Part shown: piece by piece, positions 1 through 64,000 of the stretch | Layout: each line of letters begins with the position of its first letter | Position numbering within the stretch: position 1 is the first letter of the stretch | IMG/VR virus record: IMGVR_UViG_3300043418_000072 | Location: 186,001-250,000 of that record | Length of the DNA: 64,000 bases | Reading direction: 5' to 3' (one strand) | Notes under the pieces: generated by a model | What the model was told of the DNA's origin: nothing | Seen by the model: the letters and a program-made list of their open reading frames with translations, nothing else | Database searches by the model: none | Program-made: the position numbers and the translations under genes

Positions 1-885
1 TTGCAAGCCCTTGGCTCTAGCGGCTGTGACCCTATGGTTGCCGTCTAGTAGCCATCCGTTGCTGTCTGCAACTACGGGCTTCTTTAAAATATCACGTGTT
101 GTGACATTGTTGATGTGGTCCCAGTCTAAGTCGATTACTCTGCGGTAAGGATCGTCTTGATCGTAGAACTCCGGAGTCTGCAACTCACTTAGTGGAACTT
201 CTTTAAGCACCCATACCTTGTGTCGCAGAATTGGCTTTTCTAAATGATATTCATTATGTATGCCTTTAACATACTTGAGCACCTGTTGATTGGTGTAAAG
301 TTTGTTTTCTACGCTTAGGTCAACATCTTCGTCTTCTACTTCGCTAGCAGGAATCAAGCCTTCTAGTGCATAGTGCAGTTTCTTTAAGGCCCGTTCACAC
401 TCGCCATCTTTGTACAAGATACCAATTCCGCCATTTGCTTCCCATAGCTTGATATTGCTATCCCAATCGTCGATCAAGATATTAGGAGTGCCATCTGCTT
501 GTCTAGCAAACTTTTCCTTTTGGTGATCAAAGATAATGCTTTCGGGAGGGATTCTGGATAGTTTGCGATCAATCCAGTCGGCCTTTTCTCTGCTGCTTTG
601 CTCTACATCGCTCATTAGCGGAGCAGATAAGATACTGTATTCGCCTGCTAGTTTTAGCACACCGTGTAGCAGTTTACCTGCTTGTGGTAATGCTGGCAAT
701 TCAGCGAAGAATCCAGGTTCTTGTGCGACTTGATCAATGCAGTCTTTTTCTTTACGTGCTCTACGCCAATGCGTTGCACCTTCGCGTTTTGCGATCTCGC
801 CAAACATGTCCGCGAGAACACCGTCGAGGTCAACGTATACCACCGGAGTGGACTCATAACTATTTTCTAATTCAAAACTTTTCAT
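1..885 (-). CDS. HAD 5'(3')-deoxyribonucleotidase fused to a C-terminal ParB/Srx-like domain (3' end outside window)
   Basis: Not in ORF track because it is truncated. Hand translation from ATG at 885: [28 protein letters not shown]...ILSAP...NILIDDW (HAD motifs), later [20 protein letters not shown] (ParB-like DGxHR). Confidence 0.8.
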
Positions 886-906
886 ATCAGTATTTACGTG
901 GGTTTA

Positions 907-914
907 TATAAATA
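907..914 (+). promoter_or_regulatory. T4-type late promoter TATAAATA for the GIY-YIG gene
   Basis: Exact TATAAATA about 60 nt upstream of ATG 977. Confidence 0.65.
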
Positions 915-976
915 TTAGTGTAGTTCGCGGACATCCCCTTCCCAACTACTCTAATGCTACAAGGAGCAATCAGCAC

Positions 977-1570
977 ATGTATTTACACTATTACGTCTAT
1001 GCCTATCTAAGAAAAGATAGCACACCTTACTACATTGGCAAGGGAAAAGGTAACCGTGCATTTCAGAATCATATTTCTCACAGGCCACCAGCTGATAGAA
1101 CTAGGATAGTGTTTATTGAGAAAAATTTATCCAATGTAGGAGCCCTTGCAATCGAACGTAAGATGATACTCTGGTATGGCCGTAAGGATAATGGAACTGG
1201 TATCTTGCGTAACAAAACAGATGGGGGAGATGGATTAACTAATTACAATCCGTCAGCGGCAGTGAGGCAAAAATGTTCACAACCCGGTGAGTTAAATGGA
1301 ATGTATGGTAAATCACATTCTGATGATGTACGAAAAGCGTCGAGTATGCGAAGATCCCGCACTAATAGCTTGCGGCGGTGGTATAATAATGGCGTAGAGA
1401 CTGCTTTCTTATTAGAATGTCCCACTGGATGGCGCGAAGGCAGAATAAATCAAAAGCCCACTACTGCTGGTAACAAATGGTACAATAACGGTATTATTGC
1501 AGTTAGTAGAAAAGAGAAACCACCCGGGGACGAGTGGATTTGTGGTATGCTTGACCGTAATAATTTATAA
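977..1570 (+). CDS. GIY-YIG homing endonuclease with NUMOD3-like repeat
   Basis: YVYAY...YYIGKG..R, E and N-x-T-D-GG-D-G core, NGMYGKSHS motif, WYNNG repeats; on the opposite strand to its neighbours. Confidence 0.85.
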
Positions 1571-2128
1571 CGCTAGCGCTCGACGAAAACTTTGAATTGT
1601 GTGGTTAAGAGTTGTGTTAACTGCGTTCTGTTGGCGCAGGGCAATTTCGTGTCCGATACTAAAGATGTTAGTAGGAGGCATAGTAACACGGGCATCGCTT
1701 TCGATTCCGTCCCTACTAATAGCAAGTCCGTGCTTGGTAACAAGGTGCTTAATGGGTGCATTATAGCTCAAACAGTGCATGTAAAGGTCTCTAAAACCTC
1801 TGTTTTGTGCCCATGTCATGGCATAATCCATCATACCACTGGCAATGCCCTTGCTGCGATATGCTTCTGCTACCATTACACCAAACTCTACTTCGTGGTC
1901 GCTCATACGTGCAATATGCACGGTGCCCACAATTTCTTGATCAATATCTTCTGCTACCACAATATTGTGCAAGAGTGCATCTGCAATCATTCCATCCATT
2001 AAATGATCAATCATTTCATGACGCATAGCGTGTCCAAAATAAAGATTAAGAGAATCGGAATTACGCTGTTTTAGAAACATAGCGTATTTTGGTAACTCAG
2101 GCGCAGATAGAATTCGGTAAGTGATCAT
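1565..2128 (-). CDS. GNAT acetyltransferase
   Basis: [17 protein letters not shown] acetyl-CoA motif A, followed by CLSYN motif. Confidence 0.85.
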
Positions 2129-2129
2129 G

Positions 2130-2225
2130 TTAGTACCAGTAACGACCGTTCTTGGTTATGGCGCGGGCTCTAAATTCCTGAAAGCGAATTATGCCTTCCC
2201 ATAAGGTCTTTAAGTATTTACTCAT
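2130..2225 (-). CDS. small hypothetical protein (31 aa)
   Basis: Hand-translated MSKYLKTLWEGIIRFQEFRARAITKNGRYWY; ATGA-coupled to the upstream ORF and abutting the GNAT start. Confidence 0.55.
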   Translation of the reverse strand: MSKYLKTLWEGIIRFQEFRARAITKNGRYWY

Positions 2226-2374
2226 CGTGACCACCCCTTGCGTGAGTCGTACTGGCGAATCCAGTGTTCAACTTCTGTTGTGGTAGTTGGGCGCTTGCTG
2301 GTAATATAGCTGTCTAGTTCATCTTGGTAAGATGGTGCAGCAAATAGACTTTTGATCCATTGTAATAATTGCAT
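2222..2374 (-). CDS. DUF3563-like small protein (50 aa)
   Basis: MQLLQWIKSLFAAPSYQDELDSYITSKRPTTTTEVEHWIRQYD; AAGGA RBS and TATAAATA upstream. Confidence 0.6.
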   Translation of the reverse strand: MQLLQWIKSLFAAPSYQDELDSYITSKRPTTTTEVEHWIRQYDSRKGWSR

Positions 2375-2445
2375 TTCAGTTTCCTTCTAGTGATTGAACT
2401 AGTATTTATACTGGGATGCAACATTATCTCATGGTTTCTACTGAG

Positions 2446-2757
2446 TCACTCTGTCCATCTTAGTGCAAACAACACTGACTTCTGCTCGTCAGTGATATCA
2501 ACGTGCCAGGTGACTTCGGCATCCATGCGATCCGGGCGAGTAGGTTTTCCATTGTACAAGGAGAATACTTCCCATCCGAGTCCAATGGAAACCACATTGT
2601 CGCTAAAGCCATCATTGCCGGGCCCACAGTACTCACCAACATTTTCCTCTAGCCAGTCTTCAATTTGAGACAATGCACTACTGATAGTGCCACGGGCATA
2701 AGGATCATACTCGCGAGCATGATTGAGTATGTTGGGAGTAATGTTGAATATGGCCAT
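2446..2757 (-). CDS. hypothetical protein
   Basis: ORF coupled to the clpP stop; ends in FALRW as many small phage proteins do. Confidence 0.7.
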   Translation of the reverse strand: MAIFNITPNILNHAREYDPYARGTISSALSQIEDWLEENVGEYCGPGNDGFSDNVVSIGLGWEVFSLYNGKPTRPDRMDAEVTWHVDITDEQKSVLFALRWTE

Positions 2758-3380
2758 TAAGGACGCTTAGAGATCACCTCATCGGCAAGACCCATTTCTA
2801 CTGCTTCTTGTGCAGAAAGGAATGTGTCAAACTTCATAGTGGCAAACATTTCGTCGTATGTTTTGCCCGCAGTGTTGTGCTTGATGTACAGCTCAGTAAG
2901 GCGTTGGTTCAAGCGTTGGCTTTCTTCAAAGCTGCGTTTAGCATCTTCAAATTGCAGTTCTTGAACGTGTACGCTACCACGTGTGCTAGGAGTGCCCGAG
3001 CTAACACGGTGAATCATTGTGCGTGATTCTGGCAGTACTAGTCGTTTGCCTGGGGCTCCTGCGTTGGCAAGGAAACTGCCCATAGAGCAGGCTTGGCCAA
3101 GTACAATGGTAGAAACATCAGGCTTAATGAACTGCATAGTATCATAGATTGCCAAGCCAGCAGTGACGAGGCCACCGGGTGAGTTGATGTAAAAGAGGAT
3201 GTCTGCATTTGGATCTTCACTTTCTAAAAAGAGCATTTGTGCAATAACGAGACTAGCGGAATGCTCGCTAACATCCGTGTCCAACATGACAATACGATCT
3301 TTGAGCAAACGACTGTAGATGTCGTAAGCACGTTCGCCGTTGGCAGTTTTTTCGAGTACGGTAGGTACAAAGTTAGGCAT
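2757..3380 (-). CDS. clpP: ATP-dependent Clp protease proteolytic subunit
   Basis: ERAYDIYSRLLKDRI, YINSPGG, ACSMGS (Ser), MIHR (His), DTFLSA (Asp). Confidence 0.97.
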   Translation of the reverse strand: MPNFVPTVLEKTANGERAYDIYSRLLKDRIVMLDTDVSEHSASLVIAQMLFLESEDPNADILFYINSPGGLVTAGLAIYDTMQFIKPDVSTIVLGQACSMGSFLANAGAPGKRLVLPESRTMIHRVSSGTPSTRGSVHVQELQFEDAKRSFEESQRLNQRLTELYIKHNTAGKTYDEMFATMKFDTFLSAQEAVEMGLADEVISKRP

Positions 3381-3428
3381 TAGATTCCTGTTAGTTAGTT
3401 GTTGAGCAACTATTATAACAGGATTACC

Positions 3429-3923
3429 TTAACATTTACTAAAATTTTGGTGTTTAAACCAACGCTTTTGTCCAAAAGAGATTTTTAAGTTTAAGCCGTA
3501 ATGCTCAAAACGATCACGGAACATATAGAAGCTAGGACCATGTGCGCCACTGTTCATGTAAATTTGGCGACCGTCTTCTGCTAGTTCCCAGCGGTACACA
3601 TCCCATTGATACTGATGTACCATTTCGTGTGCAATAGTGTTCATGAACCATTGTTGACAAAACCAGTTTGGGACTAGTCTAATATCGCACCAGCTGCCGT
3701 TGTGCTGCTCTTTAGTTAGCCAACTGCATAGTCCCCAACATTTACGAATTCCGCTAAGTGTGATTTGGGGTCGGGTTAGTACTCCGTCAAACACATAACG
3801 ATTGATAATGTTGTATGCGTATACAACGTCCATTTCGTTTGGACGAAACTGCTTTCTACGTTGGTACGTTATGCTGGGCAGTGGTACTGCCATAATGCTG
3901 CGTATCGGGTTCGGTCTTGCCAT
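3429..3923 (-). CDS. SprT-like zinc metalloprotease
   Basis: TIAHEMVHQYQ (HExxH) and downstream HGPSF. Confidence 0.85.
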   Translation of the reverse strand: MARPNPIRSIMAVPLPSITYQRRKQFRPNEMDVVYAYNIINRYVFDGVLTRPQITLSGIRKCWGLCSWLTKEQHNGSWCDIRLVPNWFCQQWFMNTIAHEMVHQYQWDVYRWELAEDGRQIYMNSGAHGPSFYMFRDRFEHYGLNLKISFGQKRWFKHQNFSKC

Positions 3924-3928
3924 AGAAA

Positions 3929-3966
3929 AGCCCCTGGTTACGGTATTTAACTACCGCCCAGGGGCT
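3929..3966 (-). promoter_or_regulatory. Hairpin (terminator and/or RBS-sequestering) with a late promoter TAAATA in its loop
   Basis: AGCCCCTGG...CCAGGGGCT outer stem, CGGTA/TACCG inner stem, TAAATA at 3944-3949 (minus), then TTTT and ATG 3923. Confidence 0.65.
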
Positions 3967-3981
3967 CGTAATCTACAGCGT

Positions 3982-4563
3982 TTATTCTTTCTTTACTGTA
4001 GATACTGTTGCATCAAGCTCTTTGAACTCTCGCTCTGCTCGGGACATTGCACCTCGTGCTGCACGATCTCGTTCCTTAGTGCGGGCAATTACGTTAGCTT
4101 CGCCCATTGGGAGCGCAACCAACACATAAGCTCGGAAACGGCCTTGGCTTTCAATCACCTTAATCTCCCGGATTTCAGTACCAGTTACGTCAACGTCCGG
4201 GCACATGCTTTTAATGGCTGTGGTGTTGATTGCGTTGCTGGTGCTTTCAGTGTCTACCCGGAACACCTTTGTTTGGCTGCGCACTGTACCACCTGCTGCC
4301 ATACAAATTTGTCGGAATGCGTTGGTTTCCGCAATGTCCTTGGCCATGTTAAAGTCACCTGAAATTGCAGTACCCGACGCATATACTGCATCAGTGCTCT
4401 TAGGTAACTTAGTCATCCACTCAGGAGCTTCGTTAATGGTTTGCTTTACCACACGTTCTTGACGCTCACGCACTTCTTCTGCGCGGCGCTCGTACGGGTC
4501 ACGGGTTGAGCTACAGCCTGTCATGATCAGGGCGATTGCGGCAATTGATAAAATACGTTTCAT
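3982..4563 (-). CDS. lipoprotein (LPP20-like)
   Basis: Start reassigned to MKRILSIAAIALIMTGC (lipobox, GAGG RBS); PEW...VYASG motif. Confidence 0.75.
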   Translation of the reverse strand: MKRILSIAAIALIMTGCSSTRDPYERRAEEVRERQERVVKQTINEAPEWMTKLPKSTDAVYASGTAISGDFNMAKDIAETNAFRQICMAAGGTVRSQTKVFRVDTESTSNAINTTAIKSMCPDVDVTGTEIREIKVIESQGRFRAYVLVALPMGEANVIARTKERDRAARGAMSRAEREFKELDATVSTVKKE

Positions 4564-4610
4564 TTCACACCTCTTGTTTGTTTCAATAACACAGTTTAAC
4601 ATAGATCCCA

Positions 4611-5060
4611 TTACCGGTCAACAATGGCTTCCCAACGGTTGACAACTGGCTTGGGGTTATTTCCACGATAGCATTTTGTACCTTGGCCGTTACCCGAAGG
4701 CAACTGCTCAGTTACTGTCACGCACCCTTGTGGACGGGCTACTGGAGCAGGACACCAATCATGGATCGTCCTGATCAAATTCTTAGCAATGTGTTCCTGT
4801 CTGCGATCAAACATGGCACGTTCTTCGTAGTACGTACCATCTGCTATTGACACCGCAGAAGCCACAGGGCTGGTTATTCTTAGTGCGTTTCTCCAACGGT
4901 CATTTACAGTGGGTATCTGACCTTGCAGAAATGCAATTTGTTCGTCTCGGTACTTGCAATCAATTTGAAAGCGATTCAAATCAACCACATCCATCTTGCT
5001 GGTAGTAGTTGTGCTACAACCAGCGAGGGCGAGTAAACTGATTGCAAGTACGAGTCTCAT
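4611..5060 (-). CDS. lipoprotein
   Basis: LLALAGC lipobox. Confidence 0.75.
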   Translation of the reverse strand: MRLVLAISLLALAGCSTTTTSKMDVVDLNRFQIDCKYRDEQIAFLQGQIPTVNDRWRNALRITSPVASAVSIADGTYYEERAMFDRRQEHIAKNLIRTIHDWCPAPVARPQGCVTVTEQLPSGNGQGTKCYRGNNPKPVVNRWEAIVDR

Positions 5061-5293
5061 TGGCAGTAGTGTTTTAAGCGTTCAATTTGAACATCAATAG
5101 TTTGATCATACTCAGACTGCGAAACAGTGCTGCCCGGGCCAAGAGGAAAACGTTTCCATTTAGTCAGCATCCTGATCCTGGCATCCCTGTTTGCACAATC
5201 TGGGTTAAAGTTAGTCACTGCACTATATGGAGGGCGATGCTGGCTAGCACAACCTGCTAATGCAGCGACTAAGATCAAAGCTAAGAGTTTCAA
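5057..5293 (-). CDS. lipoprotein, paralog-like to 4611..5060
   Basis: AALAGC lipobox; shared DC-x-x-RD-x-x-I-x-x-L motif. Confidence 0.7.
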   Translation of the reverse strand: MKLLALILVAALAGCASQHRPPYSAVTNFNPDCANRDARIRMLTKWKRFPLGPGSTVSQSEYDQTIDVQIERLKHYCQ

Positions 5294-5448
5294 TGCTTGT
5301 GGAAAGTTACTGCTGCCTTTAGCGCGGTTTGCGCTGTTTTCTCATCAACCTGTGCGTTGCGCTGGATATAGCGCACAGCATCACGGCTGTTGAATTGAAG
5401 TTGAAACACTGCCTCATTGGCAAAACGCTCGGCTTGGTTAGACATCAT
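5290..5448 (-). CDS. hypothetical protein (52 aa)
   Basis: Hand-translated MMSNQAERFANEAVFQLQFNSRDAVRYIQRNAQ...; strong AAGGAG RBS. Confidence 0.7.
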   Translation of the reverse strand: MMSNQAERFANEAVFQLQFNSRDAVRYIQRNAQVDEKTAQTALKAAVTFHKH

Positions 5449-5474
5449 TTTCTCCTTGGTTACGATGTTTGGGT

Positions 5475-5801
5475 TTACGCTGAAACTTTTTCTTGGACTC
5501 GACTACTTTTTGTCGAAATGGACTGTCCTGATGAAACAGTACCAGATGTGCTCTTGGATCTGGGTTTCGTGTTTTTCTTTGTCGCTGCTTTGTCATTTTT
5601 AAACTCTTGCTCGATGTACCAAGCTAACATTGTAGCATTGATATAAGCCAATAAATCCGTGTTCAAACTTTCTACCATAAAACGCACAGGGCAATGGCCC
5701 CACGATTGCGTTTCAATGAACTTTCTGTAATAGCGTCGATGCTCTGCATTAGTTGCATCAAAAGCCACAATAGGTCTTGCGCGGAGATACAGTAGGCTCA
5801 T
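5475..5801 (-). CDS. conserved phage hypothetical protein
   Basis: Start reassigned to MSLLYLRARP; FDATNAEHR...WGHCPVRF. Confidence 0.7.
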   Translation of the reverse strand: MSLLYLRARPIVAFDATNAEHRRYYRKFIETQSWGHCPVRFMVESLNTDLLAYINATMLAWYIEQEFKNDKAATKKNTKPRSKSTSGTVSSGQSISTKSSRVQEKVSA

Positions 5802-5802
5802 A

Positions 5803-6225
5803 TTATTCCAGTTCTGCTTCGATAGCGTCTGCCAACACTTGCAAAGGACCGCCACCCAAGCTAACGTACCACACACCATCTTTCATGATGTAAGTGTAGT
5901 GAGCTTGTGTGCTAGCCAACAACTCTTCCATGCTAAATGCAACTTGAAAGTCAACGCCAGACTCATCGCGATCACGCTTGTAGAAGCGACATTGCTTGGC
6001 AATATGGTACTCGTCGTACTCTAGACGATCGCTAAAATCAATCTTCTCGCCAATCTCTTTGCCGAGCATAGAGCAGTCACCTTGGGCAACTAGGAATTGA
6101 GCTTTAGTGCTGTCATAGTTTGCCAGCAATACTTTACCAGCGTAGTCCAGATAACCATCGCTATGCAGGTAAATGTGTTTGCATTTGTCACCGTGCATAA
6201 TTCCGATTGTTGCGTTTGTGCTCAT
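5803..6225 (-). CDS. conserved phage early protein
   Basis: MSTNATIG...IYLHSDGY motif; AGGAG RBS; early promoter upstream. Confidence 0.75.
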   Translation of the reverse strand: MSTNATIGIMHGDKCKHIYLHSDGYLDYAGKVLLANYDSTKAQFLVAQGDCSMLGKEIGEKIDFSDRLEYDEYHIAKQCRFYKRDRDESGVDFQVAFSMEELLASTQAHYTYIMKDGVWYVSLGGGPLQVLADAIEAELE

Positions 6226-6256
6226 CTCAACTCCTGTTTTTGCTTGCTATGTATCT

Positions 6257-6285
6257 ATTATACAACCAAAATCATTAATGGACAA
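6257..6285 (-). promoter_or_regulatory. sigma70 early promoter (repeat family copy 1)
   Basis: TTGTCC-17 bp-TATAAT. Confidence 0.75.
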
Positions 6286-6288
6286 CCA

Positions 6289-6606
6289 TTATTTGCAGTT
6301 TTTGTCTTTTGTTTTGTCGCAATCTTTGCTGCTATTGCTGCGCTGATGCCAGATGTTCCATGGCATATAGAAGTACGAAGGACTAGTTACAGTGCTAGGA
6401 CTTTCGGTAGTACTTTTGCTTGGAGAAGTAGTACTTTTTGCTGGTGCAGGAGCAGAACCTTTTGCTGGCGCTGCTGCATGACTTGAGCTTGCATGTCCAC
6501 CGGAACTAGCATGACCGCCGCCTCCATGTCCGCCTCCGCCACCACCTTTAGCTTGGGCAGTGCCGGTAATTGCAAGGACGATACAGAGTGCAATAATTTG
6601 TTTCAT
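6289..6606 (-). CDS. secreted Gly/Ser-rich hypothetical protein
   Basis: Signal peptide ending AQA, then GGGGGGHGGGGH. Confidence 0.7.
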   Translation of the reverse strand: MKQIIALCIVLAITGTAQAKGGGGGGHGGGGHASSGGHASSSHAAAPAKGSAPAPAKSTTSPSKSTTESPSTVTSPSYFYMPWNIWHQRSNSSKDCDKTKDKNCK

Positions 6607-6612
6607 GTGTGT

Positions 6613-6641
6613 ATTATATAACCAAAATCATTTATGGACAA
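6613..6641 (-). promoter_or_regulatory. sigma70 early promoter (copy 2), leaderless start
   Basis: TTGTCC-17-TATAAT; ATG lies 6 nt after the -10. Confidence 0.75.
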
Positions 6642-6645
6642 CCAT

Positions 6646-6668
6646 AAAAAAGCCCCAATTAAGGGGCT
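6646..6668 (-). terminator. intrinsic terminator after the phasin-like gene
   Basis: AGCCCC/GGGGCT stem followed by a T run on the minus strand. Confidence 0.8.
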
Positions 6669-6689
6669 AGTGAATAGTAGTACTTTGTA

Positions 6690-6959
6690 TTACTTTTTAA
6701 AGCTGAACTTCTCGCTGAAGTCTTTTGTGGCTTTGGCGAAGTCAAACTTGCTGGCTTCGGTAGCTGCTTTAACTGCTTCGCTAGTCAATTGAGCCACTGT
6801 GTCGGAACCGGCCTTAGCTGCCTTCTTTGTGTACTCAGCTTGTGCGTCAACAAAACCGTTTAGTGCCTTGGCGACTGCTTGGTTGTTTGCGAATACTGTG
6901 TTAACGAATTGTTTTTTACCGTTAGATACGGTGTCGATGAATGTGTCTGTAATAAACAT
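6690..6959 (-). CDS. phasin-like (PHA granule-associated) protein
   Basis: Start reassigned to MFITDTFIDTV (AGGAG RBS); Ala/Lys-rich amphipathic helices, FVDAQAEYTKKAAK; PhaR-like palindrome upstream. Confidence 0.55.
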   Translation of the reverse strand: MFITDTFIDTVSNGKKQFVNTVFANNQAVAKALNGFVDAQAEYTKKAAKAGSDTVAQLTSEAVKAATEASKFDFAKATKDFSEKFSFKK

Positions 6960-7032
6960 GTTGTTTCTCCTAAATAGACGAATACTTCTTTTACGGCCCG
7001 CCCTATGCAGCACCGTACAAAGTATTTAGTTA

Positions 7033-7061
7033 TTATAATGCTGCGCCGCAGCAAAAGTCAA
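7033..7061 (-). promoter_or_regulatory. sigma70 promoter with a PhaR-type operator TGCTGCG-C-CGCAGCA (7039-7053) in the spacer
   Basis: TTGACT-18-TATAAT on minus; perfect 7-bp inverted repeat between the boxes. Confidence 0.6.
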
Positions 7062-7127
7062 CAAATTTTCCTAGTGAGCTGTCACTAATTAAATACATAT
7101 ACATTGAAACATGTTTAAGGAGATCCA

Positions 7128-7427
7128 ATGTTTAAAGCAATCAAAGAATTCTTTTTTGGCAAGCCAACTCCGGCACCAAAAATTGAGTCACACGTAGAGG
7201 CAGTAAATGCAGCACCGTACAAAGTTGAACCACCAGTTCTAACTGAAGTAGTTACACCTGCAAAAAAGCCTGCTGCTAAAGTAAAGCCAGTTGCACCTAA
7301 GAAACCAGTTGCTAAAGCGCCTGCAAAAAAGCCTGCTGCAATCAAAGCACCTGCTAAGAAAGCATTGGCTAAAGCTGGCGATCCAAAGCCTGCTAAGAAA
7401 CCAGCCAAGAAACCTGCTAGCAAGTAA
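7128..7427 (+). CDS. histone H1-like / PhaM-PhaF-like PAKK-repeat protein
   Basis: Repeated PAKKP/PAKKA; N-terminal amphipathic MFKAIKEFFFGK; AAGGAG RBS; TAAATA upstream. Confidence 0.7.
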   Translation: MFKAIKEFFFGKPTPAPKIESHVEAVNAAPYKVEPPVLTEVVTPAKKPAAKVKPVAPKKPVAKAPAKKPAAIKAPAKKALAKAGDPKPAKKPAKKPASK

Positions 7428-8518
7428 TGTTTCTCAACGTCGGAGTTTTCCGCGATAATTCCGACACGGTTAGGTACCACCTAGATCATTTTGAAAAGCT
7501 CACTCCAAACGAATGGGCAGTTTACGATGATCTAGGTCACTACTTAAACAGTGGGCATCCACTGAACATCGCGTTTATTCACCTACCCTATCCATTCAAA
7601 TCTGACACCCAAGCTAAACTAGATGCAGTCTACGAGATCAGCGATTTTGTTTTTGTTATAGGCTCTGAGCTACATGCTAGCACACTAGAGTTTATACTAA
7701 AGAACGATCGTCCCAACATTGCCTACTATCTTTGCGGGTTTGTTGAGCAACCACTGGAACATGCAACTGTTCATCAATACTTTGATTGGTTTGAAACCAG
7801 TCGCTATTTTTATCGTGATTACTTGCCCGAGCTGTTGGGAAGAATCAATTATGTTCACAGTAAGGAATCGCACTTTGATATCCTACTAGGTCGAAAGAAG
7901 CCTCACCGTGATGCTGTTTACCAATTTGTAAAAGCGAACCTAAGGCAAGAAAATCGTGTGCTCACTTACTTTAACGAGCACCAAGTAGATTTTGCCACGG
8001 GTAGTGAACAATGGATATGGGAGGATCGCGGTATGCAGTTTATCAATGATCCTAAATGGACTGTGGACTTTGTTAAGTACTACGGTCACGCGATGAGTAT
8101 TAGCCAAGTTATACCCATTGATATCTACAATCGCACTGCCTACACTGTAGTAGCAGAAACCAACTATGATAATAGATACAGTTTTTACACTGAGAAAACT
8201 GCCAAGCCTATTATTGCTAGGCGCTTGTTTATTATGTTTGGCGGCCAGCATTACCTACGCAATTTACGCAAGTTGGGATTTCAAACGTTTGGTTCTGTTA
8301 TAGATGAAAGCTACGACTCTATTGCCGATGACCAACAACGTTGGGCCGCAGCATGTGATCAGATGAGTTGGTTATGCAATCAAGACCAAAATGCCATACT
8401 TCAAAAGGCAAGGCCAATCGTTGAACATAACTTTAACATTATGATGTCAACTGATTGGCACTTGTCTCTTGTGCGCGGTCTAGAATCTAAGATTGAAGAG
8501 CTACTGTCGCGAACTTAA
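7427..8518 (+). CDS. phage glycosyltransferase-like protein (paralog family member 1)
   Basis: C-terminal VVAET...TEKTAKPIIARRLF...LRKLGFQTF...IDESYD, shared with 14138 and 49325. Confidence 0.55.
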   Translation: MFLNVGVFRDNSDTVRYHLDHFEKLTPNEWAVYDDLGHYLNSGHPLNIAFIHLPYPFKSDTQAKLDAVYEISDFVFVIGSELHASTLEFILKNDRPNIAYYLCGFVEQPLEHATVHQYFDWFETSRYFYRDYLPELLGRINYVHSKESHFDILLGRKKPHRDAVYQFVKANLRQENRVLTYFNEHQVDFATGSEQWIWEDRGMQFINDPKWTVDFVKYYGHAMSISQVIPIDIYNRTAYTVVAETNYDNRYSFYTEKTAKPIIARRLFIMFGGQHYLRNLRKLGFQTFGSVIDESYDSIADDQQRWAAACDQMSWLCNQDQNAILQKARPIVEHNFNIMMSTDWHLSLVRGLESKIEELLSRT

Positions 8519-9494
8519 TGCTAGCAAGGTTCTTGGCTTTGGATTCGCACATGATGTCAAAGTCTTTGCTAAACGTAGCAGCCCAGTCGTTAACTGCATT
8601 GTTCCAGTAGTAGTCACTGTGAGCACGAAGTTTTTGCTTTTTGTGACCGCTTACAAGCAACGCTGGGTGATCGGGCAAGGTGTTCGCACAGTGTCCAACG
8701 AGGACATCTTCGCGTGAAACACTGTAGTGACAAGTAGGGCGCACACCGCGCCAGCTATCAATAACTGCTTTAACACGATCGCTGCTCGCATCAATGTACT
8801 CGCCTTCTCGGATCCAGTTATGATGAATATCGAGCACAGTAGGTACAAGATCGTGTAGAGACAAACAATCGTCCAAACCATGTGTGTATTCCTCGTTCTC
8901 TAGTGTTAGACAGTTACGTGCCTCAGGCGATAAACGGCCATATACATCTCTAATGCCCTGCGGACCCTTGCGTCCACTAATGTGTACGTTGATTTTGAAG
9001 TCTTGAAATTTTTGTCCATAGCCCATCCAGCGGGTCATATCAGCATGGTATTCGAACTCAAGGATTGAGCGTTCAACAACATCTCCAGTATCACTTGCGA
9101 GAACGCAGAATTGACCTGGGTGAAAACTAAGACGCACGTTGCAGCAACGAGCAACAGCGCCAACCTGCGCAAAGTGTTTTTCGCAATAAGCCCTAACGTC
9201 AGGCTGGCGCCAAAAATAACTCCAAGAAGGCTCGGTATATACAGGAAGAAGGTCGCTGCTAAGGCGCACCATTCTGAGATGTTGTTCAAGGGTTCCTACT
9301 TTTTCTACCAGCTGCTTTGCTGATTCGATGTTGTGCTTCATGATATCCCAGAGACGTTCCTCTGCAATATGCTTGCTCTGTCTATTTAGCCACGACACTG
9401 TAGTGCCGCGTGTATTTAATTCCGGAACACTTTCAATGCCTTTAGGGGTAAGCTCACTGAACTTACAGGCAAACCCAATTCGTGGTGTAGTCAT
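8487..9494 (-). CDS. uvsE: UV damage endonuclease
   Basis: RIGFACK, RLSSD, RLSFHPGQF, LENEE, LDIHH, AHSDY, MCESKAK. Confidence 0.93.
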   Translation of the reverse strand: MTTPRIGFACKFSELTPKGIESVPELNTRGTTVSWLNRQSKHIAEERLWDIMKHNIESAKQLVEKVGTLEQHLRMVRLSSDLLPVYTEPSWSYFWRQPDVRAYCEKHFAQVGAVARCCNVRLSFHPGQFCVLASDTGDVVERSILEFEYHADMTRWMGYGQKFQDFKINVHISGRKGPQGIRDVYGRLSPEARNCLTLENEEYTHGLDDCLSLHDLVPTVLDIHHNWIREGEYIDASSDRVKAVIDSWRGVRPTCHYSVSREDVLVGHCANTLPDHPALLVSGHKKQKLRAHSDYYWNNAVNDWAATFSKDFDIMCESKAKNLASIKFATVALQS

Positions 9495-9520
9495 GCTGTA
9501 TTATAGCATGTGACCCATTA

Positions 9521-10738
9521 TCAGTCAACTATACCAAAATTTGCCCAATTTGCAGCACCTAAGCAAACCCAGCCCAATGGACCGCCTGCGCTAGGATTGG
9601 CATTAAACACAATATGCCCTTTGGTGCTAGAGAAGTTGGGAGGGGTGTCGCTTGCAGACATTTTTACGTTGCCCATACGCAGGTCATTGATTTGTGCTGA
9701 TCCATCTGTGTTAAGCACGATATTGCTGTGCTGGTTGCTGCCTAAAACAAGTGATTGATTTCTGGGTGTGCCAATGCGGCCCTGACCGTTGCGTTCTTTG
9801 CTAACAGTAATTTCAATATCTTCGTCCCATACTGCCAATGCTGCACTAGGTTCTAGAGTGTTAATACCGGTACGTTTGTTGCCAACATATAACGTGTCTG
9901 CAAGTTGAGTTTCGCCCGATACTTGCAATTCCTTTAGCATACCCAGCTTCTGTAAGTTACTTTCGGTAATGGTGTATCCAATGCGATTACCTTCGATTAC
10001 TACATTTTCATTTACAGTAATCTTGGATAAGTCTAGCCCGTCTGTTTTGATCTTGCTAAAAATAGTGTCGCTGAAACCTGCAAATAATTCACTATCCAGG
10101 CCTTGCTGCACTGCATTGGTAACTGAGCTAGCTAATTGTTTGTAGAACGCACTGTCCTCGTCTACCTTGCCTTTTACGTTGAGGTCGCCCTCAACAGTTA
10201 AATCCATTGTTACTAGATTGTTTTCAACAACTACCGCAGCATCAAGAATAGTAACAACACAATTAGTCGATTGGTCATCAATGCCGGTGGATGCAAAGTT
10301 TCTAATAATACCACCTGCAACTTGGTTACCCGAAATAGCCAAGTCTGACTGCTTGATACTTGCTGCACTAACACTGCCTTCTGGGAAGTCGAGGTTAAAG
10401 ATCTTGTCCTTAACTGCGGTTGCTAATGTTTGGTTAAATTGTCGGTTAACATCAAGGTCCTTGAGTTTCTTGTAAACAAGGTCTGCAATCTCTGCTTCAA
10501 GCTGCGCTTGGATGTTATTTACAACCGCGTTCACAGCCGAGTTAATACGTTTCTGCAACGCCTCGGTGTCAGTGGGGTCGAGTACTTGGTTTAATTTGTG
10601 TACAGCTAGATCGTAGTTGTACGTGTCTAGTCGAGCTCTAAGCTCATCTTTAACGAGGTCAGTAATTTGATTACCAACCTTTGTTTGTACGTCTTCTAAT
10701 ATGTTAGCTACTAACGAGTCGAATTTTGATAGTTCCAT
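9521..10738 (-). CDS. putative virion structural protein
   Basis: Coiled-coil N-terminus; beta-rich C-terminus ending GHIVFN..P..GGPLGWVC...W..FG, typical of fibre-like proteins. Confidence 0.55.
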   Translation of the reverse strand: MELSKFDSLVANILEDVQTKVGNQITDLVKDELRARLDTYNYDLAVHKLNQVLDPTDTEALQKRINSAVNAVVNNIQAQLEAEIADLVYKKLKDLDVNRQFNQTLATAVKDKIFNLDFPEGSVSAASIKQSDLAISGNQVAGGIIRNFASTGIDDQSTNCVVTILDAAVVVENNLVTMDLTVEGDLNVKGKVDEDSAFYKQLASSVTNAVQQGLDSELFAGFSDTIFSKIKTDGLDLSKITVNENVVIEGNRIGYTITESNLQKLGMLKELQVSGETQLADTLYVGNKRTGINTLEPSAALAVWDEDIEITVSKERNGQGRIGTPRNQSLVLGSNQHSNIVLNTDGSAQINDLRMGNVKMSASDTPPNFSSTKGHIVFNANPSAGGPLGWVCLGAANWANFGIVD

Positions 10739-11472
10739 TGATCTTCAAATCTTATGCTGATAACGTGTTCATAATTTTTCTTAATCAATGACTTATACAT
10801 GAGATTTTTATGCACAATGAAATCACCTGCACCTGCATCCATACTAAACTTAGCCAACTGTTTGAAGTACATAGTACGTCGATTAAACGGTCCGTAAGTG
10901 GTTAGTTCATGTGCTGGGTTCGAGATTTCATATACAGTAGTAGTCCATGCACTACGGTTTGCAAAGTCCCAGTCATGGAACTCATTGTAAATGCAGTTAG
11001 TCTTACCATTTCGAATCACAGCCGGGATACTGAACTCACGATCTTTAAAGTCTTGATTCTTATAATCACGTAAAGTACTTACCACAAATTCACTGGCTAG
11101 GTTACAAATCTGTTTAACAACATTTTGCTGATCCAACTCGTTGTCAGCAAACGTAAAGAATTCTTCCATTGCAACCACAACGTCAAACTTCTTACCAACA
11201 GTCTCAGATTCTGATATGTATGTGTATTCGATATTCTTGCTGTCCAGGTAATCCCTTGCAGCTTGGCTAATGCAAGTGACAGAAACGTCACCATTCTTGG
11301 CGGATAGCAATGCTGGATTGAACCCGACGAATAAAGTTGTAGATGGTACAAAGTTATGAAATCCATAGATGCCATCTAAGATCTCTTGCTTCTTAGTTAC
11401 AATCTCTTGCTCTTTGCTTGAGTGTTTAAGTGCTGAAAGTAGTGCATCTGAATATCTAGAAAAATCGGTCAT
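10711..11472 (-). CDS. SAM-methyltransferase-fold protein (degenerate)
   Basis: TLFVGF motif I-like and KFDVVVAM motif II-like. Confidence 0.45.
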   Translation of the reverse strand: MTDFSRYSDALLSALKHSSKEQEIVTKKQEILDGIYGFHNFVPSTTLFVGFNPALLSAKNGDVSVTCISQAARDYLDSKNIEYTYISESETVGKKFDVVVAMEEFFTFADNELDQQNVVKQICNLASEFVVSTLRDYKNQDFKDREFSIPAVIRNGKTNCIYNEFHDWDFANRSAWTTTVYEISNPAHELTTYGPFNRRTMYFKQLAKFSMDAGAGDFIVHKNLMYKSLIKKNYEHVISIRFEDQWNYQNSTR

Positions 11473-11494
11473 AGTTGTTCTTATTATTAAGTAT

Positions 11495-12412
11495 TTATAT
11501 CGAACGAACTAAATCGAGCGTTACACAGTGGAAGCCTCCGCCAAGAGTGCGGCTGTGTCGTAAAGTCAATGGGATGACTGTGAACTTTAATGCCTCCAAG
11601 GTTTTAATTAGCAGGTCTTGTGCAGCATCAACAATGACAGTAGTGGGATTGATACTCAGCATGTTTAGTGCAATCCACTTACTAGCATATGGATACTCGT
11701 GAAACTCTTGAGCTACTACATCGTTAACAAATATCAGTTCTTTGTCTTTTAACATCTTAGGCAGCGTGTCATTGGTTACTCTGCTACCGTTAACAATAAA
11801 GGTATTTTCATTTAATGCAACAATAGTTGAATCAATATGCACCCCGGCATAGAAGTTACATAGCTCAATTTCCACGTCAGGTACTTGCTTGCATAGCCAA
11901 TCATATGCGGCACGATTTCCGCTAGCAGACTCGAGAAATAACCATTTGTCTTTTGCGACACGCAATATATTGGCAGCATCTAGTACCATGCCCTTATCGC
12001 GTGGCATGTGGATAATGTGTTCTGCTTCGTCCAAGAAATCCATGTAGCATTGATATTCCATGTCCCTACATGGGTACATCATGGCTGTGTCAATTATAAT
12101 TCCGCCATGCACAATAAAACGGTCACGCGGGCAATAGTTGTAAAGGCCGTCATGCACTTGAAAGTTCATAGTATCCGGGCGCTCTACTTCTACGCCGTGT
12201 ACAGTAAGAATGGTACAAAGACGTTGCAGGTCGCGATTAGTTTCATCGATGATCCACTGCGGTACCGGTCCTGCTGGCAGAGGAGTCTCTTTCCACAAGG
12301 TGTTTTGTTCTTCTGCACGAAAGACTGGATCGTGTACTGGCCAGTTTGCATGTGTTGCATCGCCGACAATGATCCGCTTTAACGGATCATATTCATTCCA
12401 ACTTGATATCAT
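11495..12412 (-). CDS. amidinotransferase (glycine/inosamine-phosphate amidinotransferase family)
   Basis: SWNEYDPLK, YCPRD, DAAN, HIDST, GGGFHCVTLD (catalytic Asp/His/Cys). Confidence 0.92.
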   Translation of the reverse strand: MISSWNEYDPLKRIIVGDATHANWPVHDPVFRAEEQNTLWKETPLPAGPVPQWIIDETNRDLQRLCTILTVHGVEVERPDTMNFQVHDGLYNYCPRDRFIVHGGIIIDTAMMYPCRDMEYQCYMDFLDEAEHIIHMPRDKGMVLDAANILRVAKDKWLFLESASGNRAAYDWLCKQVPDVEIELCNFYAGVHIDSTIVALNENTFIVNGSRVTNDTLPKMLKDKELIFVNDVVAQEFHEYPYASKWIALNMLSINPTTVIVDAAQDLLIKTLEALKFTVIPLTLRHSRTLGGGFHCVTLDLVRSI

Positions 12413-12921
12413 ACCCAACCTGTTATTTGTAAAGTGTATCTGGCTTCAATGCCAATGTTTGCTGCGGCATGTGGGGTATCATAATCCCATTCTAGCACTG
12501 TTCCTGCATCCCAATGCACTAACCCCATGCCGTTAATCTCACTGTAGTGGCCGGGCTTCCAGTCCTCTAAGAACACTACTGCTCTACGGATACGTTGCTC
12601 CTGACCTTGCAAGCTGTGTAGTTTAACATACTTTGCATACAAGTCAGAGTGAGTTGGTAAGACTGTTCCGGTATCCATGCGGTAGTAGCTGGTACCAATG
12701 TCCTTCCATCCCATCTCTCGATATATCTCGATGAACTTATCATTCCAACTAGGCTGAGGACTGCGCATGTCGCACATAGCGCCAGTGAATGGTCCGGGGT
12801 ATCCTTGGTGTTGCCAGATACGCAAGCTCTCGGGATCATTGAACTCTTCAGTTACATAATCCAACAGCTTGTATTCAATGCCCCAAAACTTAGGGATCTT
12901 ATACTTTGCGTGTATTGCCAT
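12409..12921 (-). CDS. 2OG-Fe(II)/cupin oxygenase (Asp/Asn beta-hydroxylase-like)
   Basis: PTHSD (HxD), PHAAAN (distal His), RYTLQITG; start reassigned to MAIHAKY. Confidence 0.75.
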   Translation of the reverse strand: MAIHAKYKIPKFWGIEYKLLDYVTEEFNDPESLRIWQHQGYPGPFTGAMCDMRSPQPSWNDKFIEIYREMGWKDIGTSYYRMDTGTVLPTHSDLYAKYVKLHSLQGQEQRIRRAVVFLEDWKPGHYSEINGMGLVHWDAGTVLEWDYDTPHAAANIGIEARYTLQITGWV

Positions 12922-14137
12922 AGTGGATGACCTTAATGTCAGTGCGAGCAGTAGCGTATTGACGCCATGGATCAACTACAATACTACCTTCGTTAAGTTT
13001 GCAGTAGAGTTCCTGCTCATTCTTTTCGCCGGCATACCCGTATGTGATCTTTCTATTATGTGCAAGAAGCACCACACCCTTAACGGATTTAGGATTGAGT
13101 TCTTCTGTTAGCGGATCAACATATTGTGGGGTGATACCAAAATCTTGTTTTAGAAAATGCCCAACTAGCAAACTGTAGCTACCTTCTAAATATGCCACGT
13201 CCGGCTTATATGCCTTACCGTGAATGTAAACGGGCAGCAACGCATTATTAGCTTCATCGGCAATAAATTTAGCCAAGTTACGTGCTTGAATTTCTCGCGC
13301 ATTCATGATAGCGTCGAACAAGTCGTAACCTAGATCCAACTTCTCTGCCATGTATCGCAATGCAATGTTGTCACGTGGGTGGCAAGGTCCGGCATCACCC
13401 ATACCTGCTGTCATATATTTTGGCCCCATGATTCGCATACTAGATCTTGCTAGTGCATCAGTCACGACATCCACATTAATATTGCCTTGCTTGATAGCAA
13501 CGTCTTGGATCATGTTAGCCAATCCAATTTTAGCACTAATGAATGTGTTGTAAAACACCTTAATACATTCCGCTTCGTCCCATGTGCCAACTTCATAACG
13601 TGGATTGTTTTGCATCAACCCTTTGTAAAACTCAATTAGCTCTGCTGCATCGGTTGTAACATCACCGTCTTCGGTACCAATAATAACCATCTCGGGATTG
13701 ACCATATCCCACTCTACACTGCCCATAGCAATTAAGTAAGGGTTGTAAACAAAACGTGGATTGGTAATGTGTTGGCGTAATCGTCCGCGCACTGTCCCTG
13801 GTAGTACGGTGCTAATTAGCACAACCATTTGATTAGGTCTTGCCCAACAGTTAATCTGTTTAAGCACATGCTCAACTACATCGTAGTTAAAGTCTACGTT
13901 GGGCAAATGTGCAATTGGGCTAGCACCGCCATACTTGGCATCATGCGGTGTTTGTACTGCAACAAAAATAATGTCTTGACCAAGCACTGCATCTTTAAGT
14001 TGGTCCACAATTTTGATCTTGTCACTGGTTTTGGGGTAAATATCATAGCCGGTAACAGAATGCTTTTCGGCCATCACTTCGGCACACGCCATTCCTAACT
14101 TGCCAATTCCAATAAATCCAATTTTCTTGCCTAACAT
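12899..14137 (-). CDS. ugd: UDP-glucose/GDP-mannose dehydrogenase family
   Basis: GFIGIGKLG Rossmann motif, AVQTP, ISTVLPG, AECIKVFYN, GPCHPRD catalytic Cys, AYKP; AAGGA RBS before ATG 14137. Confidence 0.92.
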   Translation of the reverse strand: MLGKKIGFIGIGKLGMACAEVMAEKHSVTGYDIYPKTSDKIKIVDQLKDAVLGQDIIFVAVQTPHDAKYGGASPIAHLPNVDFNYDVVEHVLKQINCWARPNQMVVLISTVLPGTVRGRLRQHITNPRFVYNPYLIAMGSVEWDMVNPEMVIIGTEDGDVTTDAAELIEFYKGLMQNNPRYEVGTWDEAECIKVFYNTFISAKIGLANMIQDVAIKQGNINVDVVTDALARSSMRIMGPKYMTAGMGDAGPCHPRDNIALRYMAEKLDLGYDLFDAIMNAREIQARNLAKFIADEANNALLPVYIHGKAYKPDVAYLEGSYSLLVGHFLKQDFGITPQYVDPLTEELNPKSVKGVVLLAHNRKITYGYAGEKNEQELYCKLNEGSIVVDPWRQYATARTDIKVIHYGNTRKV

Positions 14138-15253
14138 ATGATTCCTTTTGATTTTTTCTATAATGTAATGAAAGATCACTTCTTTGATAAAACAGGGATC
14201 ATGTTAATTTATCCTCAATTTAATCAAGAGCGTATAACCTTTGTTTCTAAATTGCTAAACGATAATGCAAAGCCTGTTGTTATTTTTTATGACCAAGAAC
14301 CAATCGATGTTACTAAATTTTACGCCGAGGTATATAGACCTTATTCTCAATCTTTTAAGTCCCGTCAGGTCTTAGTAACTAGTGAGTATAGCACAGAGAG
14401 TGACAAATTGTGTAAGGATTATGAGTTGAAAGATGTCCAGTACTTCTATCACGCATTACTGTGCCATGAATGGTATCGATTGCATTGGTACGAAAACATA
14501 AATGTTAATACCGATTTTGACCGCGCATATATTACTTATAACAATTTAACATTAGACAAACGTTTGTATAGAGCAAACTTGATCATTGAGTTGCAAAAGA
14601 GAAATCTAACGTCCAATGGATACGTAAGTTACAACAATAGCAATTTTAGTGGGATAACTGCATCCACTAACACGTATGCAATGTTGCCAGTACAGCATAA
14701 ACTAAACATCCAATTGCACATGGATCTATTAGAAACCCAAATGATACTGGATACTCCTGCCCCAAGAGGAGAGTTGAGTGCCGCAGTTAATATAGGTGAT
14801 ATGCAAAAGGCATTTGTAAATCTAGTAACCGAAACAATCTTTTACGAGAACAAACAACATTTAACAGAAAAGATTTTCAAGCCCATTGTTGCAAAGATGC
14901 CATTCTTGTTGTTAGCAGGCGCCGGCTGCTTGTCGTACTTACGTAGCTACGGATTTAAAACCTTTGGAGAGTTTTGGGACGAAAGCTACGATGATATTAC
15001 AAACAGTGCTGATAGATTTAGTGCAGTGCTAGCCATACTCGAAGATCTATGCAATAAACCCCATGAAGAACTAGTGCAAATGAAGTTGGCAATGAGTGAA
15101 ATCCTAGAATACAATTTCAATCACTTTTACACAAACATGCGTCCCATTGTTGTTGACGAGTTTATAACCAAGCTAGGTGCGGCACTAACTGCAAATGGGG
15201 TAGATTATGATCCAGCTGACTTAGAGAACTTGAACTGTAGATTAACCTACTAA
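14138..15253 (+). CDS. phage glycosyltransferase-like protein (family member 2)
   Basis: LVTET...LTEKIFKPIVAKMPF...LRSYGFKTF...DESYD. Confidence 0.55.
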   Translation: MIPFDFFYNVMKDHFFDKTGIMLIYPQFNQERITFVSKLLNDNAKPVVIFYDQEPIDVTKFYAEVYRPYSQSFKSRQVLVTSEYSTESDKLCKDYELKDVQYFYHALLCHEWYRLHWYENINVNTDFDRAYITYNNLTLDKRLYRANLIIELQKRNLTSNGYVSYNNSNFSGITASTNTYAMLPVQHKLNIQLHMDLLETQMILDTPAPRGELSAAVNIGDMQKAFVNLVTETIFYENKQHLTEKIFKPIVAKMPFLLLAGAGCLSYLRSYGFKTFGEFWDESYDDITNSADRFSAVLAILEDLCNKPHEELVQMKLAMSEILEYNFNHFYTNMRPIVVDEFITKLGAALTANGVDYDPADLENLNCRLTY

Positions 15254-15256
15254 ATA
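15251..15256 (+). promoter_or_regulatory. late promoter TAAATA, leaderless start
   Basis: CTAAATA-CAGT-ATG(15261). Confidence 0.6.
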
Positions 15257-15260
15257 CAGT

Positions 15261-16418
15261 ATGAAAATTACAGACGTATTAGACGAAGCGGGTGCTGCCC
15301 CGATATATTATTTTGCCTACGGCATGTTAACAGATCCAGAATTGATGCCGGGTGCAGAATTTGTTGGACGTGCAGAGCTAAAGAATTTTGTCTTTGAGAT
15401 GTTTACCTATGCCAACGTATTCCCGTATCCTGGTGCCAGGGTAATCGGCAGCTTGTGGGCAATCGATAGACAGCTACTTGCTCAATTAGACCAAACTGAG
15501 GGATACCCAACCCTATACGATCGTAAAACGGTTCCGGTATTTGCCAATGGAGAGCGCCACGAAGCAGCGATTTACACAATGACTCCCGAGACTCGCGAGT
15601 ACATGCAAGGCACTGAACCAAACGATGCGTACATCGCTCGCATAGAGCGTGGGTATAACAATGCAGGAATTCCGTTACGTCAACTTGATGATGCACTAGA
15701 TGCCATTTACTCTGCACAGGATCTTGACGAGGGGTGGAAAGACTGGGCTGCTACAGGCGCCCTTGCTGCTGGAATGGCATTAGGTGGCGGAGCTGCTGAT
15801 GCTAAAGTTGCACCACATGCACAACCTAAAGCAACAGCCCAACACGTGGCTAAAGCTGCACACCCAGTTGCAGCTCAGTCCAAAACAGCACAACCAGAAA
15901 CCTACGGTGTTAGTATGAACACTGGTCCCGAACATACTCTACAACGTACTGCTCTTAGAGCCGGCATCAAAGGAGCAGAACTAGCACAATTCATGGCACA
16001 AACTCGCCACGAAAGTGCAGATTTTACACGTATGAAGGAGATTGGTGGAGCCAAGTACTTCCACAAGCGTTACGACCCCAAAGCCGCACCAGCTATGGCT
16101 AAGACCTTGGGCAATACACATGCAGGTGACGGAGTTAGGTATCACGGGCGCGGCTTTATTCAAATCACTGGACGAGACAACTATCGTATGGCCGGAAAAG
16201 CGTTGGGGTTGCCGTTAGAGCAAAAACCGGAGCTTGCTGCTAACCCAGAAATTGCTGCCAAGATTGCAGTGTGGTATTGGCAAACTCGCGTTAGACCTAA
16301 TGTACACAACTTCAATGACACTGCTACAGTCACTAAATATATTAACCCTGCGCTCAGAGGACTGCAAGATCGCTTGCACAACTTTAAAGAGTACACTGTA
16401 GCGATGAACATGCGATGA
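15261..16418 (+). CDS. gamma-glutamylcyclotransferase (AIG2-like) domain fused to a GH19 chitinase/lysozyme domain
   Basis: YYFAYG...LDQTEGYP..Y (GGCT); FMAQTRHES...YHGRGFIQITGRDNY...AVWYW...TKYIN (GH19). Confidence 0.88.
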   Translation: MKITDVLDEAGAAPIYYFAYGMLTDPELMPGAEFVGRAELKNFVFEMFTYANVFPYPGARVIGSLWAIDRQLLAQLDQTEGYPTLYDRKTVPVFANGERHEAAIYTMTPETREYMQGTEPNDAYIARIERGYNNAGIPLRQLDDALDAIYSAQDLDEGWKDWAATGALAAGMALGGGAADAKVAPHAQPKATAQHVAKAAHPVAAQSKTAQPETYGVSMNTGPEHTLQRTALRAGIKGAELAQFMAQTRHESADFTRMKEIGGAKYFHKRYDPKAAPAMAKTLGNTHAGDGVRYHGRGFIQITGRDNYRMAGKALGLPLEQKPELAANPEIAAKIAVWYWQTRVRPNVHNFNDTATVTKYINPALRGLQDRLHNFKEYTVAMNMR

Positions 16419-17437
16419 AAATAAACGAAATTTTAACAGAAGCCCTAGTAGGCGAACTCAACTTCGGTCCACTAAAGATTATGGTGGACCAACATACCAT
16501 TGACAGATCTATTCAACGCTATGTTTCACCGTTTGGTGTAGACCGTGTGCTAAAACAACTGCCTATTGTAATCGACGAATTGCGCGGGGTTGAACCCGGG
16601 CAACAAGTTTGGGTTTACGATCAGGCACAAAACATTGCGTTAGGTATGCGTAGACTGGGCACAGAGCAAAACCTGCGCTTCTTATTTAAAACTGTAGTTG
16701 GTGATCGCCCATACGACAGCGACATGCCTGTTATCTTATTGGGCGAGCCCCACGAAGAGCTAGACGAGCAAGTATTAGACGAATTAATCACTAGCGATCA
16801 CCGTGCTAAAATCCAGCAAACAATGAAGTCAGCGGGCTACACTGAGCTAGGTGCTGGCGCAGACGCTGCGGTATACGCAAAAGATGCTCATACAGTAATT
16901 AAAATCCTTATGCCAGACAGTGGGCAGTTAAGCACAGGCGAAAAGACATTCCTAGACTTCTATCAATATGTAACAACTAGCAAGCCAAATCCATTCTTGC
17001 CAAGATTTGTTAAGATTCAGGGGCAACATCATAATCGTTTTGAAATTGACGGCGAACCATTTAGGCAAATCGCTATGGAACGCTTGCAACCTATTCCGGC
17101 TGGTACCGCATTGCAGGGCATTGTTTGGATCATGAGTGAGTGTGCAGCCCGCCAACTTAGATGGGAGCAAGTGCTTGATGACTTTATGACCGAAAGTGAT
17201 CTATGGCGTTACTGGGGCGGTGACCCTGATGTCCCGGAACTAGTGCATAACGAGTTCATGGATCACCGTAAGCAAAGCTACTACGAAGCATTGTACATCA
17301 CTATGCTTATTCTAGCTAGACTGGGCGCACACAAAGGTTGGGGATGGGACTTGCATACAGAGAATGTTATGCAACGTGCAGATGGTACACCAGTTATCAT
17401 CGATCCGTGGTACCACGATGTACTAGGAACCGTTTAA
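16415..17437 (+). CDS. two-domain protein: N-terminal DUF4258/RelE-like domain plus protein-kinase-like domain
   Basis: Kinase: LGAGADAAVY, VIKI, AMERL, WDLHTENVM, IIDP. N-domain: HTIDRSIQRYVS. Confidence 0.75.
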   Translation: MKINEILTEALVGELNFGPLKIMVDQHTIDRSIQRYVSPFGVDRVLKQLPIVIDELRGVEPGQQVWVYDQAQNIALGMRRLGTEQNLRFLFKTVVGDRPYDSDMPVILLGEPHEELDEQVLDELITSDHRAKIQQTMKSAGYTELGAGADAAVYAKDAHTVIKILMPDSGQLSTGEKTFLDFYQYVTTSKPNPFLPRFVKIQGQHHNRFEIDGEPFRQIAMERLQPIPAGTALQGIVWIMSECAARQLRWEQVLDDFMTESDLWRYWGGDPDVPELVHNEFMDHRKQSYYEALYITMLILARLGAHKGWGWDLHTENVMQRADGTPVIIDPWYHDVLGTV

Positions 17438-18189
17438 TCCACTTGCTTGTAGATAAACTCGGCCTCGGGTATACGGGTTCTACCGTTTTTACTACCCAAT
17501 ACAACAACGCGGCGCAGGCCGCGTTCTGTTTCAACTGTTAAAATAATACATCCACCTGCTGCATTAGTGGTGCCAGTCTTGCTAACAATGAACTTGTGCT
17601 TGTGACCAATTAAGGGATTGGTTTGTTTAAAGATCAACCACCGCTTTTTGTTCTTAATCTCTACTCGAGTCTTGGCAGCAGAGTCCACAATAAGATAGTT
17701 CTTCTCTGCTACATTCAATAACAATAACAAATCTTCTGCGGTACTGGTGTTGTCTGGTAATAGTCCTGTCGCATCAACATAGTTAGTATGTCGCATACCA
17801 TACTTCATAGCGTTGGCATTCATGTCGCTGATGCAATTACCGTACCCGCCTATATAATTCCTGCATAGCAAATCTGCGGCATGGTTGTCGCTTTTGACCA
17901 TTGCAAGATTAATAAGCTCTTGCCTAGTTAGACGTAGAGTTTGGTTGTAGGCTATGGATTGATTTAGATCCTGTTTTGCTTCCATAACTGTTAGCACAGT
18001 CATTACCTTGGTAATGCTAGCCATTGGACGTATGGTGCCAGTGTCTTTACTGGCTAGGATTTGGTTTTGTTCGTCTGCGACAAGCCAGGACTTTGCAGTA
18101 AGGTCGCTAGTGTCGTCGATAGTTGTGGCAGGTTTCGCCCAGCTAATGCTGCTGGCAAGTAATGCCAAAATAAGTATAGTGCTACGCAT
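17434..18189 (-). CDS. D-alanyl-D-alanine carboxy/endopeptidase (peptidase S11, PBP7-like)
   Basis: Signal peptide; SITK (SxxK), SDN (SxN), KTG. Confidence 0.93.
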   Translation of the reverse strand: MRSTILILALLASSISWAKPATTIDDTSDLTAKSWLVADEQNQILASKDTGTIRPMASITKVMTVLTVMEAKQDLNQSIAYNQTLRLTRQELINLAMVKSDNHAADLLCRNYIGGYGNCISDMNANAMKYGMRHTNYVDATGLLPDNTSTAEDLLLLLNVAEKNYLIVDSAAKTRVEIKNKKRWLIFKQTNPLIGHKHKFIVSKTGTTNAAGGCIILTVETERGLRRVVVLGSKNGRTRIPEAEFIYKQVD

Positions 18190-18232
18190 TTGTCAAAGTA
18201 GTTTAGCATAGATGCTAGTGATATCAAAGTGT

Positions 18233-18772
18233 TTAGGTTATTCGGGGATTTCCGAATACAGTTTCAATTGCCATTCCGCTGTGCAGCTTGCGTTGGTAGG
18301 TTCCGTGGTCAACCATCTTTAAATGCGGATCATTGAATAAGAACTTCAGCAAGTGCTCGCTGTCTACCATTGGTACTGGTAAACGCTTTAGGGTTGTCCG
18401 CATAGCATCACTACTTTCAATCCAGAAACCTGGCTTGTTAAGCAACTGAGTCACTTTGTTTATCACACGGTCTTTGCTTTGTTTTTGTCCATCGTGTCCA
18501 ATACCTTGGATCTTATATCCAACCCATTGCTCGTTTGCTCTAGGACCACGATAAAATACACACGCATCAACTTCGGGGTCGGCGTCCCAGTCAATGACAT
18601 TCCAATCGCTTGGGATAACGTCTCTGATGCTGGTAACAAAACTGCCGTGTGCAGTAGAACTGTATGCGTTGTTAACTAGATCAATTAAATTGTCACCGAG
18701 CTCTTGCTTATCGGCATTGGATACAACTAATTCCCATAGATTTTTAGGCAGGCTAACTTCTGTAATACGCAT
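18233..18772 (-). CDS. hypothetical, probable internal head protein
   Basis: MRITE leader; ATAAATA 5 nt before ATG. Confidence 0.65.
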   Translation of the reverse strand: MRITEVSLPKNLWELVVSNADKQELGDNLIDLVNNAYSSTAHGSFVTSIRDVIPSDWNVIDWDADPEVDACVFYRGPRANEQWVGYKIQGIGHDGQKQSKDRVINKVTQLLNKPGFWIESSDAMRTTLKRLPVPMVDSEHLLKFLFNDPHLKMVDHGTYQRKLHSGMAIETVFGNPRIT

Positions 18773-18779
18773 CTAGTAT

Positions 18780-19094
18780 TTATAGCATCGTTCCGGTCTT
18801 GGGAAAACGGTAACGCACATCCTTGCCTATGCTAATAACACAAGCTGCTTCTCTGTCAAACTCAATAATAGTATATGAGCCAGTTTCCTTATTAAGGTAC
18901 AGAGCCATTGCAACGTCGCTCATATTTGAAGTTGTGCCCATTACCATTGGCTCTTCTCCGTACTTGTCTTTAAGATCCTTCATTAGGACTTTAACAGGAA
19001 AACACACAATCTTCTTGTTTGTTTCTACTGGTTTTTGTGCATAGGATGCAGCACATGTTAGGGCAAGACAGAGAGCAATAAGGTATTTAGACAT
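18780..19094 (-). CDS. secreted hypothetical protein
   Basis: Start reassigned to MSKYLIALCLAL (signal peptide); C...YGEEP...N.ETGSYT...AC. Confidence 0.7.
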   Translation of the reverse strand: MSKYLIALCLALTCAASYAQKPVETNKKIVCFPVKVLMKDLKDKYGEEPMVMGTTSNMSDVAMALYLNKETGSYTIIEFDREAACVISIGKDVRYRFPKTGTML

Positions 19095-19102
19095 GCAAAT
19101 AC

Positions 19103-19255
19103 TTATCGTACTCGCTCCCACCACGCAATGAAAAACAGAATCCCGATTATAGCCCACTTAGTTAGTCCAATTGATAGCGCAAGTAGGACAGTATACGCTG
19201 ACCCTACTCCTTGTTCTAGCAACCATGCTAGAATACTTTGTTTTTTCTTTTTCAC
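19103..19255 (-). CDS. small membrane protein (50 aa)
   Basis: GTG start; MKKKKQSILAWLLEQGVGSAYTVLLALSIGLTKWAIIGILFFIAWWERVR fills the gap between neighbours. Confidence 0.5.
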   Translation of the reverse strand: MKKKKQSILAWLLEQGVGSAYTVLLALSIGLTKWAIIGILFFIAWWERVR

Positions 19256-19257
19256 AA

Positions 19258-20040
19258 TTATCGTCCGATGTACTTTTTAGGTGACATTTCTAATCGACGT
19301 TGTTCTTCCGTTTTTGGTACCCATCCGGTACCGTACTGTGGATATTTTTGAATCCTGTCTTCTACAACATACATCATTAGCACAATGCTAAATCCTATGC
19401 CGAGAATCATACCAATGGCGCCAACTCCTTCAATGAAGTATTTGTCCATTAGTTGTTTTTTACGTTTTGCTGCAATCTCTTCGTTGCGCATCTTGCGAGC
19501 AATAAGCACACGCTGGGTTTGACCCATGTGCTTCATCATTTGTTCGACTTCAGTGTAAAGAGCACCTAATTCAGGCGGACTCTGATAAACCATGAGCTCA
19601 CGTAGATCCACACTCATTTGTTCTAGCTGCTTACGCATTAGAACACGTTGCAGAGCACGTTTACCTAGAGAGGCATCACCGGTGTATACTTCGTTTTCGG
19701 CACGGCGCTCCTCTTCTTCCATAATAGCCAAACACTTATAGAAGTTGTCGTAGTACTCTCCTAGCTTTTCCCCAATTTCAGTATAGACACCAGTATGCTG
19801 GCCTTCGTTGGCTTTCTTGTTTAGCTCAACGACTTTGTTCTTTTCTTGTATGAACTGGTTACGCTGCTCTACTGTGGCTGGCTTTTCTGGAGGGTGAAGT
19901 TTCTTAAATTGATCGTCGAGATCTTTAAGTACGTCTTTAACTTCGCCTGCGGCACCCTTAATATCCCTGTATAATTTGCAGCCAGCCTTAACTGCGGAGA
20001 CAGCTCCGTTAGCAAGTGCAAAGAGGGTTAATGGATCCAA
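19258..20040 (-). CDS. coiled-coil membrane-anchored hypothetical protein
   Basis: MDPLTLFALA N-terminal helix; C-terminal TM segment; AGGAG RBS. Confidence 0.75.
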   Translation of the reverse strand: MDPLTLFALANGAVSAVKAGCKLYRDIKGAAGEVKDVLKDLDDQFKKLHPPEKPATVEQRNQFIQEKNKVVELNKKANEGQHTGVYTEIGEKLGEYYDNFYKCLAIMEEEERRAENEVYTGDASLGKRALQRVLMRKQLEQMSVDLRELMVYQSPPELGALYTEVEQMMKHMGQTQRVLIARKMRNEEIAAKRKKQLMDKYFIEGVGAIGMILGIGFSIVLMMYVVEDRIQKYPQYGTGWVPKTEEQRRLEMSPKKYIGR

Positions 20041-20108
20041 AGCGCATCTCCTGTTATTATTATTGTTAGAGGGCTACCCTAACTTATTTACAGGAGGTTT
20101 GCTCTAGA

Positions 20109-20417
20109 TTAAATGCTGCTAATACGTTTTAGGATTTCTTCGTAAAAACTGTCAACTTCGCCGCCAAAGCGCCCAATAAGGTGTACGCTTAGGTCATGGC
20201 ATATCTTGTAGTCCTTACGGTTAAGTGCTTCCACAAAGTCACAATGCAGCTTAGTTGAGTGCTCGATTGTGGTAATTTCTGTTAACGCGATTTTCTCTGC
20301 AGGGATTACACAGAATACTTCAAGGGGCTTGCCCTCAACCTCAAGAGTTTCTAGTTCTAGTATAGTGTAACGTTCCCGTAGCTGTTCCGCCACATCTTTT
20401 CCAAAGATAAGTTGCAT
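20109..20417 (-). CDS. conserved hypothetical protein
   Basis: Clean ORF; YTILELET...DSFYEEI. Confidence 0.75.
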   Translation of the reverse strand: MQLIFGKDVAEQLRERYTILELETLEVEGKPLEVFCVIPAEKIALTEITTIEHSTKLHCDFVEALNRKDYKICHDLSVHLIGRFGGEVDSFYEEILKRISSI

Positions 20418-20418
20418 T

Positions 20419-20979
20419 TTAATTTCCTAACACGTTTGATGGTGTAAACATGCTATCCCACAAATCTACTTTAATAAAGGATTTGTGCTGAAATCGAGCC
20501 ATAGTTGTAGTATCATTGACGTTACCAATTGGCTTATTCCCGACTAGAGCAGCATATTGACTAATTAGTAGTTGCTCTGCGTAATAAACTTCGTAATCAG
20601 GCGTGATTGACTCAAACTTATAATTAGTAAAGTCAAATACCTGCACAGTTACAAATTGATGATCGATATCGTGGTTGTACGAAGTTTTAAAATCTTCTTC
20701 AATATAAACCCAGTCAGCGCCGCTTGATCCACGGATACGTAGCGGTCCCCAGCTTTTGATATGTGCAATTTGTCGATAGAGCCTGTCGCCGGGATCCGCA
20801 GATCTAGCCTTAGGTGCGCTCATACCGAACTTAATCACAATATCCTTATACTTAATTTTGTAAACATACTTTTCGATCTTGTGTTTATCAAAATAATGTT
20901 GAATTTCGATTGGTGCATTCATCTTAGATACATCAAGAAAATGCTGAGGAACCTGATTCCAGTTGATATTAAATTTCAT
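20419..20979 (-). CDS. degenerate GIY-YIG-like protein
   Basis: YVYKI...IKFGMS...R...E..L...PIGN; ATGA-coupled start at 20979; AT-rich. Confidence 0.5.
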   Translation of the reverse strand: MKFNINWNQVPQHFLDVSKMNAPIEIQHYFDKHKIEKYVYKIKYKDIVIKFGMSAPKARSADPGDRLYRQIAHIKSWGPLRIRGSSGADWVYIEEDFKTSYNHDIDHQFVTVQVFDFTNYKFESITPDYEVYYAEQLLISQYAALVGNKPIGNVNDTTTMARFQHKSFIKVDLWDSMFTPSNVLGN

Positions 20980-21506
20980 CGTTTTTCTAATCCTAATTTG
21001 CAGAACACTTGCTGCACTGCGTTTGCTTGACTCACGCAATCTTCTAGCGCATTGTGCAAACCAACTTTGCCCTTAACACGTGGGTCACCGTGTACTTTAA
21101 ACAAGGTGCGTGAGTCTGCGATCTGCCAGAACTGCCAAGGTGTAGGCCATCCGTATTGCTCGTACAAGTTTTCAAGAATCGCAATGTCAAACACAGGACC
21201 TTGGCACCAAATGTTATTTACGCCCACTAAGAACTTGTTGAGCTGGCGATACATATCCTCTACCGGTATACGTCCTTCAGTACCCAGTGCTTCTTCACGC
21301 ACATCCTCGGCTTGCTGCATCCACCATTGCAGTGTATCTTCTTGGACCGTTCTACCACGGGCAATTTGTTCGTCTGCATCTGGACGGATATACAAACCCG
21401 GGCCCGGATCCTCCATTGTGTAGGGATTGAATTTAACTGCACCGAGAGTGAGAATTACACACCCCGGGCGAGTACCTAAAGTTTCTAAATCGAGCATTAC
21501 ATCCAT
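20976..21506 (-). CDS. DEDDh 3'-5' exonuclease (Rv2179c/exoribonuclease-like)
   Basis: MLDLETLG, WCQGPVFD, DSRTL, HNALED. Confidence 0.9.
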   Translation of the reverse strand: MDVMLDLETLGTRPGCVILTLGAVKFNPYTMEDPGPGLYIRPDADEQIARGRTVQEDTLQWWMQQAEDVREEALGTEGRIPVEDMYRQLNKFLVGVNNIWCQGPVFDIAILENLYEQYGWPTPWQFWQIADSRTLFKVHGDPRVKGKVGLHNALEDCVSQANAVQQVFCKLGLEKR

Positions 21507-21526
21507 GCTATATTATATGCTGCTAG

Positions 21527-22678
21527 TTATAGATTGTCAATTGACTTGCCAACCAAATAGAATTTACTGTAGCAACCGATTAGTCCCTTAGTGAAGTCAC
21601 CGCCGTTGCACCAACTGGTTGGAACTTGTTTTGACAAGTCGCTCAGACCATTAAGCCATTTTGAGTACGCAGGGATAGCATCGCTTCTAAACCAATACTC
21701 ATTTTCTTGGAACATGGGATTGTATGGTTTCTTTACTTTAAACAAGATATCACTGTTGTGGGGATAAATTAGATCGTTGACAATGGAGTAGTATTGTTCT
21801 GGTACCAATGCGCCATACTTACTGTGATCAAGTTTATCCCTTAGGTCAGGGTGTAAATCAAACCATGCACAAATGACCTGTGCTTGCTTTGCTAGCATTT
21901 CGGGTAAGTCGGGAGTCCAATAAAACAACTCGTCGTTTTCCCAATAATGGTCGTTGGTTTGATTAAAGTCCCCCACGCTGATACTTAACTGTATGTCTAA
22001 GAAATACAAGTAGTAGGCATTGTCTTTGTAACAGATTCGTGGCTTGTCAATGCCGTGAATAAACCCGACTCTACGACCTGCATCGTATTGCTGTAGGTAA
22101 TTCTTTGTGGCATTGTGCAGCAAGATGTTCTTGGGCATAGACGAGTTATAACGCACACCTGGGTTGAAATCATCAATCCAATTTGGGTTATTGTAATAGT
22201 CTAAGAGATCATCAGTGTAGTCGTATAGAGTTACTTTTGTTCTAGTATCTATGTCTAGTTTCTTAAGCATTGGTAACGCTTGAAAATCAATTTCACTGCG
22301 CAAATTCCATGCTTCGTCGCTGGCACTCTTAGTGGACTCAGTGCCCTTAAACGGACCGAAGATCAATATCTCATCAATGAAGATGTTGTTGTCGTGAAAT
22401 GCACGTAGGATAGTGTAGCTATCAATGCCGCCGCTGAAGCAAAGCACAAGGTAATCATACTTGTCCCTAAGTTGCTGCGCCCTAATGCGATACAACTCAC
22501 TTAGTGAAATATCAACAGGTTTGGTCCAGTTGTAGTTTGAAAACGCCGACTCGTTGAAATTCCAGTGAGGATGGATGCCGGACTTTGAGTGTTCAGTGAT
22601 AGCATCAATTTTTCTGTAGAACTTCTCGGGTCCTACCTGATAAAATCCACGTTTATCGTATTCAATCGAATTTGACAC
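21527..22678 (-). CDS. PP-loop (adenine nucleotide alpha-hydrolase) protein
   Basis: LCFSGGIDS PP-loop; GIDKP. Confidence 0.7.
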   Translation of the reverse strand: MSNSIEYDKRGFYQVGPEKFYRKIDAITEHSKSGIHPHWNFNESAFSNYNWTKPVDISLSELYRIRAQQLRDKYDYLVLCFSGGIDSYTILRAFHDNNIFIDEILIFGPFKGTESTKSASDEAWNLRSEIDFQALPMLKKLDIDTRTKVTLYDYTDDLLDYYNNPNWIDDFNPGVRYNSSMPKNILLHNATKNYLQQYDAGRRVGFIHGIDKPRICYKDNAYYLYFLDIQLSISVGDFNQTNDHYWENDELFYWTPDLPEMLAKQAQVICAWFDLHPDLRDKLDHSKYGALVPEQYYSIVNDLIYPHNSDILFKVKKPYNPMFQENEYWFRSDAIPAYSKWLNGLSDLSKQVPTSWCNGGDFTKGLIGCYSKFYLVGKSIDNL

Positions 22679-23549
22679 GTTGCTTTATTTTCCGAAAGTT
22701 TGATGCTAATTCTTCTAGCTGATTGGGAACTGTTTTTACTGGGCGATGGTCTAGTTCTAGCAAGCGTTCTGCAACTACCGGTTGAGATACAATTTTTCGA
22801 ATCTTTTCTATCATTACAGGATCAGCAGTCTTGTTAGCAATTAGGATGGACCAGCGGGTATACCCATAATCATTAATGCCAAGTTCGCGCAATGTTGGTA
22901 CGTTAGGATTGGCTGGCAACCGATGTGCAGACATTACTGCCAGTGCCCTGATTTTTCCAGATTTGATATAAGGATCCATAATTGACTCAGCTTCCATCAT
23001 GTAATCGATCTGGCCGCCCAGCACATCTACTAGAGCTTGTGCTTGTCCTTTATAGGGTACGCTAGTAAACGTACCTTGCCCGTTGCCAACAATGGCTCCT
23101 GCAATGTGCGTCCCCGACCCAATGCCACTTGTGCCGTAAGTAACAGGCCTAGAGCGTGAAATTTCAATCAGTTGCTTGAGAGTCTTTGCAGGATGGTTAT
23201 TGCTCACTACCAACATAGAAGCTGAATTTCCTAGATGCTTAATGACCACAAAGTCACTAAACTCGTATTCAACATTAGCTTCTCCGATGTTATCAGTGAG
23301 TCCATTACTGGCAATCATAATAACTGTCTCATTGGTTCGCACTTTAGATAGGTAGTTGTACGCAATAAATCCACCGCCACCTAGTTTGTATTCCAAGTTG
23401 GTGGCAACACCGTTTTCTTCTAGTGCAGTTTGCACAGTCCTAGCTACACGATCACTAACGCCGCCGGGCTGATACTGAACAATTATTTTAACTGGTTGAG
23501 CAAACGCAGAGCTTGCAACTAATACCAATGCGGCTAGAATTAATTTCAT
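22662..23549 (-). CDS. Bug/TctC tripartite tricarboxylate transporter substrate-binding protein
   Basis: Signal peptide; IIVQYQPGGVSD, YGTSGIGSGTH, VPYKGQAQALVDVLGGQID, PNVPTLRELG. Confidence 0.92.
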   Translation of the reverse strand: MKLILAALVLVASSAFAQPVKIIVQYQPGGVSDRVARTVQTALEENGVATNLEYKLGGGGFIAYNYLSKVRTNETVIMIASNGLTDNIGEANVEYEFSDFVVIKHLGNSASMLVVSNNHPAKTLKQLIEISRSRPVTYGTSGIGSGTHIAGAIVGNGQGTFTSVPYKGQAQALVDVLGGQIDYMMEAESIMDPYIKSGKIRALAVMSAHRLPANPNVPTLRELGINDYGYTRWSILIANKTADPVMIEKIRKIVSQPVVAERLLELDHRPVKTVPNQLEELASNFRKIKQRVKFD

Positions 23550-24017
23550 TTATTTTGTCTTTTTGGTTTCAGCTGCTGCAACTCGTTTACGCAGGCTGCT
23601 ACTAGAGAAACTGTGATCTCTACTGTTAAAGATATGCTTGACACCAATGTGCGAACCTTCTGCTCGACCTGTAAAGTCTTGGCTCTCGTATTCCACACCT
23701 AAGATGCGCACATCAATGGGCAAGATGAGAATCAAGTCACGCAGGTCTTGTTCAGTTTGGTACACAACAATTTCGTCAACAAAGCGACATGCACTTAGTT
23801 GGATTTGTCGTTCTACTACACTTTGAATAGGCTTGTTTTTGGTATCAGGGCGATCGATTGTGGCATCTGTTTGCAATCCTGCAATCAAGTAATCACAATG
23901 GTTCTTGGCTTCTGCCAACATGGCAATGTGTCCTGCATGTAGCAAGTCAAATTGACTGAAGGTAATGCCAATGACTTTACCTTCATCTTTGAGCTGTTTG
24001 ATCTTATTGAAAATCAT
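23550..24017 (-). CDS. cytidylyltransferase (TagD/RfaE-like)
   Basis: FDLLHAGH (HxGH), C-terminal SSSSLRKR; start reassigned to MIFNKIK. Confidence 0.9.
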   Translation of the reverse strand: MIFNKIKQLKDEGKVIGITFSQFDLLHAGHIAMLAEAKNHCDYLIAGLQTDATIDRPDTKNKPIQSVVERQIQLSACRFVDEIVVYQTEQDLRDLILILPIDVRILGVEYESQDFTGRAEGSHIGVKHIFNSRDHSFSSSSLRKRVAAAETKKTK

Positions 24018-24220
24018 GCTATTAAATGTTTCTTTCTCTCTTTGAAGTCTGCGCAATGGGCACACTTCTTAACCTGCACAATATAGTTGCCTTTATATGT
24101 GCGAACCTCTTTGGTATTGTCCCACTTGGTCCATTTATGAAACCCAAAGCTGCACCAGCAACTAGTTACCAATGGATCGTCGCCCTTTAGTACTCGGAAT
24201 GTGTTTTCTTCTTCATTCAT
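24014..24220 (-). CDS. small Cys/His Zn-binding hypothetical protein
   Basis: CSFGFHKWTKW...CAHC. Confidence 0.65.
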   Translation of the reverse strand: MNEEENTFRVLKGDDPLVTSCWCSFGFHKWTKWDNTKEVRTYKGNYIVQVKKCAHCADFKERKKHLIA

Positions 24221-24473
24221 CGTCGTCGGTGGTTTCTGATAATTCATCCATACCTTCACCGGTAGTGTGTTGGTATGTTTTGTCGCCTACTATCCATTCG
24301 TCAGTCCAGAAGCGTTGGCTGTTACTGGACTCGGGTGGCGGAAGTAGCGCAAGCATAGTGAATACTTGCTCACGCTCTTCGCCTTCTAGAATTCGAGTAG
24401 TTTTGAGCAAGCCGCAACGTTTTAGAAACGCACGAGCTTCCTCTTTGGTCTTGAACTCTTTGGGTTTGATCAT
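24213..24473 (-). CDS. hypothetical protein
   Basis: Translationally coupled ORF. Confidence 0.65.
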   Translation of the reverse strand: MIKPKEFKTKEEARAFLKRCGLLKTTRILEGEEREQVFTMLALLPPPESSNSQRFWTDEWIVGDKTYQHTTGEGMDELSETTDDDE

Positions 24474-24781
24474 TGATCAGCTTCAAGTTTGACCTGAAGT
24501 GGGAATCCGTTGTTACGTGCAAGCAGTGTGACTTCAACACCTTTTTGCTCTGCAATTTCGTAAGGGAGAGTTGCAACCACTGCCGAACCTTCTTCGTGGA
24601 TTCGCATAGTCAATTGCTCAGAACTGTCATTGTCGTGATTGAAAACAGCCTTCAGCGTCTCGACAACAAATTCCATAGTAGTGGTATTGTCGTTAACGTA
24701 AATCACCTTGTACAAACTTGGTGGCTTAACATCGAAACGTGGTTGGATTTTAATTTGTTGACGAGTTTTGGTATTTGCCAT
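24470..24781 (-). CDS. clpS: N-end-rule adaptor ClpS
   Basis: PPSLYKVIYVNDNTTTMEFVVETL...IHEEGSAVV...EIAEQK...FPLQV. Confidence 0.95.
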   Translation of the reverse strand: MANTKTRQQIKIQPRFDVKPPSLYKVIYVNDNTTTMEFVVETLKAVFNHDNDSSEQLTMRIHEEGSAVVATLPYEIAEQKGVEVTLLARNNGFPLQVKLEADQ

Positions 24782-24797
24782 AATTGAATTAAGTTAA

Positions 24798-24821
24798 ACG
24801 TAGGGCGTCATTGCCCTACGT
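24798..24821 (-). terminator. hairpin downstream of hsp20
   Basis: ACGTAGGGC/GCCCTACGT 9-bp stem. Confidence 0.65.
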
Positions 24822-24834
24822 ATATCACATTATA

Positions 24835-25281
24835 TTACTTTTTGAAAGTAATTGCAATGGATTTTGGTTTCTTTTCTTCCGGAACAACTAGTTCCAGTTG
24901 AACAGAAAGGATACCGTTTTCCACAGTAGCGCCACGAACCTCTACGTTGTCTGCCAACGTAAAATCGCGAACGAAGTTGCGGTTACTGATTCCTTGGTGC
25001 AAGTATGTTGGAGCAGCCGAATCGGCATCCTTGACCTTTTCACCAGTTACAGTAAGAACATTGTCTGCTAGCTCTACGTTGATTTCGCTTTCTGAGAATC
25101 CAGCAACTGCAACTTCGACCACAAAATGGGTTTCGTTAACTTGAACGATATTGTGTGGAGGGTAGTTGCCGCTTTTGCTGTTTGCAAAGGTGCGATTCAA
25201 TTCCTCAAACATGCGGTCAAAGCCAATGGCTGAACGATGTAGGGAAGGTAGGTCTAGAGTACGGATGTTGAATTGTGTCAT
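24835..25281 (-). CDS. ibpA: small heat shock protein Hsp20 (IbpA-like)
   Basis: IGFDRMF, YPPHNI, AVAGF, YLHQGIS.R.F.R.F.LA, NGIL. Confidence 0.95.
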   Translation of the reverse strand: MTQFNIRTLDLPSLHRSAIGFDRMFEELNRTFANSKSGNYPPHNIVQVNETHFVVEVAVAGFSESEINVELADNVLTVTGEKVKDADSAAPTYLHQGISNRNFVRDFTLADNVEVRGATVENGILSVQLELVVPEEKKPKSIAITFKK

Positions 25282-25342
25282 GTTATTCTCCTATTAAGCA
25301 AGTTATGACGTTTAAAATGTAGCCCGATTATCGGCACTACAT
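25277..25342 (-). promoter_or_regulatory. ROSE-like RNA thermometer in the hsp20 5' UTR
   Basis: CUUGCU pairs with AGGAG (bulged G); GUCAU pairs with AUGAC over the start codon; upstream hairpin AUGUAG..CCGAU-A-AUCGG..CUACAU. Confidence 0.65.
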
Positions 25343-25351
25343 GTTTATTTA

Positions 25352-25648
25352 TTATACAGACAAAAAGTCAGTGATCAAATTATTTTGGGCATCTACAACT
25401 TCAATACGTTTCCTGCTGCTGCTATGGTATTGTGGTTTGTAGGTTAGTAAGAAAAAGCTGATACTTGCTGGATCCTCGAGAGTGAGATACAAGTATCTGC
25501 CGTCGTTTTTAAGCGTGTACGGCTGCTGATAACGACTGCCCCATCGCTGCATATCCGTTTGAATAAAGGATATTGCAGTTTGGTTAACGCCAACAGGATT
25601 TCCTGGAAAAATGGTTTCGTCAGCAGGTAATCGAAACCTAACTTGCAT
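25352..25648 (-). CDS. hypothetical protein
   Basis: TGATG-coupled to the rpsU stop; start MQVRFRLP. Confidence 0.6.
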   Translation of the reverse strand: MQVRFRLPADETIFPGNPVGVNQTAISFIQTDMQRWGSRYQQPYTLKNDGRYLYLTLEDPASISFFLLTYKPQYHSSSRKRIEVVDAQNNLITDFLSV

Positions 25649-25881
25649 CAGTACAGTTTCTTTGGCAAGCTCTCTGCTTGCAGTTTCTTTTGCCAACGGC
25701 GCTTGGCTTGTGCTGCTGCCTTCTTGCGCTTGGTAGTTGGCTTTTCGTAAAACTCACGTTCGCGAAGTTCTTGCAACTTGCCACTCTCCATGATTTTCTT
25801 TTTAAATTTGCGCAAGGCTTTTTCAACGTTGTCGTTTTGCACAACTACGCTGCTGCCATAAAGTTTCATTCTTTCGTTCAT
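25648..25881 (-). CDS. rpsU: ribosomal protein bS21
   Basis: VEKALRKFKKK...LQELREREFYEKPTTKRKK. Confidence 0.93.
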   Translation of the reverse strand: MNERMKLYGSSVVVQNDNVEKALRKFKKKIMESGKLQELREREFYEKPTTKRKKAAAQAKRRWQKKLQAESLPKKLY

Positions 25882-25888
25882 TTTTATC

Positions 25889-27091
25889 CTATTCTATAAA
25901 ATTAGGTGGGTCGTTATATTTAACCACTTTGTCAGTAATCTCTATCTTTTTAAAACCCTGCTTTTTAATTTCAGTTAGGGTGTACATATATGGTGTAAGA
26001 GTACGCTCTAAAATACTCTTTAGTCCACGGGCACCAACTTTTTGCTGCACTGCTAAGTCGGCTACTGCTTCAATGGCTTCCGGTGTAAACAGTAATTCCA
26101 CTTCGTCTGACGAGAAGTAAAACTTCATCTGTGCAAGCAAGTTGTTCTTAGGTTCAGTTAGAATCTTAACAAAGTCATCCTTGCTTAGTTCGTCAATTTG
26201 CACAGAGATTGGGAAACGTCCAGTAAACTCCGGTATCATCCCAAACTTTTGGAAATCGTCCGGGGTCACTTCTGTAACATCAATTTGGTCTTCATTGGCT
26301 GAGTTGAATCCAATACTGGTTCCTCGCTGCCTACGGTCGACAATCTTAGGTAGTCCAGCAAAGGCACCGCCGGCAATAAACAAGATCTTGCTGGTATCAA
26401 TTTCCACTTGATCCATTGCTGGATGCTTCTTGCCACCATTTACACTAACCTTGCACTTGGTACCTTCTACTAGCTTGAGTAGAGCTTGTTGTACTCCTTC
26501 GCCGCTTACGTCACGAGTTAGGCTAGCTGATTCACTTTTACGTGCAATTTTGTCTACTTCATCAAGGAAGATAATACCTTGCTCACAACGGGCAACATCG
26601 TATTCTGCTGCTGCTAGCAAGCCCGAGATGATGCTTTCAACATCATCCCCTACATATCCTGCTTCGGTTAGTGTAGTTGCATCTGCTACAACAAAGGGCA
26701 CGTTTAGATAACGTGCGATTGTTTTGGCTAGTAGTGTTTTACCTGAGCCAGTTGGGCCGTGAATTAGAATGTTTGACTTTTCTAGTTCAACTGAACTTTC
26801 GAAGAAGATGCGTTTGTAGTGATTAACCACTCCCACACTAATTGCAATTTTGGCAGCGTCTTGGCCGATAATGTATTCGTCTAAGTGCTGTTTGATTTTG
26901 ATTGGATCAAGTGCCTTGCCAATTTTCTTATCCTTGCGAATATGATCGTTAGCTTCTTTGTTAATGATGTTGCTACAAAGCGTGATACATTCATTACAAA
27001 TGCCCGCGTCGTTGGCTACAATTAACTTCTCAACTTCATTACGGCTTTTACCACAGAAGTTACAGTGGATCGGTTGAATGGTTTCGCTCAT
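25889..27091 (-). CDS. clpX: ClpX AAA+ unfoldase
   Basis: CNFCGK..ICNEC zinc-binding domain, [39 protein letters not shown] loop, GARGL. Confidence 0.97.
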
Positions 27092-27440
27092 GGGCTCTTT
27101 TGATAAAATATTCTAATACGTTAGTGTATTTACGATCATTGTTGATAAAGTTCTTTGGCCCGTAATGGTATGTTTTTTCTGACCCAACAAATAGGTCTTT
27201 GATTGGACTTAGCTCGGTAGCAGCGGTGTTTACTACGATTGCATCTACTTGCCCTGCTGCCTTGGTAAGCCAATTAACGTCATCTAACTCTGCACTGTAC
27301 AGATACACATTAAATGCTTCGTTATGTCCTGCGCATAAAAATGCCAATGTTTCAACGTCAACTGGATCGACGTCAATTAGCAATACTGAATGATTTGGAT
27401 CTTCTACAAAATCCGGCGGGGTAATAAAGTTAGTTGTCAT
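27060..27440 (-). CDS. conserved hypothetical protein
   Basis: ITPPDF N-terminus; coupled ORF. Confidence 0.7.
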   Translation of the reverse strand: MTTNFITPPDFVEDPNHSVLLIDVDPVDVETLAFLCAGHNEAFNVYLYSAELDDVNWLTKAAGQVDAIVVNTAATELSPIKDLFVGSEKTYHYGPKNFINNDRKYTNVLEYFIKRAHERNHSTDPL

Positions 27441-29080
27441 TTGCTCTTTAGATATTCGCGAATCTGCTCTTGTTCGCTTTCGCTTAGTGTTTCAACATCG
27501 TATTCGCCGCTATTGATTTTGTCAATTAGGTACTTGATGTATTCTTCATTGTAAGTGTAGCTATCAGTTGCTGCTTTGTCAACTTCAATCCACTTAACGC
27601 CATTAAACTTAAACAGCCTAGCTGGCAAGAAGTCTACACGCAGATACATGTCACCTTTGTTTGCAGATTCTGGAAACTTAGTTCCAAAGTCTGCGTTAGC
27701 TGCTTTAGCACGATCAATATTGTCTGCATGGGCATCTAGGTCAGGTACCCACGAGTGACTGAGAGTTTTGATACGAGTATTTGGATCAATGTGCTCTTCA
27801 ACTACTTCTTTCATTGGGCCGGTGTACTCAGGGGGAGTAATGTAGTCACCCGGACGCTCGATTTCGTCAATGCCCATTGTTAGGATCTCTGGAGAAGATT
27901 GCTGGATGCCTAATCCAGACTCAATGGCTATGTCATCTTCGGATTCTTTGGTATCAACTGCGGCCTTAAATGCTTCCACAGACTTGATAAGTTGCGCCAC
28001 TTGTTCATCTGTTAACGGCCCATCATCTTCATCATACTCTGGTGCCATCACCTCATCTGCAACCACTTCACGCTTATGTACCATCGGTGGCAGGTTTGAA
28101 AAATGAACAAAGGGTTTCTTTAGGTACGCAAACAAATCCACTTCCTCTGTAGTGGTAGACTCAGCAGGGACACTCTGAACTATGGGCTCAGCGTCCAACA
28201 CCGTGTAATCGTCTACTGCAATATGTTCCTCTACATCGGGAGTGGGCTCGTGGGGTTCTTCGACTGCAACATGACTGTTAGCGGTCTCCGTATATTTGTT
28301 CACCTCGTCAGGTGTGTGTTCCTCCCCACGTGACCATTTTAGGCTTTGTTGCGCTGCTAAAATTAGCACAAGAGCAAGCGGATCAAACACCGCGACAATC
28401 ATCATGATGACTAACCGTACTGCTTTTTCAAGGATGTTAGCATCTGGGTTGTCCCCGTAGATCAACGCCGCGATGTATTTAATTGGACCGACTTCACTTT
28501 CAACTTTGCGGAATTCAGCCCGCAAAGGCGCTGCCTCTTCGCCAAGGGCGGTAATAGTTTTCTGTTCGGCTTGGATCTCGGATTGAAGTCTTGTGCGTTC
28601 TTTTTGTTGACTACGTCTAATTGCAACAGCTTTGTCGGCACCTTTTTCATCACTGCTTCGAGCCAACACCTGGTCCAAAGCTTCATCCATTTGTTTAATC
28701 GCCTTCCGGTTCGCATCAATATTATCCTTTGAGATTTTGATTTTTTCATCATAGATAGCAACTTTAGCCATGCTATCACCGGATATCATGCTTTGGTCCG
28801 AGTGCGCTTTACTTAGGAAACCAAAGATGCCCATACTAGTTAGTACCATTAGGAATGCCACGGCCGGCACAAGGTATAACTTGTAGGTCCAGCTAGCACG
28901 TTCCCAATTGAGTTTTAGCCAAACTGCGGCAGTGATTTTGCCTACTCCGAGCACTGCACCCATAATAACAATGGGCCAAAAAGCCGCAGAGAAGATAGCA
29001 GTAAGACCTACAATGCTGTAGTATTCTGCAACGGCACTAATAATTAGTGCTACAAGAAGTGTGAAATATCCGAATATCAT
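27437..29080 (-). CDS. membrane-anchored coiled-coil protein with an acidic linker
   Basis: Three N-terminal TMs, coiled coil, TM ending FDPLA, C-terminal FG.KFP...GD..LRVD..P.RLFKF; ATAAATA upstream. Confidence 0.75.
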   Translation of the reverse strand: MIFGYFTLLVALIISAVAEYYSIVGLTAIFSAAFWPIVIMGAVLGVGKITAAVWLKLNWERASWTYKLYLVPAVAFLMVLTSMGIFGFLSKAHSDQSMISGDSMAKVAIYDEKIKISKDNIDANRKAIKQMDEALDQVLARSSDEKGADKAVAIRRSQQKERTRLQSEIQAEQKTITALGEEAAPLRAEFRKVESEVGPIKYIAALIYGDNPDANILEKAVRLVIMMIVAVFDPLALVLILAAQQSLKWSRGEEHTPDEVNKYTETANSHVAVEEPHEPTPDVEEHIAVDDYTVLDAEPIVQSVPAESTTTEEVDLFAYLKKPFVHFSNLPPMVHKREVVADEVMAPEYDEDDGPLTDEQVAQLIKSVEAFKAAVDTKESEDDIAIESGLGIQQSSPEILTMGIDEIERPGDYITPPEYTGPMKEVVEEHIDPNTRIKTLSHSWVPDLDAHADNIDRAKAANADFGTKFPESANKGDMYLRVDFLPARLFKFNGVKWIEVDKAATDSYTYNEEYIKYLIDKINSGEYDVETLSESEQEQIREYLKSK

Positions 29081-29151
29081 AGTGTGTATTTATTGGGGTT
29101 AACCAACAGTTTACATTATGATATCTGTAAAGTCAAAAGTTTTGATTAAAT

Positions 29152-29358
29152 TTAGGTGGTCCAGGGTCGGCCTTGCACTAGGCCTCCGACGTTTGGATTG
29201 TCTACAACATCGTCGCCGCTGTACTGTGTTGGCAATTGGGTGATATCATATACATCACGCGGGTTACCTACTGCTGCGCGGTCAGTTGCTGCAAGGTCAA
29301 GTTTAGCCTTTTGCTTTGCTTCTTTTGTGGATAGGGTTGAGATTCCGTTTTGTGACAT
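29152..29358 (-). CDS. small late protein
   Basis: NGISTL...LPTQY...GLVQGRPW; CTAAATA 4 nt before ATG. Confidence 0.7.
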   Translation of the reverse strand: MSQNGISTLSTKEAKQKAKLDLAATDRAAVGNPRDVYDITQLPTQYSGDDVVDNPNVGGLVQGRPWTT

Positions 29359-29370
29359 ACAGTATTTAGC

Positions 29371-29553
29371 CTACTGCAACGTAGATTGAGTATACCCAGC
29401 ACCGCCCATTTTAATCATTGCGGTGTGCATAACAATGCGTTCAAACTCTTTTATTTCATCAAAAGTTGCTGCGGTTTCTGGTAGCAGCCCGTGACATACG
29501 TTCCAAAGTCGTTGAATGTCTTCTTCCTCTAGCCAACTATCGAATGTGCTCAC
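29371..29553 (-). CDS. hypothetical protein
   Basis: Coupled small ORF. Confidence 0.55.
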   Translation of the reverse strand: MSTFDSWLEEEDIQRLWNVCHGLLPETAATFDEIKEFERIVMHTAMIKMGGAGYTQSTLQ

Positions 29554-29732
29554 AGTTTAGCCTTAATGTTTGCAATAACTTCTTTGGCGTCTGCGTAGTC
29601 CATCATTTCCATGAAGTTGTCTTGTGCTTGCCCTTGAAACTCGCCAAATTGGCGCTGGAAGTTTTCCAGATCACGCTTGGTCAGCTCGATGCTAAATGTA
29701 TAACCGTTAATAGAAAGTGGCTTGTTGTTCAT
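29550..29732 (-). CDS. hypothetical protein
   Basis: Coupled small ORF; AAGGA RBS. Confidence 0.6.
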   Translation of the reverse strand: MNNKPLSINGYTFSIELTKRDLENFQRQFGEFQGQAQDNFMEMMDYADAKEVIANIKAKL

Positions 29733-30106
29733 GATATTTTCCTTGGTGAAGAACGACGATCGCTATAGAGTTGGTCTCCGCGATCTCTGATTAAGTCTGC
29801 TGCTGCTTGAGGGTCTTCCTCGAACATGCGAATCATGCTGTCTTTATCAATGCTGGGTGTAGTATTGATTTTGTAGATTTCGTAATTGCGCTGTGGATTG
29901 TAACGAGCCCGCAACTGCATCATGTGGATCATTTTTGTGATTTTATTCAATGCTTCATTGTGCGGCTCAATGTTGGGGTTTTTAATGCGCTCAAAAATAC
30001 TTTCACGCTCAAAGTCATCACAGCGTACGAGATCATCTGTAATGTCCACGCAGGCTTCAAGGCCTTCGCAGTCCCAGCTGAGGATGAAAGTATTTGTCTT
30101 GCTCAT
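29729..30106 (-). CDS. conserved hypothetical protein
   Basis: WDCEGLE...LRARYNPQRNYEIY...PQAAADLIR. Confidence 0.75.
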   Translation of the reverse strand: MSKTNTFILSWDCEGLEACVDITDDLVRCDDFERESIFERIKNPNIEPHNEALNKITKMIHMMQLRARYNPQRNYEIYKINTTPSIDKDSMIRMFEEDPQAAADLIRDRGDQLYSDRRSSPRKIS

Positions 30107-30107
30107 A

Positions 30108-30512
30108 TTACTTAACCAATGCGTAGGGCTTGTCCCAACGGCCCACGTTTACATCCACATACCAACCAACGTTGAAGTAGTCGGTCTGGATGTCGCTTTT
30201 GTCCCAATTGCCGTCATTCATGACTGCAAAGATTTTACGCAAAAACACAAGAGCAACACCATCAAAGTGTTCCTGAAACCAGTAAGGATTCACGTCCAGT
30301 GAGCCTTCTGCTTTGCGCCAATCGCGCCCGTGTGCTTTAGATTCGCTAACTCGGTTCGCGTTACCAATGAAGTCAATTTCACCTTGGCTAATGTTAAGCA
30401 CAAGGGTAGAGTGATGACGTACTGCAATGCTGGCCTTGACCTTGTACTCTTTGCAAATTGCACGAAGTTGTGGGGCCAATTTTGCTTTAAGTTCTTGACT
30501 AACGTATGCCAT
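30108..30512 (-). CDS. conserved early phage protein
   Basis: MAYVSQE...DKSDIQTDYFNVGWY; AGGAG RBS; early promoter upstream. Confidence 0.8.
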   Translation of the reverse strand: MAYVSQELKAKLAPQLRAICKEYKVKASIAVRHHSTLVLNISQGEIDFIGNANRVSESKAHGRDWRKAEGSLDVNPYWFQEHFDGVALVFLRKIFAVMNDGNWDKSDIQTDYFNVGWYVDVNVGRWDKPYALVK

Positions 30513-30544
30513 CTTCTACTCCTGTTTTGCTTTGCTATGTAGTT

Positions 30545-30573
30545 ATTATAGCAAGAAATCCATTTCGGGTCAA
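30545..30573 (-). promoter_or_regulatory. sigma70 early promoter (copy 3)
   Basis: GGTTGACCCGAAATGGATTTCTTGCTATAAT, 17-bp spacer. Confidence 0.8.
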
Positions 30574-30601
30574 CCAAAATCTAGCACTAAAAAGTACTAC
30601 T

Positions 30602-30877
30602 TTAGTTAGTTAACTGCAATAGCACCAAAGTGGCATCTGCTTCGTTAGTAAAGCTGATCCAATATGGGCGATAGCCATTGTTGCCACGCACAGGGGAACC
30701 AAAGTTGGATTTCCAAACTTGGCTATGGTTGTAGGCATATTGACTGCCATGGATGTCGTGCATGATGCGTTCAATCTTGGGGCACAGTTTACTATCGTAG
30801 CTGCTAAAACGAAACGCCCAATGGTGATGGTGTTCCTTGTATGCCTTATGCGTTTTGTTTAATTTTACCAATCTCAT
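30602..30877 (-). CDS. hypothetical protein
   Basis: Clean ORF in the early block. Confidence 0.65.
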   Translation of the reverse strand: MRLVKLNKTHKAYKEHHHHWAFRFSSYDSKLCPKIERIMHDIHGSQYAYNHSQVWKSNFGSPVRGNNGYRPYWISFTNEADATLVLLQLTN

Positions 30878-30878
30878 T

Positions 30879-31166
30879 CTAATGCCCCAATGTCAACATC
30901 ACCATGGTGATGTAATGTTCTTCCCTCATGTAAATGCGTCTGCGCTTGGCGGTTGCATTCATCTCGAGGCGGTAGTTCTCATTGTACTTGCGAATATTAA
31001 ATCCGTTTGCAGTGGGCACCGATTCGTGTGACGGCCCGTACATGTCTACAAATGCTGGGATTAACTTTTTGAATAACTCCCGCTCACCGTGCCACATAAA
31101 CTCGCAGATGTAAATTAACCCTTGGTTGTGGTATTTGTACCTACCATCACTTTTGAACACTCTCAT
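30879..31166 (-). CDS. hypothetical protein (similar architecture to 30602..30877)
   Basis: MRV.K..., C-terminal R-I-Y...T-x-V-x-L. Confidence 0.65.
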   Translation of the reverse strand: MRVFKSDGRYKYHNQGLIYICEFMWHGERELFKKLIPAFVDMYGPSHESVPTANGFNIRKYNENYRLEMNATAKRRRIYMREEHYITMVMLTLGH

Positions 31167-31332
31167 ATCTTGTCACCAAATCTTTTGCGTTTGCGTCTAA
31201 CTGTTTCATGTGCTTATCCAGCTTGTCCTGAAACTTATTACGATCACTTTTTGCTTTTTGCCAATCTTCCCACATCTCCAGGGCTTGTGAGCCTTTTGCC
31301 AGGATGCTGCCTTTATACACCACTTGTTTCAT
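31147..31332 (-). CDS. hypothetical protein
   Basis: Overlapping-coupled ORF. Confidence 0.6.
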   Translation of the reverse strand: MKQVVYKGSILAKGSQALEMWEDWQKAKSDRNKFQDKLDKHMKQLDANAKDLVTRYESVQK

Positions 31333-31591
31333 TTGCTGCCTTGTTTGCTAGGTTGGCCAATCGACGTGCTTCGTTGCTGGCACGTTGCTCGGCTTTTTTC
31401 TGGGTGCGACGTTCGTGCTCTCGCCAAGACACTTCTGCATTAATATCCTTGGCTACTTCTTCCTGCGTTTTGCCATATGCTTCTGCTAAAAGAATGTATG
31501 CACACCAAGCATTGTAGCGCAACCGGTCACTCATTTGATCCACAGTGAAATGGATCATTTCTTCGTAAGTTTTCATTTTCCAAAGACCCAT
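31313..31591 (-). CDS. hypothetical protein
   Basis: ORF in the early block. Confidence 0.6.
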   Translation of the reverse strand: MGLWKMKTYEEMIHFTVDQMSDRLRYNAWCAYILLAEAYGKTQEEVAKDINAEVSWREHERRTQKKAEQRASNEARRLANLANKAANETSGV

Positions 31592-31676
31592 CTAAGCAAG
31601 TTTAACACAACGGCAATTGGCAACAACAAGATTGAGCCAACCCAATACTTGATGTGATACCAAATGCCAAACTCTT

Positions 31677-31979
31677 TCATTTCCAACCTCTGTTGGGATC
31701 AAGTTCTTCTGCCGTCCATCCGCCACCGCCCATGCGGTCCGGGTTAGTGATCCAGCTGTCGTCGGCAGCTTGCTTGCAACACACTTCCACATCCTGCAAG
31801 ATACGCTTGAGTTCGTCAATGTTGATTGTCAGAAAGCGAATAATTGCCTGGTGGGCGGAGTCACTATAGCAATCACCATCTTCTAGTTCTTGGCGTCTTT
31901 TAACCAGCAATTCTTCCTTGCCGGCGATTGTGTTACGCAGATTTTCTGCTACGGTTTGGATGTTCATTTTGCTCTCCAT
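31677..31979 (-). CDS. hypothetical protein
   Basis: SWITNPDRMGG motif; coupled ORF. Confidence 0.65.
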   Translation of the reverse strand: MESKMNIQTVAENLRNTIAGKEELLVKRRQELEDGDCYSDSAHQAIIRFLTINIDELKRILQDVEVCCKQAADDSWITNPDRMGGGGWTAEELDPNRGWK

Positions 31980-32191
31980 TCTGTTACACCATGTTCTTGA
32001 CCGAAACCCATGTATTCAGCAACATAGTCGCCAGCATATTCGCAACCTGCGTCCTGTGCCATGTCAGCGGCATCAGCACATTCCTTCACAATCAACTCGG
32101 CGAAGATTTTTTGCCATTCTGTAGATCCTGTTGGAGCTCCGGTCCGTAGTAATGTTTCATATGCAATTTTTGCTATTAGCTGTTCGTTCAT
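31964..32191 (-). CDS. hypothetical phage protein
   Basis: MNEQ...FAELIVKEC family motif. Confidence 0.7.
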   Translation of the reverse strand: MNEQLIAKIAYETLLRTGAPTGSTEWQKIFAELIVKECADAADMAQDAGCEYAGDYVAEYMGFGQEHGVTEWRAK

Positions 32192-32412
32192 TTTTCAACC
32201 CCGAAATGTTTCTTTGCTACTGATACCCCTTCATCAACATCAGTGTAATGTAACACAATGTTGGTACATTTGCGCACAACCATTTCGGTGTACTGTTGCA
32301 GTTCATAAGTGGTCATAGTAAACATGGGGTTACCACAAACATTCTTAACTATCTGGCAACCTGTGAGTTTAGCAAGGTTGTGTATTTGTTCACGGTCAGT
32401 AATCATACGCAC
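32188..32412 (-). CDS. hypothetical phage protein (paralog-like to 31964)
   Basis: YTEMVVRKC...KKHFGVE. Confidence 0.65.
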   Translation of the reverse strand: MRMITDREQIHNLAKLTGCQIVKNVCGNPMFTMTTYELQQYTEMVVRKCTNIVLHYTDVDEGVSVAKKHFGVEK

Positions 32413-32413
32413 C

Positions 32414-32614
32414 TTAGTCTTTCATTACACGAGAACCAACATACTTGTCACCTGTGCAAGTTGGACGGAGTTCTGCAACCATGCCTTTGGCTTCGTCTTC
32501 AGTTAAGCCTGCTTTGATCACACGCTCAGAACTGTAACCACGTCCACCTGCAGGAGGAGCAAAAAATCGCTCAACGTATACTTCGTAAAACTTTGGATAG
32601 TAATCTTTTGGCAT
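32414..32614 (-). CDS. hypothetical protein
   Basis: AAGGAG RBS downstream of an early promoter. Confidence 0.65.
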   Translation of the reverse strand: MPKDYYPKFYEVYVERFFAPPAGGRGYSSERVIKAGLTEDEAKGMVAELRPTCTGDKYVGSRVMKD

Positions 32615-32643
32615 ATCTGACTCCTTTTTGCTGCTATGTGTAT

Positions 32644-32672
32644 ATTATAGCAAAGAAATCATTTTCGGACAA
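32644..32672 (-). promoter_or_regulatory. sigma70 early promoter (copy 4)
   Basis: TTGTCCGAAAATGATTTCTTTGCTATAAT, 17-bp spacer. Confidence 0.75.
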
Positions 32673-32673
32673 A

Positions 32674-32940
32674 TCAAACATCACCTTTGAGGGTGTGCCA
32701 AACTTTGGGATCCATGCCCAAATACACACTGTATACTTTATAGTTACGCCAGCGGCTGTACCTTTCTGTATAGCTGATCAGCTTGTCCAGGAACCACTCG
32801 CGGAACCACAGGGGATTCAAAAACCCAATGATCATAACTGCTACAACTACGGGCAGCATGGGCCAGGTAAGCAAGATGCTTAGTGACTGCGCACGCCAAA
32901 AGTGGCCACCGTCGCGGGTCATTTTAATTGTTTTAGACAC
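32674..32940 (-). CDS. small membrane protein
   Basis: One TM segment; GTG start with AAGGA RBS. Confidence 0.6.
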   Translation of the reverse strand: MSKTIKMTRDGGHFWRAQSLSILLTWPMLPVVVAVMIIGFLNPLWFREWFLDKLISYTERYSRWRNYKVYSVYLGMDPKVWHTLKGDV

Positions 32941-32949
32941 TGTTGTTCC

Positions 32950-33102
32950 TTAGATAAAAATTACCAACATAACCAATCCCATTATAACAAACAGGCCGAT
33001 GGTGTCGGCAATGTCCTCGCCCTGCCCATATTTGTAGTTGTCCAGTGGACGAATACAGTCCTGAAATTCTTTTGAATTTAAGTAAGCGATTAGTTTCTTC
33101 AT
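32950..33102 (-). CDS. small membrane protein (50 aa), leaderless
   Basis: Hand-translated MKKLIAYLNSKEFQDCIRPLDNYKYGQGEDIADTIGLFVIMGLVMLVIFI. Confidence 0.6.
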   Translation of the reverse strand: MKKLIAYLNSKEFQDCIRPLDNYKYGQGEDIADTIGLFVIMGLVMLVIFI

Positions 33103-33108
33103 GTATGT

Positions 33109-33137
33109 ATTATAACCGAGAATCCATTATCAGTCAA
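33109..33137 (-). promoter_or_regulatory. sigma70 early promoter (copy 5)
   Basis: TTGACT-17-TATAAT; ATG lies 6 nt after the -10. Confidence 0.75.
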
Positions 33138-33160
33138 CCAAAAAAAAGTAGTACTTAGTA

Positions 33161-33375
33161 CTACTCTTTTAAAACGTCAAAGATGTTGCCATATTCATAA
33201 CGTTTCCAATCATCCATGTCAACGTAGGTATTAACACATCGGCGGAGTACAGTTTTAAGCCATACCCGTTCGCCGTGTATCTTTACTGGCCGCCATGCAA
33301 ACCACTCTTGCCAAGGGCCTGTTTCAATTTTTCTAGCAACGTACCCGCCACTACTAGATCCACCAAACCACTCAT
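33161..33375 (-). pseudogene. frameshifted small phage gene (WFAWRPV..G..VWL family)
   Basis: The ATG at 33375 is out of frame with the protein-like frame; span is 215 nt, and one extra T restores a 71-aa ORF. Confidence 0.45.
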
Positions 33376-33377
33376 CC

Positions 33378-34283
33378 TTAGGCCACCTCCAAATAGTTGC
33401 GTACCCATGCTAGACGAGCTTGCTCATCCATTGCTGTATATTCTTCAATGTTAGCACGGATAGCGTCCACCAGTGGGTAGTACTCTTCGTCTAACTGCTT
33501 CTTAATATCAGCTTGCATGTTAACCAGCTTGTCTGTGCGTGGATTGCGAGAAACCCACTTTGAGGTCAAGTAGTACGGGCTTTTGATTTTAGCACTCACA
33601 CCGGTGTCGGTATAGAACACATAACCTTCATGCTTACATTCCTTTGACATTTGCACAAGGTGTTCCATATTAGTTGTTACACTTTCTGGACAATAGCACT
33701 TGAACACTTCTGCCAATTCTTTAAGCATAGCTGGGTCATGTCCTACACGGCTACCCCATTCGTTCTCACGGTAACCCAAAATGTACATACCAGCCTTTTC
33801 AGGAATGATATGTGGGTCAGAGGGATGCACACACTCAAACATATAAGTCATGCCACGTAAGTCAGCTGAGCACATTGCCATTTGCCAGTCTGCCCAAGGC
33901 ATGTGCTTCTGCATCATTTCCTTGGCGTACTCAACATAGTCGTTGGCAGTAGATCCAGTAGTGGAAACCAACACGTCGCCGTTATACCAAGTACATGCAA
34001 CCATGAAGCCGTTTACTTTACGGAAAGCAGTTACCTTAGTATCTGGAGCAAGCACTGGTGCTTCCTTTTCGATACCATAGTTGTAGATCTTTGTGAATGG
34101 ATATGTAACTAGGTTAAAATCCGCATCCACAATACTTCCACGGCATTCAGCAATGTATTCGTTCCACAAGTTATCGTAGAACACTTTCTTCTTGTACTTG
34201 AGCACATAAATGTCTGGGCCACACTCTTTCATGTTAACTAGTCCCGACGAGTTTACGTACTCTTTTAGCTTGTCCTTAAACAT
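33378..34283 (-). CDS. T4 Rnl1-like RNA ligase
   Basis: ECRG, PFTKIYN, KVNG (motif I variant), YMFE, HII, EGYV, AKIKSPYY; start reassigned to MFKDKLK. Confidence 0.88.
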   Translation of the reverse strand: MFKDKLKEYVNSSGLVNMKECGPDIYVLKYKKKVFYDNLWNEYIAECRGSIVDADFNLVTYPFTKIYNYGIEKEAPVLAPDTKVTAFRKVNGFMVACTWYNGDVLVSTTGSTANDYVEYAKEMMQKHMPWADWQMAMCSADLRGMTYMFECVHPSDPHIIPEKAGMYILGYRENEWGSRVGHDPAMLKELAEVFKCYCPESVTTNMEHLVQMSKECKHEGYVFYTDTGVSAKIKSPYYLTSKWVSRNPRTDKLVNMQADIKKQLDEEYYPLVDAIRANIEEYTAMDEQARLAWVRNYLEVA

Positions 34284-34737
34284 ACCAAATTTCCTTAAAG
34301 CCTTCTTCTTCAGAGGGCATTTCCAAATTATCAATCATGCTGCGCATAACATGCTCGGGAATTGTTTTACCCAGGCGGCTTTCTAAACGACGAGCATGTT
34401 CTTCGGGCTCAGGAGTTCTAAACACCACTGCAATCTTTTCGTACTTGGGCAACATGGCCAATTTCTTTGCACGGCTTTTTGCTGAGGTGTTGGTTTGATC
34501 CCAAATCACGTCTGTGCCATTTGCTTGGCAGATCAACACTTGGTTATCCATCAAGCGCATAGCAATAGGCGCATATTCTTTGAACACTTCGTTGTAAGTC
34601 TTGCCTTCTTTTTCAGCATACTCGTCAATGAAGCGATCGCTGCTAACTACAGGCATGTCCTTAGTCCAGTCTTGCGACTTGATCCAAGTGCTCTTGCCGC
34701 TAGCGGGCACTCCGATTAACATATACAATTTGTTCAT
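34276..34737 (-). CDS. P-loop polynucleotide kinase-like (AAA_33) protein
   Basis: LIGVPASGKST, SSD, WDQTN...R; leaderless start MNKLYML. Confidence 0.88.
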   Translation of the reverse strand: MNKLYMLIGVPASGKSTWIKSQDWTKDMPVVSSDRFIDEYAEKEGKTYNEVFKEYAPIAMRLMDNQVLICQANGTDVIWDQTNTSAKSRAKKLAMLPKYEKIAVVFRTPEPEEHARRLESRLGKTIPEHVMRSMIDNLEMPSEEEGFKEIWYV

Positions 34738-34743
34738 GTGTGT

Positions 34744-34772
34744 ATTATAGCAAGAAACCCATTTCGGGTCAA
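34744..34772 (-). promoter_or_regulatory. sigma70 early promoter (copy 6)
   Basis: GGTTGACCCGAAATGGGTTTCTTGCTATAAT. Confidence 0.8.
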
Positions 34773-34778
34773 CCAAAA

Positions 34779-34952
34779 TTACTCGTCGTAATTGCTGTTT
34801 TCAATGCGTAAGCGTTCTATCTCGTTCGCTGCTTCTTCGAGAATGTCGGCAATGCGATCCGGAGTTCCTTCCTCGACGCTTTTACGTCCTGGAATTTGTC
34901 TCCGGATCTCTGCACGTTTGCGCAAACGATAAACTAAGTCTTGTTCATCCAT
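34779..34952 (-). CDS. conserved small phage protein (57 aa)
   Basis: Hand-translated MDEQDLVYRLRKRAEIRRQIPGRKSVEEGTPDRIADILEEAANEIERLR. Confidence 0.7.
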   Translation of the reverse strand: MDEQDLVYRLRKRAEIRRQIPGRKSVEEGTPDRIADILEEAANEIERLRIENSNYDE

Positions 34953-35022
34953 TAGTGATATCTTTCATCCCATTCAATAATTGGGCTAGTTGTATAAATA
35001 CATTATAACAGAAAGTATCAAT

Positions 35023-35679
35023 ATGTCAAATCTACTCAATGCTTATCCGACAGTGTTTGTTGATAACAAATACTTACACTGGTACGAAAAACTTACCTCT
35101 AATCCCTCGGTTGGTGGATATTTAGAAAAACATCACATTGTGCCAAAATCGATTGTGCCGAATACTAGCCTAATTTCGCTCACAGCACGACAGCATTATA
35201 TTGCTCACTTACTCCTAATTAAATGTGTTACACCCAAATACAAAAGGAAGATGTTGTATGCTCTTACTGCAATGAAAATGCGGACGATTAAGGGTATAAA
35301 GTTCAATTCAAGGTTATTTGAGACTTTTAAAATTGAAGCAAATAAAAATCGAAGAGAGGCACTAACAGGAAGAAAACATTCAGCAGAAACAAAGGAAAAG
35401 ATTAAGGCAAAGCGGGCATTGCAGACCATTTCTAACGAGACCAAGCTCAAAATGAGTGCCGCTCACAAAGGGAAAAAAAATTCTCCAGAAGCAATAGAAA
35501 AAACCCGTCAAGCACACATTGGATCCAAGCGAAGCGACGAGACTAAGCAACGACTAATTGAAAGTAGACAATATTATCCTCGCATCAAGTGCGAGCACTG
35601 CGGAATGGAGGTTGTTACCGTCAACTATAATAGATGGCACGGTAACAACTGCAAAAAACGAATCAATGATGAGTTTTAA
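35023..35679 (+). CDS. HNH homing endonuclease with NUMOD3 repeats
   Basis: EKHHIVPKS...LTARQHYIAHLLL; GRKHSAETKEKI repeats; C-terminal CEHC...RWHGNNCK; TATAAATA at 34993-35000. Confidence 0.88.
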   Translation: MSNLLNAYPTVFVDNKYLHWYEKLTSNPSVGGYLEKHHIVPKSIVPNTSLISLTARQHYIAHLLLIKCVTPKYKRKMLYALTAMKMRTIKGIKFNSRLFETFKIEANKNRREALTGRKHSAETKEKIKAKRALQTISNETKLKMSAAHKGKKNSPEAIEKTRQAHIGSKRSDETKQRLIESRQYYPRIKCEHCGMEVVTVNYNRWHGNNCKKRINDEF

Positions 35680-36211
35680 TTTCTCGTTTTAACGCCGATG
35701 CAATTACCTCATCCATGCTAACTGCAATTACTCCTGTGGCATCCATTCCAACATCTTGCATACGATACTTTTCCATGCCAGTTGTGCCGCCATGCAAGTG
35801 ACCATACAAGTGGACGCTACCTCGGTGCATCTGGTCCCATTCTAAGAATGGAAAATGTGACATCACAACCATTGTGCCGTTGTATTGGATGGCCAAGTAC
35901 TTGTGTACTTCTTCAAAAGATTCAAAGAAGTGCTTGTCCATCAATGTTTTACGGTCATGGTTGCCTTCAACCAAGATCTTTTTACCGTTCAACCGGTTCA
36001 TGATCTTGCTTGCGTCGAATCCGCCCATAAATGCCACGTCACCCAAGATGTAGGTGGTGTCTTCTGGTCCAATCAACTCGTTCCATTCTTTAATCATTGC
36101 TTCAGTCATGTAAGCAATGTCGTCTTTAAATCGTGCGCGAGTCACTGGACAGAACTTTGTGATGTTTCTGTGGCCGAAGTGTAAGTCGCTAGTTACCCAA
36201 GTTTTTGTCAT
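35663..36211 (-). CDS. calcineurin-like metallophosphoesterase
   Basis: SDLHFGH, LGD, GNHD, SHFP, GHLH. Confidence 0.92.
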   Translation of the reverse strand: MTKTWVTSDLHFGHRNITKFCPVTRARFKDDIAYMTEAMIKEWNELIGPEDTTYILGDVAFMGGFDASKIMNRLNGKKILVEGNHDRKTLMDKHFFESFEEVHKYLAIQYNGTMVVMSHFPFLEWDQMHRGSVHLYGHLHGGTTGMEKYRMQDVGMDATGVIAVSMDEVIASALKREIKTHH

Positions 36212-36231
36212 ATTTGTATTTTACTCGATTA

Positions 36232-36447
36232 TTAGTTAGTTGTCAACTGTGCAGTTTGTTTAAGTAGGATAGCAATGTACTCGCCGGGTTGCTCAGGATT
36301 GCCATAACTGTTGTGGGACACTTTGTCATAGCATGGGCCGCAGAAGTAACCGCTGATGTTGTAGTAGCCCCGGAGACTCCAGAAGCTACGCTCACGTTCT
36401 AGAGATTTTTCCGTGTAACCACAATTGGTGCATGTTGCATAAGCCAT
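36232..36447 (-). CDS. small zinc-finger protein
   Basis: CTNC...CGPC; start reassigned to MAYATC. Confidence 0.6.
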   Translation of the reverse strand: MAYATCTNCGYTEKSLERERSFWSLRGYYNISGYFCGPCYDKVSHNSYGNPEQPGEYIAILLKQTAQLTTN

Positions 36448-36448
36448 G

Positions 36449-36646
36449 TTATTCCCCGATGTACTCACGCACCCACTCAAAGTGAGTGTCTGCAGGGATC
36501 CACTTGATTTGTTCACGGCGACGGTTTTGCTTGTCAAAGTCAAAGCAGATACAGAACCAACCGCGTTCGTCACTGAAGCCAACTGTGTCAGCATAGCGCA
36601 CAATTTGAACAATCTTGTCCTTCATTTTTGCTACCATAACCATCAT
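36449..36646 (-). CDS. hypothetical protein
   Basis: AAGGAG RBS. Confidence 0.6.
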   Translation of the reverse strand: MMVMVAKMKDKIVQIVRYADTVGFSDERGWFCICFDFDKQNRRREQIKWIPADTHFEWVREYIGE

Positions 36647-36655
36647 GCTAACTCC

Positions 36656-36982
36656 TTAGTGAGTGTTCAATGCGGGCTTGTTGCCGTTAATCAATTCACG
36701 CTCAACGCTGTGTGCTGGCTTGCGACCACGCACAACATCAACCAACAACACTGCAAACGCTTCTGCACCGTGTTCGCGAATGCTTTCGCACAGGGCCCAG
36801 TCTTTGTTTTCAGTGAGTGCGCGGCGCACATGCTTTTGAAAGCGAACTTTAAGGGCTTTGCGAACTTGGTTACCACAGACAGTGATACCAATGTAGCTTT
36901 CATTTGTGTTAGTGTTCACTAACATATAGACAGCATGTTTGGTATCTTGTCTGCGTTTACGGGTAACTGTTGTTTTCTGCAT
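36656..36982 (-). CDS. stand-alone GIY-YIG nuclease domain protein
   Basis: AVYML...SYIGIT...R..KH...E..LI...P.LN; leaderless early gene. Confidence 0.8.
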   Translation of the reverse strand: MQKTTVTRKRRQDTKHAVYMLVNTNTNESYIGITVCGNQVRKALKVRFQKHVRRALTENKDWALCESIREHGAEAFAVLLVDVVRGRKPAHSVERELINGNKPALNTH

Positions 36983-36988
36983 GTATGT

Positions 36989-37017
36989 ATTATAGCAAGA
37001 AAACCATTTCGGGTCAA
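36989..37017 (-). promoter_or_regulatory. sigma70 early promoter (copy 7)
   Basis: GGTTGACCCGAAATGGTTTTCTTGCTATAAT. Confidence 0.8.
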
Positions 37018-37046
37018 CCGAAATTTCTACTACTTGAGTACTAGTT

Positions 37047-37235
37047 TTACATCAACGTAGAAGCGTCATTAAGCTCAGAGTTGGCCTTTTCTAAGGCAAC
37101 ATCAACCGCTTGTAATACTGAAGTACTACCATTTGCCTTAACCAAATTTTCCCGGGCCTTTTCCAAGTCCCACACTGCATTTTGCAGATAATGAATTTGA
37201 TCACGTTGTTTTTGTGTGTAATCTCGAGCGTTCAT
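37047..37235 (-). CDS. hypothetical protein
   Basis: Start MNARDY with AAGGA RBS. Confidence 0.55.
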   Translation of the reverse strand: MNARDYTQKQRDQIHYLQNAVWDLEKARENLVKANGSTSVLQAVDVALEKANSELNDASTLM

Positions 37236-37277
37236 TTTGCTTCCTTTGAACCATTGTAACACCGATCCCATTATGGG

Positions 37278-37490
37278 TCAATGGATTGTTGGACTAACTG
37301 CTAAACTCTCAACGTCGTTGACATTGAATACTGCTAGCACTTTATTAATGTTTTCTGGCAGCTCAAACGGAACTTCGTCTGGCAAAAGTATCTGCTTTAG
37401 ATTTCCGTCTGGACTGATAATAAAAACATAATCATCATCTGCTATGTCTGCATCAACTACATCAATTTCGTCGTCTTCGATATCGCTCAT
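37278..37490 (-). CDS. acidic hypothetical protein
   Basis: DYVFIISPDGNLK. Confidence 0.65.
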   Translation of the reverse strand: MSDIEDDEIDVVDADIADDDYVFIISPDGNLKQILLPDEVPFELPENINKVLAVFNVNDVESLAVSPTIH

Positions 37491-37491
37491 A

Positions 37492-37809
37492 TTATTTAAA
37501 AAGAATAAATGCCATAATTACTGCTTGGGTGATAAAACCCATGCCGTTTGTGATGATGTTTAAACTGTTCTTCAGTAAAATGGCACGGAAGAACAATAAC
37601 ACTAGTCCGCCCCATGCAAACAATACCACATCAAGGCTAGGAGCCCGATCACTTAGTGCAGTTACCATTGCTAGCAAGGTAGGAATAGTGGCACAATGGA
37701 TAATGATGATTGCTAACCACTCTAAGCTGTCTGCTGAAATCTTATGAAAGTGATTTTCAAAGTAACTCACAACGGATGCTTTAATTGCATTGATGTCGAA
37801 TTTTTTCAT
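37492..37809 (-). CDS. small three-TM membrane protein (holin- or SemiSWEET-like topology)
   Basis: Three hydrophobic segments; directly downstream of the cell wall hydrolase. Confidence 0.6.
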   Translation of the reverse strand: MKKFDINAIKASVVSYFENHFHKISADSLEWLAIIIIHCATIPTLLAMVTALSDRAPSLDVVLFAWGGLVLLFFRAILLKNSLNIITNGMGFITQAVIMAFILFK

Positions 37810-37810
37810 T

Positions 37811-38386
37811 TTAATCCTTGTAGAAAATGTGGTGGCCAATTTGTGTGATTTTTGGTTTACCCCACTTTGGGTTGACATAATCTGCATGATAATACATTGC
37901 GTCTTTCATGCCCGGCAAACGGAAGTTTTCCAATAAAACCTTTTTGGCTACTTCTTCGCTTTCTTTATACAATGCTGGGTAGACTACTTTCTTGCCTACG
38001 CCCGGAATACATGCCCAGCTAAATTGACAAATAACCTTTTCGTAAATTACATTCTTTTGATAAACTACTCCGCATACTCCGTTACCAAATCGGCCGTTGT
38101 CAACGCGGTTCATGGTTACTTGTGCTACTGCTACTTTTCCTTCAAATGGTTCGGTTGCAGCCTCGTGATAGATATTGCGTGTTAGGCATTCTAATTGTTG
38201 AGTACGATCTGCGGTGCTGATAAAGCCCTGTCGGTATGCTTCGCTACCTTCTTTTAAGGTGTTAAATTTTGCTGTGGTTACATTCCATACCAGGAATACA
38301 ACTGCAAGTAATGCTAGAAATTGGACAACATTTCTAGAAAGAGCAATCCAAGAATCTGTTTTGCTGTTTGACGTTTTAAGTGTCAT
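37811..38386 (-). CDS. cell wall hydrolase, SleB/Hydrolase_2 family
   Basis: CLTRNIYHEA..E...GKVAVAQVTMNRV, CGVVYQ, CQFSW, YYHADYVNPKW, IGHHIFY. Confidence 0.93.
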   Translation of the reverse strand: MTLKTSNSKTDSWIALSRNVVQFLALLAVVFLVWNVTTAKFNTLKEGSEAYRQGFISTADRTQQLECLTRNIYHEAATEPFEGKVAVAQVTMNRVDNGRFGNGVCGVVYQKNVIYEKVICQFSWACIPGVGKKVVYPALYKESEEVAKKVLLENFRLPGMKDAMYYHADYVNPKWGKPKITQIGHHIFYKD

Positions 38387-38516
38387 ACTTTCTCCTTTGT
38401 TTCTGTCTGTTGTTTATATAACCCTGTAGGATCAAAGTAAACAACTGCTATAACTCAATAACTGATACTATTATAGCAATTAGTTCGCTGAAAAGCGAGT
38501 AATATGGTAAGTTAAC

Positions 38517-40097
38517 TTACCCCTTTCGGATCTTTGCTAGCACATCCATCGGGTCAATTTTGGTTGTGTTGGCAATACCAGCGGCTGCAGATTTGGCAAT
38601 GTTTTGCCCCTCTGACAGTGCTGCTTTGACTGCATCGCCGTACTGGTCGTCAGTGGCCATGCTGCTGAATAGGAAGTTGTATCCTACTTGTTGTTTATCA
38701 AGACCTAAGTCATGCAACTTGTTTGCAAGTCCTAGTAGTGCTGGCGCCGCTGGAACAGTGGCTGCGCTTGGCACAAAGCCCGCTTTGGTTTGATTTGTGG
38801 CTTCATTGGTTAATTGAGTCTGACTTGCAGTAATGGCAGCACTGCTGTCAGTAATCAATTTAGCCAATGCGGGGTTAGTTGAACTGGTTACTGCTGATTG
38901 GGCAGAGACAAAGGCACTTAACGTAGATGGGTTTGACGGATCTGCAATTAGTGCGTTGGCTGCGGACTGCAATGATTGTCCTGCACTAGTTTGTAGAATC
39001 GCAGTATGTGCGGCCACTATGTTAGTAAAGCCTTCTGTATGTTTGTATCCTGCTGCGGTGCCAATGATATCATTGATAGTGGGATTACCAAATGGTCCTC
39101 CACCTGCGCCTAGTTTGCTAGATAGTGCAGATGCGATGCTAGCCGGCATTGGGGAACTCAATGCGTCTAGGTGTTTAAGTGATGGAATTTTAGTTGCTGC
39201 TAAACTTGCCGCCATTGCTGCTGCTGTTTTAAACTTACCGCCCATGTTAGACAAGGCGTTACCGAGGCCATCCAAACTACCCCCTGGTAGTGCAGCCAGC
39301 TCACTGGTGCTCACAATCTTTTTAGCATCTAGTAGATCAGCTGCCGAAGATATCATAGTGTTAGCTGGCAAGATCATTTTTGTTTGACTGATGATCTTAG
39401 CTACGTCTAATCCTGTGATTGTTTCTAGCACCTGTTTAATAACTGCGGGATTTGCAGAATCTAAATTGGTTGGATCGAGACCGGCCTCTGACAGTTTGTC
39501 CTCTAGTCCGCCTATGTCACCAAGTCCTTGCTTTTGCAGGTTCTTCACAAAACCAGCTGGGTCAAACATCTTTTGCGGATCGCTAGAATCAAATGCAGAT
39601 CCAAATTTAGTTATGGTACTCGACAATGCAGTGAAGTCTGCTGCTGCACCATTGGCGCCTGCCATAATGGTGCCGACGCCGCCGGATACCATCTGACTAA
39701 AATTAGAAATGCCAAGGCCGAAACTATCAAAGCTCGCAGATGCTGCACCAGTTAATGCACCAGACCAAGTAAAGCTGGTTTGTGCAAAGGTGCTAGCACT
39801 GTTAAAGTTGCTAATAAACTTTTGCGTATTTGGAGCAATCGCAGTTGCCGCAGTTCTAATGCTGTTAGTGATGCTCGTACCAGTTTCGCCACTGGACAGT
39901 CCAGTGAAGTAATTTGGCATAGTTGGTAACGCAACGTTTGCTCCGTTTAACGCAGAGATAACATTGGTGTACAGTGTGACTACCGGGCTGGTATCAAAAT
40001 TGGTTAATGCTGTTAGCATCGCACCACTTACGCCTAGACCCTGGTTGTTAGTAAAACCAGTGGCAGCGATCATCATTGTTGGACTAATTCCACTCAT
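38517..40097 (-). CDS. Ala/Ser/Gly-rich putative baseplate hub/tail protein
   Basis: 526 aa; follows the PAAR gene; G.GPFG.PT..D.IGT..G motif. Confidence 0.55.
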   Translation of the reverse strand: MSGISPTMMIAATGFTNNQGLGVSGAMLTALTNFDTSPVVTLYTNVISALNGANVALPTMPNYFTGLSSGETGTSITNSIRTAATAIAPNTQKFISNFNSASTFAQTSFTWSGALTGAASASFDSFGLGISNFSQMVSGGVGTIMAGANGAAADFTALSSTITKFGSAFDSSDPQKMFDPAGFVKNLQKQGLGDIGGLEDKLSEAGLDPTNLDSANPAVIKQVLETITGLDVAKIISQTKMILPANTMISSAADLLDAKKIVSTSELAALPGGSLDGLGNALSNMGGKFKTAAAMAASLAATKIPSLKHLDALSSPMPASIASALSSKLGAGGGPFGNPTINDIIGTAAGYKHTEGFTNIVAAHTAILQTSAGQSLQSAANALIADPSNPSTLSAFVSAQSAVTSSTNPALAKLITDSSAAITASQTQLTNEATNQTKAGFVPSAATVPAAPALLGLANKLHDLGLDKQQVGYNFLFSSMATDDQYGDAVKAALSEGQNIAKSAAAGIANTTKIDPMDVLAKIRKG

Positions 40098-40118
40098 AAA
40101 AGTATCCTATTATAATAC

Positions 40119-40406
40119 TTATGACCCAATTTCCACGTCGGGACTACCTGCTGCAATAGCATGGCCGCAGCTGAGATCACTGCCCACAAAGGCAATACCT
40201 TTGCCATTGGCAATCACTGTGCTGCTAGCGGTAGCAACCGTTGCGGCTTGATGTGGGGGATGAGGGGCTCCGTACGGAGCATGACTGCTATCTAGACTGC
40301 CCTCTAATGCAGCACCTTGCCCGTTGATAATAACATCAGTACTAACGTCGCCACAAATTTGGCCGTCGCTAGTGTCTGCATCATTTAGGCGTGCTGCTGC
40401 TGGCAT
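40119..40406 (-). CDS. PAAR domain spike-tip protein
   Basis: MPAAARLND, V.INGQGAA, SCGH.IA.GSPDV. Confidence 0.9.
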   Translation of the reverse strand: MPAAARLNDADTSDGQICGDVSTDVIINGQGAALEGSLDSSHAPYGAPHPPHQAATVATASSTVIANGKGIAFVGSDLSCGHAIAAGSPDVEIGS

Positions 40407-40717
40407 TAAAGGATGATTCCAGGTTTAGCAATTACGTCAACACCAGTTGTGGTCTTAACATAATGCACACGCATTTGGTCCAATGACTCGGCATGGAACA
40501 TAACGTGTTGCTTACTGATGAAAACTTTGCAGTCTTCCTTAGCACTAAACAAACTCTGCATTAGACCAAGGCCTTGTTGGCTTGGCATAACTGTGCAAGG
40601 ACTAGCGACCTTCCAACCATCGTCGGTTGTCTCTAGTAATTTAGCAACGACTTCATCGCCGTTGACCATTTTGAAACTCACTACATCACCTGATGCGTAT
40701 TGTTGACTTACTAGCAT
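40406..40717 (-). CDS. Sm/LSm-like conserved phage protein
   Basis: VVSFKMVNGDEVVAKL...Y..TTGV. Confidence 0.6.
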   Translation of the reverse strand: MLVSQQYASGDVVSFKMVNGDEVVAKLLETTDDGWKVASPCTVMPSQQGLGLMQSLFSAKEDCKVFISKQHVMFHAESLDQMRVHYVKTTTGVDVIAKPGIIL

Positions 40718-40718
40718 G

Positions 40719-40961
40719 TTATCCTTTTAATGTTGTCCAGAAGGCTTCGTCTTTACCCGCAATGCCTTGGTAGCCACCGGGGATAATTGTTGTGCCTGTA
40801 AAAATTTGTGGGACGCTGCGTAGACCCATGTCTAGTAGGTGTTGGCGTGCGTCTTGATCTTCTTCGATGCTGATTGTTTTGTACTCAATGCCCTTGCTTT
40901 CAATTAGTGCCTTGGCACGATCGCAGAAAGGGCAGTTGCTTTTTGAATAAATTGTTAACAT
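40719..40961 (-). CDS. glutaredoxin
   Basis: YSKSNCPFC, RSVPQIF, GGY; GAGG RBS. Confidence 0.93.
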   Translation of the reverse strand: MLTIYSKSNCPFCDRAKALIESKGIEYKTISIEEDQDARQHLLDMGLRSVPQIFTGTTIIPGGYQGIAGKDEAFWTTLKG

Positions 40962-40986
40962 AGTTTCCTCTTTTATTATAATTATC

Positions 40987-42117
40987 TTAGAGACTGAAGC
41001 CGCTAAAAGTATTTGAGTCAACGTCTTGTTTTGTACCACCAACTACGTAAGATGAAATCTCAGTTTCTTGTGGCGCAACTTGTACGTCAGCACCAGCAAT
41101 CCACTTGGCAGTCCAAGGCAATGGGTTAGAGCTAGGCTTTGGAATACCGCAGTCTAGGCCGATAGCAGTCATGCGCTTGCAAGTCAACCAGTCCACGTAT
41201 TGGCACAATAGTTGAGTGTTAAGACCAATCATAGATCCGTCTTTAAACAAATACTCAGCCCAAGTCTTTTCTTGTTGTGCTGCACTCAAGAACATGCGAG
41301 TACATTCTTCTCGTGTCTCTTCTTTGATCTTGATAAAGTCGGGATCATCCTGTGGCAACAACTTCAACAAGGTCTGTGTTGAGCCAAGGTGTACGTTCTC
41401 GTCGCGGCAGATAAGTTTGATGTTCTTGGCATTGCCTTCCATCTTCTTTAGTTCTGCAAATGCCCATGAGCAAGCAAAGCTAACGTAGAAGCGAATGCCC
41501 TCTAGTGCGTTAACACTGTTGATAGCAAGCCACAGCTTCTTCTTTAGTTCGTACAGGTTGACTTCAAATTCGTTGCCGTTAATGGTGTGTACACCAGCGC
41601 CTAGCAAATTGTAGAACCCGCCGTACTCAATGAGATCATCGTAGTACTTGCTAATATCTTTAGCACAGTTAACAATAGGTTCAATGTCCATTAGGCCATC
41701 GAAGATCTCGCTAGGGTTGCTATAGATGTTGCGAATAATGTGAGTGTAACTACGACTGTGAACAGTCTCGTTAAATGCCCATGTGGTAATCCAAGTTTCC
41801 AATTCAGGAATAGATACCAATGGCAAGAACGCCAGCGTTGGGCTACGTCCTTGCACACTGTCTAATAAAATTTGTCGCTTTAGGTTACTGGTAAAGATAT
41901 GCTGTTCAAACTCTGTTAGTTCCTTGAAGTCTTTGCTATCGCGAACGATGTCAATTTCTTCAGGGCGCCAAAAGAATCCCAACTGCTTATCAGTTAGTTT
42001 GTCAAATTGTCTATACTTTAATGTTTCGTAACGTTGCACTGTCACTGGACCACTTGGGTCCAGGAACATGAGTGCTTCGGTATGCTTCTTTTTGTTGTTG
42101 ATATTAAAAACGCTCAT
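40987..42117 (-). CDS. nrdB: ribonucleotide reductase class Ia beta subunit
   Basis: FFWRPEE, LDSVQGR, ETVHSRSY, LEGIRFYVSF, RDENVH, VAPQETE. Confidence 0.97.
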   Translation of the reverse strand: MSVFNINNKKKHTEALMFLDPSGPVTVQRYETLKYRQFDKLTDKQLGFFWRPEEIDIVRDSKDFKELTEFEQHIFTSNLKRQILLDSVQGRSPTLAFLPLVSIPELETWITTWAFNETVHSRSYTHIIRNIYSNPSEIFDGLMDIEPIVNCAKDISKYYDDLIEYGGFYNLLGAGVHTINGNEFEVNLYELKKKLWLAINSVNALEGIRFYVSFACSWAFAELKKMEGNAKNIKLICRDENVHLGSTQTLLKLLPQDDPDFIKIKEETREECTRMFLSAAQQEKTWAEYLFKDGSMIGLNTQLLCQYVDWLTCKRMTAIGLDCGIPKPSSNPLPWTAKWIAGADVQVAPQETEISSYVVGGTKQDVDSNTFSGFSL

Positions 42118-42776
42118 TTTGTTCCCCAATTATTTTTTGCGTATTCTTCAAATAATGGATATAACATTTTTCTTTTTATTTCCATGATATTAAATGAATG
42201 ATGTGTTCCTCGTTGCGCTGCCGTGGTTTCTGTTAACACAAAAACATACCGTTGGTGATCCATTCCTCCGATAAATTTTTCAAGTTCCGTTGCGTTACTT
42301 ATGTCAGTTAATACATACTGTTGGGTATTAGTATCGTACACTGACACTTTGTTGCCACGATTAACAATGCCGTTCCATAGTCTAATTGCCTCGTCGGACA
42401 AAATAGCATCGCTTGTAAATGTTAAATTCAAATTTGACAAATCTTGTTTTATTAACAAATACAAATCACTAGCATAAGGAGGAGACTTGGCAGGAACCTG
42501 AGGATTTTTTGATGTTAACGTAACCTTACAAAAATTGCCGTTAATTTCTGTATCTACAATAATTGATACCTCTGTGGTATTGATATCTCCGCCCCAATAT
42601 GTGAGTTGATTCTCAGATGTAGCTTTAAAAATATTACGCGAAACTTCTTCTACGTCTGCTCCGTGTTTTAAATTTTCTTGCAACATCTCTAACTGTGCAG
42701 CAAACTCATTTCCGCCAGGCGCACGCCATGGCATTTCTGCCAGGAACGTGCGGTAAAACGATTCGTAATTATTCAT
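42114..42776 (-). CDS. hypothetical protein inserted between nrdA and nrdB (GNAT-like remnant)
   Basis: AT-rich 220-aa ORF; SDAILSDEAIRLW; FLAE leader. Confidence 0.65.
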   Translation of the reverse strand: MNNYESFYRTFLAEMPWRAPGGNEFAAQLEMLQENLKHGADVEEVSRNIFKATSENQLTYWGGDINTTEVSIIVDTEINGNFCKVTLTSKNPQVPAKSPPYASDLYLLIKQDLSNLNLTFTSDAILSDEAIRLWNGIVNRGNKVSVYDTNTQQYVLTDISNATELEKFIGGMDHQRYVFVLTETTAAQRGTHHSFNIMEIKRKMLYPLFEEYAKNNWGTK

Positions 42777-42777
42777 A

Positions 42778-45078
42778 CTAGATTACACAGCTATCGCAGT
42801 CTTCTTGACCCGTGTCACCTTCTGGTAGTTGCGTTGTAGCGCCCAGCTTGTCGACATCAATCTCGCCTTGTCCGTCGTTTGTGTTGAAGTAGTAAAGTTG
42901 TTTAGTTCCGTATTTGTAGCACATTAGCAAGTGCTTGAGCATCTCACTCATGGGGATCTTTTCATCTTCGTAGAACTTAGGGTTGTACGAAGTGTTGATG
43001 CTAATACCCTGGTCAATCCATTTTTGTAATACTGCACATAGTTTTAGGTAGCCGTCTGGGCTACGTTGGTCCCATAACAATTCGTATTTGTTCTTTAGTT
43101 TGCGGAATTCAGGTACAACCTGTTTTAATACTCCGTGTTTGCTTTGCTTAATAGAAACATAGTTTCTTGGTGGTTCAATGCCGTTAGTGGCATTGGAAAT
43201 TTGTGCGCTAGTCTCTGCTGGCATCAATGCCATTAGTGTAGCGTTACGGATACCTGTAGTTAGAATCTGTTCACGTAGAGCACGCCAAGGCATACGCTCT
43301 TGATGTTCGACTAGTTCGTCAACTTCTTTCTTGCGTGTGTCCATTGGAAGGATACCATCGGCATACTTCAACTCGTCCCACTTCTCACATGCACCTTGCT
43401 CACGTGCCAAGTCTGCACTGGCTTTGATCAAGTAGTATGACCATGCTTCTGCATACTCGTCAACTAGTGCTAATGCACGTGGATCGCTATAGGATACATC
43501 ATGCTTGGCCAAGAAGTAGGCAAAGTTAATAATACCGTTACCCAATGGGCGGAATTCTTTAGTTGCAATCTCAGCAGCCTTAACTGGATAGTTCTGGTAG
43601 CTTAACAATGCGTCGAGTCCGCGAACGCTTAGAGTACACATACGTTCAAAGTCTTGCGGCTTTCTAACGTTGCCCCAGTTCTGTGCAGAAAGAGTACACA
43701 ATGCAATACGACCCATTTCGTCGTTAATGTCCATCAATGGCTTGGTTGGCAAGTTAATCTCAGTACACAAGTTACTCATCTTGACAGGGTGTAACTCTTC
43801 CTTGAATGGGCTATGAGTGTTAGCATGGTCCACGTTCATCAAATAGATACGACCAGTGTCCTTGCGCTCTTGCATGAACTTACCAAACAACTCCGCAGCA
43901 GGAATAGTCTTCTTGCGGATCTTGGTATTGCGTTCTGCCTTCTCATACAGCTCTTTAAACAACTCTTGATTGTTAAAGAAAGCATCGTACATTTCCGGCA
44001 AGTCGTGGGGGCTAAACAAGGTGATATTGCCACCTTGAATAAGTCTTTCGTACATTAATTTGTTGAATTGGACGCCGTAATCCATCTGGCGTACTCTGTT
44101 ATCCTCTGTGCCTTTGTTGTTCTTCAAAACAAGCATATCTTCGACTTCTAGGTGCCACAATGGGTAATAGATAGTTGCTGCGCCGTTACGCACGCCACCT
44201 TGACTGCATGAGCGAGTGGCTGTTTGAAAGTGCTTTAAGAAAGGTGTGATGCCTGTATGATATGCGTCACCATTGCGAATAGGGCTTCCAAGCGCACGGA
44301 TACGTCCAGCACCAATTCCAATACCTGCCTTTTGTGAGACATACTTAACAATGCTGCTAGAAGTAGCGTTGATACTATCGAGACTATCGCCAGACTCGAT
44401 AAGAACGCACGAGCTGAACTGCTTCTGTGGAGTGCGTAAACCGGCCATAATAGGGGTAGGCAAACTAATATCAAAATTAGAGATAGCATCATAGTAGTCC
44501 TTAATCCATTGCATACGTGTGTCTTTTGGATAGGCCATAAACAATGTGGCAGCAATCAACATGTATGCAATTTGTGGTGTTTCAAAGATTTCGCCAGTGA
44601 CACGGTTTTGTACCAGGTACTTACCGCGCCATTGTTCCATAGCCACGTAGGTGAATGTTTCATCACGTTCGTGTTTGATATACGAGTCCATTTGATTGAT
44701 CTCGTCTTCGCTATAGTTTTCTAACAATTCTTTTGTGTAGTAGCCAATATCAGTGTTACGTTTAACTAACTGTAGCAATGGCCATGGCTTAAAGTCTCCA
44801 TAAACTAACTTATGGATATGATATGTAAGCAAGCGTCCTGCTACATATTGGTAATTTGGTGATTCTTCGCTAATTAAGTCTGCTGCGCTTTTGATAAGCG
44901 TTTCTTGAATGTCTGTACTCTTGATGCCGTTGTAGAATTGTACATGACTATTGATTTCTACTTCGCTTGCACTAACTCCTGTAATTCCTTCGGTTGCCCA
45001 AAAAACAACTTTGTGTAGCTTCTCTAAATTTAGTGGCTCTTTACGGCCGTCTCTCTTCGTGACGTTTATTTGACTCAT
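42778..45078 (-). CDS. nrdA: ribonucleotide reductase class Ia alpha subunit
   Basis: ATP cone VTKRDG, PTPIM, QFSSC, SNLCTE, LMPAETS, YY, C-terminal CDSC. Confidence 0.98.
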   Translation of the reverse strand: MSQINVTKRDGRKEPLNLEKLHKVVFWATEGITGVSASEVEINSHVQFYNGIKSTDIQETLIKSAADLISEESPNYQYVAGRLLTYHIHKLVYGDFKPWPLLQLVKRNTDIGYYTKELLENYSEDEINQMDSYIKHERDETFTYVAMEQWRGKYLVQNRVTGEIFETPQIAYMLIAATLFMAYPKDTRMQWIKDYYDAISNFDISLPTPIMAGLRTPQKQFSSCVLIESGDSLDSINATSSSIVKYVSQKAGIGIGAGRIRALGSPIRNGDAYHTGITPFLKHFQTATRSCSQGGVRNGAATIYYPLWHLEVEDMLVLKNNKGTEDNRVRQMDYGVQFNKLMYERLIQGGNITLFSPHDLPEMYDAFFNNQELFKELYEKAERNTKIRKKTIPAAELFGKFMQERKDTGRIYLMNVDHANTHSPFKEELHPVKMSNLCTEINLPTKPLMDINDEMGRIALCTLSAQNWGNVRKPQDFERMCTLSVRGLDALLSYQNYPVKAAEIATKEFRPLGNGIINFAYFLAKHDVSYSDPRALALVDEYAEAWSYYLIKASADLAREQGACEKWDELKYADGILPMDTRKKEVDELVEHQERMPWRALREQILTTGIRNATLMALMPAETSAQISNATNGIEPPRNYVSIKQSKHGVLKQVVPEFRKLKNKYELLWDQRSPDGYLKLCAVLQKWIDQGISINTSYNPKFYEDEKIPMSEMLKHLLMCYKYGTKQLYYFNTNDGQGEIDVDKLGATTQLPEGDTGQEDCDSCVI

Positions 45079-45090
45079 TGATTCCTCTTA

Positions 45091-45528
45091 TTATCTATTC
45101 AAATGCAGTTGATCGCTAAACGTAGCTTTCAACTTTAATGTATTTTCAACCTGTTCTTTATTTACGATCTCATCAGTGACCAAATTAATAACATATTTCC
45201 CCTGCTCAATCCAGACTAAATTATAACCGTACTTTGTTTCTGGATCGACATACATGCGTAGCTCAACGTCGGGGTTGTGCGCGGTGTACTTAATAGTATA
45301 CAACATACCCAATGCTTTTGCAATATCGCAATAGTAGTTTTCGGTGATCATTGTCCACGGATCTGGCCATTCGTCCGGCTTAGCTGGATCTAGATAGTAA
45401 GGAGAGAACGGACACGCTGACCAGAAGTCATTGACCTCAGCTAATGCTTTGTCTAGTGGTAGGTGATCCAGCGATTTTCGAAATTCACGCCAGCGAGTTA
45501 ATCTCTCGCTAGCTTGTAGTTTGAACAT
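45091..45528 (-). CDS. conserved protein, transglutaminase-like Cys protease fold possible
   Basis: WPDPWTMITENYYCDIAKALGMLYT resembles the BTLCP W.TP...DC...A.AK core. Confidence 0.5.
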   Translation of the reverse strand: MFKLQASERLTRWREFRKSLDHLPLDKALAEVNDFWSACPFSPYYLDPAKPDEWPDPWTMITENYYCDIAKALGMLYTIKYTAHNPDVELRMYVDPETKYGYNLVWIEQGKYVINLVTDEIVNKEQVENTLKLKATFSDQLHLNR

Positions 45529-45531
45529 AAA

Positions 45532-47103
45532 TTAACCGAAGTAGTTGATGTTGTATTTAAGGATGGCGTTAGTGCCTGAAGATGTTGTTGTGTAGGTAAT
45601 AACGTTTGCGTTACTTACGCTTAGTAATACGCCTACTGAAGTTCCAGTTACTGTGTAATTATCAATGAAACTTGCGCCAGTGGTGCCGTCGTGTGCAAAC
45701 ATCAATGTACCAAATCGTTGAGCTGCACCGCGGGTAATAGTATACGACACGCTGCATCCGTTGATCAAGTTTACGTTTGAACTAATGAACGTCGGGGAGT
45801 TGTCTAATAGAACAGCATATCCGCCAGTGCCAATTGTGTAGGTACCTACAGATACTCCTACGTTTGCTTGGATAGCAATATTCTTGGCATTGTTAAAGCT
45901 CAAACGAGGAACTGTTATATTATCAGCATCATTGCGATCAAAGATGTCATTTGCGCTAGTGTTGCCGTTTGCAATAAACGAAATAACAGAAGCTACAGGT
46001 GATCCAGAACCAGCAAAGTTGTTACCGACATCAAGGAAGTGGTTGCCGCCACTTAGCACGCCAGTGACGTTTGCATAGCAGTCGATTGCATTGTTTGCAA
46101 CGCTGGCAAAAATGCTGTTTAGAATTTTGTAGTTGCTTGGGGTAGTTGCAACGCTTGCACTATTCTGGCCTAACTTTAGACCTTTGTACAAGCCAACAAA
46201 TAAACATCCGTTCATTCTCACGTCGTTGCTAGCGTCGTCGCTCAATGCTGCATAACGTGTATTCTTAAATTTGCACGACCAGAAGTTGATATTCTTAGTA
46301 GTTGCCGCAAACGAATTGATTTTTACGCCTGCGTATGCTTGACTACCAGCAGTAGTTGGACTGCTTAGGCTACCAAGGAATTCAACACCAAAGAACGTCA
46401 CGTGCTCTGCGCTGTCGATTGCCACAATGTCGCGATCGCTTGTGGTGGCCAATGTCATGTTTTCGATTGTAATGTAACCAGGCAATGTTGCACTGTTCTG
46501 CCCCAGTGTTGCACCAGTCTGGTACATGCTATCTGTGAACTGGAACAGCGAAGATTGTGAGCCATCGGTTTGTTTAATAATTGTGCTTTCGATCCCGTCG
46601 CCAGTAAATCGAACGTATGGAGGAATTAAAATACTTGCACCAGTTACTTTGTACGTACCTGCAGGGAAGAAGATTGTTCTACGCACTTGCGGATAGTTTG
46701 ACAAACGAGTAGTCAAGTAGATTTGCTGAATTGCACGGTTAATAGCCGCAGTGTCATCTGCAATGCCATCACCAACTGCGCCAAAGTCCTTGATGCTAAC
46801 AATGTCATCAAGTTTATCTTGAATTGTGCGAACAATAGGACTTAGTGGACTTGTGGTAGTCTGTGCAGTGTATCCGCCAGCATTGCCTTTGAACGTGTAG
46901 TTCTTTAAGACTGCTGCAAAGTCAGTGTACTGAGTTAAAATCTCAGTTGCACCTTCGGTCGGAGCACCTTCTGCTAGGGTTCCGTTACCGATGTATAACT
47001 TACGTGTATCAACACTCCATGCAAACTCTGCGCTTGCTAGTGCTGGTAAATCTTGTTGTAGGCCTCTACGTGCCTGAATTCTCGAGATTTGGACTACTGC
47101 CAC
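45532..47103 (-). CDS. virion protein with a pectate-lyase-like beta-helix (tailspike/baseplate)
   Basis: RIQARRG...LASAEFAWSVDTRKLYIGNG; VSIKDFGAVGDGIADDTAAINRA, FFPAGTY. Confidence 0.85.
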   Translation of the reverse strand: MAVVQISRIQARRGLQQDLPALASAEFAWSVDTRKLYIGNGTLAEGAPTEGATEILTQYTDFAAVLKNYTFKGNAGGYTAQTTTSPLSPIVRTIQDKLDDIVSIKDFGAVGDGIADDTAAINRAIQQIYLTTRLSNYPQVRRTIFFPAGTYKVTGASILIPPYVRFTGDGIESTIIKQTDGSQSSLFQFTDSMYQTGATLGQNSATLPGYITIENMTLATTSDRDIVAIDSAEHVTFFGVEFLGSLSSPTTAGSQAYAGVKINSFAATTKNINFWSCKFKNTRYAALSDDASNDVRMNGCLFVGLYKGLKLGQNSASVATTPSNYKILNSIFASVANNAIDCYANVTGVLSGGNHFLDVGNNFAGSGSPVASVISFIANGNTSANDIFDRNDADNITVPRLSFNNAKNIAIQANVGVSVGTYTIGTGGYAVLLDNSPTFISSNVNLINGCSVSYTITRGAAQRFGTLMFAHDGTTGASFIDNYTVTGTSVGVLLSVSNANVITYTTTSSGTNAILKYNINYFG

Positions 47104-47123
47104 GATATTTTCCTTTAATAATA

Positions 47124-47804
47124 CTATTTATTGCACCACACACGTTTACCATTAACTACTTTCCAGGACTTTCCGGTACAACCGTTATCAACAACAATTT
47201 TACCTCTTTTGTTTTCGTAAGAGGGTAAGACAGGCATATTAGCTCTGCGTATTCTCCAACCTTTTGTTTGTTTTTGGAATAGTCTACTAGACGGATTGTT
47301 TAGCGTAGTTGGCATAGATTTGTCTACGCCATTATCCTCGCACCATTTACTAATATTGTGTACATATACCTCAGTTGGATCATCCACCTTGCTTACATAC
47401 CACCCTTTTGCACGAGAATTAGCTTGTTTTACCAATATGTCTTTCTTTTGTACGTCGGTTAAATTTTTAAACCATTTGTTGCGACCAGCAAATTTATCAC
47501 CCGGTCTTCGTAAGGAATAATCAATAAACTTGCTCAAGTCCCCGCCTTCTCCGCCTGATGCTAAGTTGTAGCTCAGTGGATCTGATGTAGCTTTAGTTTG
47601 ACTGATCCAAAATTTTTCTCTCAGTGATAGCTCGTCTTTAGAGGTACACGTTTCTAAAATAATCTTTTCAAAATTGTCTTTTCCGTACTTAGTAATGGCT
47701 TGTGTAATGAGTTTGCCTGACCCATAATAATTTGGGTTGTTGGCCATATCTTTACCTATGTACCATTTTCCGTTGATCTTATTAATAGTCTTATAAATTA
47801 TCAT
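47124..47804 (-). CDS. GIY-YIG homing endonuclease (Seg-like)
   Basis: IIYKTINKINGKWYIGK, YYGSG, E.FWI, YNLASGGEGG; ATAAATA 5 nt before ATG. Confidence 0.9.
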   Translation of the reverse strand: MIIYKTINKINGKWYIGKDMANNPNYYGSGKLITQAITKYGKDNFEKIILETCTSKDELSLREKFWISQTKATSDPLSYNLASGGEGGDLSKFIDYSLRRPGDKFAGRNKWFKNLTDVQKKDILVKQANSRAKGWYVSKVDDPTEVYVHNISKWCEDNGVDKSMPTTLNNPSSRLFQKQTKGWRIRRANMPVLPSYENKRGKIVVDNGCTGKSWKVVNGKRVWCNK

Positions 47805-47840
47805 ACAGATATTTATCTAATAATCTGTACTATAGGCATT

Positions 47841-48551
47841 TTAGCTAGAGAGGTAATACATCTCTACACGTTTCATCCACTCTTTGTCCCAATGTGCAAA
47901 CTCATCGCCTTCGATTACATATTCGGTATAAACCGGCTTGTCTAGTTCGCCATTGGGCAATGTAGTTGGCTGTTGAGCCATTAAAATAACGCCAGTGTTG
48001 ATTTCTGTGCCGTGAGTGTGATTGTGTGCTGCGGCGTATGCTGCTAGCTGAATAAAGTAATCGTCGATCCACTCACGCTTCTTAGGCTTGTTAGTTTGCT
48101 TAAAGTCAAGGATAGCAGGCCTGCCCTTCCATACGCCAATGCAGTCGGTGGTACCTGCATATAACCCACTATAATAAAGTGGAACTTCTGTGCCCCAAAA
48201 CTCGTCTACGTTTTGCAGCCCTTGCAGAATGACTTCGGCGGCCATAAACCAGCTAGGCTGGGCAAAGGGGTTAGAGGGCAGTTCCTTCATGTCACCTGTT
48301 AAGATGTACTGCTCTAGGTAACTGTGCATACGTGTACCGCGGTTAGCAGCTTCTGTCACAATCTTTTGTGCTTGCTGCTCGCCTACACGCTTTTTCCAGT
48401 TAGCAAGGACTGCTTTCTTTTCCTCGCTCTTGGTACGGTCTAGGATAGTAGTAACGCTAGGTACTTTGCTGCCGTCGGGTAAACAATAATGACGTTTGCC
48501 TTCTAGCGTTTCTCTGCTTAATGGTGAATATTCATATGGTGATGTTAACAT
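47841..48551 (-). CDS. PD-(D/E)XK (Cas4/RecB-like) exonuclease
   Basis: PSVTTIL, RGTRMH, E..L, AGTTD, ILDFK, QLAAYA; sigma70 promoter TTGACT..TATAAT just upstream. Confidence 0.9.
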   Translation of the reverse strand: MLTSPYEYSPLSRETLEGKRHYCLPDGSKVPSVTTILDRTKSEEKKAVLANWKKRVGEQQAQKIVTEAANRGTRMHSYLEQYILTGDMKELPSNPFAQPSWFMAAEVILQGLQNVDEFWGTEVPLYYSGLYAGTTDCIGVWKGRPAILDFKQTNKPKKREWIDDYFIQLAAYAAAHNHTHGTEINTGVILMAQQPTTLPNGELDKPVYTEYVIEGDEFAHWDKEWMKRVEMYYLSS

Positions 48552-48597
48552 GTTGCAATTATAACAACCAGTAGTCAGATAGTCAATAAATATTTTG

Positions 48598-49347
48598 ATG
48601 AAATTACTTATAAGTGGGTGCAGCTTTACCCAATGGCCCGAGACACCGGGCGGACTCAATACGTGTTGGCCCCGTTACCTAAACGAAATCAATCCCGACC
48701 TAGACATTACCACTATTGCCGAAGCTGCGGCTGGCAATCAATATATCGCAGACAGCGTTATACACAAGGTCTTAGAGAATCCTGGTGCGTATGACCAAGT
48801 GTTGGTTATGTGGAGTGGTGTGAGCAGACTAGATTTCCTAACCGACGTTACTGATCCGGACTGGAATGCCTTATACGACAGCTACGGTTTCTATCGCAGA
48901 ATGGATAACCAAAAGCTGGGTTACATCTTTAGCGGTGGGCAGATGGGCACATGGTATAAGAATCCTGTTGCACATAAGATGTTCTATGAGCAGTACAAGG
49001 TATCTAGTGAATTGAGCTTGGCAATGATCAACTTAATGGAGATAGTTAAGCTGCAAAGCTTCTTGGAGAGCAAGGGCATCAAGTACAAGTTTATGAGTTA
49101 TGTAAACTACTGGACTGATGGTAAGAATATTAGCCCCAATGGCGACTTTGGTGTTACAGGATTCCCCGAAGTTCAGCATCTGTTACGTGAAATCAAGTTT
49201 GATAACTGGATCTTTACAAACGATGCCAAAGACGGGGTCTACGAATTAGCTAAGAGTATGGGAAGTTTTATGGATGACAAGTTTCATCCAGGCCCTGCTG
49301 CACATGCTGCGTGGGCCGGAATTGTTAACCAACGATTGTTGAGTTAA
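48598..49347 (+). CDS. SGNH hydrolase/acyltransferase-like protein
   Basis: GCSFT block I, AAGN block II, WSG..R.D, D.FHP block V. Confidence 0.7.
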   Translation: MKLLISGCSFTQWPETPGGLNTCWPRYLNEINPDLDITTIAEAAAGNQYIADSVIHKVLENPGAYDQVLVMWSGVSRLDFLTDVTDPDWNALYDSYGFYRRMDNQKLGYIFSGGQMGTWYKNPVAHKMFYEQYKVSSELSLAMINLMEIVKLQSFLESKGIKYKFMSYVNYWTDGKNISPNGDFGVTGFPEVQHLLREIKFDNWIFTNDAKDGVYELAKSMGSFMDDKFHPGPAAHAAWAGIVNQRLLS

Positions 49348-50410
49348 TTACTTGAGTGATACGGGATGCTGGCCATTCAGTCCAGTCCCGTGTCATTAAC
49401 AGTTGAAAGTTATGTTCAACAATAGGCTTGATCTTGGCATAGATAACATCTTGATCTTGCTCACAAAGCCACTTAACCTGCTCAAATGCGGCAGTATAAC
49501 GCTCGTTATCGTCTTTAATCAAGTCATAAGACTCGTCAATTACTCCATCAAATGTTTTGAAGCCCAATGCACGTAGATTGTGCATAAACTTGTAACCTGT
49601 AAAGGCAATAAACAGTCGACGACCAATCATTGGCTTGGCTGTCTTCTCGGTGAAGCAGCTTAGTGTGTTATCAAAGTCAGTTTCTGCAATGATACTGTAT
49701 GCTGTTTCGTTGAATGTCTTGATAGGAATGATCTGACTTAGGTGTACACGTTGCCCGCAATAGTCTGCCCAGTCGGCAGTGCCAATGGTTTGGCCAATTG
49801 GCGTTGTTCCTTCTTCCCAGATAAAATAATCCTTGGCATAGAATTCGCCTTCTTTCCAGTCGCCACCGTAAGTCATTACAACTTTGTCATTTAACTGGTT
49901 ATCGTTAACTGCCTTAAACACAAAGTCTCTATGTGGCTTGGGACTGCCTAGCAAGGCATCGAAGTACTTGGGCTTGGTAGCAGAGTAGTTGATGTGCATT
50001 ACTTTGTCGGGCAATGCTTTGTAAATGTTCGCAGTTGTTTTAAACCAGTCGCCCCAGCATAGGATGTGACTGTTAATGTCATCTCTGTCGTTTACTGCAC
50101 CGGGTAGCATCCAGTAGACATTGTCATGATGACATTGGTCCCAAATTTGCCAATGGAAGTTGTGCAATTCGCTTTCAAAGGTGAAAACTAAATCACTAAT
50201 GTAACTTAAACGGTTTATCTTATCTTCGAATCCAACGTAGGCTGTGTCAAAGTCACAGTGTAGTCGGTGTGTAGTAAATGCTATCTTAGTGTCAACTTGT
50301 GCTGCTTCATATTCGTCAATGCTGTGACAAATTGTGTATGGGCGGTTGAACTGTATTTTTGGAAGCCACTCTAAGTCAATAATCTGACTATCACTGTAAA
50401 CTAGAATCAT
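49325..50410 (-). CDS. phage glycosyltransferase-like protein (family member 3)
   Basis: FDALLG..KPHRD, SQIIP, IIAET...TEKTAKPMIGRRLF, GFKTF..VIDESYD; closest to 7427. Confidence 0.55.
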   Translation of the reverse strand: MILVYSDSQIIDLEWLPKIQFNRPYTICHSIDEYEAAQVDTKIAFTTHRLHCDFDTAYVGFEDKINRLSYISDLVFTFESELHNFHWQIWDQCHHDNVYWMLPGAVNDRDDINSHILCWGDWFKTTANIYKALPDKVMHINYSATKPKYFDALLGSPKPHRDFVFKAVNDNQLNDKVVMTYGGDWKEGEFYAKDYFIWEEGTTPIGQTIGTADWADYCGQRVHLSQIIPIKTFNETAYSIIAETDFDNTLSCFTEKTAKPMIGRRLFIAFTGYKFMHNLRALGFKTFDGVIDESYDLIKDDNERYTAAFEQVKWLCEQDQDVIYAKIKPIVEHNFQLLMTRDWTEWPASRITQVINSTIVG

Positions 50411-50783
50411 TCTTTGCTCGATAATTTTCAATTGCTGCTTTGATTGCATCCTCAGCTAAGATGCTACAATGGATTTTAACTGGTGGTAGAGCTAGCTCGC
50501 CTGCGATCTCACTGTTTGTGATGCTTGCTGCTTCGGACAGACTTTTTCCTTTAACCCACTCAGTAACCAATGAGCTGCTTGCAATAGCACTCCCGCAACC
50601 ATAAGTCTTAAAACGTGCATCGGTGATAATTCCATTCGAGTCTACCTTTATTTGTAATTTCATTACGTCGCCACAAGCGGGTGCGCCAACCATACCAGTG
50701 CCAACATCGCTGTCCTCACTCGCAAAAGAACCCACATTACGTGGGTTCTCATAGTGATCAATTACCTTGTCTGAATATGCCAT
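50391..50783 (-). CDS. iscU: Fe-S cluster scaffold IscU
   Basis: YSDKVIDHYENPRNVG, APACGDVM, FKTYGCGSA, LPPVKIHCS. Confidence 0.98.
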   Translation of the reverse strand: MAYSDKVIDHYENPRNVGSFASEDSDVGTGMVGAPACGDVMKLQIKVDSNGIITDARFKTYGCGSAIASSSLVTEWVKGKSLSEAASITNSEIAGELALPPVKIHCSILAEDAIKAAIENYRAKNDSSLQ

Positions 50784-50813
50784 ATAAGTCCTTTATGGAC
50801 AACTATAACAGAT

Positions 50814-51236
50814 TTAGCCACGGTTTCCTAGTGCCCTGTTAGCCATACTGCTAACAGTTTTCTCAGGAGCAGTTTGTGCTCCGTCTTCTGCACCAGGAGT
50901 CGATTCATCACCGAAACCGTCATCACTAAATGTAGCCAAGTAAACGTACTTAACGCCGTTTTCGTCGTCTTTAATATCTGTGATTAAGTTTTTGATTGTG
51001 TCGTTGCTCTTACGTGCAGACTCTAGTGCATCTGCGTTAAACGATTCACCACCTGGTAAACGCTTAACTAGATTAACTAAGCTGTCAACACGTACCTTAG
51101 GGACTGAATGCCCGTGAGCACGATTACGTAATTCTTCAAGAGCTGTGGCTAAGACGCTATCTCCACGAGTTTCTGCCTCGTCTTCGATCATTGCGCCTAT
51201 GCCGCTGTCTTCAACAATAATTTCTGCGAATCGCAT
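50814..51236 (-). CDS. putative head-associated protein
   Basis: MRFAEIIVE leader; C-terminal V.SMA.RA. Confidence 0.65.
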   Translation of the reverse strand: MRFAEIIVEDSGIGAMIEDEAETRGDSVLATALEELRNRAHGHSVPKVRVDSLVNLVKRLPGGESFNADALESARKSNDTIKNLITDIKDDENGVKYVYLATFSDDGFGDESTPGAEDGAQTAPEKTVSSMANRALGNRG

Positions 51237-51919
51237 TAGCGTACTTCTCTGCCTAAGTCGGCTGTACCGCCAGTTGCTGCATCGCTGGCACCGAAGTCTG
51301 CGCCTTGGTCCATGTCACTCATTTCACCGTCAAGACCGCCGTCCATGCTTGGACCTAAGTCTGCGCCGCCCATGCCCATATCTTGGCCCATGTCTTCGCC
51401 GGCTAAGCCACGTGCTGCTGAATCAGCAGTTTCGCGACCTTGTTGTAGTGTTTGTGCCAAATTGCCTAGCAATGGGCTAACTGCGCTCTTAAAGCCGTCA
51501 GCTTTTTCAATGCCAATTTGGTCACGGATTGTGTCTAACAATGCAGGCAACTGCTCGTTCTGCATTTTGCTGATTTTTTCCAACATGTCTTGGATGCTAT
51601 CAACCATGTCTTTTGCAGCTAAGATAGCTTCAGACTTGGCCATTTCGCTTTCGTTGATCAACTGTTGTTTGTTGTCACGCATCCAGCTGTGTAGGCTCTC
51701 ACGTACCATAAGCATTTCCATGTAAGATGGATTCTTTTCAGCGGTGTGAACGCCGTGTGTGCTCTTAATCTTGTTTAGGCTTTCGCTGATAGCAGTTGCC
51801 ATCGTGTAAGCCTTCTTGAAGGTTAAGTTTGCATAGTCAACTTGGAAACCAAAGCGGCTTTCCATGACTTTGTTCATTTGTTTTGCGGTTGGCTTAGCGC
51901 CCATTTCGTTTAATCTCAT
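51236..51919 (-). CDS. putative prohead core/scaffold-like protein
   Basis: MRLNE and QLINE sites; helical core; acidic Gly/Met-rich tail. Confidence 0.6.
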   Translation of the reverse strand: MRLNEMGAKPTAKQMNKVMESRFGFQVDYANLTFKKAYTMATAISESLNKIKSTHGVHTAEKNPSYMEMLMVRESLHSWMRDNKQQLINESEMAKSEAILAAKDMVDSIQDMLEKISKMQNEQLPALLDTIRDQIGIEKADGFKSAVSPLLGNLAQTLQQGRETADSAARGLAGEDMGQDMGMGGADLGPSMDGGLDGEMSDMDQGADFGASDAATGGTADLGREVR

Positions 51920-51924
51920 AGTGG

Positions 51925-52452
51925 TTATTCCCAGATACCTTTTAGATATTTAGCCTGATTTAAAGTTTTTTCAAGATCTATTTTAGCTAGATCTAACATG
52001 ATACTATTATCTGTTATTCTAGCATCTAATACGTCAACTGTAAACATGTCATCGCGCTTAATTGCTCGATTTCTGTTGTGTACGTAATAGATTTTATCCT
52101 GTGTTAACTTACTTAGTGTCGTATCGTTTCGGTATAAATTCTGTGCTTGCTTCAAGCGGCCAGTTTGATATAGCAACGAGTACGTCACAGCGGATTGTTT
52201 GCAAGTAAACGTGGCCATCAACTCAGTGAAGTCGTTGAATAGTTGCCAGACACCTGCTGACTGTTTTATAGAGTGCTTACCAACTTGCCATCCATCCTTA
52301 GTGGGGATGATCAAGGGTTCGCTTTTTATTAGTTTTTGAGTTTCATTTTTAGTCCAGGTTTTGACATATTGTGCAGCTAAATCTACTGCTACCATTGCCT
52401 CGACTATTTGCCCATTAGTTATGGGATTTTTTCTTGTACGTGATTTGGCCAT
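51925..52452 (-). CDS. conserved hypothetical protein
   Basis: Clean ORF in a late operon. Confidence 0.7.
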   Translation of the reverse strand: MAKSRTRKNPITNGQIVEAMVAVDLAAQYVKTWTKNETQKLIKSEPLIIPTKDGWQVGKHSIKQSAGVWQLFNDFTELMATFTCKQSAVTYSLLYQTGRLKQAQNLYRNDTTLSKLTQDKIYYVHNRNRAIKRDDMFTVDVLDARITDNSIMLDLAKIDLEKTLNQAKYLKGIWE

Positions 52453-52627
52453 CTTGATTCTTTCTCAACAATACATCTTTGTTGACTAATTGATTTGCAA
52501 TGTGAATTTCGCGCTCGTTCAGGTCGGCCCGTTTAATTATTTCGTGTTCATTAAATTTGCCCAACACATCCGCTTCTTCGTTTGTGATGGACAATCTAAT
52601 GTGATTTAATAGTTCAACAATTTTCAT
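52415..52627 (-). CDS. small winged-helix-like protein
   Basis: ITNEE...L.ERE..IANQLVNKDVL.R. Confidence 0.6.
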   Translation of the reverse strand: MKIVELLNHIRLSITNEEADVLGKFNEHEIIKRADLNEREIHIANQLVNKDVLLRKNQDGQITYKKKSHN

Positions 52628-52881
52628 TTGTTGACGAAGTTAACTAGCACAACAACAAAACCGGAGATCAACACGCCAATGATTGCTGTACCAATAGTGA
52701 TAATTGTTTTGTTTGATGCGTCAGGAGCAGCGGCAAGCGATTCTTTAATACTCACGATTAAATCCTCAACGCGACTCATTCTTTCATCAAGACTGTTTAG
52801 CTTAGTGTCCAAATTCTTATACCTTTCAGCACATAATTCTACGTGCGCTTCAAGATTCTCTTTTTCAATTTCCGTCGCCAT
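52624..52881 (-). CDS. coiled-coil protein with a C-terminal TM segment
   Basis: LEAHVELCAERY coiled coil; TM at C-terminus; AAGGA RBS. Confidence 0.7.
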   Translation of the reverse strand: MATEIEKENLEAHVELCAERYKNLDTKLNSLDERMSRVEDLIVSIKESLAAAPDASNKTIITIGTAIIGVLISGFVVVLVNFVNK

Positions 52882-52912
52882 TGCGATATTCCTTATTTGT
52901 TAATCAGATAAC

Positions 52913-52973
52913 AATGCTGTTGAGTGTGCCAAAGTGTGTGCCATAAAAGAGTGCCTGTGTGTGCCGTAGCATT
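52913..52973 (-). repeat. four GGCAC repeats enclosed by an AATGCT/AGCATT stem in a late-gene leader
   Basis: GTGCC on the plus strand at 52926, 52938, 52951 and 52961; inverted hexamers at 52913-52918 and 52968-52973. Confidence 0.7.
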
Positions 52974-53418
52974 AAATATTATTTAAGTCTATTGCCAGGT
53001 TTTTAAAGTACACATTTTTTATCGCGCCATGCGGATAAAAGATAGGCAACATAAAACGAGCTGTTTCTGCCAATCCGGTTACAACAGGAATTTGTTCAAA
53101 GTCAGTTTCTAGGCCACCTTGTGGATTGTCTCCTACTAGGAAAACGTCTTGGTGCTCAATTGCAAAGGTCCAGGCCCATATTTTATGTCGCCCTTGGTAG
53201 TATTCCCCAAAGTTCCAACCATCTGCTAGATTACTTTCTGTGCAAATTGGACCATTGATCATGAGAGGCTGAGTTCTAAGACCCATTGTCTGCAATACCG
53301 TTTCCCAGTTACGTTGCTGATTTCTTTCAAACTCTTGCTCAGGTCTATAGCGGGTCACACCAGTGGCAGTAATGTCCACTAGTGTGTATCCTGTATAAAA
53401 CTGTAGTTCTCGGTTCAT
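52972..53418 (-). CDS. conserved late hypothetical protein
   Basis: TLVDITATG...RNQQRNWET..Q..GLR.QP; ATAAATA 5 nt before ATG 53418. Confidence 0.75.
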   Translation of the reverse strand: MNRELQFYTGYTLVDITATGVTRYRPEQEFERNQQRNWETVLQTMGLRTQPLMINGPICTESNLADGWNFGEYYQGRHKIWAWTFAIEHQDVFLVGDNPQGGLETDFEQIPVVTGLAETARFMLPIFYPHGAIKNVYFKNLAIDLNNI

Positions 53419-53437
53419 GTAGATATTTATGTCCAAC

Positions 53438-53462
53438 AAAAAAGGCAGTATAAAACTGCCTT
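53438..53462 (-). terminator. intrinsic terminator
   Basis: AAGGCAGT/ACTGCCTT stem followed by a T run on the minus strand. Confidence 0.8.
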
Positions 53463-53481
53463 CGTTGCTGAGTGTTAACTC

Positions 53482-53925
53482 TTATGCTAGCTTTAAGCCG
53501 CCTGTACTAGCAACTGATACGCTAGACACAGTGCTGTTACCGTATACACCAAGTTGTGTAATGTTTGCACGAATATATGCTTGCAATTCTGCATCTGTCC
53601 ATGCACTGTGTTCTACTAATGCGCTTAGTTGATTGCTGCCGCTTTCAACTTGGTATGCCACAACAGTGTTACGTTGTTGAATCACTCCGAGCATCTGCGA
53701 TACTAAACCAACGTTACCTGTTGTACGGTTAATGCCGCTTTCAAGAGTTAAGTTGCTTGCAGCATACCCGCCAACACCTGTAATCTTATATGCAGTGATG
53801 CGGCCACTCATGCCAGGTGCAATAATGCCAGTGGCAGTACGTGCTGAGCCGTCTGTGTTACTATCAATGTCTGTTGCAACTACTGCGGTTGCATCGCCGT
53901 TTACTTTTAATGCGCCTAAGGCCAT
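53482..53925 (-). CDS. putative virion structural (decoration-like) protein
   Basis: Own late promoter, GGAG RBS and terminator; MALGALKVNG shared with its neighbour. Confidence 0.6.
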   Translation of the reverse strand: MALGALKVNGDATAVVATDIDSNTDGSARTATGIIAPGMSGRITAYKITGVGGYAASNLTLESGINRTTGNVGLVSQMLGVIQQRNTVVAYQVESGSNQLSALVEHSAWTDAELQAYIRANITQLGVYGNSTVSSVSVASTGGLKLA

Positions 53926-53961
53926 GTTATATCTCCAATATACTATATTTAGTTAGCCATT

Positions 53962-53986
53962 AAAAAAGGCTCCTAAGAGCCTTTTT
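53962..53986. terminator. bidirectional intrinsic terminator
   Basis: AAAAAAGGCTC-CTAA-GAGCCTTTTT. Confidence 0.85.
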
Positions 53987-54005
53987 GTTTTCACTGCTTA
54001 AAATA

Positions 54006-54404
54006 TTAAGCGAATGTGAATGTACCAGCGCCGTTCAACACGCTAGATGAAGTAACTGTCAAGTTACCAGCACCCATGCCTGTTGCAGATGCAACTGCAT
54101 CCTTCAAAGCACCGTAAGCACCAGATGTTGTTGCACCTGCGCCTGCGTTGAATGTAGCAGCATCAACAATAACACACAAAGATGCGTTAGTTTGTGCGCC
54201 TGCCCATACGATAGAACCCAATGTTTCTACTGCACGGATACCTTGGTCGTAGCCACCTTCAACCAATGGTGCAGATTGACTTGTACCACCTGTTGCTGCT
54301 GTGAAGCCAGACTGGCTGTCAGCAATTTTAAGAACCAATGGTTGGTAACCTTGGAACGCACCTGCGGCTGCTTTGCCGTTTACTTTTACTTGTCCTAATG
54401 CCAT
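54006..54404 (-). CDS. putative virion structural (decoration-like) protein
   Basis: MALGQVKVNG; Ala/Gly/Thr-rich; own promoter and terminator. Confidence 0.6.
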   Translation of the reverse strand: MALGQVKVNGKAAAGAFQGYQPLVLKIADSQSGFTAATGGTSQSAPLVEGGYDQGIRAVETLGSIVWAGAQTNASLCVIVDAATFNAGAGATTSGAYGALKDAVASATGMGAGNLTVTSSSVLNGAGTFTFA

Positions 54405-54477
54405 TTTAAATTTCCTTTAATGAATGGGCTATACGCCTCATGTAAATATTTATCTCTTTGAGAAAAAGACTGGCTAT

Positions 54478-55596
54478 TTACTTGTTAAAATGCGCTGCGC
54501 CGAACTGCCCACGATTTACAATTTTAACCAGGCCATTTGGGCTCGGAAATACAAATCCTTCGCCACCGGGTTGGCCACCACTAAACTGTTCTAGTCCCTT
54601 AACTTGAGATTCAAGCTGTTGACTTAGGTTAACTTTAAACGCATAGATTGCGTTCCATATTGCTTTAAGGCCTATGTAACCTGGACTTTCGTCTAGGCCG
54701 CCTTCTGCATTTTGTGCATACAACGCACCAGGAGTTTCCTGATCGCCTACTAGGATTTGAAACTGCTTTCCGCTAGCTTTTGCTTTCAAGAACTCAACAA
54801 GATCCCTGCCTTCGGGCTGGTTAGTAATGCGCTTGTTAAAGAATTGCTGTAGCAGAGCTTTTGCTGTTCCAGACTGTGTAGCAAGGAACTGGTCCACAAT
54901 CGGGCCCCACTTTTTGATTGCTGCATCTGCTGCTTTAGAAAGCTGCACAGGTTCTTTGAGGCTAAACTTAATGCCTAAAGTAGGGTTAATAATAGCCACA
55001 CCGCCTGGAATATTACGCAAACCGTTGCCGTTCCATGGCGTTTTTGTACCACCAGGGGAATCAGACTGTACGTGTACAACAATGCCTGCAATAGTTCTGT
55101 TAATTAAATGTCCTAGTTCACTTTCAATGGGAACACGGTACTCAACAGTTGGGCCCTTAAACACAAAGCGTCCATGGATAGGAGTTAGTGGCTCGCTGTA
55201 CATTAGGTCACCGAAGAACCATCCTGGCCCAACAACTGCTTTATCTAATGCAGGCCACATTTGTGCTAGCTTTGCATATAAGTCATCACGAGTTGTTCCC
55301 GACTTCTTTTGTAAATCGTATTCACGCCATTGCTCGGGGCTAGTTGCTAGAACACCTTTGTCTGGCATGTACTTGTCAGTTACTACTAACTGTCCTTGTT
55401 CATTGCGACCGAACCACAATGCAATACCACCATCCCATTTAATACTCATATTACCAGCTTGGGCAATAGCACCCCTAAGTCCTGCAAGAGCTCGTGCAGC
55501 ATCTGCACTGCCATTGGGTCCAAAGATAGCATCCTCTGGATGGGGAATACGTGGATCTGCTGCTTCAGTCAGCATGTTAATAAAGCTGAATTTCAT
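54478..55596 (-). CDS. ATP-dependent ligase-fold nucleotidyltransferase (DUF6267-like)
   Basis: SIKWDG (motif I KxDG), FGDLMY (III), EGFV (IV), LVKIVNR (V); MLTE leader. Confidence 0.7.
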   Translation of the reverse strand: MKFSFINMLTEAADPRIPHPEDAIFGPNGSADAARALAGLRGAIAQAGNMSIKWDGGIALWFGRNEQGQLVVTDKYMPDKGVLATSPEQWREYDLQKKSGTTRDDLYAKLAQMWPALDKAVVGPGWFFGDLMYSEPLTPIHGRFVFKGPTVEYRVPIESELGHLINRTIAGIVVHVQSDSPGGTKTPWNGNGLRNIPGGVAIINPTLGIKFSLKEPVQLSKAADAAIKKWGPIVDQFLATQSGTAKALLQQFFNKRITNQPEGRDLVEFLKAKASGKQFQILVGDQETPGALYAQNAEGGLDESPGYIGLKAIWNAIYAFKVNLSQQLESQVKGLEQFSGGQPGGEGFVFPSPNGLVKIVNRGQFGAAHFNK

Positions 55597-56612
55597 TATG
55601 CGAATAGTCCTCTAACCATGTCAAGACCCTGCTGGATCTTTTGTCTGTCTTGTTCTGCTCTAGCAATAGCATCAGGTGTTTGTGCCTTGTCGCGTTTCTT
55701 GCCTGCGATATCAATCATGGCTTTTTCTTCGTAACGTTGCCAAAACTGCTGTATAAAATCCTGTGCGCTTGAGAAGTTAGCAAAATCGCCTTGTCCCATC
55801 ATGCCACTGGCTTCTGCGCTGCGGGCAAATCCCTTAACGCCGTTAACTAGTTTAGCAATTTTAACATCATTTAAGTCGTTGCCTGGAAATTGCTTTAGCA
55901 ATGAATCGATACGTGGTTGCACGCCTTGTTGTTGGGCTTCGTAGTTAAACAAATCTAGGATATAGGTGCTAGGGTTAGTTGTGATAGTAACAACTTGTGT
56001 GCCCTTTTGTTTACTAAACGGAACGTGTTGATTGTCAATAACCTTTAGCTGCACACCCGCATGTTGAATACTAATATCCAACAGCTCGCCTAGCACACTA
56101 AACATGTTGCCAGTTAGCAAGCCCTTGACCCCACGCTCAGGAGTAACACGGGCTGCGCCCCATTGCTCTAAACGCTCGGGATGCCACATAAAGTCAATCT
56201 GTACGTAATCGTTTGCGCCAATTTGGAAAATAGGGTGACCGGGTTTGCTTTCGCTTGTGTCCACATAAGGAGCATGACCTTCTTTAACAAACTGATCTGC
56301 TAGCTTGTTCCAGTTTCCTGTAAACTGTGCAAATGTTGCACCTTCAAACTCAGGTCCGATCATTTGTAAGTCAATGTCTCCGTAGACCTTGTCTGGTTGT
56401 TCTGCTGTGTCTGCTTCGTGATGTGCGCTGCTACCTGTAGGGCGGCCTCTGCGTACAGGGCCCAATCCCTTAGGCTCTAGCCATTTGTTAAAGTCCATAA
56501 CAAACTTGTCAACTACTGCTAGCGCAGGAGCAACAATTTTAGGATGTAGGACTGTGTTTTGTGTTAAGGTAGTGTCCCACCCACCTTCTCTTAGAATTTC
56601 AAAAATTTTCAT
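55596..56612 (-). CDS. Pol-beta superfamily (PolX-like) nucleotidyltransferase
   Basis: TGS...YGDIDL...VQIDFM three-Asp signature; MKIFEILRE leader. Confidence 0.7.
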   Translation of the reverse strand: MKIFEILREGGWDTTLTQNTVLHPKIVAPALAVVDKFVMDFNKWLEPKGLGPVRRGRPTGSSAHHEADTAEQPDKVYGDIDLQMIGPEFEGATFAQFTGNWNKLADQFVKEGHAPYVDTSESKPGHPIFQIGANDYVQIDFMWHPERLEQWGAARVTPERGVKGLLTGNMFSVLGELLDISIQHAGVQLKVIDNQHVPFSKQKGTQVVTITTNPSTYILDLFNYEAQQQGVQPRIDSLLKQFPGNDLNDVKIAKLVNGVKGFARSAEASGMMGQGDFANFSSAQDFIQQFWQRYEEKAMIDIAGKKRDKAQTPDAIARAEQDRQKIQQGLDMVRGLFA

Positions 56613-57367
56613 AGTAAACTGCTATACTTTCTAAACCACGTTGCTGTACCAGGTGCAACGTCTTCGGGTAATGTTAGTAATCCCTTGGATTGGTCCTGTC
56701 TGGCTTGTGCTAGTTTACCTTCGCGATCTGGGTCGTTTGTTAGTGCGGCCATAATAGTGCCTACACTGTTTAAATCTGCTGCCTTTGCTTTGGGATTAAG
56801 CAAAACTTTTGCGGCAGCATCTCTATTGTTTGCTACCACTTCGTTATTGTCTCTGCGCAATACGTTGCCAGCAAAGGCATCTACTTTAAGCCCAAGATGC
56901 TTACCAATGCTGTTTAACAAAATAAAGATTTGCGCTGCTTTAAACTTGGGATCTTCGTAACTGCCGCGTGGGCCATGCTGGTGCCAATCTGCTACACGGG
57001 TAGCATCTGGTATAACCATTAAGTCAACTTGAGCTGCACGATTGCCTGCTTCAGTTTTGTAAGGAACTTCAATATGCACGTTGCGACCTGAGATTTTGGC
57101 CTTGTAGCCTTTAGCCATCATAAACTCTGCTAGAGCTACTTTAGCTGCCTTCTCATCTGCTGCACCAAACTTCTTCATTACAGTCTCTGCATCTAAAAAC
57201 AAGTCCATGTCACCTGCTGATACTTTGAAGCCTGCTGAGCCAATGTCAGCAATGGCCTTTAGCCCAGCAGGTAGGTCTGCTTGTACATGGGCAATGATGC
57301 CCTGTACTGCCTCTTTGGGAATGTCGCCATCCCCGAAAATGTTTCCACCTTCGTACAAATGCATCAT
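56609..57367 (-). CDS. Pol-beta superfamily (PolX-like) nucleotidyltransferase
   Basis: IGSAG..SAGDMDL...QVDLM; thumb-like GS...IGKHLGLKV...G; HLYE leader. Confidence 0.72.
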   Translation of the reverse strand: MMHLYEGGNIFGDGDIPKEAVQGIIAHVQADLPAGLKAIADIGSAGFKVSAGDMDLFLDAETVMKKFGAADEKAAKVALAEFMMAKGYKAKISGRNVHIEVPYKTEAGNRAAQVDLMVIPDATRVADWHQHGPRGSYEDPKFKAAQIFILLNSIGKHLGLKVDAFAGNVLRRDNNEVVANNRDAAAKVLLNPKAKAADLNSVGTIMAALTNDPDREGKLAQARQDQSKGLLTLPEDVAPGTATWFRKYSSLL

Positions 57368-59790
57368 TTGATTCTCTTCATTTTACGCCATAGTGTTTCG
57401 GCTATGTCAATTTTGCTTTCAGCCATTGCTGGTTGTGCTGCTGCTGCGGCTTGTACTTTCTTGTTGTAAGCGTCCACTTCGGCAGGGGTTGCACCACCCG
57501 AAACAACCTTAGGTTGCTTTGGTTGCGCTGGTGTTGCTGGCTTAGCTGCTGTAGGAGTTGTGTTTACAGTAGTTGTAGTCTTACCGTAGCCGCCCATTTG
57601 CTGACCAAAGTTTGGTGCTGCTTTAGGAGCTGCTGGTTTAATTCCGGCCATCTTAGCTGCTGACGCATAATCAAATCCAGTTGATCCAGTTACCGGGGTT
57701 GGCTTTGCTGCTGGAGCAGTTGTGGTAGGAGCGGGTGTAGCTTGCGCTGTTGCTGCCGGAGCAGGTGTAGCTTGCGCTGTTGCTGCCGGAGCAGGTGTGG
57801 CTGCTGGCTGTTGTGCTGCTGCATATTGCGAACGTAAATTGTTCATCGCTGCGCCTGCTGTTTTAGATGCATCTGCAGGTGGTGCTTTTGCTCCGCCGGT
57901 GCTTGCTGCATTGTACGAGTCAACTGCTTGACCTGCTTGCTGTGCGCCAGCGCCTTTTAGCAAACTAGATAAGAATCCGCCCTTTGTGGCGTTTGCGGCC
58001 TGTGACGATTTGTCAAGCGGGATATTCATGTCGGCGAATACGCTGTTAATTAAGTTATCCTTGACACCTTGGTCTTTAAGAAACTTAACTAGGTCTTCGC
58101 TGTTTACAGTCGGGGCTGCTGCTAACTTTGCGCCACGACGCCAATTCATGTCTAGCTTATCGTAAGTGATATTGTTAGTTGCTGCGTCTGCGCCAGCTGC
58201 GGCAATACGTTTTAGCGGTGCTGTTGCTTTACCAATTGCTGCGCCAGCTTGTTGGTTAAACGACTTTAGCTTATCTAATGCACCTTCGTTTAAACTTGCT
58301 TTAGCGATTGCACGGAAAATAGCTTTACGACCAGATTCTGTAATCTGTACGCCACCACGTGCTTTGCCCATACCTTCGCGTAAGACCCACATACGGATAG
58401 TCATGTCACGATCAATGTAGCTTTCACGTAAACGGATACCGTTTGCTGCGGCTCTGTTTAAACGATCAATGTAGGCATTACTAGTTGGTACATAGTTTCC
58501 TTGGGCACCTTGTTGAGTTGCGTAATCTGCGTCTACTTTATCCTGCACCGTTTTGTTTAATTCAACTTGGTTGCGGGCTTGCTGTGCAAAATCTGTAGAC
58601 GGTTCTGCAACTGGTGTTGCGGCTTGCTGTGCTGCGCTTATGTTTGATGTTCGACCACTTAATTCGTCGGCTTGTGCTTGCGGCATTGTGCTAGACGCAG
58701 TTGGTCCACCTGCGCCAACCCCATTGGCATAAACATTACTGCCAGTCTCTGCAGGGATATTGATATTTTGTCCTACTGCAATCTTGTGTACATCAGTGAT
58801 CTCTGGGTTAGCAGCTTGTAATTCTTCTACTGATACACCATTGGCTTTGGCAATCTGACTCAGTGACTCACCTTTTGTTACAGTGTGTTGAATTACTTCG
58901 CCTGCATCAACTCCGCCCATGTCTACACTACCAGCGCCAGTTGGCTGTAAGCTATTGCTAACCGAAATATCTTGTAACTGCGCTGCTGGCATTCCAGTAG
59001 CTTGCTCAATTGCTGTTTTACCCGCTTCATCTGCATCAAGCCACTGCTGTGCTGCATCTACATCTGCTTGTGCGTTCATTGCTGCATCGGCGTCAGGTAA
59101 TTGTAAATCTTGGCTTGCTTCTGGCTCAGCTGCTGCATCCGGCTCTGTAGTTGCTGCATCTGGTGCATCGGCTAATAAGTCTTTTGCCACGTGCATAGCT
59201 GCTACAGTTCCGCCTGTTGCTAATGCGCTACCAACTGCGCTAGAGAATTTGTTACCTTGCAACATTTTGTTAGCAAATGTTAATCCTGCTGCGATACCAA
59301 CTGGGCCAAGGCCCGAACCTGCTAAACCCGCAAGACCAACTACGATTGCTTTAATAGCAAGAGCCATGCCCGGTACTTTACTTAATTCACGGTACCAATC
59401 AAGCGCCTGTTGCACCTTGCCTGCGTCGCCGCCTGCTGCTGACATAATTTCTTTTTGCGCTTGGTCGATCATTGCATCTAAGCCAGCAACTGGTCCAGAA
59501 TTACCAATCCAGTTACCAACGTCTTTAAATGCAGAAGATACTTTACCAGCAACGTCAACGCCTTTACCTAATAGGGTACGGTTGCTTGCTTGATCGTCTG
59601 TAGAGAATTCTGTGTTTGCACCTGCTGCTGCGCCGTCGGCTACACGCTGAAATGCTTGTTTGACTTGATCTTGTGTTAGGTCTGCTTCTTTAAGCAAGCG
59701 ACCGAGATTGTACAATTTCTTGTAATTTGGATCTTCAATTAATCGTTGCTTTGCTCTTACATTTTCCGATAGGATGCTGTTAATTCTCAT
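57364..59790 (-). CDS. large LysM-domain virion (ejection-like) protein
   Basis: HTVTKGESLSQIAKANGVSVEELQAANPEI...IAVGQNINIP (LysM); hydrophobic Gly-rich hairpin; Ala/Pro-rich linkers; MRINSILSE leader. Confidence 0.8.
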   Translation of the reverse strand: MRINSILSENVRAKQRLIEDPNYKKLYNLGRLLKEADLTQDQVKQAFQRVADGAAAGANTEFSTDDQASNRTLLGKGVDVAGKVSSAFKDVGNWIGNSGPVAGLDAMIDQAQKEIMSAAGGDAGKVQQALDWYRELSKVPGMALAIKAIVVGLAGLAGSGLGPVGIAAGLTFANKMLQGNKFSSAVGSALATGGTVAAMHVAKDLLADAPDAATTEPDAAAEPEASQDLQLPDADAAMNAQADVDAAQQWLDADEAGKTAIEQATGMPAAQLQDISVSNSLQPTGAGSVDMGGVDAGEVIQHTVTKGESLSQIAKANGVSVEELQAANPEITDVHKIAVGQNINIPAETGSNVYANGVGAGGPTASSTMPQAQADELSGRTSNISAAQQAATPVAEPSTDFAQQARNQVELNKTVQDKVDADYATQQGAQGNYVPTSNAYIDRLNRAAANGIRLRESYIDRDMTIRMWVLREGMGKARGGVQITESGRKAIFRAIAKASLNEGALDKLKSFNQQAGAAIGKATAPLKRIAAAGADAATNNITYDKLDMNWRRGAKLAAAPTVNSEDLVKFLKDQGVKDNLINSVFADMNIPLDKSSQAANATKGGFLSSLLKGAGAQQAGQAVDSYNAASTGGAKAPPADASKTAGAAMNNLRSQYAAAQQPAATPAPAATAQATPAPAATAQATPAPTTTAPAAKPTPVTGSTGFDYASAAKMAGIKPAAPKAAPNFGQQMGGYGKTTTTVNTTPTAAKPATPAQPKQPKVVSGGATPAEVDAYNKKVQAAAAAQPAMAESKIDIAETLWRKMKRIK
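57728..57798. repeat. 30-bp in-frame tandem repeat (about 2.4 copies, ATPAPAATAQ)
   Basis: GGAGC(A/G)GGTGTAGCTTGCGCTGTTGCTGCC repeated. Confidence 0.85.
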
Positions 59791-60031
59791 TGTTTCTTAG
59801 TCTCCGTACACCACGTGTGAATTTTTGTGGATCCTGCGAACGGATACTGTTTAGAAGCCTACGCTCAAGTTCAGCAGATGTCTCAGCATCATAATTTTCC
59901 TTGATATAGTTTACTAAATTGATAGCACTAGCGATCACATTATTAGCACGGCTTTCAATAAGGCTTTCTTTGTCCTTTTGTGCACCGATACTAGCAAGTT
60001 CGTCTAGGATACTACGAGTACGTTTTTGCAA
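59780..60031 (-). CDS. conserved late hypothetical protein
   Basis: Probable TTG start (MQKRTRSILDEL) after GGAG; LERRLLNSIRSQDPQKF. Confidence 0.7.
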   Translation of the reverse strand: MQKRTRSILDELASIGAQKDKESLIESRANNVIASAINLVNYIKENYDAETSAELERRLLNSIRSQDPQKFTRGVRRLRNNEN

Positions 60032-60053
60032 GATTTGCTCCAATTTAGTATAT

Positions 60054-60076
60054 TTAGTTGGCGAATCGCCAACTAA
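60054..60076. terminator. perfect 10-bp hairpin after the helicase gene, overlapping a late promoter
   Basis: TTAGTTGGCG-AAT-CGCCAACTAA; CTAAATA on minus at 60051-60057. Confidence 0.55.
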
Positions 60077-60085
60077 CGAAGTTGA

Positions 60086-61531
60086 TTATTCTTTGTTGCT
60101 TTTAAGCCCAGCTAACATCTGCTTTAGCTTGTTGCTTTGTACTTCGCCTGTTACCTTGGGGCCTTGTTCCCACGCTGGAGTTCCTGTTGCACGTTTAAAC
60201 TCAGTGGGGCCTTCGTCATCATCGGACGCTGCTGGTTTGTTCTTAATCTGATTCATAATGCCAGCAAGTCTAGGTGGGCCGCCATTGCCACTGCTTTCGT
60301 CAATGCCTGGGTCAGTGATACGCATAGTTTCAATGTTGTACTCAAGATCGATCTTTTGCCCGACACCTGTAGAACTACGTGACTTCATACACTGTATTTG
60401 ATACTTGCCACGTTCTTTCATAGCACGACTAGTAAAGATACCAAACACGTTGTCAGCCGTGTTAATCTTAGAGATACCGCCAGCAATGTGACTGTGATCA
60501 AATTCAACTTCTTCAACCGCACTACGGTTCAACTGCGATGCTGTAACTAACAAGATACCCAGTTCCTTTGCCAAGTTACGCAACTCTTCTGCTACATACT
60601 TGTCTTTAATAAACTGGTCGTTAGGGTTAACTTTAACTGATACCGGCATAACCAAGTCAAGGTAGTCAACCATTACAAAGTCAACTTTGATGCCTGTTTG
60701 TAATTGCACTTCCTTTAGGTAAGCACGAATGTCGTTAACGTTACTCTGCGCTGGTAATGCCTTAATGCGATACTGCCCAGACTTTTTGCTAACCAGCTTA
60801 ACTTTAAGTGTTGTGGTATCAATGTCCTTGCGAATGTCTTTTGTGCCCATGCCAGTTAACATAGCATCAGTACGCAATGATGTAAGTTCTTCGCTCAATT
60901 CTAGCGTAACATATACACCACTTAGTCCTGCTTGCAACCAGCTTAGGGCAATGTTCATCATAACAAGAGATTTGCCCGAGCCAGATCCGCCTGCAAAGAT
61001 GTTTAGTTCGCCTCGGCTAAATCCGCCGTACAATAGTCGATCCAGTTGCGGCCATCCAGTACTTACTTGTCCGCCACTGTTGTAATATTTGTTAATACGA
61101 CCTGCTGGGTCAGCAAAGTAATCTGTACCCATGTCTTTTTGCAAACTGATCTGCACTGCATCCTTGATCAGTTTCTCTACAGGATCAAAGTCTCCTGCCT
61201 CAAGCATGTCCGCTGCTTTAAGGATAGCACGTTCTAGTTCTTGGCGCTTAGTAAATTGTTCAAACTCAGTCAGGAACCATTCAGTATGCCCTTCGCCTAC
61301 GTCAGGAATCGCCTTGAGTTCTACTCCAGTAACTGCTTTAATCTGGTCATAGCCTGGTAATGTTTTAAAGTCATTACTGTGTGTCTTGATAAATTCTGCT
61401 GCTGCTCTAATGCTACGATCAAAGTTGTCAGGATTGTAAATATTTGCTACCCGCACATACGATTGTGCATCCTGTAACATCATTTCTAAAAATAGTTTTT
61501 GTAAATCGGTACTGTATTCTTTTGTTGCCAT
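60086..61531 (-). CDS. replicative DNA helicase (T4 gp41/DnaB-like)
   Basis: STGW..LD, GGSGSGKS, TLELSE, VDYLD, TASQLNR, KSR. Confidence 0.95.
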   Translation of the reverse strand: MATKEYSTDLQKLFLEMMLQDAQSYVRVANIYNPDNFDRSIRAAAEFIKTHSNDFKTLPGYDQIKAVTGVELKAIPDVGEGHTEWFLTEFEQFTKRQELERAILKAADMLEAGDFDPVEKLIKDAVQISLQKDMGTDYFADPAGRINKYYNSGGQVSTGWPQLDRLLYGGFSRGELNIFAGGSGSGKSLVMMNIALSWLQAGLSGVYVTLELSEELTSLRTDAMLTGMGTKDIRKDIDTTTLKVKLVSKKSGQYRIKALPAQSNVNDIRAYLKEVQLQTGIKVDFVMVDYLDLVMPVSVKVNPNDQFIKDKYVAEELRNLAKELGILLVTASQLNRSAVEEVEFDHSHIAGGISKINTADNVFGIFTSRAMKERGKYQIQCMKSRSSTGVGQKIDLEYNIETMRITDPGIDESSGNGGPPRLAGIMNQIKNKPAASDDDEGPTEFKRATGTPAWEQGPKVTGEVQSNKLKQMLAGLKSNKE

Positions 61532-61543
61532 GTAATTTTCCTG

Positions 61544-62602
61544 TTAGCTATTATATATGCGGCGCTTCATAAGCTCAATCTTTAATCTGCTCGTTTGCTT
61601 GCCCTCTAAGATACTCTTCATAGTAAATAGCTTGCCGTATGATTCAACTGCATTTGCAGTGTCTTTAACCAGTTCTCGCCAGACTGGGAAACTAACAGAC
61701 CAGCCATATTCAATTGCTTGGTCTACTAACTTTTCTCCAGCCCACACCATCTTGCCCTTAACCTCTTTAATGTCAAAGTCTGGAACTACAATAGCTTCGC
61801 GACCAAGAGATTCGATAATGTCTGCTTGAGTCTCATTACATTCGGAGCCCAGAATAGCAACACCGTCAACAGACATCGCATCAAACGGACCTTCCATAAC
61901 AAGAACAAACTTGCTAGTATCCAGCTGCTCATCCATATTAAAGACAAAATTAGGCTCATGGTGGTTGTGGTACTTGGGCTTAACGTTGTTGTCCCATGTT
62001 CTTGCTGTGTATCCAATTATCTGTCCTTTCCACTTAAATGGAACAATTACACGTTTGTGCAAATTGTATGCTTCGTTCTCTGTAGTGTAGAAATCGTACC
62101 TGCTGTAATCAATTTTACGATTGTAAATGTAGTTAAATGCACTAGCAAATTGTGGATGCACAGGCTCATCGTCGTCTTGCAAACGCAGGAATGTCTCCCA
62201 CTCCTTGAAACTCACTGCATCCTCTGGTAGTGCCCGTACCTTAAAAGAAACTTCTTCTCGCTCTTCTTTAATAGTCTCGGGTGCAACCAGATCTTTAACT
62301 CGTAGTGCGTCAATAACCAAACGCTTTACTTCGTTCTCGCTTGCACCGAGCCAACCCAATAGCTTACGAAATTTATAGTTTAAGTGGCGACCCGGTGTGT
62401 AGTTGGCTTTGAACCCACAGTTAAAACAGTGATAGCTAGTACCGCCATCTGCGTTCATTACAAGGCCGCCTCTGCCCCGTGTGTCTGCGCTTTCGCCATT
62501 GTGAGTGCAACACACGCCGTTGAAACTGATCCAGCCATTGGAACTGGTTTTCTTTTTAGCAGGAAGTATTTGACGCACTGCGTCTTGGATGGTATTAAAC
62601 AT
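61544..62602 (-). CDS. DNA primase (T4 gp61-like)
   Basis: Zn finger CC...YHCFNCG, GYTAR, KY, EGPFD (TOPRIM), PDFD. Confidence 0.92.
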   Translation of the reverse strand: MFNTIQDAVRQILPAKKKTSSNGWISFNGVCCTHNGESADTRGRGGLVMNADGGTSYHCFNCGFKANYTPGRHLNYKFRKLLGWLGASENEVKRLVIDALRVKDLVAPETIKEEREEVSFKVRALPEDAVSFKEWETFLRLQDDDEPVHPQFASAFNYIYNRKIDYSRYDFYTTENEAYNLHKRVIVPFKWKGQIIGYTARTWDNNVKPKYHNHHEPNFVFNMDEQLDTSKFVLVMEGPFDAMSVDGVAILGSECNETQADIIESLGREAIVVPDFDIKEVKGKMVWAGEKLVDQAIEYGWSVSFPVWRELVKDTANAVESYGKLFTMKSILEGKQTSRLKIELMKRRIYNS

Positions 62603-63564
62603 TATCGTTGATCTTCTAAGTTAGCTGCTTCAATTTGCGCCAACTGTTCTCGCTCTACATCACTAACAGTAATATTGCTGCCATCTTTTGTGGGCAAGAC
62701 ATTGCCTTGCACTGACCAGCATTTGGGTCGATCTAGGTTACAAAACAACCACACAAGGCGTTCAGCCGTTTCCCCAATCACTGCTCTTACTGCATCTCTA
62801 TCGGATGTACTTGAGTATGTAAAGATACTAGTGCCATATACACTGTGGAACAATCCTGCTAGGCATACATCAATGTTTTGCTTTTTGTTTTGCAGAATCT
62901 GATACGTGCCCATTAAATGACTTTTTAGTGTGCCTTTGGCGTGCTGTGTTTTATCTGCGCCAATTTGATTAAGCAAGGCTGTGTATTTTGCTTCAATGAT
63001 ATCTGGTGCAGAATCTAAACGTATCTTGTATACTAACACTTCTCTCAGCTCATTGCAAGTCTTACTAACAGGTCTGGCTGCATGTAATTGGTTGCAGGGG
63101 AATTTCACAATGCGCCTAAATCTTGGTATTACTGACTGCTGGATATCTTTACCCTCTATATCAAGGATAACGGTTTCTCCTGCCCAGTTCATTTGCCATT
63201 CTCTATTGAGATAGAGCATGACTGTGTATTCCCCATCTCGGTTGCTGTCTGTGTGCATTGCACCTTCGGTGCCAAACGTATATGCGTTTACGTAACATCG
63301 TAACAGTTTACATGGCTCTACAATAATGTCACGTTTGATAACGTCCCAAACTTGTGATTCTAATTCGTAGCCGGGCTTATTGTAAAACTTATGTGAAACG
63401 TCATCTACTCCGTTTAGTCCGCCATCAGCAATACCATGATGCCAATGGTTCAAGGAAGACTTGACGTTACCTGCCCAGTAGTAACTAAAACGAAATCGAC
63501 GATACTTGTTCCATAATTCAATGGCTGTTGTATCGTCGATTGCTGAATCAAAAACTTTAATCAT
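62602..63564 (-). CDS. 2OG-Fe(II) prolyl-hydroxylase-like domain fused to a DUF6817 (HD-like) domain
   Basis: MHTD...WAGET...LHAA...R; then H...L..HL.GT..IL...CLAGLFHSVYGT. Confidence 0.8.
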   Translation of the reverse strand: MIKVFDSAIDDTTAIELWNKYRRFRFSYYWAGNVKSSLNHWHHGIADGGLNGVDDVSHKFYNKPGYELESQVWDVIKRDIIVEPCKLLRCYVNAYTFGTEGAMHTDSNRDGEYTVMLYLNREWQMNWAGETVILDIEGKDIQQSVIPRFRRIVKFPCNQLHAARPVSKTCNELREVLVYKIRLDSAPDIIEAKYTALLNQIGADKTQHAKGTLKSHLMGTYQILQNKKQNIDVCLAGLFHSVYGTSIFTYSSTSDRDAVRAVIGETAERLVWLFCNLDRPKCWSVQGNVLPTKDGSNITVSDVEREQLAQIEAANLEDQR

Positions 63565-63599
63565 ATAGTAGTTTATACTAAATGACAACTTAAATCAAC

Positions 63600-63622
63600 A
63601 AAAAAGGACCAAAGTCCTTTTT
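63600..63622. terminator. bidirectional intrinsic terminator
   Basis: AAAAAAGGAC-CAAA-GTCCTTTTT. Confidence 0.8.
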
Positions 63623-63635
63623 GTTTTATGCCATA

Positions 63636-64000
63636 TTATCCAACTGTCCAAGTTCCAATTGCTGTGTTACCACCAGTTGCACTGATTGGGTTGATACGCA
63701 TTAGTGAACCTGCTGGTACTGTTACAGTTCCCGGAGTCACGCCCCAGCCAATTTGTGGAATTAATGTGCCGCCTGTGGTTACATCAATTGTACCAAACAC
63801 TTCGATAATGTTCGGTGTTCCATTTGCACCACTTGCCGTAACGGCCGATCCTGTTGCAAAACCACTGGTGATGTTGGTATTATTCATTACCGGAGTTGTT
63901 ACTGAGTTAACGCTCACTGCAAAAAAGTTAACACGAGCCAAAGCTGCTGTTCCGGCAAAACCTAAACGCATAGTGCTTGACCCACCTGCACTGCGGCTTA
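63636..64000 (-). CDS. C-terminus of a tail-fibre-like protein (5' end outside window)
   Basis: Thr/Gly-rich beta-strand sequence, GTIDVTTGGTLIPQ; frame appears open to the window end. Confidence 0.6.
   Translation of the reverse strand, partial: SRSAGGSSTMRLGFAGTAALARVNFFAVSVNSVTTPVMNNTNITSGFATGSAVTASGANGTPNIIEVFGTIDVTTGGTLIPQIGWGVTPGTVTVPAGSLMRINPISATGGNTAIGTWTVG

Follow-up and report, generated by a model that had tools for sequence, protein, structure and literature searches.

Architecture of the Locus

We analyzed a window of 64,000 nucleotides (positions 186,001 to 250,000 of the IMG/VR record IMGVR_UViG_3300043418_000072), which belongs to the 354-kb genome of a freshwater jumbo phage. 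At 6690–7427 of the window, two small genes, here referred to as gene A and gene B, are divergently oriented, and the following features were identified in and around them:

6641–6668 (−): predicted intrinsic terminator of gene A, with a stem-loop at 6668–6651 followed by a T-run
6690–6959 (−): gene A, encoding a small Ala/Lys-rich protein of 89 aa, predicted to form three helices, from a large phage-only family
6967–6971 (−): Shine-Dalgarno sequence AGGAG of gene A
6992–7017 (−): conserved 5′-UTR RNA hairpin of about 10–11 bp, with a bulged G and the loop AUAGG
7023–7028 (−): TAAATA box, a candidate T4-type late promoter for gene A
7032–7037 (−): −10 hexamer TATAAT
7038–7054 (no strand): PhaR-type operator, with the core palindrome at 7039–7053 and TGC-N3-GCA within it
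7056–7061 (−): −35 hexamer TTGACT
7072–7087 (no strand): IR-1, a second conserved palindrome, TAGTGA-N4-TCACTA
7090–7095 (+): TAAATA late-type promoter box of gene B, 32 nt upstream of the ATG
7128–7427 (+): gene B, encoding a protein of 99 aa with an N-terminal amphipathic helix, an APYKVE motif and a disordered Lys/Ala/Pro (PAKK) tail

The original prediction had described a perfect palindrome, TGCTGCG-C-CGCAGCA, in the promoter spacer of the 89-aa gene, a TAAATA late box just downstream of it and a divergent gene with PAKKP/PAKKA repeats, and each of these features was confirmed in the sequence. On the minus strand, a promoter scan found TTGACT at 7061–7056 and TATAAT at 7037–7032, which represents an 11/12 match with an 18-nt spacer, and the palindrome fills 15 of those 18 nt. 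The AGGAG motif lies 8 nt upstream of gene A, whose product contains 18% Ala and 15% Lys. The gene B product starts with MFKAIKEFFFGK and contains 24% Lys, 22% Ala and 18% Pro, with PAKKP/PAKKA units. The hairpin, IR-1 and the T4 type of the TAAATA late boxes were not noted in the original prediction.

A perfect 7-N1-7 palindrome is not in itself rare, since 8 of them were found in the window, and a match with up to 2 mismatches is expected 0.39 times. The observation exceeds chance only through its uniqueness in the genome, its conservation and its identity to a known operator.

The Palindrome Matches Published PhaR Boxes and Is Conserved Upstream of Gene A Homologs

PhaR represses phasin promoters at TGC-N3-GCA-type sites and is titrated off by polyhydroxybutyrate (PHB) granules. 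On the minus strand the site reads TTGCTGCGGCGCAGCAT, and it matches the Cupriavidus necator consensus YTKNTGCRNYGCANMAR at 16 of 17 positions, including all positions reported as conserved. It also fits TG-N-TGC-N3-GCA, the palindromic core of the footprinted Herbaspirillum seropedicae PhbF motif TG[N]TGC[N]3GCAA, with the last base being G in the window and A in most relatives. Similarly, it contains the CTGC-N3-GCAG reported for R. sphaeroides and fits the EMSA-tested Sinorhizobium meliloti core YGCRNYGCR.

In order to examine whether the palindrome is a general promoter element of the phage, we searched the complete genome, and GYTGC-N3-GCARC occurred only once in 354 kb, which ruled out this possibility. 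However, the degenerate published consensus is itself loose, as 72 sites in the genome scored at least 15/17 compared to 32 in shuffles, with nearly all of them located in coding sequence.

Conservation of the palindrome upstream of homologs had been set beforehand as a test, and it was assessed here in 68 distinct upstream regions from related uncultured phages. Of these, 39 scored at least 15/17, compared to 10 of 637 control windows, and 48 carried TGC-N3-GCA or an N4-spaced variant, overlapping the −35 region or the spacer. About 10–20 of the 68 relatives lacked a recognizable box, so control by PhaR is not universal in the family. The box center was located 17–18 nt (29 loci) or 7–9 nt (16 loci) upstream of a −10. 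Information content dips at position 5 and at the center and is high at positions 2–4 and 7, in line with published PhaR boxes. The unpublished genome G061 (locus L149) was left out of every analysis.

The Same Box Precedes phaP and phaR in Polynucleobacter

Next, we searched for the potential source of the regulator. No PhaR was found in the phage, and therefore the regulator must come from the host. All 21 Polynucleobacter genomes searched have Phasin_2 genes, and 5 of 5 complete ones have PhaR, one of which was confirmed as TIGR01848 at 160.9 bits. Their phaP promoters read, for example, ATGTTGCAACGCAACAT, followed by 8 nt and TATAAT, that is, the same box at the same distance from the −10 as in the phage. 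The motif occurs 16–27 times per genome compared to 1–5 for the control, and it is located upstream of phaP genes and of phaR, twice upstream of phaR in two of the three genomes. The phage and host position frequency matrices correlate at r = 0.92.

Polynucleobacter is the likeliest host genus, although this assignment is an inference. GC content is 43.5% for the phage and 44.5% for Polynucleobacter loci, and one homolog-bearing contig is binned with a Polynucleobacter MAG. On the other hand, two homolog contigs are binned with a Haliscomenobacter MAG in which neither PhaR nor a phasin was found. A tblastn search of gene A against 50,697 cultured-phage records gave no match, so no cultured relative gives a host.

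Gene A Is Covered by Freshwater Metatranscriptome Contigs

Freshwater metatranscriptome contigs cover gene A as a monocistronic RNA. A contig from an RNA library, at 100% identity, covers 6641–7009 at a depth of 112, thus ending at the predicted terminator, and contigs from three samples end at 7009–7011. Depth is zero over 7014–7114, which leaves the promoter gap uncovered, while another contig covers 7118–7537, including gene B. Whether the palindrome might act as a transcribed RNA structure was also considered, but this was rejected because RNA depth over it is zero and the conservation is of sequence, not of pairing.

The family is large, with 106 close homologs, 310 loci in IMG/VR, 842 profile hits and 121 clusters at 50% identity. 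It is found in freshwater, estuary and wastewater samples and is transcribed in lake metatranscriptomes. The homologs all start with MF in the alignment, and a Shine-Dalgarno sequence is present in 68 of 68 distinct homolog loci.

Homology of the Gene A Product to Phasins Is Not Supported

The description of the 89-aa protein as phasin-like in the original prediction was not supported as homology. The protein scored 14.5 bits against the 24.9-bit cut-off of Phasin_2 (PF09361), and no NCBIfam phasin model matched at E ≤ 1. Phasin_2 was nonetheless the commonest Pfam hit among relatives (22 of 40 at E ≤ 1, best 1.3e-4), which is only a weak pointer to a phasin. An hhalign comparison against 37 phasin domains gave P = 0.012 (A1) and 0.047 (A2, an alignment), in a consistent register that is the same as that of the Pfam match, whereas no signal was obtained against Polynucleobacter phasins alone. 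Reversed sequences scored almost as well, averaging 6.4 bits compared to 8.2 for the true ones, and the converse search showed no difference.

The AF2 model consists of three helices at a mean pLDDT of 82.6, and the hydrophobic moment is 0.3–0.44 along the chain. The product is therefore predicted to be a small amphipathic α-helical protein, a feature which is not specific to phasins. Foldseek searches of this model against AFDB clusters, Swiss-Prot and PDB found only generic helical hairpins and no phasin, and a profile search of PDB sequences found nothing meaningful. The only named Atlas neighbor is a Phasin_2 cluster. A profile search of the large protein database listed only family members and no bridge to annotated phasins. 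Furthermore, the strongly conserved motifs of the protein (KKxFVNT, FVDAQxxYTK) look more like a specific interaction surface than a generic coat.

The Gene B Product Resembles PhaM and PhaF in Layout Only

PhaM (C. necator) and PhaF (P. putida) link granules to the nucleoid, and the original prediction had placed the PAKK-repeat protein alongside them. The gene B product shares with both a hydrophobic or amphipathic N-terminal part plus a C-terminal histone-like Lys/Ala/Pro repeat tail of the PAKKA or AAKP type, and PAKKA motifs occur in PhaM. However, no sequence relationship was detected, as no Pfam, PHROG or NCBIfam match was found, and the protein is much shorter, at 99 aa. Its N-terminus is only a 12-residue amphipathic helix. 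Of 66 loci, 38 have a gene B homolog, and the N-terminus is an amphipathic helix in about 27 and a TM-like helix in about 11, which fits a membrane anchor at least as well as a granule anchor. The Atlas model is disordered, at pLDDT 0.49. Gene B appears to be driven by a late TAAATA promoter and not by the putative PhaR-controlled one; a TAAATA box at 12–35 nt is conserved in nearly all loci that have a gene B homolog.

Among the families tried, no other PHB gene was found in the phage, and searches for two PHB depolymerase families were negative. The 363-aa neighbor (7427–8518) belongs to a phage-specific family with only a weak lead to glycosyltransferase family 10 and does not look PHB-related. 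The PHA-granule module put forward in the original prediction is therefore a hypothesis, for which the likeness to PhaM and PhaF is an analogy only.

Interpretation of the Locus

Taken as a whole, the interpretation in the original prediction, that the phage may sense host polyhydroxyalkanoate stores through host PhaR and remodel or tether granules, was partly supported: the evidence for a PhaR-type operator on a phage promoter is strong, while granule binding is an inference. The explanation that we favor, and which we consider somewhat more likely than not, is that gene A is a strongly transcribed, monocistronic gene of a distantly T4-related freshwater jumbo phage, whose sigma-70-type promoter carries one operator for the host repressor PhaR. 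In this view, free host PhaR would sit on the TGC-N3-GCA box in a cell without PHB and occlude RNA polymerase, with the box lying in the −35/−10 spacer in this phage and over the −35 in most relatives. In a cell that is making or holding PHB granules, PhaR would be sequestered on the polymer and the phage gene switched on, so that expression would follow the host's carbon store, as it does for the host's own phaP. The phage thus probably reads the carbon reserve of its host, most likely a PhaR-bearing Burkholderiales bacterium such as Polynucleobacter. The hairpin near the 5′ end of the mRNA probably stabilizes it or binds a regulator, and in this subclade the TAAATA late box may add late transcription. 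The gene A product would most plausibly act at the granule surface, as a phasin-like coat or by displacing or recruiting granule proteins, while the gene B product, with its hydrophobic N-terminus and histone-H1-like PAKK tail, may tether DNA to a hydrophobic surface, either granule or membrane. Our analysis establishes the anatomy of the locus, its conservation and uniqueness, the motif identity with published boxes and with host pha promoters, the absence of a phage PhaR and transcription in nature, whereas PhaR binding, PHB-dependent derepression, granule association and the identity of the host are inferred.

Alternatively, the operator may indeed be used by host PhaR although the protein has nothing to do with granules, with PhaR serving only as a read-out of the host's carbon state that times or doses an abundant phage protein of another function, such as a take-over factor, a nucleoid- or membrane-associated protein or a virion-associated protein. 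This reading is possible but less likely. It is in line with the unproven phasin homology, the conserved motifs atypical for phasins, the lack of other PHB genes among the families tried, and the fact that PhaR regulons extend well beyond PHB genes in S. meliloti; the very high RNA depth and the additional late box also resemble those of an abundant phage protein. By contrast, the promoter architecture copies that of host phaP specifically, Phasin_2 is the recurrent top Pfam hit, always in one register, and the size, helicity and amphipathicity of the protein fit a surface-active protein.

It is unlikely that the palindrome is the site of a different regulator, either a phage-encoded protein (possibly gene A's own product) or another host factor, and that its likeness to the PhaR box is coincidental. 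Uniqueness in the genome would be expected of a gene-specific autoregulatory operator, IR-1 represents a second gene-specific palindrome 20 nt away which is not a common host motif, some relatives carry the N4-spaced variant, and the published consensus is degenerate. However, all conserved positions of three independently determined PhaR boxes are matched, including the R-N-Y center and the T at position 7, the same sequence stands before phaP, and the same motif before phaR, in a candidate host genus, and gene A has no recognizable DNA-binding domain. An even less likely possibility is that the operator is an inert relic of a strong phaP promoter captured from a host and kept only because it is a good promoter, as its resemblance to a host phaP promoter might suggest. 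Across loci whose proteins are only 50–63% identical, the flanking intergenic sequence is scrambled, and yet the TGC/GCA triplets stay invariant and the center stays free; the box has also moved between the spacer and the −35 position while being retained.

Comparison with Known Systems and Significance

With regard to the phaP/phaR promoters under the PHB-responsive repressor PhaR (PhbF, AniA) in C. necator, H. seropedicae and S. meliloti, the phage promoter shares the operator sequence class (a TGC-N3-GCA palindrome with a single-base center and T/A at position 7), its placement over the −35/−10 and a small helical protein downstream, predicted as such in the phage. It differs in being located on a lytic-type jumbo-phage genome in which no PhaR was found, in having one box rather than the two or three usual in host phaP promoters, in that the downstream protein is not a demonstrable Phasin_2 member, and in the added 5′-UTR hairpin and IR-1, which were not seen in the host promoters read here. 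Phages are known to wire a few genes to host nutrient regulators, and phage genes carrying such operators include cyanophage auxiliary genes with upstream pho boxes and NtcA sites. There, as proposed here, a phage promoter is wired to a host sensor of nutritional state, but in the present case the sensor reports an intracellular storage polymer rather than an external nutrient, and the regulated gene is not a recognizable host-derived metabolic gene.

In the literature searched, no phage gene has been reported under the PHB-granule sensor PhaR, and no phage-encoded granule protein is described. If PhaR control is real, it gives a direct handle on how the carbon status of ubiquitous freshwater Burkholderiales shapes infection, and it would also supply a sequence-based host marker for an uncultured jumbo-phage clade. 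A more far-reaching possibility, which we regard as doubtful although compatible with the data, is that a whole clade of abundant freshwater jumbo phages senses the host's PHB reserve by borrowing PhaR and, in response, deploys its own granule-surface protein and, late in infection, a granule- or membrane-to-DNA tether, in order to take over the cell's carbon store for phage production. This would be the first viral system aimed at bacterial storage granules.

Additional Cis-Elements: Late Boxes, IR-1 and the 5′-UTR Hairpin

The hairpin and IR-1 add two undescribed cis-elements. IR-1 occurs once in the genome compared to 0 expected and is present in 46 of 68 loci, and it is not enriched in Polynucleobacter genomes, which argues against a common host motif. 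The TAAATA box of gene A, conserved in the subclade of the window, is plausible as a T4-type late promoter (TATAAATA): TAAATA occurs 87 times in the 100 nt upstream of genes on the sense strand, against 13.5 expected, and TAAATAC 38 times against 4.9. As in T4-type late promoters, TAAATA boxes without a −35 lie 12–35 nt upstream of many genes.

In the 5′-UTR hairpin, 95% of cells are paired, compared to 26–48% when the partners are slid, 8 of 11 pairs show compensatory changes, and RNAalifold independently found the same stem. The core is present in 54 of 68 loci. No Rfam family matched the hairpin, and the Rfam scan of the region found only a sub-threshold sRNA hit on the terminator. Candidate transcript starts are 7025, 7017 and 7010. 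The hairpin lies within about 8 nt of the predicted transcript start, similarly to stabilizing stem-loops at mRNA 5′ ends, but its conserved loop (AUAGG) and bulged G, together with its occurrence at this gene only in the genome, suggest a specific ligand rather than a mere 5′ cap-like structure.

Genomic context and verification of the promoter region

The window is bases 186001-250000 of a single 354,098-bp IMG/VR virus record, which has a GC content of 43.5% and was rated 100% complete by CheckV. Its DnaB-type helicase is about 45% identical to those of Pseudomonas phage PA5oct, Agrobacterium phage Atu_ph07 and Sinorhizobium phage Phosso, and the phage is therefore a distant member of the T4-related jumbo phages with no close cultured relative. 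UvdE, ClpX-like, class I ribonucleotide reductase, primase and helicase proteins are also encoded in the window.

We first examined whether the elements listed in the original prediction, namely the palindrome, its promoter, the two divergent genes and a late box, could be confirmed. Every one of them was found where it had been placed. The elements of the region, including those identified in the present work, are the following:

6668-6651, intrinsic terminator of gene A
6690-6959 (-), gene A, encoding 89 aa (18% Ala, 15% Lys), with AGGAG 8 nt upstream; the AF2 model is three helices at pLDDT 82.6
6992-7017 (-), hairpin in the 5'-UTR of gene A
7028-7023, TAAATA box of gene A
7037-7032 (-), TATAAT
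7039-7053, palindrome TGCTGCG-C-CGCAGCA
7061-7056 (-), TTGACT
7072-7087, IR-1, TAGTGA-N4-TCACTA
7090-7095, TAAATA box of gene B
7128-7427 (+), gene B, encoding 99 aa, starting MFKAIKEFFFGK and ending in a Lys/Ala/Pro tail

TTGACT and TATAAT form an 11/12 sigma-70 match with an 18-nt spacer, which the palindrome nearly fills. A perfect 7-N1-7 palindrome is not remarkable in itself, since the window contains eight of them.

The palindrome is gene-specific, conserved and matches the PhaR box

In contrast to the palindrome as such, the pattern GYTGC-N3-GCARC occurs once in the 354-kb genome, and it is therefore not a general promoter element of the phage. In order to examine its conservation, we collected homologs of gene A, which belongs to a large phage-only family with 106 close homologs, 121 clusters at 50% identity, 842 profile hits and 310 loci in IMG/VR, many of them on contigs of 260-366 kb. 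Locus L149, from the unpublished genome G061, was excluded from every analysis.

In the 150 nt upstream of 68 distinct homolog loci, 39 had a 17-mer scoring at least 15/17 against the published PhaR consensus, compared to only 10 of 637 control windows from the same loci. A strict TGC-N3-GCA was carried by 41 loci and an N4 variant by 7. The consensus was ttATGtTGCagtGCAaCATaa, in which the TGC/GCA triplets are invariant, the centre is free, and the positions beside the centre are R and Y. The box centre sits 17-18 nt (29 loci) or 7-9 nt (16 loci) upstream of a -10 hexamer, so that it lies over the -35 or in the spacer. Since the proteins at these loci are only 50-63% identical and the surrounding intergenic sequence is scrambled, the box is under selection. 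In the relatives numbered L015, L018, L037, L054, L055, L075, L078 and L082, the box has a 4-base centre (TGCG-RY-CGCA) instead of 3, with L054 carrying two such copies, which might reflect a host PhaR with a different spacing preference or a different regulator.

We next compared the site with experimentally defined PhaR boxes. For C. necator, the deduced palindrome is YTKNTGCRNYGCANMAR, with positions 1-4 and 7 from the centre nearly invariant (PMC12849132), and the window site, read on the minus strand, matches it at 16 of 17 positions, including all of those. For H. seropedicae PhbF, the footprinted motif is TG[N]TGC[N]3GCAA, and the same paper cites CTGC-N3-GCAG for R. sphaeroides (PMC3206438). 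For S. meliloti, the EMSA-tested core is YGCRNYGCR with AT-rich arms (PMC12542648).

PhaR and phasin promoters in candidate hosts

No PhaR N-terminal domain was found in the phage. A scan of 185,579 species genomes found relatives of gene A only on contigs of two MAG bins, one Polynucleobacter and one Haliscomenobacter, which are probably mis-binned phage contigs. Neither a phasin nor PhaR was found in the Haliscomenobacter bin. This contrasted with Polynucleobacter, in which all 21 genomes searched have 1-5 Phasin_2 genes and 5 of 5 complete ones have PhaR, one of these being confirmed as TIGR01848 at 160.9 bits and lying beside phaB.

Polynucleobacter phaP promoters read, for example, ATGTTGCAACGCAACAT, then 8 nt, then TATAAT, or ATGTTGCATCGCAACAT, then 8 nt, then TACAAT, which is the sequence and geometry seen in most of the phage loci. 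In three complete genomes, the pattern TGYTGCRNYGCARCA (at most 1 mismatch) occurred 16-27 times, compared to 1-5 times for the reversed control. These sites include those upstream of phaP genes, and one or two upstream of each phaR (two in two of the three genomes), as expected of an autoregulated PhaR regulon. The phage and host position matrices correlated at r = 0.92, although both site sets were picked with the same consensus. GC content was 44.5% in 145 kb of Polynucleobacter loci compared to 43.5% in the phage. The assignment of Polynucleobacter as host remains an inference, as any PhaR-bearing freshwater Burkholderiales bacterium would fit the operator.

Transcription in environmental samples

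Sequencing runs holding near-identical sequence came from freshwater, estuary and wastewater samples. In one lake metatranscriptome, a contig identical to the window covered 6641-7009 at word depth 112, the highest in the 3 kb examined, while another covered 7118-7537 at depth 66, spanning gene B and the start of the next gene. Depth was zero over 7014-7114, which holds the two promoters and both palindromes, and this argues that the signal is RNA and not carried-over DNA. Contigs of related phages from two other samples covered only gene A, and in all three samples the contigs ended at 7009-7011. The 3' end at 6641 fits the predicted terminator. The upstream ends, however, fall inside the 5'-UTR hairpin, and could reflect a transcript start near 7017 (expected from the TAAATA box), loss of terminal bases from a start near 7025 (expected from TATAAT), processing, or an assembly effect. 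The contig over gene B begins at 7118 directly joined to Illumina adapter sequence, at a position 2 nt before GGAG of the Shine-Dalgarno sequence, which could be a dominant RNA 5' end (processing near the Shine-Dalgarno sequence) or a library artefact.

Additional conserved cis-elements

Three further elements, one of them a class of boxes found genome-wide, emerged from this analysis. The 5'-UTR hairpin, as tested on the alignment, has 11 base pairs (10 form in the window sequence, and RNAalifold predicts those 10), a bulged G and the loop AUAGG. On 41 sequences, 95% of cells paired, compared to 26-48% when the partners were slid, and 8 of 11 pairs showed compensatory changes; the closing pair, for example, is C-G in 23 sequences, G-C in 9 and A-U in 7. 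The same stem was found independently by RNAalifold. No Rfam family matched it, it occurs only here in the genome, and nothing like it was seen in the host phaP leaders that we read. Most likely, it stabilises the mRNA or binds a regulator.

The second element, the palindrome IR-1, lies about 20 nt upstream of the -35 of gene A and about 55 nt upstream of the presumed start. It is unique in the 354-kb genome, present in 46 of 68 loci and not enriched in Polynucleobacter genomes. Loci without it carry a different inverted repeat (GGCAAAA...TTTTGCC).

Finally, TAAATA boxes occurred 87 times in the 100 nt upstream of genes on the sense strand, compared to 13.5 expected, and TAAATA(C) boxes lie upstream of about 80 genes, typically 4-35 nt from the ATG with no -35. 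This fits T4-type late promoters, in keeping with the relatives of the phage. Gene A has such a box in this subclade, and that of gene B is conserved in nearly all loci that have a gene B homolog. Gene B is therefore probably a late gene, not co-regulated through the PhaR box.

Relationship of gene A to phasins

The original prediction described gene A as phasin-like, for which the evidence is weak. Phasin_2 scored 14.5 bits (E = 0.041) against a cut-off of 24.9 bits. It was the commonest Pfam hit among relatives (22 of 40 at E <= 1 with a best of 1.3e-4, and 7 of 114 at E <= 0.01), and a Phasin_2 cluster was the only named neighbour in the protein Atlas, at 0.85, which is a lead only. hhalign against 37 phasin domains gave P = 0.012 and 0.047, in the same register as the Pfam match, but against Polynucleobacter phasins alone it gave nothing. 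A phasin HMM scored the family at a mean of 8.2 bits and the reversed sequences at 6.4 bits, and the family HMM did not separate phasins from reversed phasins at all, so most of the signal is composition and helical periodicity. NCBIfam phasin models did not match, and Foldseek searches of three libraries returned only generic helical hairpins. We therefore do not file gene A as a Phasin_2 member, and the case that it works at the granule rests on its promoter and on its general physical character.

Gene B and other candidate PHB functions

A gene B homolog lies divergent to gene A in 38 of 66 loci. The family shares an APYKVE motif and a Lys/Ala/Pro tail, which is predicted to be disordered, and the N-terminus is an amphipathic helix in about 27 loci and a TM-like helix in about 11. 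Some homologs (at loci L021, L029, L032, L037, L052, L054 and L055) carry, between the motif and the tail, an inserted Cys/His-containing segment, CGCGRSxTGxCVGLHxLTxEEW, which may be a small metal-binding module. No family model matched gene B. PhaM has a hydrophobic N-terminus and PAKKA motifs that tie granules to the nucleoid, and PhaF has an amphipathic N-terminal helix and a histone-like tail (PMC9049629). The resemblance is one of layout only, and a tether from membrane to DNA fits equally well.

With regard to other PHB genes, searches of the phage for PhaR and for two PHB depolymerase families found none. The 363-aa neighbour (7427-8518, +) is translationally coupled to gene B (its ATG overlaps the stop codon), and its homologs are the divergent neighbour of gene A in loci that lack gene B. 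It is a phage-specific family with only a weak lead to glycosyltransferase family 10, and in other phages it is fused to methyltransferase or epimerase domains.

Proposed regulatory model

We propose that host PhaR represses the sigma-70 promoter of gene A in cells without PHB and is titrated away by granules in cells that hold PHB, so that an abundant small helical phage protein would be made in proportion to the host's carbon store. The presence of the box, its uniqueness and conservation, its match to published PhaR boxes and to Polynucleobacter phaP promoters, and the transcription of gene A come directly from the sequence data, whereas binding by PhaR, PHB-dependent derepression, the identity of the host and any action on granules are inferred. 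We consider the operator part probable, and the statement as a whole somewhat more likely than not. That the protein, and gene B, act on granules is plausible but remains a tentative inference. The interpretation in the original prediction, a PHA-granule module with a PhaR-type operator, was thus partly supported, in its operator but not in phasin homology.

Among the alternatives, PhaR control of a protein unrelated to granules is possible although less likely. It is unlikely that the site belongs to a different regulator and that its likeness to the PhaR box is coincidental, and very unlikely that it is an inert captured promoter. The wiring of phage genes to host nutrient regulators is already known. 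In the literature searched we found no phage gene reported under PhaR and no phage-encoded phasin, and a tblastn search of 50,697 cultured-phage records gave no match to gene A.

Other features of the window

Two near-identical promoter blocks of about 30 nt (ATGGTTGTCCATwAATGATTTTGGTTrTATAAT; TTGTCC-N17-TATAAT), at 6257-6289 and 6613-6645 on the minus strand, precede the two genes downstream of gene A. They contain an ATGG-N4-CCAT inverted repeat, and a partial third copy lies near 50806. At 6289-6606 (-), a 105-aa protein has a signal peptide (MKQIIALCIVLAITGTAQA) followed by Gly/His/Ser/Ala low-complexity sequence; no family match was found for it, and it is transcribed in the metatranscriptome at depth about 28-44. 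At 3982-5293 (-), three consecutive small ORFs start with lipoprotein-like signal sequences that end in a Cys (…LIMTGCSS, …LALAGCST, …AALAGCAS), and may be a cluster of phage lipoproteins, such as spanin or superinfection-exclusion candidates. Lastly, the ORF at 15261-16418 (+) fuses a gamma-glutamyl cyclotransferase-like domain to a class I chitinase-like (GH19) domain and is a likely lysin, and that at 25889-27091 (-) is a ClpX-like AAA+ ATPase with the C4 zinc finger.

What the first reader, a model, noticed from the sequence alone, without database searches (positions are those of the whole stretch)
10711..15253. Amidino-sugar-like modification cluster: UDP-sugar dehydrogenase, 2OG oxygenase, amidinotransferase, methyltransferase-like and GT-like genes
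Seen: coupled minus-strand genes ugd, oxygenase and amidinotransferase (intact Asp/His/Cys), then a methyltransferase-fold gene and a fibre-like gene, with a GT-like gene divergent. Established: this amidinotransferase family transfers an amidino group from Arg to amines (glycine, inosamine phosphate). Inference: the cluster may make a guanidino/uronic sugar or modified amine used to decorate virion proteins, the host surface or DNA. I cannot name a characterised phage pathway of this composition.
Basis: partly seen in the sequence, partly recalled or inferred. Interest (0 to 1): 0.65.

Follow-up and report, generated by a model that had tools for sequence, protein, structure and literature searches.

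The report
Phage guanidino-sugar tailoring gene module
A 354-kb uncultured jumbo phage carries a tightly conserved gene set (sugar dehydrogenase, a new small oxygenase family, a streptomycin-type amidinotransferase and a new glycosyltransferase family) that most likely builds a positively charged guanidino sugar for a glycan whose target is still unknown.

Summary
On the minus strand, ugd (12899-14137), a 170-aa 2OG/Fe(II) oxygenase (12409-12921) and a StrB1/AGAT-type amidinotransferase (11495-12412) overlap at their ends. The amidinotransferase keeps Asp/His/Cys. A GT-B glycosyltransferase (14138-15253) starts head to head with ugd.

Across 80 related viral loci, oxygenase plus amidinotransferase occur in 80, ugd in 79 and the GT in 70. 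The methyltransferase-fold gene (16) and the "fibre" gene (26) are accessory.

In a second phage lineage of about 330 contigs, which includes Synechococcus phage S-SCSM2R, the same oxygenase and amidinotransferase sit beside a short DegT-type PLP enzyme among many glycosyltransferases. Natural fusions exist: oxygenase::GT-B and shortDegT::oxygenase. A third lineage has ugd, GT-B, shortDegT, amidinotransferase, oxygenase::GT-B and a carbamoyltransferase in one block. In this genome those parts lie at three loci.

Best reading (about 0.5): a sugar hydroxyl is oxidised, transaminated and then amidinated from arginine, as in streptidine synthesis, and GT-B enzymes place the sugars on an unknown acceptor.

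No chemistry is shown. No characterised pathway of this make-up was found.

The parts
14138..15253 (+). gt_371: GT-B fold glycosyltransferase of an unannotated, virus-only family. Divergent from ugd; the start codons abut as CATATG.
   Evidence: AF2 pLDDT 83. All Foldseek and VIA matches shown, bar one Foldseek row, are glycosyltransferases or close GT-B kin: T4 BGT Z 11.0, alpha1,3-FucT Z 10.1, T4 AGT Z 9.9. R145, E232-T233 and T243-E244-K245 are invariant. Upstream of ugd in 70/80 loci. Fused to the oxygenase in other phages.
12899..14137 (-). ugd: divergent nucleotide-sugar 6-dehydrogenase (UDP-glucose/GDP-mannose dehydrogenase family).
   Evidence: Pfam N-terminal and central domains. PHROG 9148, E 2e-89. 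TIGR03026 scores 129.6 bits, below its 189.8 cut-off. Catalytic Cys motif aligned to 2o3j. Orthologues of 44-57% identity lie in glycan clusters of Synechococcus phage Bellamy and Pelagibacter phage HTVC008M.
12409..12921 (-). oxy: 170-aa 2OG/Fe(II) oxygenase of a new family with no Pfam model.
   Evidence: DSBH fold, Z up to 13.7 to PiuC, prolyl hydroxylases and PolD. HxD...H plus RxT invariant. 899 cluster representatives in 1.84 billion proteins. Fusions to GT-B and to short DegT.
11495..12412 (-). amt: StrB1/AGAT-family L-arginine amidinotransferase. Its start shares ATGA with the oxy stop.
   Evidence: E 1.2e-49 to 1bwd. Catalytic Asp/His/Cys aligned and invariant. ATGA overlap.
10711..11472 (-). 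mt_253: class I methyltransferase-fold protein. Accessory; activity uncertain.
   Evidence: ESM Atlas structure neighbours are SAM methyltransferases, TM 0.72-0.79. Motif I reads VGFNP and the acidic residue after strand 2 is not conserved. Present in 16/80 loci.
9521..10738 (-). fib_405: protein of unknown function. Accessory.
   Evidence: No Pfam, PHROG, PDB or cultured-phage match. 938 metagenomic relatives, none with an informative name (a few carry JGI's 'DUF2164 family' label). Present in 26/80 loci.
7427..8518 (+). Second GT-B paralogue, flanking the cluster on the other side.
   Evidence: 33.6% identity to gt_371 over the conserved C-terminal core. Aligned in A2/A3 with the same invariant residues.
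49325..50449 (-). Another GT-B paralogue in the window. The fourth in the genome is at G000:59161-60279. Convergent with an SGNH/DUF6071-like ORF at 48595-49347.
   Evidence: blastp within the genome. The same GT plus DUF6071-like pairing follows the oxy::GT fusion in L205.

Best explanation
The core is a four-gene module: a divergent GT-B gene, then ugd, oxy and amt. It works with genes elsewhere in the same genome: a short DegT-type PLP enzyme with a GalE-like epimerase at G000:92.2-93.8 kb, and a carbamoyltransferase, a GT-B paralogue, a full DegT and an SDR at 57-65.6 kb. Together they form a phage glycan-tailoring pathway.

Proposed chemistry:
1. The Ugd-like enzyme supplies a nucleotide uronic acid. 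The family is shown; the substrate is inferred.
2. The 2OG oxygenase oxidises a sugar carbinol carbon to a ketone (inferred).
3. The short DegT enzyme transaminates the ketone to an amine (inferred; its PLP motifs are intact).
4. The amidinotransferase moves the amidino group of L-arginine, through its Cys298 thio-intermediate, onto that amine. This gives a guanidino sugar and ornithine. The mechanism is established for the family; the acceptor is inferred.
5. GT-B family enzymes move the sugars onto a macromolecular acceptor, most likely a virion protein or a host envelope glycan (unknown).

This is the dehydrogenase, DegT-aminotransferase, StrB1 logic of streptidine synthesis, applied in a phage. 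The MTase-fold and 'fibre' genes are lineage-specific add-ons.
For: - Family membership of ugd, oxy, amt and the GT.
- Translational coupling of ugd, oxy and amt.
- Synteny in the jumbo clade: oxy 80/80, ugd 79/80, GT-B 70/80.
- Among the 80 best-matching loci of at least 330 contigs of the S-SCSM2R type, amt sits with oxy in 71, short DegT in 74 and other GTs in 75.
- Fusions oxy::GT-B (7 representatives, one cut short), GT::oxy::GT and shortDegT::oxy. The DegT::oxy fusion is seen on two independent contigs.
- A third lineage has ugd, GT-B, B12-radical SAM, shortDegT, amt, oxy::GT-B and a carbamoyltransferase contiguous.
- Short DegT is kept in 5/5 near-complete relatives. Its PLP Asp/Ser/Lys motifs are invariant.
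- Where oxy is missing next to amt, an SDR sugar oxidoreductase is usually present: 51 oxy only, 8 SDR only, 4 both, 2 neither.
- amt is closest to StrB1, which amidinates a sugar-like aminocyclitol.
- In S-SCSM2R a second amt plus 2OG-oxygenase pair lies beside KdsA/KdsB.
Against: - No chemistry was measured. The acceptor of amt and the substrate of oxy are unknown.
- The best structural neighbours of oxy are protein prolyl hydroxylases and PiuC, not sugar oxidases, and Z values do not discriminate.
- 2OG oxygenases that turn a sugar alcohol into a ketone are rare. Host-made 4-keto sugars could feed DegT without oxy.
- In this genome short DegT lies about 105 kb from amt.
- A GTP cyclohydrolase I inserted between oxy and amt in some loci has no place in the scheme.
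- The oxy/SDR exclusivity rests on few independent lineages.
- The ugd is below NCBIfam's cut-off, and no Pfam C-terminal domain was found in it.
Confidence: 0.5

Rival explanations
1. Protein hydroxylation followed by O-glycosylation, as with collagen LH3 or Mimivirus L230, or Skp1 P4H/Gnt1. oxy hydroxylates Pro or Lys of a virion or host protein and the GT-B enzyme glycosylates the new hydroxyl. ugd, DegT and amt only tailor the donor sugar.
For: The top structural neighbours of oxy are prolyl hydroxylases (EF-Tu P4H Z 12.9, PHDs 12.3-12.5, viral collagen P4H 12.1, Mimivirus lysyl hydroxylase 11.0). Hydroxylase::GT fusions have LH3/L230 as their known precedent (from memory).
Against: The shortDegT::oxy fusion and the near-exclusive oxy/SDR pattern fit a carbonyl-forming role better. 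In the minimal cyanophage-type set (GTs, DegT, oxy, amt) oxy is the only recognised redox enzyme in 45 of 66 well-flanked loci. The only neighbouring candidate substrate (fib_405) is present in 26/80 loci. No collagen-like or Pro-rich repeat protein was seen next to the module.
Confidence: 0.2
2. DNA hypermodification. oxy makes a hydroxymethyl base in DNA (TET/JBP-like), the GT-B enzyme glycosylates it as T4 BGT/AGT do, and amt adds a cationic guanidinium group.
For: The best VIA match of gt_371 is T4 beta-glucosyltransferase (Z 11.0), with T4 AGT at 9.9. AlkB-family nucleic-acid oxygenases are among the oxy matches (Z 10-11.7). An oxygenase::GT fusion would suit a hydroxylate-then-glycosylate route. 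UvdE is syntenic in 69/80 loci. Bacillus phage SP-15, known for hypermodified DNA (from memory), also carries a ugd.
Against: BGT is tied within 1 Z unit with fucosyltransferases and other GT-B enzymes. There is no TET/JBP match in the top 50 for oxy. The only thymidylate-synthase homologue scores 358 bits and sits next to DHFR, so it looks like an ordinary ThyA. The cyanophage-type clusters hold GT2/GT25-type glycan transferases and lie near Kdo genes.
Confidence: 0.1
3. A diffusible aminoglycoside-like guanidino glycoside or other small metabolite made during infection. The S-SCSM2R authors label the genes 'antibiotic synthesis genes'. It could act, for example, to block competitors or superinfecting phages.
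For: The enzyme set mirrors aminoglycoside tailoring: a StrB1-type amidinotransferase, a DegT aminotransferase, a NodU/TobZ-type carbamoyltransferase, a B12-radical SAM and GTs. The S-SCSM2R authors propose antibiotic synthesis (PMC12801897).
Against: No cyclitol-forming enzyme (inositol-phosphate or 2-deoxy-scyllo-inosose synthase), exporter or resistance gene was seen in any locus examined. Three to seven GTs per cluster in the cyanophage type and four GT-B paralogues here point to an oligo- or polysaccharide.
Confidence: 0.1
4. An auxiliary metabolic pair acting on free amino acids or polyamines, for example homoarginine or guanidine production, or amidinated polyamines as with HsvA, unrelated to the neighbouring sugar genes.
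For: Family members AGAT, HsvA and SxtG act on small amines. Amidinotransferase plus 2OG-oxygenase routes to guanidine are known in plants (from memory).
Against: Fusions tie oxy physically to a GT and to a DegT-type enzyme. Sugar genes co-occur in three lineages. amt is much closer to StrB1 (173 bits) than to AGAT (101) or HsvA (85).
Confidence: 0.07

Closest known systems
Streptidine branch of streptomycin biosynthesis (StrI dehydrogenase, StsC DegT-family aminotransferase, StrN kinase, StrB1 amidinotransferase)
   Same: amt is a clear StrB1 homologue (E 1.2e-49) with the same Asp/His/Cys. It is partnered with a DegT-family PLP enzyme and an oxidising enzyme. The chemical logic is the same: OH to C=O to NH2 to guanidino.
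   Different: The system is in phages. The oxidant is a small 2OG/Fe(II) oxygenase rather than an NAD dehydrogenase. The DegT partner is a roughly 200-aa minimal form. No kinase or cyclitol synthase is present. It is embedded in glycosyltransferase clusters, and the substrate is presumably a sugar, not an inosamine phosphate.
L-arginine:glycine amidinotransferase (AGAT/GATM) and bacterial relatives CyrA, SxtG, HsvA
   Same: Same fold and catalytic triad; E 5e-28 to 1.5e-20.
   Different: The phage protein is shorter (305 aa) and lacks about 30 residues between the two conserved halves. It is closer to StrB1. Its genomic partners are sugar enzymes.
Glycan ('LPS-like') gene clusters of marine T4-like phages (Synechococcus phages Bellamy and S-SCSM2R, Pelagibacter phage HTVC008M)
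   Same: Orthologous ugd at 44-57% identity. Carbamoyltransferase, methyltransferase and several GTs are present. S-SCSM2R has the homologous oxy-amt pair.
   Different: None of these clusters has been characterised. Bellamy and HTVC008M lack oxy, amt and the GT-B family. Here the GTs belong to a distinct unannotated GT-B family.
Bifunctional hydroxylase-glycosyltransferases (human LH3/PLOD3, Mimivirus L230)
   Same: A 2OG oxygenase domain and a GT domain in one polypeptide, as in the oxy::GT-B fusions. Mimivirus lysyl hydroxylase is a structural match (Z 11.0).
   Different: Different GT fold class and domain order. No collagen-like substrate is nearby. oxy is also fused to a PLP enzyme.
T4 beta- and alpha-glucosyltransferases (GT63/GT72) and GT10 alpha1,3-fucosyltransferases
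   Same: GT-B fold; best structural matches at Z 11.0, 9.9 and 10.1. An ExxxxxxxxxxTEK-type motif recalls the GT10 donor-binding motif (from memory). ESM Atlas's nearest named clusters are GT10, score 0.80.
   Different: No sequence-level match to any Pfam GT family or PDB chain. No hydroxymethyl-base pathway is evident.
Campylobacter phage CP220/CPt10 radical-SAM plus amidinotransferase cluster
   Same: A distant amt homologue (25% identity) next to two GT-A genes.
   Different: It has five radical SAM genes and a PAP2 phosphatase instead of oxy and ugd. The upstream 173-aa gene is not an oxy homologue. It is uncharacterised too.

Membership tests
Amidinotransferase (AGAT/StrB1 family, pentein fold) | Full-length sequence homology to characterised members | tested here: met
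   phmmer E 1.2e-49 to StrB1 1bwd over residues 3-305, and 5e-28 to AGAT. No Pfam hit at E 0.01.
Amidinotransferase (AGAT/StrB1 family, pentein fold) | Catalytic Cys-His-Asp triad | tested here: met
   Asp147/His194/Cys298 align to StrB1 Asp179/His227/Cys332. They are invariant in 9 sequences down to 36% identity.
Amidinotransferase (AGAT/StrB1 family, pentein fold) | Transfers the amidino group from L-arginine to an amine | not testable with these tools
   Needs an enzyme assay. The PRD motif Asp that binds the substrate in AGAT is invariant.
2OG/Fe(II)-dependent oxygenase | Double-stranded beta-helix fold | tested here: met
   AF2 pLDDT 90. All 50 best VIA matches are 2OG oxygenases, Z 10.2-13.7. 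Foldseek E down to 7e-6.
2OG/Fe(II)-dependent oxygenase | HxD/E...H iron triad and a basic residue for the 2OG C5 carboxylate | tested here: met
   H91, D93, H151, R161 and T163 are invariant in 17 sequences. Their position in the model's active site was not inspected.
2OG/Fe(II)-dependent oxygenase | Match to a curated family model | tested here: not met
   No Pfam, PHROG or NCBIfam hit. It is treated as a new family within the superfamily.
UDP-glucose/GDP-mannose dehydrogenase family | NAD-binding and central domains with the catalytic Cys | tested here: met
   PF03721 and PF00984. The Cys motif and the Lys/Asn of the central helix align to 2o3j.
UDP-glucose/GDP-mannose dehydrogenase family | Curated score cut-off and C-terminal nucleotide-sugar-binding domain | tested here: not met
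   TIGR03026 scores 129.6 bits against a cut-off of 189.8. PF03720 is not detected here and only weakly in the L205 orthologue. The substrate is therefore open.
GT-B glycosyltransferase | Two Rossmann-like domains (GT-B fold) | tested here: met
   AF2 pLDDT 83, pTM 0.86. All Foldseek and VIA matches bar one Foldseek row are GT-B enzymes or close kin, best Z 11.0.
GT10 fucosyltransferase | Match to PF00852 / conserved alpha1,3-FucT motif | tested here: inconclusive
   No Pfam hit for 29 members at E 1. No PDB sequence hit. ESM Atlas 0.80 is a lead only. Four GT10 structures lie at Z 8.6-10.1. The motif likeness rests on memory.
Class I SAM-dependent methyltransferase (mt_253) | Rossmann-like methyltransferase fold | tested here: met
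   ESM Atlas structure neighbours TM 0.72-0.79, all methyltransferases.
Class I SAM-dependent methyltransferase (mt_253) | Glycine-rich SAM-binding motif I and acidic residue after strand 2 | tested here: not met
   Motif I reads VGF(N/S)P. The post-strand-2 position is Q/T/E/D.
Phage tail or head fibre (fib_405) | Homology or fold shared with known fibre proteins | tested here: inconclusive
   No hits in Pfam, PHROGs, PDB or cultured phages.
DegT/DnrJ/EryC1/StrS aminotransferase (short DegT, G000:92249-92875, outside the window) | PLP-binding Asp, Ser and Schiff-base Lys | tested here: met
   PF01041 E 6e-14 in two stretches. D97, S116 and K121 are invariant. The Lys aligns to the DegT Schiff-base Lys motif in 9bgp/8vr3. 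It is only 208 aa against about 370 for the family, so activity is unproven.

The most novel reading that the evidence does not exclude
Large aquatic phages carry a three-enzyme cassette that turns a sugar hydroxyl into a guanidinium group: a new small 2OG oxygenase family, then a minimal DegT-type PLP enzyme, then a StrB1-type amidinotransferase. The sugar is installed by a new virus-only GT-B family. The result would be a cationic guanidino-glycan on a virion, host envelope or DNA. To my knowledge such a sugar modification is not described in any glycoconjugate outside aminocyclitol antibiotics.
Probability: 0.35. Interest if true: 0.8.

Novelty: new variant of a known kind. Interest (0 to 1): 0.62.

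Why it matters
If the product is a guanidino sugar, this would be a new kind of glycan chemistry. It would be made by thousands of environmental phage genomes:
- the oxygenase family has at least 2,891 clusters at 90% identity;
- the GT-B family has at least 4,573.

A permanent positive charge on a virion or host-surface glycan could change adsorption, superinfection exclusion, or resistance to depolymerases and defence systems.

The work would also give functions to three abundant 'hypothetical' phage protein families. It would give enzymologists a compact route from hydroxyl to guanidine on sugars.

S-SCSM2R is cultured and carries the homologous oxy-amt pair, so the question can be tested directly.

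Tried and rejected
- An apparent 674-aa mt::fib fusion in L011-L014 was an artefact of my ORF script. A stop codon separates the two genes.
- Megablast of the region against cultured phages found nothing.
- Pfam scans of 29 GT-B family members found no GT family. A profile of the family against PDB sequences gave only chance hits.
- CP220 gp085, the gene upstream of the Campylobacter phage amidinotransferase, is not an oxy homologue (hhalign probability 0.7%).
- The small radical SAM of S-SCSM2R gave no informative PDB match (best 7wzv, E 6e-7). The idea that radical SAM enzymes stand in for oxy as sugar dehydrogenases is left as speculation.
- The SDR next to short DegT is a GalE-type 4-epimerase (E 6e-67). 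It is not a UDP-GlcA decarboxylase, so an Ara4N-like route (Ugd, ArnA, ArnB) is not supported.
- Complex prediction on gt_371 plus oxy gave no verdict (score 0.00). This is evidence neither for nor against binding.
No expression or read-level data were obtained and read laying was not used.
- A scan of bacterial and archaeal genomes with the oxy profile found only phage-like contigs in MAGs of unrelated taxa and one 3.7-kb Synechococcus lacustris contig. No cellular home of the module and no host assignment came out of it.
- Literature searches for amidinotransferase with phage, glycosyltransferase or polysaccharide, and for guanidino or amidino sugars, found no characterised pathway.

Full report
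**Where this is.** The window is bases 186,001-250,000 of a 354,098-bp IMG/VR virus record rated complete, with 43.5% G+C. Its DnaB-type helicase is nearest (45% identity) to Pseudomonas jumbo phage PA5oct and Agrobacterium phage Atu_ph07. It is therefore an uncultured jumbo phage. The host is unknown. Relatives are abundant in JGI, ENA, Logan and Tara assemblies.

- ugd (12899-14179; the ATG at 14137 matches its relatives' starts)
  - It carries the NAD-binding and central domains of the UDP-glucose/GDP-mannose dehydrogenase family.
  - It matches PHROG 9148 at 2e-89.
  - Its catalytic Cys motif aligns to solved Ugd structures.
  - It is divergent: TIGR03026 scores 129.6 bits, below the 189.8 cut-off, and no Pfam C-terminal domain was found.
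- The 'oxygenase'
  - It has no Pfam, PHROG or NCBIfam match.
  - Homologues show that the gene starts at the ATG at 12921 and encodes 170 aa.
  - An AF2 model built on 17 sequences has pLDDT 90.
  - All 50 best VIA matches and most Foldseek matches are 2OG/Fe(II) oxygenases: PiuC at Z 13.7, prolyl hydroxylases at 12-13 and PolD at 12.2. A few Foldseek rows are other cupins.
  - H91-x-D93, H151 and R161-x-T163 are invariant.
- The amidinotransferase
  - It matches StrB1 at 1.2e-49 and AGAT at 5e-28.
  - Asp147, His194 and Cys298 sit on the catalytic triad.
  - These residues are invariant down to 36% identity.
- Coupling
  - ugd and oxy overlap by 23 nt.
  - The oxy stop and the amt start share ATGA.
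- mt_253 has a class I methyltransferase fold by ESM Atlas structure neighbours (TM up to 0.79), but its SAM motif I is degenerate.
- gt_371 folds as a GT-B glycosyltransferase with pLDDT 83. Its best matches are T4 BGT (Z 11.0), alpha1,3-fucosyltransferase (10.1) and T4 AGT (9.9).
- Nothing supports or refutes 'fibre' for 9521-10738.

- *Jumbo clade.* I fetched the 80 best of at least 587 matching contigs from IMG/VR, with amt identity of 60-80%.
  - oxy lies next to amt in 80/80, ugd in 79/80 and the divergent GT-B in 70/80.
  - UvdE follows in 69/80.
  - fib is present in 26 and mt in 16.
  - The core is therefore the divergent GT-B gene plus ugd-oxy-amt. The methyltransferase-fold and 'fibre' genes are accessory.
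- *Second lineage.* At least 330 contigs of up to 249 kb, including the cultured Synechococcus phage S-SCSM2R, have the same oxy (28% identity, E 2e-23) and amt (35%).
  - Among the 80 best-matching loci, a roughly 200-aa DegT-family protein is present in 74 and other glycosyltransferases in 75.
  - A carbamoyltransferase is present in 27, a small radical SAM in 24 and ugd in 11.
- *Third lineage.* It was reached through an oxy::GT fusion. It has one contiguous block: ugd, GT-B, a B12-radical SAM, short DegT, amt, oxy::GT-B, an SGNH/DUF6071-like protein and a carbamoyltransferase.
- *This genome.* The same parts are scattered.
  - Short DegT lies with a GalE-type epimerase and a GTP cyclohydrolase I at 91.5-93.8 kb.
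  - A carbamoyltransferase, a GT-B paralogue, a full DegT and an SDR lie at 57-65.6 kb.
  - Short DegT is retained in 5/5 near-complete relatives.

**Fusions.** A profile search of oxy against 1.84 billion cluster representatives gave 899 hits. Among the best 150:

- seven are oxy::GT-B proteins (six of 543-595 aa and one 522-aa form cut short);
- one is GT-B::oxy::GT-B (1,018 aa);
- one is shortDegT::oxy (397 aa).

The shortDegT::oxy fusion was confirmed on two independent contigs, followed by an SDR and a GT-B fragment. These fusions tie oxy to a glycosyltransferase and to a PLP enzyme of the sugar-aminotransferase family. Short DegT keeps the PLP Asp, Ser and Schiff-base Lys.

**Mechanism proposed.**

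- *Shown:* family and fold membership, intact catalytic residues, coupling, synteny and fusions.
- *Established for the families (my knowledge):*
  - Ugd oxidises C6 of a nucleotide hexose to the uronic acid.
  - DegT enzymes transaminate keto sugars. StsC of the same family makes scyllo-inosamine.
  - StrB1/AGAT enzymes carry the amidino group of arginine on the active-site Cys to a primary amine.
- *Inferred:*
  - oxy forms the carbonyl, short DegT the amine and amt the guanidine, on a sugar handled by the GT-B enzymes.
  - In 45 of 66 well-flanked loci of the non-jumbo lineages, oxy is the only recognised redox enzyme beside DegT and amt.
  - Where oxy is absent, an SDR is usually present: 51 oxy only, 8 SDR only, 4 both, 2 neither. 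This rests on few independent lineages.
- *Acceptor:* open.
  - GT2/GT25-type partners, carbamoyltransferases and a second amt plus 2OG-oxygenase pair beside KdsA/KdsB in S-SCSM2R favour a glycan on a protein or an envelope.
  - The proteins of that second pair's locus were reported in a purified-virion proteome (PMC12801897).
  - The authors suggest they may be carried along or simply abundant.

**Rivals.**

- *Protein hydroxylation plus O-glycosylation (LH3/L230-like).* This fits oxy's structural neighbours and the oxy::GT fusions, but not the DegT::oxy fusion.
- *DNA hypermodification.* This fits the BGT/AGT likeness. But BGT is tied with other GT-B enzymes. The single ThyA homologue looks ordinary and sits beside DHFR. 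No TET/JBP match appears.
- *A diffusible aminoglycoside-like product.* This is the 'antibiotic synthesis' reading of the S-SCSM2R authors. No cyclitol synthase, exporter or resistance gene was seen.
- *A free amino-acid or polyamine role.* This ignores the fusions and the sugar context.

**Comparison with the known.**

- amt is a member of the StrB1/AGAT family.
- oxy is a new family within the 2OG oxygenase superfamily.
- gt_371 is a new GT-B family, possibly GT10-like. That link is structural and by motif only.
- ugd is a divergent family member. Its orthologues lie in the uncharacterised glycan clusters of Bellamy and HTVC008M.
- No paper in the searched library describes this combination or a guanidino sugar in a glycan.

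**Unexplained.**

- GTP cyclohydrolase I lies between oxy and amt in some loci.
- The ugd and gt_371 start codons abut with no intergenic space.
- It is not known whether mt_253 binds SAM.

**Limits.**

- The complex prediction gave no verdict.

**Verdict.** This is a widespread, coherent and uncharacterised phage sugar-tailoring module. Its guanidino-sugar product is a well-motivated but untested inference.

Noticed in passing
window 14135-14140: The ATG of ugd (minus strand) and the ATG of gt_371 (plus strand) abut as CATATG. Divergent promoters would have to lie inside the coding sequences. The consensus promoter scan was no richer than shuffled sequence.
   Followed up: partly
window 15261-16418 (+): Endolysin-like fusion of a gamma-glutamyl cyclotransferase (AIG2/GGACT) domain with a GH19 chitinase-type domain.
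   Followed up: no
window 17434-18189 (-): S11 D-alanyl-D-alanine carboxypeptidase homologue (E 2e-30), often syntenic with the module.
   Followed up: no
window 8487-9494 (-): UvdE UV-damage endonuclease directly downstream of the module. Kept in 69/80 related loci.
   Followed up: partly
window 48595-50449: A GT-B paralogue (49325-50449, -) is convergent with a weak DUF6071/SGNH-like ORF (48595-49347, +). The same pairing follows the oxy::GT fusion in L205. The two DUF6071-like proteins are 24% identical, E 5e-5.
   Followed up: partly
window 45532-47804 (-): Tailspike-like protein with an Mtd_N domain and a pectate-lyase domain (45532-47103). Beside it is a GIY-YIG endonuclease-like gene (47124-47804). 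Both lie just past the class Ia ribonucleotide reductase genes at 40987-45078.
   Followed up: no
L018 8495-10727; L195/L196; G000:91546-92875: GTP cyclohydrolase I travels with short DegT. In some phages it lies between oxy and amt. Its role with these genes is unexplained.
   Followed up: partly
L205 4154-6415: A 753-aa B12-binding radical SAM protein lies inside the contiguous ugd/GT/DegT/amt/oxy::GT cluster of a third phage lineage.
   Followed up: no
L230 4354-7337 (S-SCSM2R ORF266-269): A second, more distant amidinotransferase lies next to two 2OG oxygenases and KdsA/KdsB. ORF266 and ORF269 were reported in the virion proteome (PMC12801897).
   Followed up: partly
L016-L021 (genome contigs): Phage-like contigs carrying the module are binned into MAGs of unrelated taxa (Haliscomenobacter, Legionella, Legionellales, Pacearchaeota, Terrimicrobiaceae). 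This is probably mis-binning, so they give no host clue.
   Followed up: no
G000:68569-69261 (outside the window): A Bax1-inhibitor (BI-1/YccA) family membrane protein is encoded by the phage (E 5e-53).
   Followed up: no

What the first reader, a model, noticed from the sequence alone, without database searches (positions are those of the whole stretch)
15261..18772. Window-wide capsid-targeting leader and internal [L/I]-x-E sites suggest cleavable enzyme polyproteins as head cargo
Seen: unrelated proteins share an N-terminus: MKITDVLDE (15261), MKINEILTE (16415), MRITE (18772), [11 protein letters not shown] (885), MRFAEIIVE (51236), MRLNE (51919), MKIFEILRE (56612), MRINSILSE (59790), and FYRTFLAE (42776). 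Several follow a TAAATA box. In multidomain members, an acidic [L/I]-x-E site falls at the domain boundary (AQDLDE|GWK, EELDE|QVLDE|LIT, DVDLSVE|NKL). The recognisable replication and metabolic enzymes (helicase, primase, RNR, Clp) do not start this way. Inference: this is a modular cargo system in which domains are fused behind a packaging tag and released by the prohead protease.
Basis: partly seen in the sequence, partly recalled or inferred. Interest (0 to 1): 0.75.

Follow-up and report, generated by a model that had tools for sequence, protein, structure and literature searches.

The report
Capsid-targeting leader on phage enzymes
A nine-residue N-terminal tag (MKINEIITE-like), ending in the cutting motif of the T4-type head protease, sits on dozens of unrelated enzymes in a clade of uncultured ~350-kb freshwater phages. 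It most likely addresses them to the capsid for injection, extending a known phage T4 trick to cleavable multi-enzyme proteins.

Summary
In the 354-kb phage contig that holds the window, 8 of 501 genes start with M[KR][ILVFM]xx[ILVMF][ILVMF]xE, against 0 of 2,291 internal Met positions. A back-translated scan of IMG/VR found at least 119 loci, against 1 for the reversed pattern. They encode at least 35 unrelated protein families.

Conservation stops at Glu9, and residue 10 is A/S/G/N/D in 87%. Synonymous codons are used freely, so selection acts on the peptide.

The phage has a T4-type head module. The contig breaks inside it, which explains the missing protease. An 87%-identical relative and 7 other related contigs encode a gp21-like S77 protease. 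Their scaffold has the highest [LIV]xE density in the proteome.

The leader resembles the cleaved T4 gp24 propeptide (MAKINELLRE) and the T4 capsid-targeting sequence (MKTYQEFIAE). Both strict-leader proteins of PA5oct, a related cultured phage, are virion proteins by mass spectrometry.

The polyprotein idea also holds up by comparison. Modules that follow the leader in one protein are internal in others, and are then preceded by [LIV]xE (62/67 and 38/39 junctions).

No proteomics exists for this phage, so packaging and cleavage are inferred. Verdict: a new variant of a known kind.

The parts
15251..15256 (+). TAAATA box 4 nt before the ATG of the GGACT-GH19 gene; candidate T4-like late promoter
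   Evidence: ATAAATA and TAAATAC are about 19-23-fold enriched within 40 nt upstream of starts. RNA depth in run X3 rises from 0 to about 30-39 between 15241 and 15287, while DNA depth stays flat.
15261..15287 (+). Leader MKITDVLDE (9 codons), ending L-D-E before Ala10
   Evidence: Homologues start MKFTDLLKE and MKLHDILLE.
15261..16418 (+). Cargo gene, 385 aa: leader, GGACT/AIG2-like domain (res 17-148), disordered linker, hydrophobic signal-like segment, GH19 muramidase domain (res ~182-376)
   Evidence: Pfam and PHROG hits. AF2 shows two folded domains with pLDDT<50 at res 145-210.
15723..15731 (+). Internal candidate cleavage site L155-D156-E157, just before G158-W-K
   Evidence: [LIV]-x-E directly precedes the GWK+hydrophobic module in 62/67 homologous junctions with many different upstream partners.
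15732..15806 (+). GWKDWAATGALAAGMALGGGAADAK: signal-peptide-like or membrane segment that would become N-terminal after cleavage
   Evidence: Homologues have Tat-type SRRGFLG variants carrying Pfam TAT_signal. The function is inferred.
16415..16441 (+). Leader MKINEILTE; its start overlaps the previous gene's stop (ATGA)
16415..17437 (+). Cargo gene, 340 aa: leader, ~105-aa N-domain (res 10-116), kinase-like module (T7 gp0.7 / Kinase-PolyVal-like, weak hits)
16760..16783 (+). Junction L116-D-E-Q-V-L-D-E123 between the N-domain and the kinase-like module
   Evidence: Relative G005 has leader + AQVLDE + kinase module and no N-domain. A co-occurring strain deletes 16760-17422 in frame, leaving leader + N-domain only, in both DNA and RNA. 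38/39 internal kinase-module copies have [ILVFM]xE within a 22-residue stretch ending 13 residues before the anchor, most often at one fixed distance.
17434..18189 (-). Neighbour: Peptidase_S11 D-Ala-D-Ala carboxypeptidase with an ordinary signal peptide and no leader
18233..18772 (-). Conserved 179-aa protein with shortened leader MRITE; TAAATA box at 18777-18782
   Evidence: 243 homologues. Their N-termini are MRLxE|FxLPKN or full leaders such as MRATEFIVE|FQLPKN; longer forms end GGGSLEE|FELPKN.
50814..51236 (-). 140-aa leader protein MRFAEIIVE; positional equivalent of PA5oct virion protein EST35_0238 (MKIKDILVE)
51236..51919 (-). 227-aa homologue of PA5oct virion protein EST35_0237; heads the transcription unit (TAAATA at 51947-51952); not a canonical leader
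54478..55596 (-). 372-aa DUF6267 protein with a KxDG motif and variant leader MKFSFINMLTE; a related protein elsewhere starts MKINEILTE
   Evidence: (L066).
55596..56612 (-). 338-aa leader protein MKIFEILRE|GGWD with a GDIDL motif (nucleotidyltransferase-like by eye). In L063 the same module is internal, after VKE|GGWD
56609..57367 (-). 252-aa protein with short N-terminus MMHLYE|GG, in the same overlapping gene chain
   Evidence: no family hit. Leader status uncertain.
57364..59790 (-). 808-aa leader protein MRINSILSE with a second LIE site at res 17-19, hydrophobic Gly/Ala segments and a LysM domain
59780..60031 (-). Conserved 83-aa gene (TAAATA at 60051-60056) heading the chain. In related contigs, at least 6 unrelated leader families occupy the slot behind its homologues
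1..885 (-). 3' part of a 305-aa protein with an NT5C domain and a ParB-like C-terminal part (by eye), starting [11 protein letters not shown] (gene starts at 885, TAAATA at 891-896); weak leader match; contains DVDLSVE|NKL after the NT5C domain

Best explanation
The 8-9-residue N-terminus (consensus M-K/R-I-N-E-I-I/L-T-E) is a capsid-targeting propeptide of the phage T4 type.

Proposed mechanism:
1. Late in infection the tagged proteins bind the scaffolding core of the prohead through the short amphipathic leader.
2. A gp21-like S77 prohead protease then cuts after the Glu of [L/I/V]-x-E, which removes the leader.
3. In multi-module proteins the protease also cuts at linker sites of the same form. 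This releases separate enzymes inside the head: gamma-glutamyl cyclotransferase-like, GH19 muramidase, T7 gp0.7-like kinase, nucleotidyltransferase-like, DUF6267/KxDG, HD hydrolase, NMNAT-like and LysM proteins.
4. The enzymes are ejected with the DNA to act at the start of the next infection.

Shown here: the motif, its enrichment, selection at the peptide level, its spread over unrelated families, the T4-type head module and protease in the clade, the [LIV]xE pattern at module junctions, and markedly higher RNA depth over the two genes in the finding's interval than over their neighbours.

Inferred: binding to the core, cleavage, packaging and ejection.
For: 1. Enrichment. The strict pattern hits 8/501 N-termini against 0/2,291 internal Met positions. 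It is the largest de novo N-terminal cluster in this genome and in relative G005. IMG/VR gave at least 119 loci against 1 for the reversed control.

2. Peptide-level selection. There are 79 distinct 27-mers among 99 non-identical leader genes, and synonymous codon use equals that of the gene bodies.

3. Cleavage-site signature. Conservation ends at E9. Residue 10 is A/S/G/N/D in 118/135 proteins, against a background of about 0.36.

4. Modularity. The 135 leader proteins fall into at least 35 unrelated BLASTP families. Conserved flanking genes are followed by variable leader-cargo slots.

5. Protease.
- Peptidase_S77 is present in 8/17 long leader-bearing contigs, all with sizes implying ~350-kb genomes.
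- G005 (87% nt identity) has the order 252-aa protein, protease, scaffold, MCP.
- This contig has the portal and the small 80-aa protein at one end and only the MCP C-terminus at the other.
- The G005 protease matches T4 gp21 structure 5JBL at E=1.5e-15.

6. Specificity. The scaffold has the highest [LIV]xE density in the G005 proteome (5.7 per 100 aa against 1.46 +/- 0.92), and the protease ranks second. Scaffold density is likewise far above the proteome mean in PA5oct (7.07) and Vibrio phage 2.275.O (6.85). MCP N-termini carry LxE|S and LxE|G. T4 gp21 cuts after L/I-X-E (PMC9026906).

7. T4 likeness, read from the T4 genome: gp24 MAKINELLRE; ipII and ipIII MKTYQEFIAE; alt MELITELFDE, compared with this phage's small head protein MFITELFDG.

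8. Proteomics in a related cultured phage. Both strict-leader proteins of PA5oct (EST35_0150 MKINDIITE, EST35_0238 MKIKDILVE) are annotated as virion proteins by ESI-MS/MS. The base rate is 93/461. There is synteny with window 50814-51919.

9. Polyprotein junctions.
- 62/67 GH19 signal-module junctions and 38/39 internal kinase-module junctions carry [LIV]xE in the expected position, with diverse upstream partners.
- One homologue keeps a whole internal leader, KMRASDFIAE|YEG.
- Three natural architectures of the 16415 gene share the junction.
- The LDE|G site lies in a disordered linker.

10. Expression. TAAATA boxes are strongly enriched upstream of starts, including structural genes. RNA depth jumps at 15241-15287 and stays high across both leader genes.
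Against: - No protease gene is on this contig. Its presence is inferred from relatives and from the position of the contig break.
- There are no virion proteomics or N-terminal data for this phage or its close relatives. The PA5oct support rests on two proteins (chance about 0.04), and the PA5oct paper does not discuss cleavage.
- My first junction test, on the IMG/VR set alone, was not significant (7/24 against 0.17, p=0.11).
- A few junctions have Thr at P3 (TDE, TNE).
- [LIV][DE]E before GWK could simply be a conserved part of that module. Homologous sequences are not independent observations.
- The nearest isolate by capsid protein, Vibrio phage 2.275.O, has almost no leader genes. The expansion is therefore specific to this clade.
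- Cargo carrying Sec/Tat-like signals could be ordinary exported enzymes.
- A protease-leader complex prediction gave no answer.
Confidence: 0.72

Rival explanations
1. The leader is a head- or virion-targeting tag (or another protein-protein address) that is not cleaved. On this view the [LIV]-x-E at module junctions is just a conserved flexible linker or helix cap inherited with each module, and the multi-domain proteins act intact, like classical polyvalent proteins.
For: - No cleavage data exist.
- Junction motifs travel with their modules, for example VDE|GWK even directly behind the leader.
- The first junction test was not significant.
- Polyvalent proteins are often delivered unprocessed (PMC5512222).
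Against: - Conservation stops exactly at Glu9, followed by a small residue.
- P2 varies freely while P3 and P1 are fixed, across unrelated upstream contexts.
- The scaffold is saturated with the same motif.
- An internal signal peptide behind a cytoplasmic-type domain makes little sense without cleavage.
Confidence: 0.14
2. The conserved start is a nucleic-acid-level element. It could be a translation-initiation enhancer for the nearly leaderless late mRNAs, or a 27-nt recombination cassette that shuffles genes.
For: - Three leader genes have TAAATA only 4 nt before the ATG.
- The codons are A/T-rich.
- Shared 5' ends would favour recombination, and cargo slots are hypervariable.
Against: - Synonymous codon use in the leader equals that of the gene bodies, with 79 distinct 27-mers among 99 genes.
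- Most leader genes are translationally coupled or have a normal spacing with a Shine-Dalgarno sequence.
- Other genes with a 4-6 nt spacing lack the leader.
- The same motif logic recurs at internal junctions.
Confidence: 0.03
3. The tag is recognised by another system. Candidates are the phage's own ClpXP (a degron that times enzyme activity), a host export route, or a different protease such as the weak DUF6782 metallopeptidase-like region of the 487-aa neighbour protein.
For: - ClpX and ClpP are encoded in the window.
- There is a weak DUF6782 hit (E=0.003, below the cut-off) in the genome 110106-111569 protein.
- Some cargo carries Sec/Tat-like signals.
Against: - The leader is acidic and lacks the features of Sec or Tat signals.
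- It matches T4 propeptides cut by gp21.
- The motif saturates the scaffold and the MCP N-terminus.
- PA5oct leader proteins are virion components.
Confidence: 0.07
4. Chance, or a general preference for MK/MR-I-x-E starts.
For: MK and MR starts are common in many genomes.
Against: - 0/2,291 internal-Met controls match.
- N-terminal similar pairs number 49, against 5 for residues 16-24.
- The IMG/VR scan gave at least 119 loci against 1.
Confidence: 0.01

Closest known systems
Phage T4 capsid targeting sequence (CTS) of internal proteins IPI/IPII/IPIII (Mullaney & Black 1996; reviewed in PMC9026906, PMC3012670)
   Same: - A short N-terminal propeptide (MKTYQEFIAE in ipII and ipIII) shared by otherwise unrelated, hypervariable proteins.
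- It ends in I-x-E and is removed by the gp21 protease.
- It addresses cargo to the prohead core.
- Cargo genes sit in variable slots.
   Different: - 9 rather than 10 residues, with a different sequence.
- The phage is a ~350-kb uncultured freshwater member of the PA5oct / Vibrio phage 2.275.O group, which is only distantly related to T4.
- The cargo is mostly enzymes of 120-800 aa in at least 35 families, not three small basic proteins.
- Many are multi-module with internal sites.
- Nothing has been shown experimentally.
T4 gp24 vertex-protein propeptide and T4 Alt
   Same: - gp24 starts MAKINELLRE, the closest known sequence to MKINEILTE. From my own knowledge, gp24 loses its first 10 residues during maturation.
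- Alt (MELITELFDE) is an enzyme packaged in the head and cut by gp21. This phage's small head protein starts MFITELFDG.
   Different: gp24 is a shell protein, not cargo. Alt is a single enzyme, cut at both ends rather than split into separate enzymes.
Polyvalent proteins of phages and conjugative elements (Iyer et al. 2017, PMC5512222)
   Same: - The same kind of domain pool: a kinase related to Kinase-PolyVal, peptidoglycan hydrolases, GNAT, ParB-like, nucleotidyltransferases, DUF6321.
- Combinatorial fusion.
- Proposed delivery with the DNA.
   Different: - In that work, processing is ascribed to in-built metallopeptidase domains or is absent.
- Here the domains are mostly separate genes or short fusions, each behind a CTS-like leader or a [LIV]xE linker that fits the prohead protease.
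Ejection and inner-body proteins of phiKZ, 201phi2-1 and SPN3US, processed by their prohead protease (PMC5694885, PMC7411985, PMC10052503)
   Same: Giant phages that pack many proteins in the head. These proteins are cut after Glu at a three-residue motif by a diverged gp21 homologue.
   Different: - The motif is S/A-x-E, not L/I/V-x-E.
- No shared short N-terminal address has been described.
- It is a different phage lineage (chimalliviruses).

Membership tests
T4-type CTS / prohead-protease propeptide system | The phage has a T4-type prohead module (portal, small core proteins, gp21-like S77 protease, scaffold, gp23-like MCP) | tested here: met
   - The Gp23 family hits this contig, and a portal-like gene (recognised by position and synteny with PA5oct) and a small head protein lie at its start.
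- S77 is found in 8/17 related contigs, including the 87%-identical G005, in a T4-like gene order.
- The G005 protease matches PDB 5JBL at E=1.5e-15.
- On this contig the protease itself is missing, because the contig ends inside the module.
T4-type CTS / prohead-protease propeptide system | A short N-terminal propeptide ending in [L/I]-x-E followed by a small residue | tested here: met
   The leaders end I/L/V-x-E. Residue 10 is A/S/G/N/D in 118/135. The motif definition is from PMC9026906.
T4-type CTS / prohead-protease propeptide system | The same propeptide on otherwise unrelated proteins | tested here: met
   At least 35 BLASTP-unrelated families among 135 leader proteins. Pfam content differs between them.
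T4-type CTS / prohead-protease propeptide system | Sequence relationship to T4 propeptides | tested here: inconclusive
   MKINEILTE against gp24 MAKINELLRE, and against ipII/ipIII MKTYQEFIAE. The likeness is striking, but the sequences are too short for statistics.
T4-type CTS / prohead-protease propeptide system | Tagged proteins are physically present in the head | not testable with these tools
   The only support is indirect: both PA5oct strict-leader proteins are annotated as ESI-MS/MS virion proteins.
T4-type CTS / prohead-protease propeptide system | The propeptide is removed by the prohead protease | not testable with these tools
   The complex prediction gave no answer. Site saturation of the scaffold supports the specificity only.
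T4-type CTS / prohead-protease propeptide system | Late expression together with the head genes | tested here: inconclusive
   - A TAAATA (T4 TATAAATA-like) box heads leader-gene units and many structural genes.
- RNA depth rises at the box.
- No time course is available.
Polyvalent proteins (Iyer et al. 2017) | Two to 15 effector domains from a shared pool in one polypeptide | tested here: met
   Homologues combine GH19 with GGACT, HAD, GNAT, deaminase, PF18760, DUF6934 and LysM. The kinase module sits behind many different partners. In this genome most cargo has only one or two domains.
Polyvalent proteins (Iyer et al. 2017) | An in-built peptidase (MPTase, etc.) for self-processing | tested here: not met
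   No peptidase domain was found in the window's cargo genes. There is only a sub-threshold DUF6782 hit in one protein outside the window.

The most novel reading that the evidence does not exclude
The prohead protease does more than trim a tag. It works as a polyprotein-maturation enzyme that unmasks new N-terminal signals inside the capsid.

In the 15261 gene and in dozens of homologues, cutting at [LIV]-[DE]-E|GWK, or before SRRGFLG, would expose a Sec- or Tat-type signal peptide on the GH19 muramidase. An enzyme injected into the cytoplasm could then be re-exported by the host into the periplasm, or inserted into the membrane, while its former fusion partner (GGCT, HAD, GNAT, deaminase and others) stays in the cytoplasm. 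One injected precursor would thus feed two compartments.
Probability: 0.25. Interest if true: 0.8.

Novelty: new variant of a known kind. Interest (0 to 1): 0.62.

Why it matters
It would show that the T4 capsid-targeting principle is an old and widespread address code, not a peculiarity of T-even phages. A large clade of uncultured freshwater jumbo phages would use it to load their heads with a combinatorial set of host-takeover enzymes.

The simple pattern (a 9-residue leader, plus [LIV]-x-E between modules) gives three things:
- A sequence-only way to predict which genes of such phages encode injected proteins.
- An explanation of how polyvalent-type effector domains can be delivered as separate enzymes.
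- A short tag that could be tested for loading foreign proteins into jumbo-phage capsids, as the T4 CTS is used today.

Tried and rejected
- DNA and protein searches of GenBank phages with the finding's region and two cargo proteins found nothing. Relatives appeared only through the capsid protein and protease.
- PF03420 was not found on this contig. This is explained by the contig break and is not evidence of absence.
- Full-text search for the leader strings found no relevant paper. Searches on CTS, jumbo phages and PA5oct found no description of this leader.
- The first statistical test of [ILVMF]xE at 24 BLAST-defined junctions was not significant (p=0.11). It was also biased by alignment to the leader's Glu. 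I replaced it with anchor-based tests on two large homologue sets.
- VAEG/QGVAEG linkers are enriched here (7 observed against 2.06 expected, with the maximum of 200 shuffles equal to 7). They are concentrated in three adjacent genes, so I treat this as suggestive only.
- The protease + leader peptide complex prediction returned no answer.
- The Atlas search for the 179-aa protein gave no usable lead.
- Looking up NCBI-sourced homologues gave no organism names.
- The 252-aa protein at 56609-57367 is not a detectable paralogue of the neighbouring 338-aa protein.
- The RNA/DNA-level explanation was rejected on codon evidence.
- FYRTFLAE (42776) was rejected as a leader: it is not N-terminal, the gene lies in the RNR operon, and there is no family support.

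Full report
**What the window is.** The window is bases 186001-250000 of a single 354,098-bp virus contig with 43.5% G+C. GenBank phages hold nothing close at the DNA level, nor for two of the cargo proteins. The capsid protein and head protease of its close relative place it near Vibrio phage 2.275.O (69%), Pseudomonas phage PA5oct (65%), Erwinia pEa_SNUABM_19/47, Phosso, Atu_ph07 and SCTP-2. This is the jumbo-phage group with T4-like head genes. Sequencing runs that hold the region are freshwater metagenomes and metatranscriptomes.

**The observation.** I called 501 genes on the contig. The pattern M[KR][ILVFM]xx[ILVMF][ILVMF]xE matches 8 true N-termini:
- MRINEIITE
- MKINEIITE
- MKITDVLDE
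- MKINEILTE
- MRFAEIIVE
- MKIFEILRE
- MRINSILSE
- MKINEVITE

It matches 0 of 2,291 internal Met positions. Blind clustering of residues 2-10 returns this group as the largest N-terminal cluster, both here and in the relative G005. It adds an NMNAT-like protein starting MFIAEMFTE. There are 49 similar pairs at the N-terminus, against 5 for residues 16-24. Looser variants are MKTTDFITE, MFLNQIFE, MSDMRKLLE, MKFSFINMLTE and MRITE.

The proteins are unrelated beyond the leader:
- GGACT + GH19
- T7 gp0.7-like or Kinase-PolyVal-like kinase modules
- a GDIDL nucleotidyltransferase-like protein
- DUF6267 with a KxDG motif
- a LysM protein of 808 aa
- DUF6321
- an HD_4 hydrolase
- a cytidylyltransferase-like protein

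ClpP, ClpX, NrdA, NrdB, the DnaB-like helicase and the primase lack the leader. MRITE is a shortened one. [16 protein letters not shown] and FYRTFLAE are weak or wrong.

**It is a widespread peptide signal.** I back-translated the leader and scanned IMG/VR. The same pattern read backwards returned 1. Of these, 117/119 matches lie at ORF starts. Together with this genome and G005, the 135 leader proteins form at least 35 BLASTP-unrelated families.

Among 99 non-identical leader genes there are 79 different 27-nt coding sequences. Synonymous codon use at every leader position equals that of the gene bodies; for example GAA is 84-86% in the leader and 82% in the bodies. Selection is therefore on the peptide, not on DNA or RNA.

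Conservation stops at Glu9. Residue 10 is A/S/G/N/D in 118/135 proteins, against a background of about 0.36, and later positions are unconstrained. This is the shape of a cleavage site.

**The protease.** PF03420 (T4 gp21) is not on this contig. The reason is structural:
- The contig starts with a portal-like gene (411-2117, minus strand) and an 80-aa head protein (138-380).
- It ends with only the last 74 residues of a gp23-like capsid protein.
- G005 (320,767 bp, 87% nt identity) runs 252-aa protein, protease, scaffold, capsid protein. It is then collinear with the end of this contig.
- PA5oct and the Vibrio phage have the same order.

About 3.5 kb, including the protease, is therefore simply unassembled here. 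S77 was found in 8 of 17 long leader-bearing contigs, whose CheckV completeness values all imply ~350-kb genomes. The G005 protease matches the T4 gp21 structure 5JBL.

T4 gp21 cuts after L/I-X-E (PMC9026906). In G005 the scaffold has the highest [LIV]xE density of the whole proteome (5.7 per 100 aa, against 1.46 +/- 0.92), and the protease ranks second. Scaffold density is likewise far above the proteome mean in PA5oct and the Vibrio phage. The capsid-protein N-termini carry LxE|S and LxE|G. This matches the T4 picture of a scaffold that is chopped into peptides.

**Likeness to T4.** I read these from the T4 genome rather than from memory:
- ipII and ipIII both start MKTYQEFIAE, the classical capsid targeting sequence.
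- gp24 starts MAKINELLRE.
- alt starts MELITELFDE.

The clade's leader (MKINEILTE) is closest to the gp24 propeptide. The small head protein behind the portal starts MFITELFDG, like Alt. The review states that CTS residues 4 and 7 target and residues 8 and 10 direct processing. The hydrophobic and Glu positions of the new leader line up with these.

**Proteomic hint.** PA5oct has two strict-leader genes:
- EST35_0150 (73 aa, MKINDIITE), directly behind the portal.
- EST35_0238 (104 aa, MKIKDILVE).

Both are annotated as virion proteins by ESI-MS/MS. The base rate is 93 of 461. Window gene 51236-51919 is homologous to the virion protein EST35_0237. In both phages it is followed by the small leader protein.

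**Polyproteins.** Modules that directly follow the leader in one protein are internal in others, and the junctions keep leader remnants such as NESIEE|, IEE|S and VKE|GGWD. A first test on 24 such junctions was not significant (p=0.11). I therefore used two large homologue sets.

1. *The GH19 module* (1,016 homologues, 120 read). It starts with GWK plus a hydrophobic Ala/Gly stretch, or with a Tat-type SRRGFLG. In 62 of 67 GWK junctions it is directly preceded by [LIV]-x-E. This holds whether the upstream partner is the leader itself, GGACT, a HAD phosphatase, GNAT, a deaminase, PF18760, DUF6934 or others (also 53).

2. *The kinase-like module.*
 - 38 of 39 internal copies have [ILVFM]xE within a 22-residue stretch ending 13 residues before the GYxxLG anchor.
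 - The spacing is most often 18 residues (70 of the 110 copies that have a site).
 - There are 37 different upstream contexts, and the background rate is 0.37.
 - The leader's Glu falls in the same stretch in 72/79 short forms.
 - One homologue keeps a complete internal leader including the Met.

For the window's own genes:
- LDE155-157|GWK of the 15261 protein lies in a 65-residue low-confidence linker between two folded domains.
- The 16415 gene exists in three natural forms that share the junction. This phage has leader-Ndomain-kinase. G005 has leader-kinase. A ~92%-identical co-occurring strain has leader-Ndomain, with an in-frame 663-nt deletion starting exactly at codon 116, seen in both DNA and RNA contigs.
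- The N-domain recurs structurally in viral fusions with GH19, cytidylyltransferase, DUF6267 and NTP_transf_2.

**Expression.** TAAATA-containing 7-mers are the most enriched words (apart from one Shine-Dalgarno-like word) within 40 nt upstream of starts; 29 of the 53 genomic ATAAATA copies lie there. They occur before 68 genes, including the terminase gene (by position) and several very large genes that are probably structural, by size only. There are two spacing classes, 4-6 nt and 17-27 nt. All but one of the strict-leader genes carry the box or lie in overlapping gene chains headed by one.

In metatranscriptome run X3, depth is 0-3 upstream of 15240. It is 30-53 across 15241-17151, which covers both leader genes, and 4-11 over most of the adjacent downstream stretch. 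DNA depth is flat throughout. This fits a promoter at 15251-15256.

**Rivals:**
- A nucleic-acid element is excluded by the codon data.
- Chance is excluded by the controls.
- A tag without cleavage, or another protease or ClpXP, cannot be excluded without proteomics. They fit the data less well (details in the Rival explanations section).

**Comparison and novelty.** The mechanism is that of the T4 CTS and gp21, and the domain pool is that of polyvalent proteins (PMC5512222). The new points are:
- the clade;
- the particular leader;
- the scale and enzymatic nature of the cargo;
- the evidence that [LIV]xE linkers make prohead-protease-cleavable polyproteins;
- the signal peptides that such cleavage would expose.

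I found no description of this in the searchable literature.

Noticed in passing
Whole contig; in the window e.g. 15251-15256(+), 18777-18782(-), 891-896(-): 17 genes have the TAAATA box only 4-6 nt before the ATG, with no room for a Shine-Dalgarno sequence. If the box is a T4-like late promoter, these mRNAs would be leaderless or nearly so. A second class has 17-27 nt spacing with a Shine-Dalgarno sequence.
   Followed up: partly
Contig ends (genome 1-380 and 353872-354098): The contig breaks inside the head-gene module. Only the last 74 residues of the capsid protein are present. About 3.5 kb (core protein, protease, scaffold, capsid 5' part) is missing, although CheckV rates the contig as 100% complete. 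G005 breaks at nearly the same place.
   Followed up: partly
window 16760-17422: A co-occurring strain (~92% identity) has an in-frame 663-nt deletion that removes the kinase-like module. It is seen in both DNA and RNA contigs of the source-type samples.
   Followed up: partly
Genome 106584-113577 (outside the window): Four overlapping genes all start with leader variants: MFIAEMFTE (NMNAT-like), MKTTDFITE, MSDMRKLLE (HD_4) and MFLNQIFE. Two of them carry QGVAEG linkers, four copies in all. In G005 an 846-aa protein runs PQQQGVAEG|QLNEY, joining the N-terminus of one of these genes to the sequence that follows QGVAEG in its neighbour, which suggests a fusion at this motif.
   Followed up: partly
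Genome 120625-122360 (outside the window): Probable lysis cassette: a stand-alone GH19 (208 aa, TAAATA box), a membrane protein and a lipoprotein. The leader-DUF6321 gene is inserted between them. A third GH19 copy lies at genome 20338-20742.
   Followed up: no
Whole contig (e.g. window 25648-25881): A family of 7 small proteins (59-93 aa) shares the N-terminus MNERI[KR][EQ]LA. This is a second recurrent N-terminal motif, unrelated to the leader.
   Followed up: no
window 2757-3380(-) and 25889-27091(-): The phage encodes its own ClpP and ClpX (Pfam E=2e-61; zf-C4_ClpX plus AAA_2).
   Followed up: no
Genome 151496-153707 (outside the window): Small ORFs in an array of tiny genes give weak Gp23-family hits (a 132-aa ORF with a capsid-protein-like N-terminal motif). 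Meaning unknown.
   Followed up: no
window 977-1570(+) and 47124-47804(-): ORFs with [10 protein letters not shown]- or WYIGKD-type N-termini look like GIY-YIG homing endonucleases by eye.
   Followed up: no
Related loci L006-L118; genome 325462-326358 and window 59780-60031: Two conserved genes, one ending ...WVxG* and one ...FSRGVRK..., are each followed in different contigs by different leader-cargo genes (at least 3 and at least 6 unrelated families). These are hypervariable cargo slots, like the T4 IP1 locus.
   Followed up: partly
window 16442-16762 (residues 10-116 of the 16415 protein): A ~105-aa domain of unknown function recurs by predicted structure (TM 0.73-0.89) at the start of viral proteins that carry GH19, PAP2, cytidylyltransferase, DUF6267 or NTP_transf_2 domains. 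It also occurs alone. It could be a second, larger adaptor module.
   Followed up: partly
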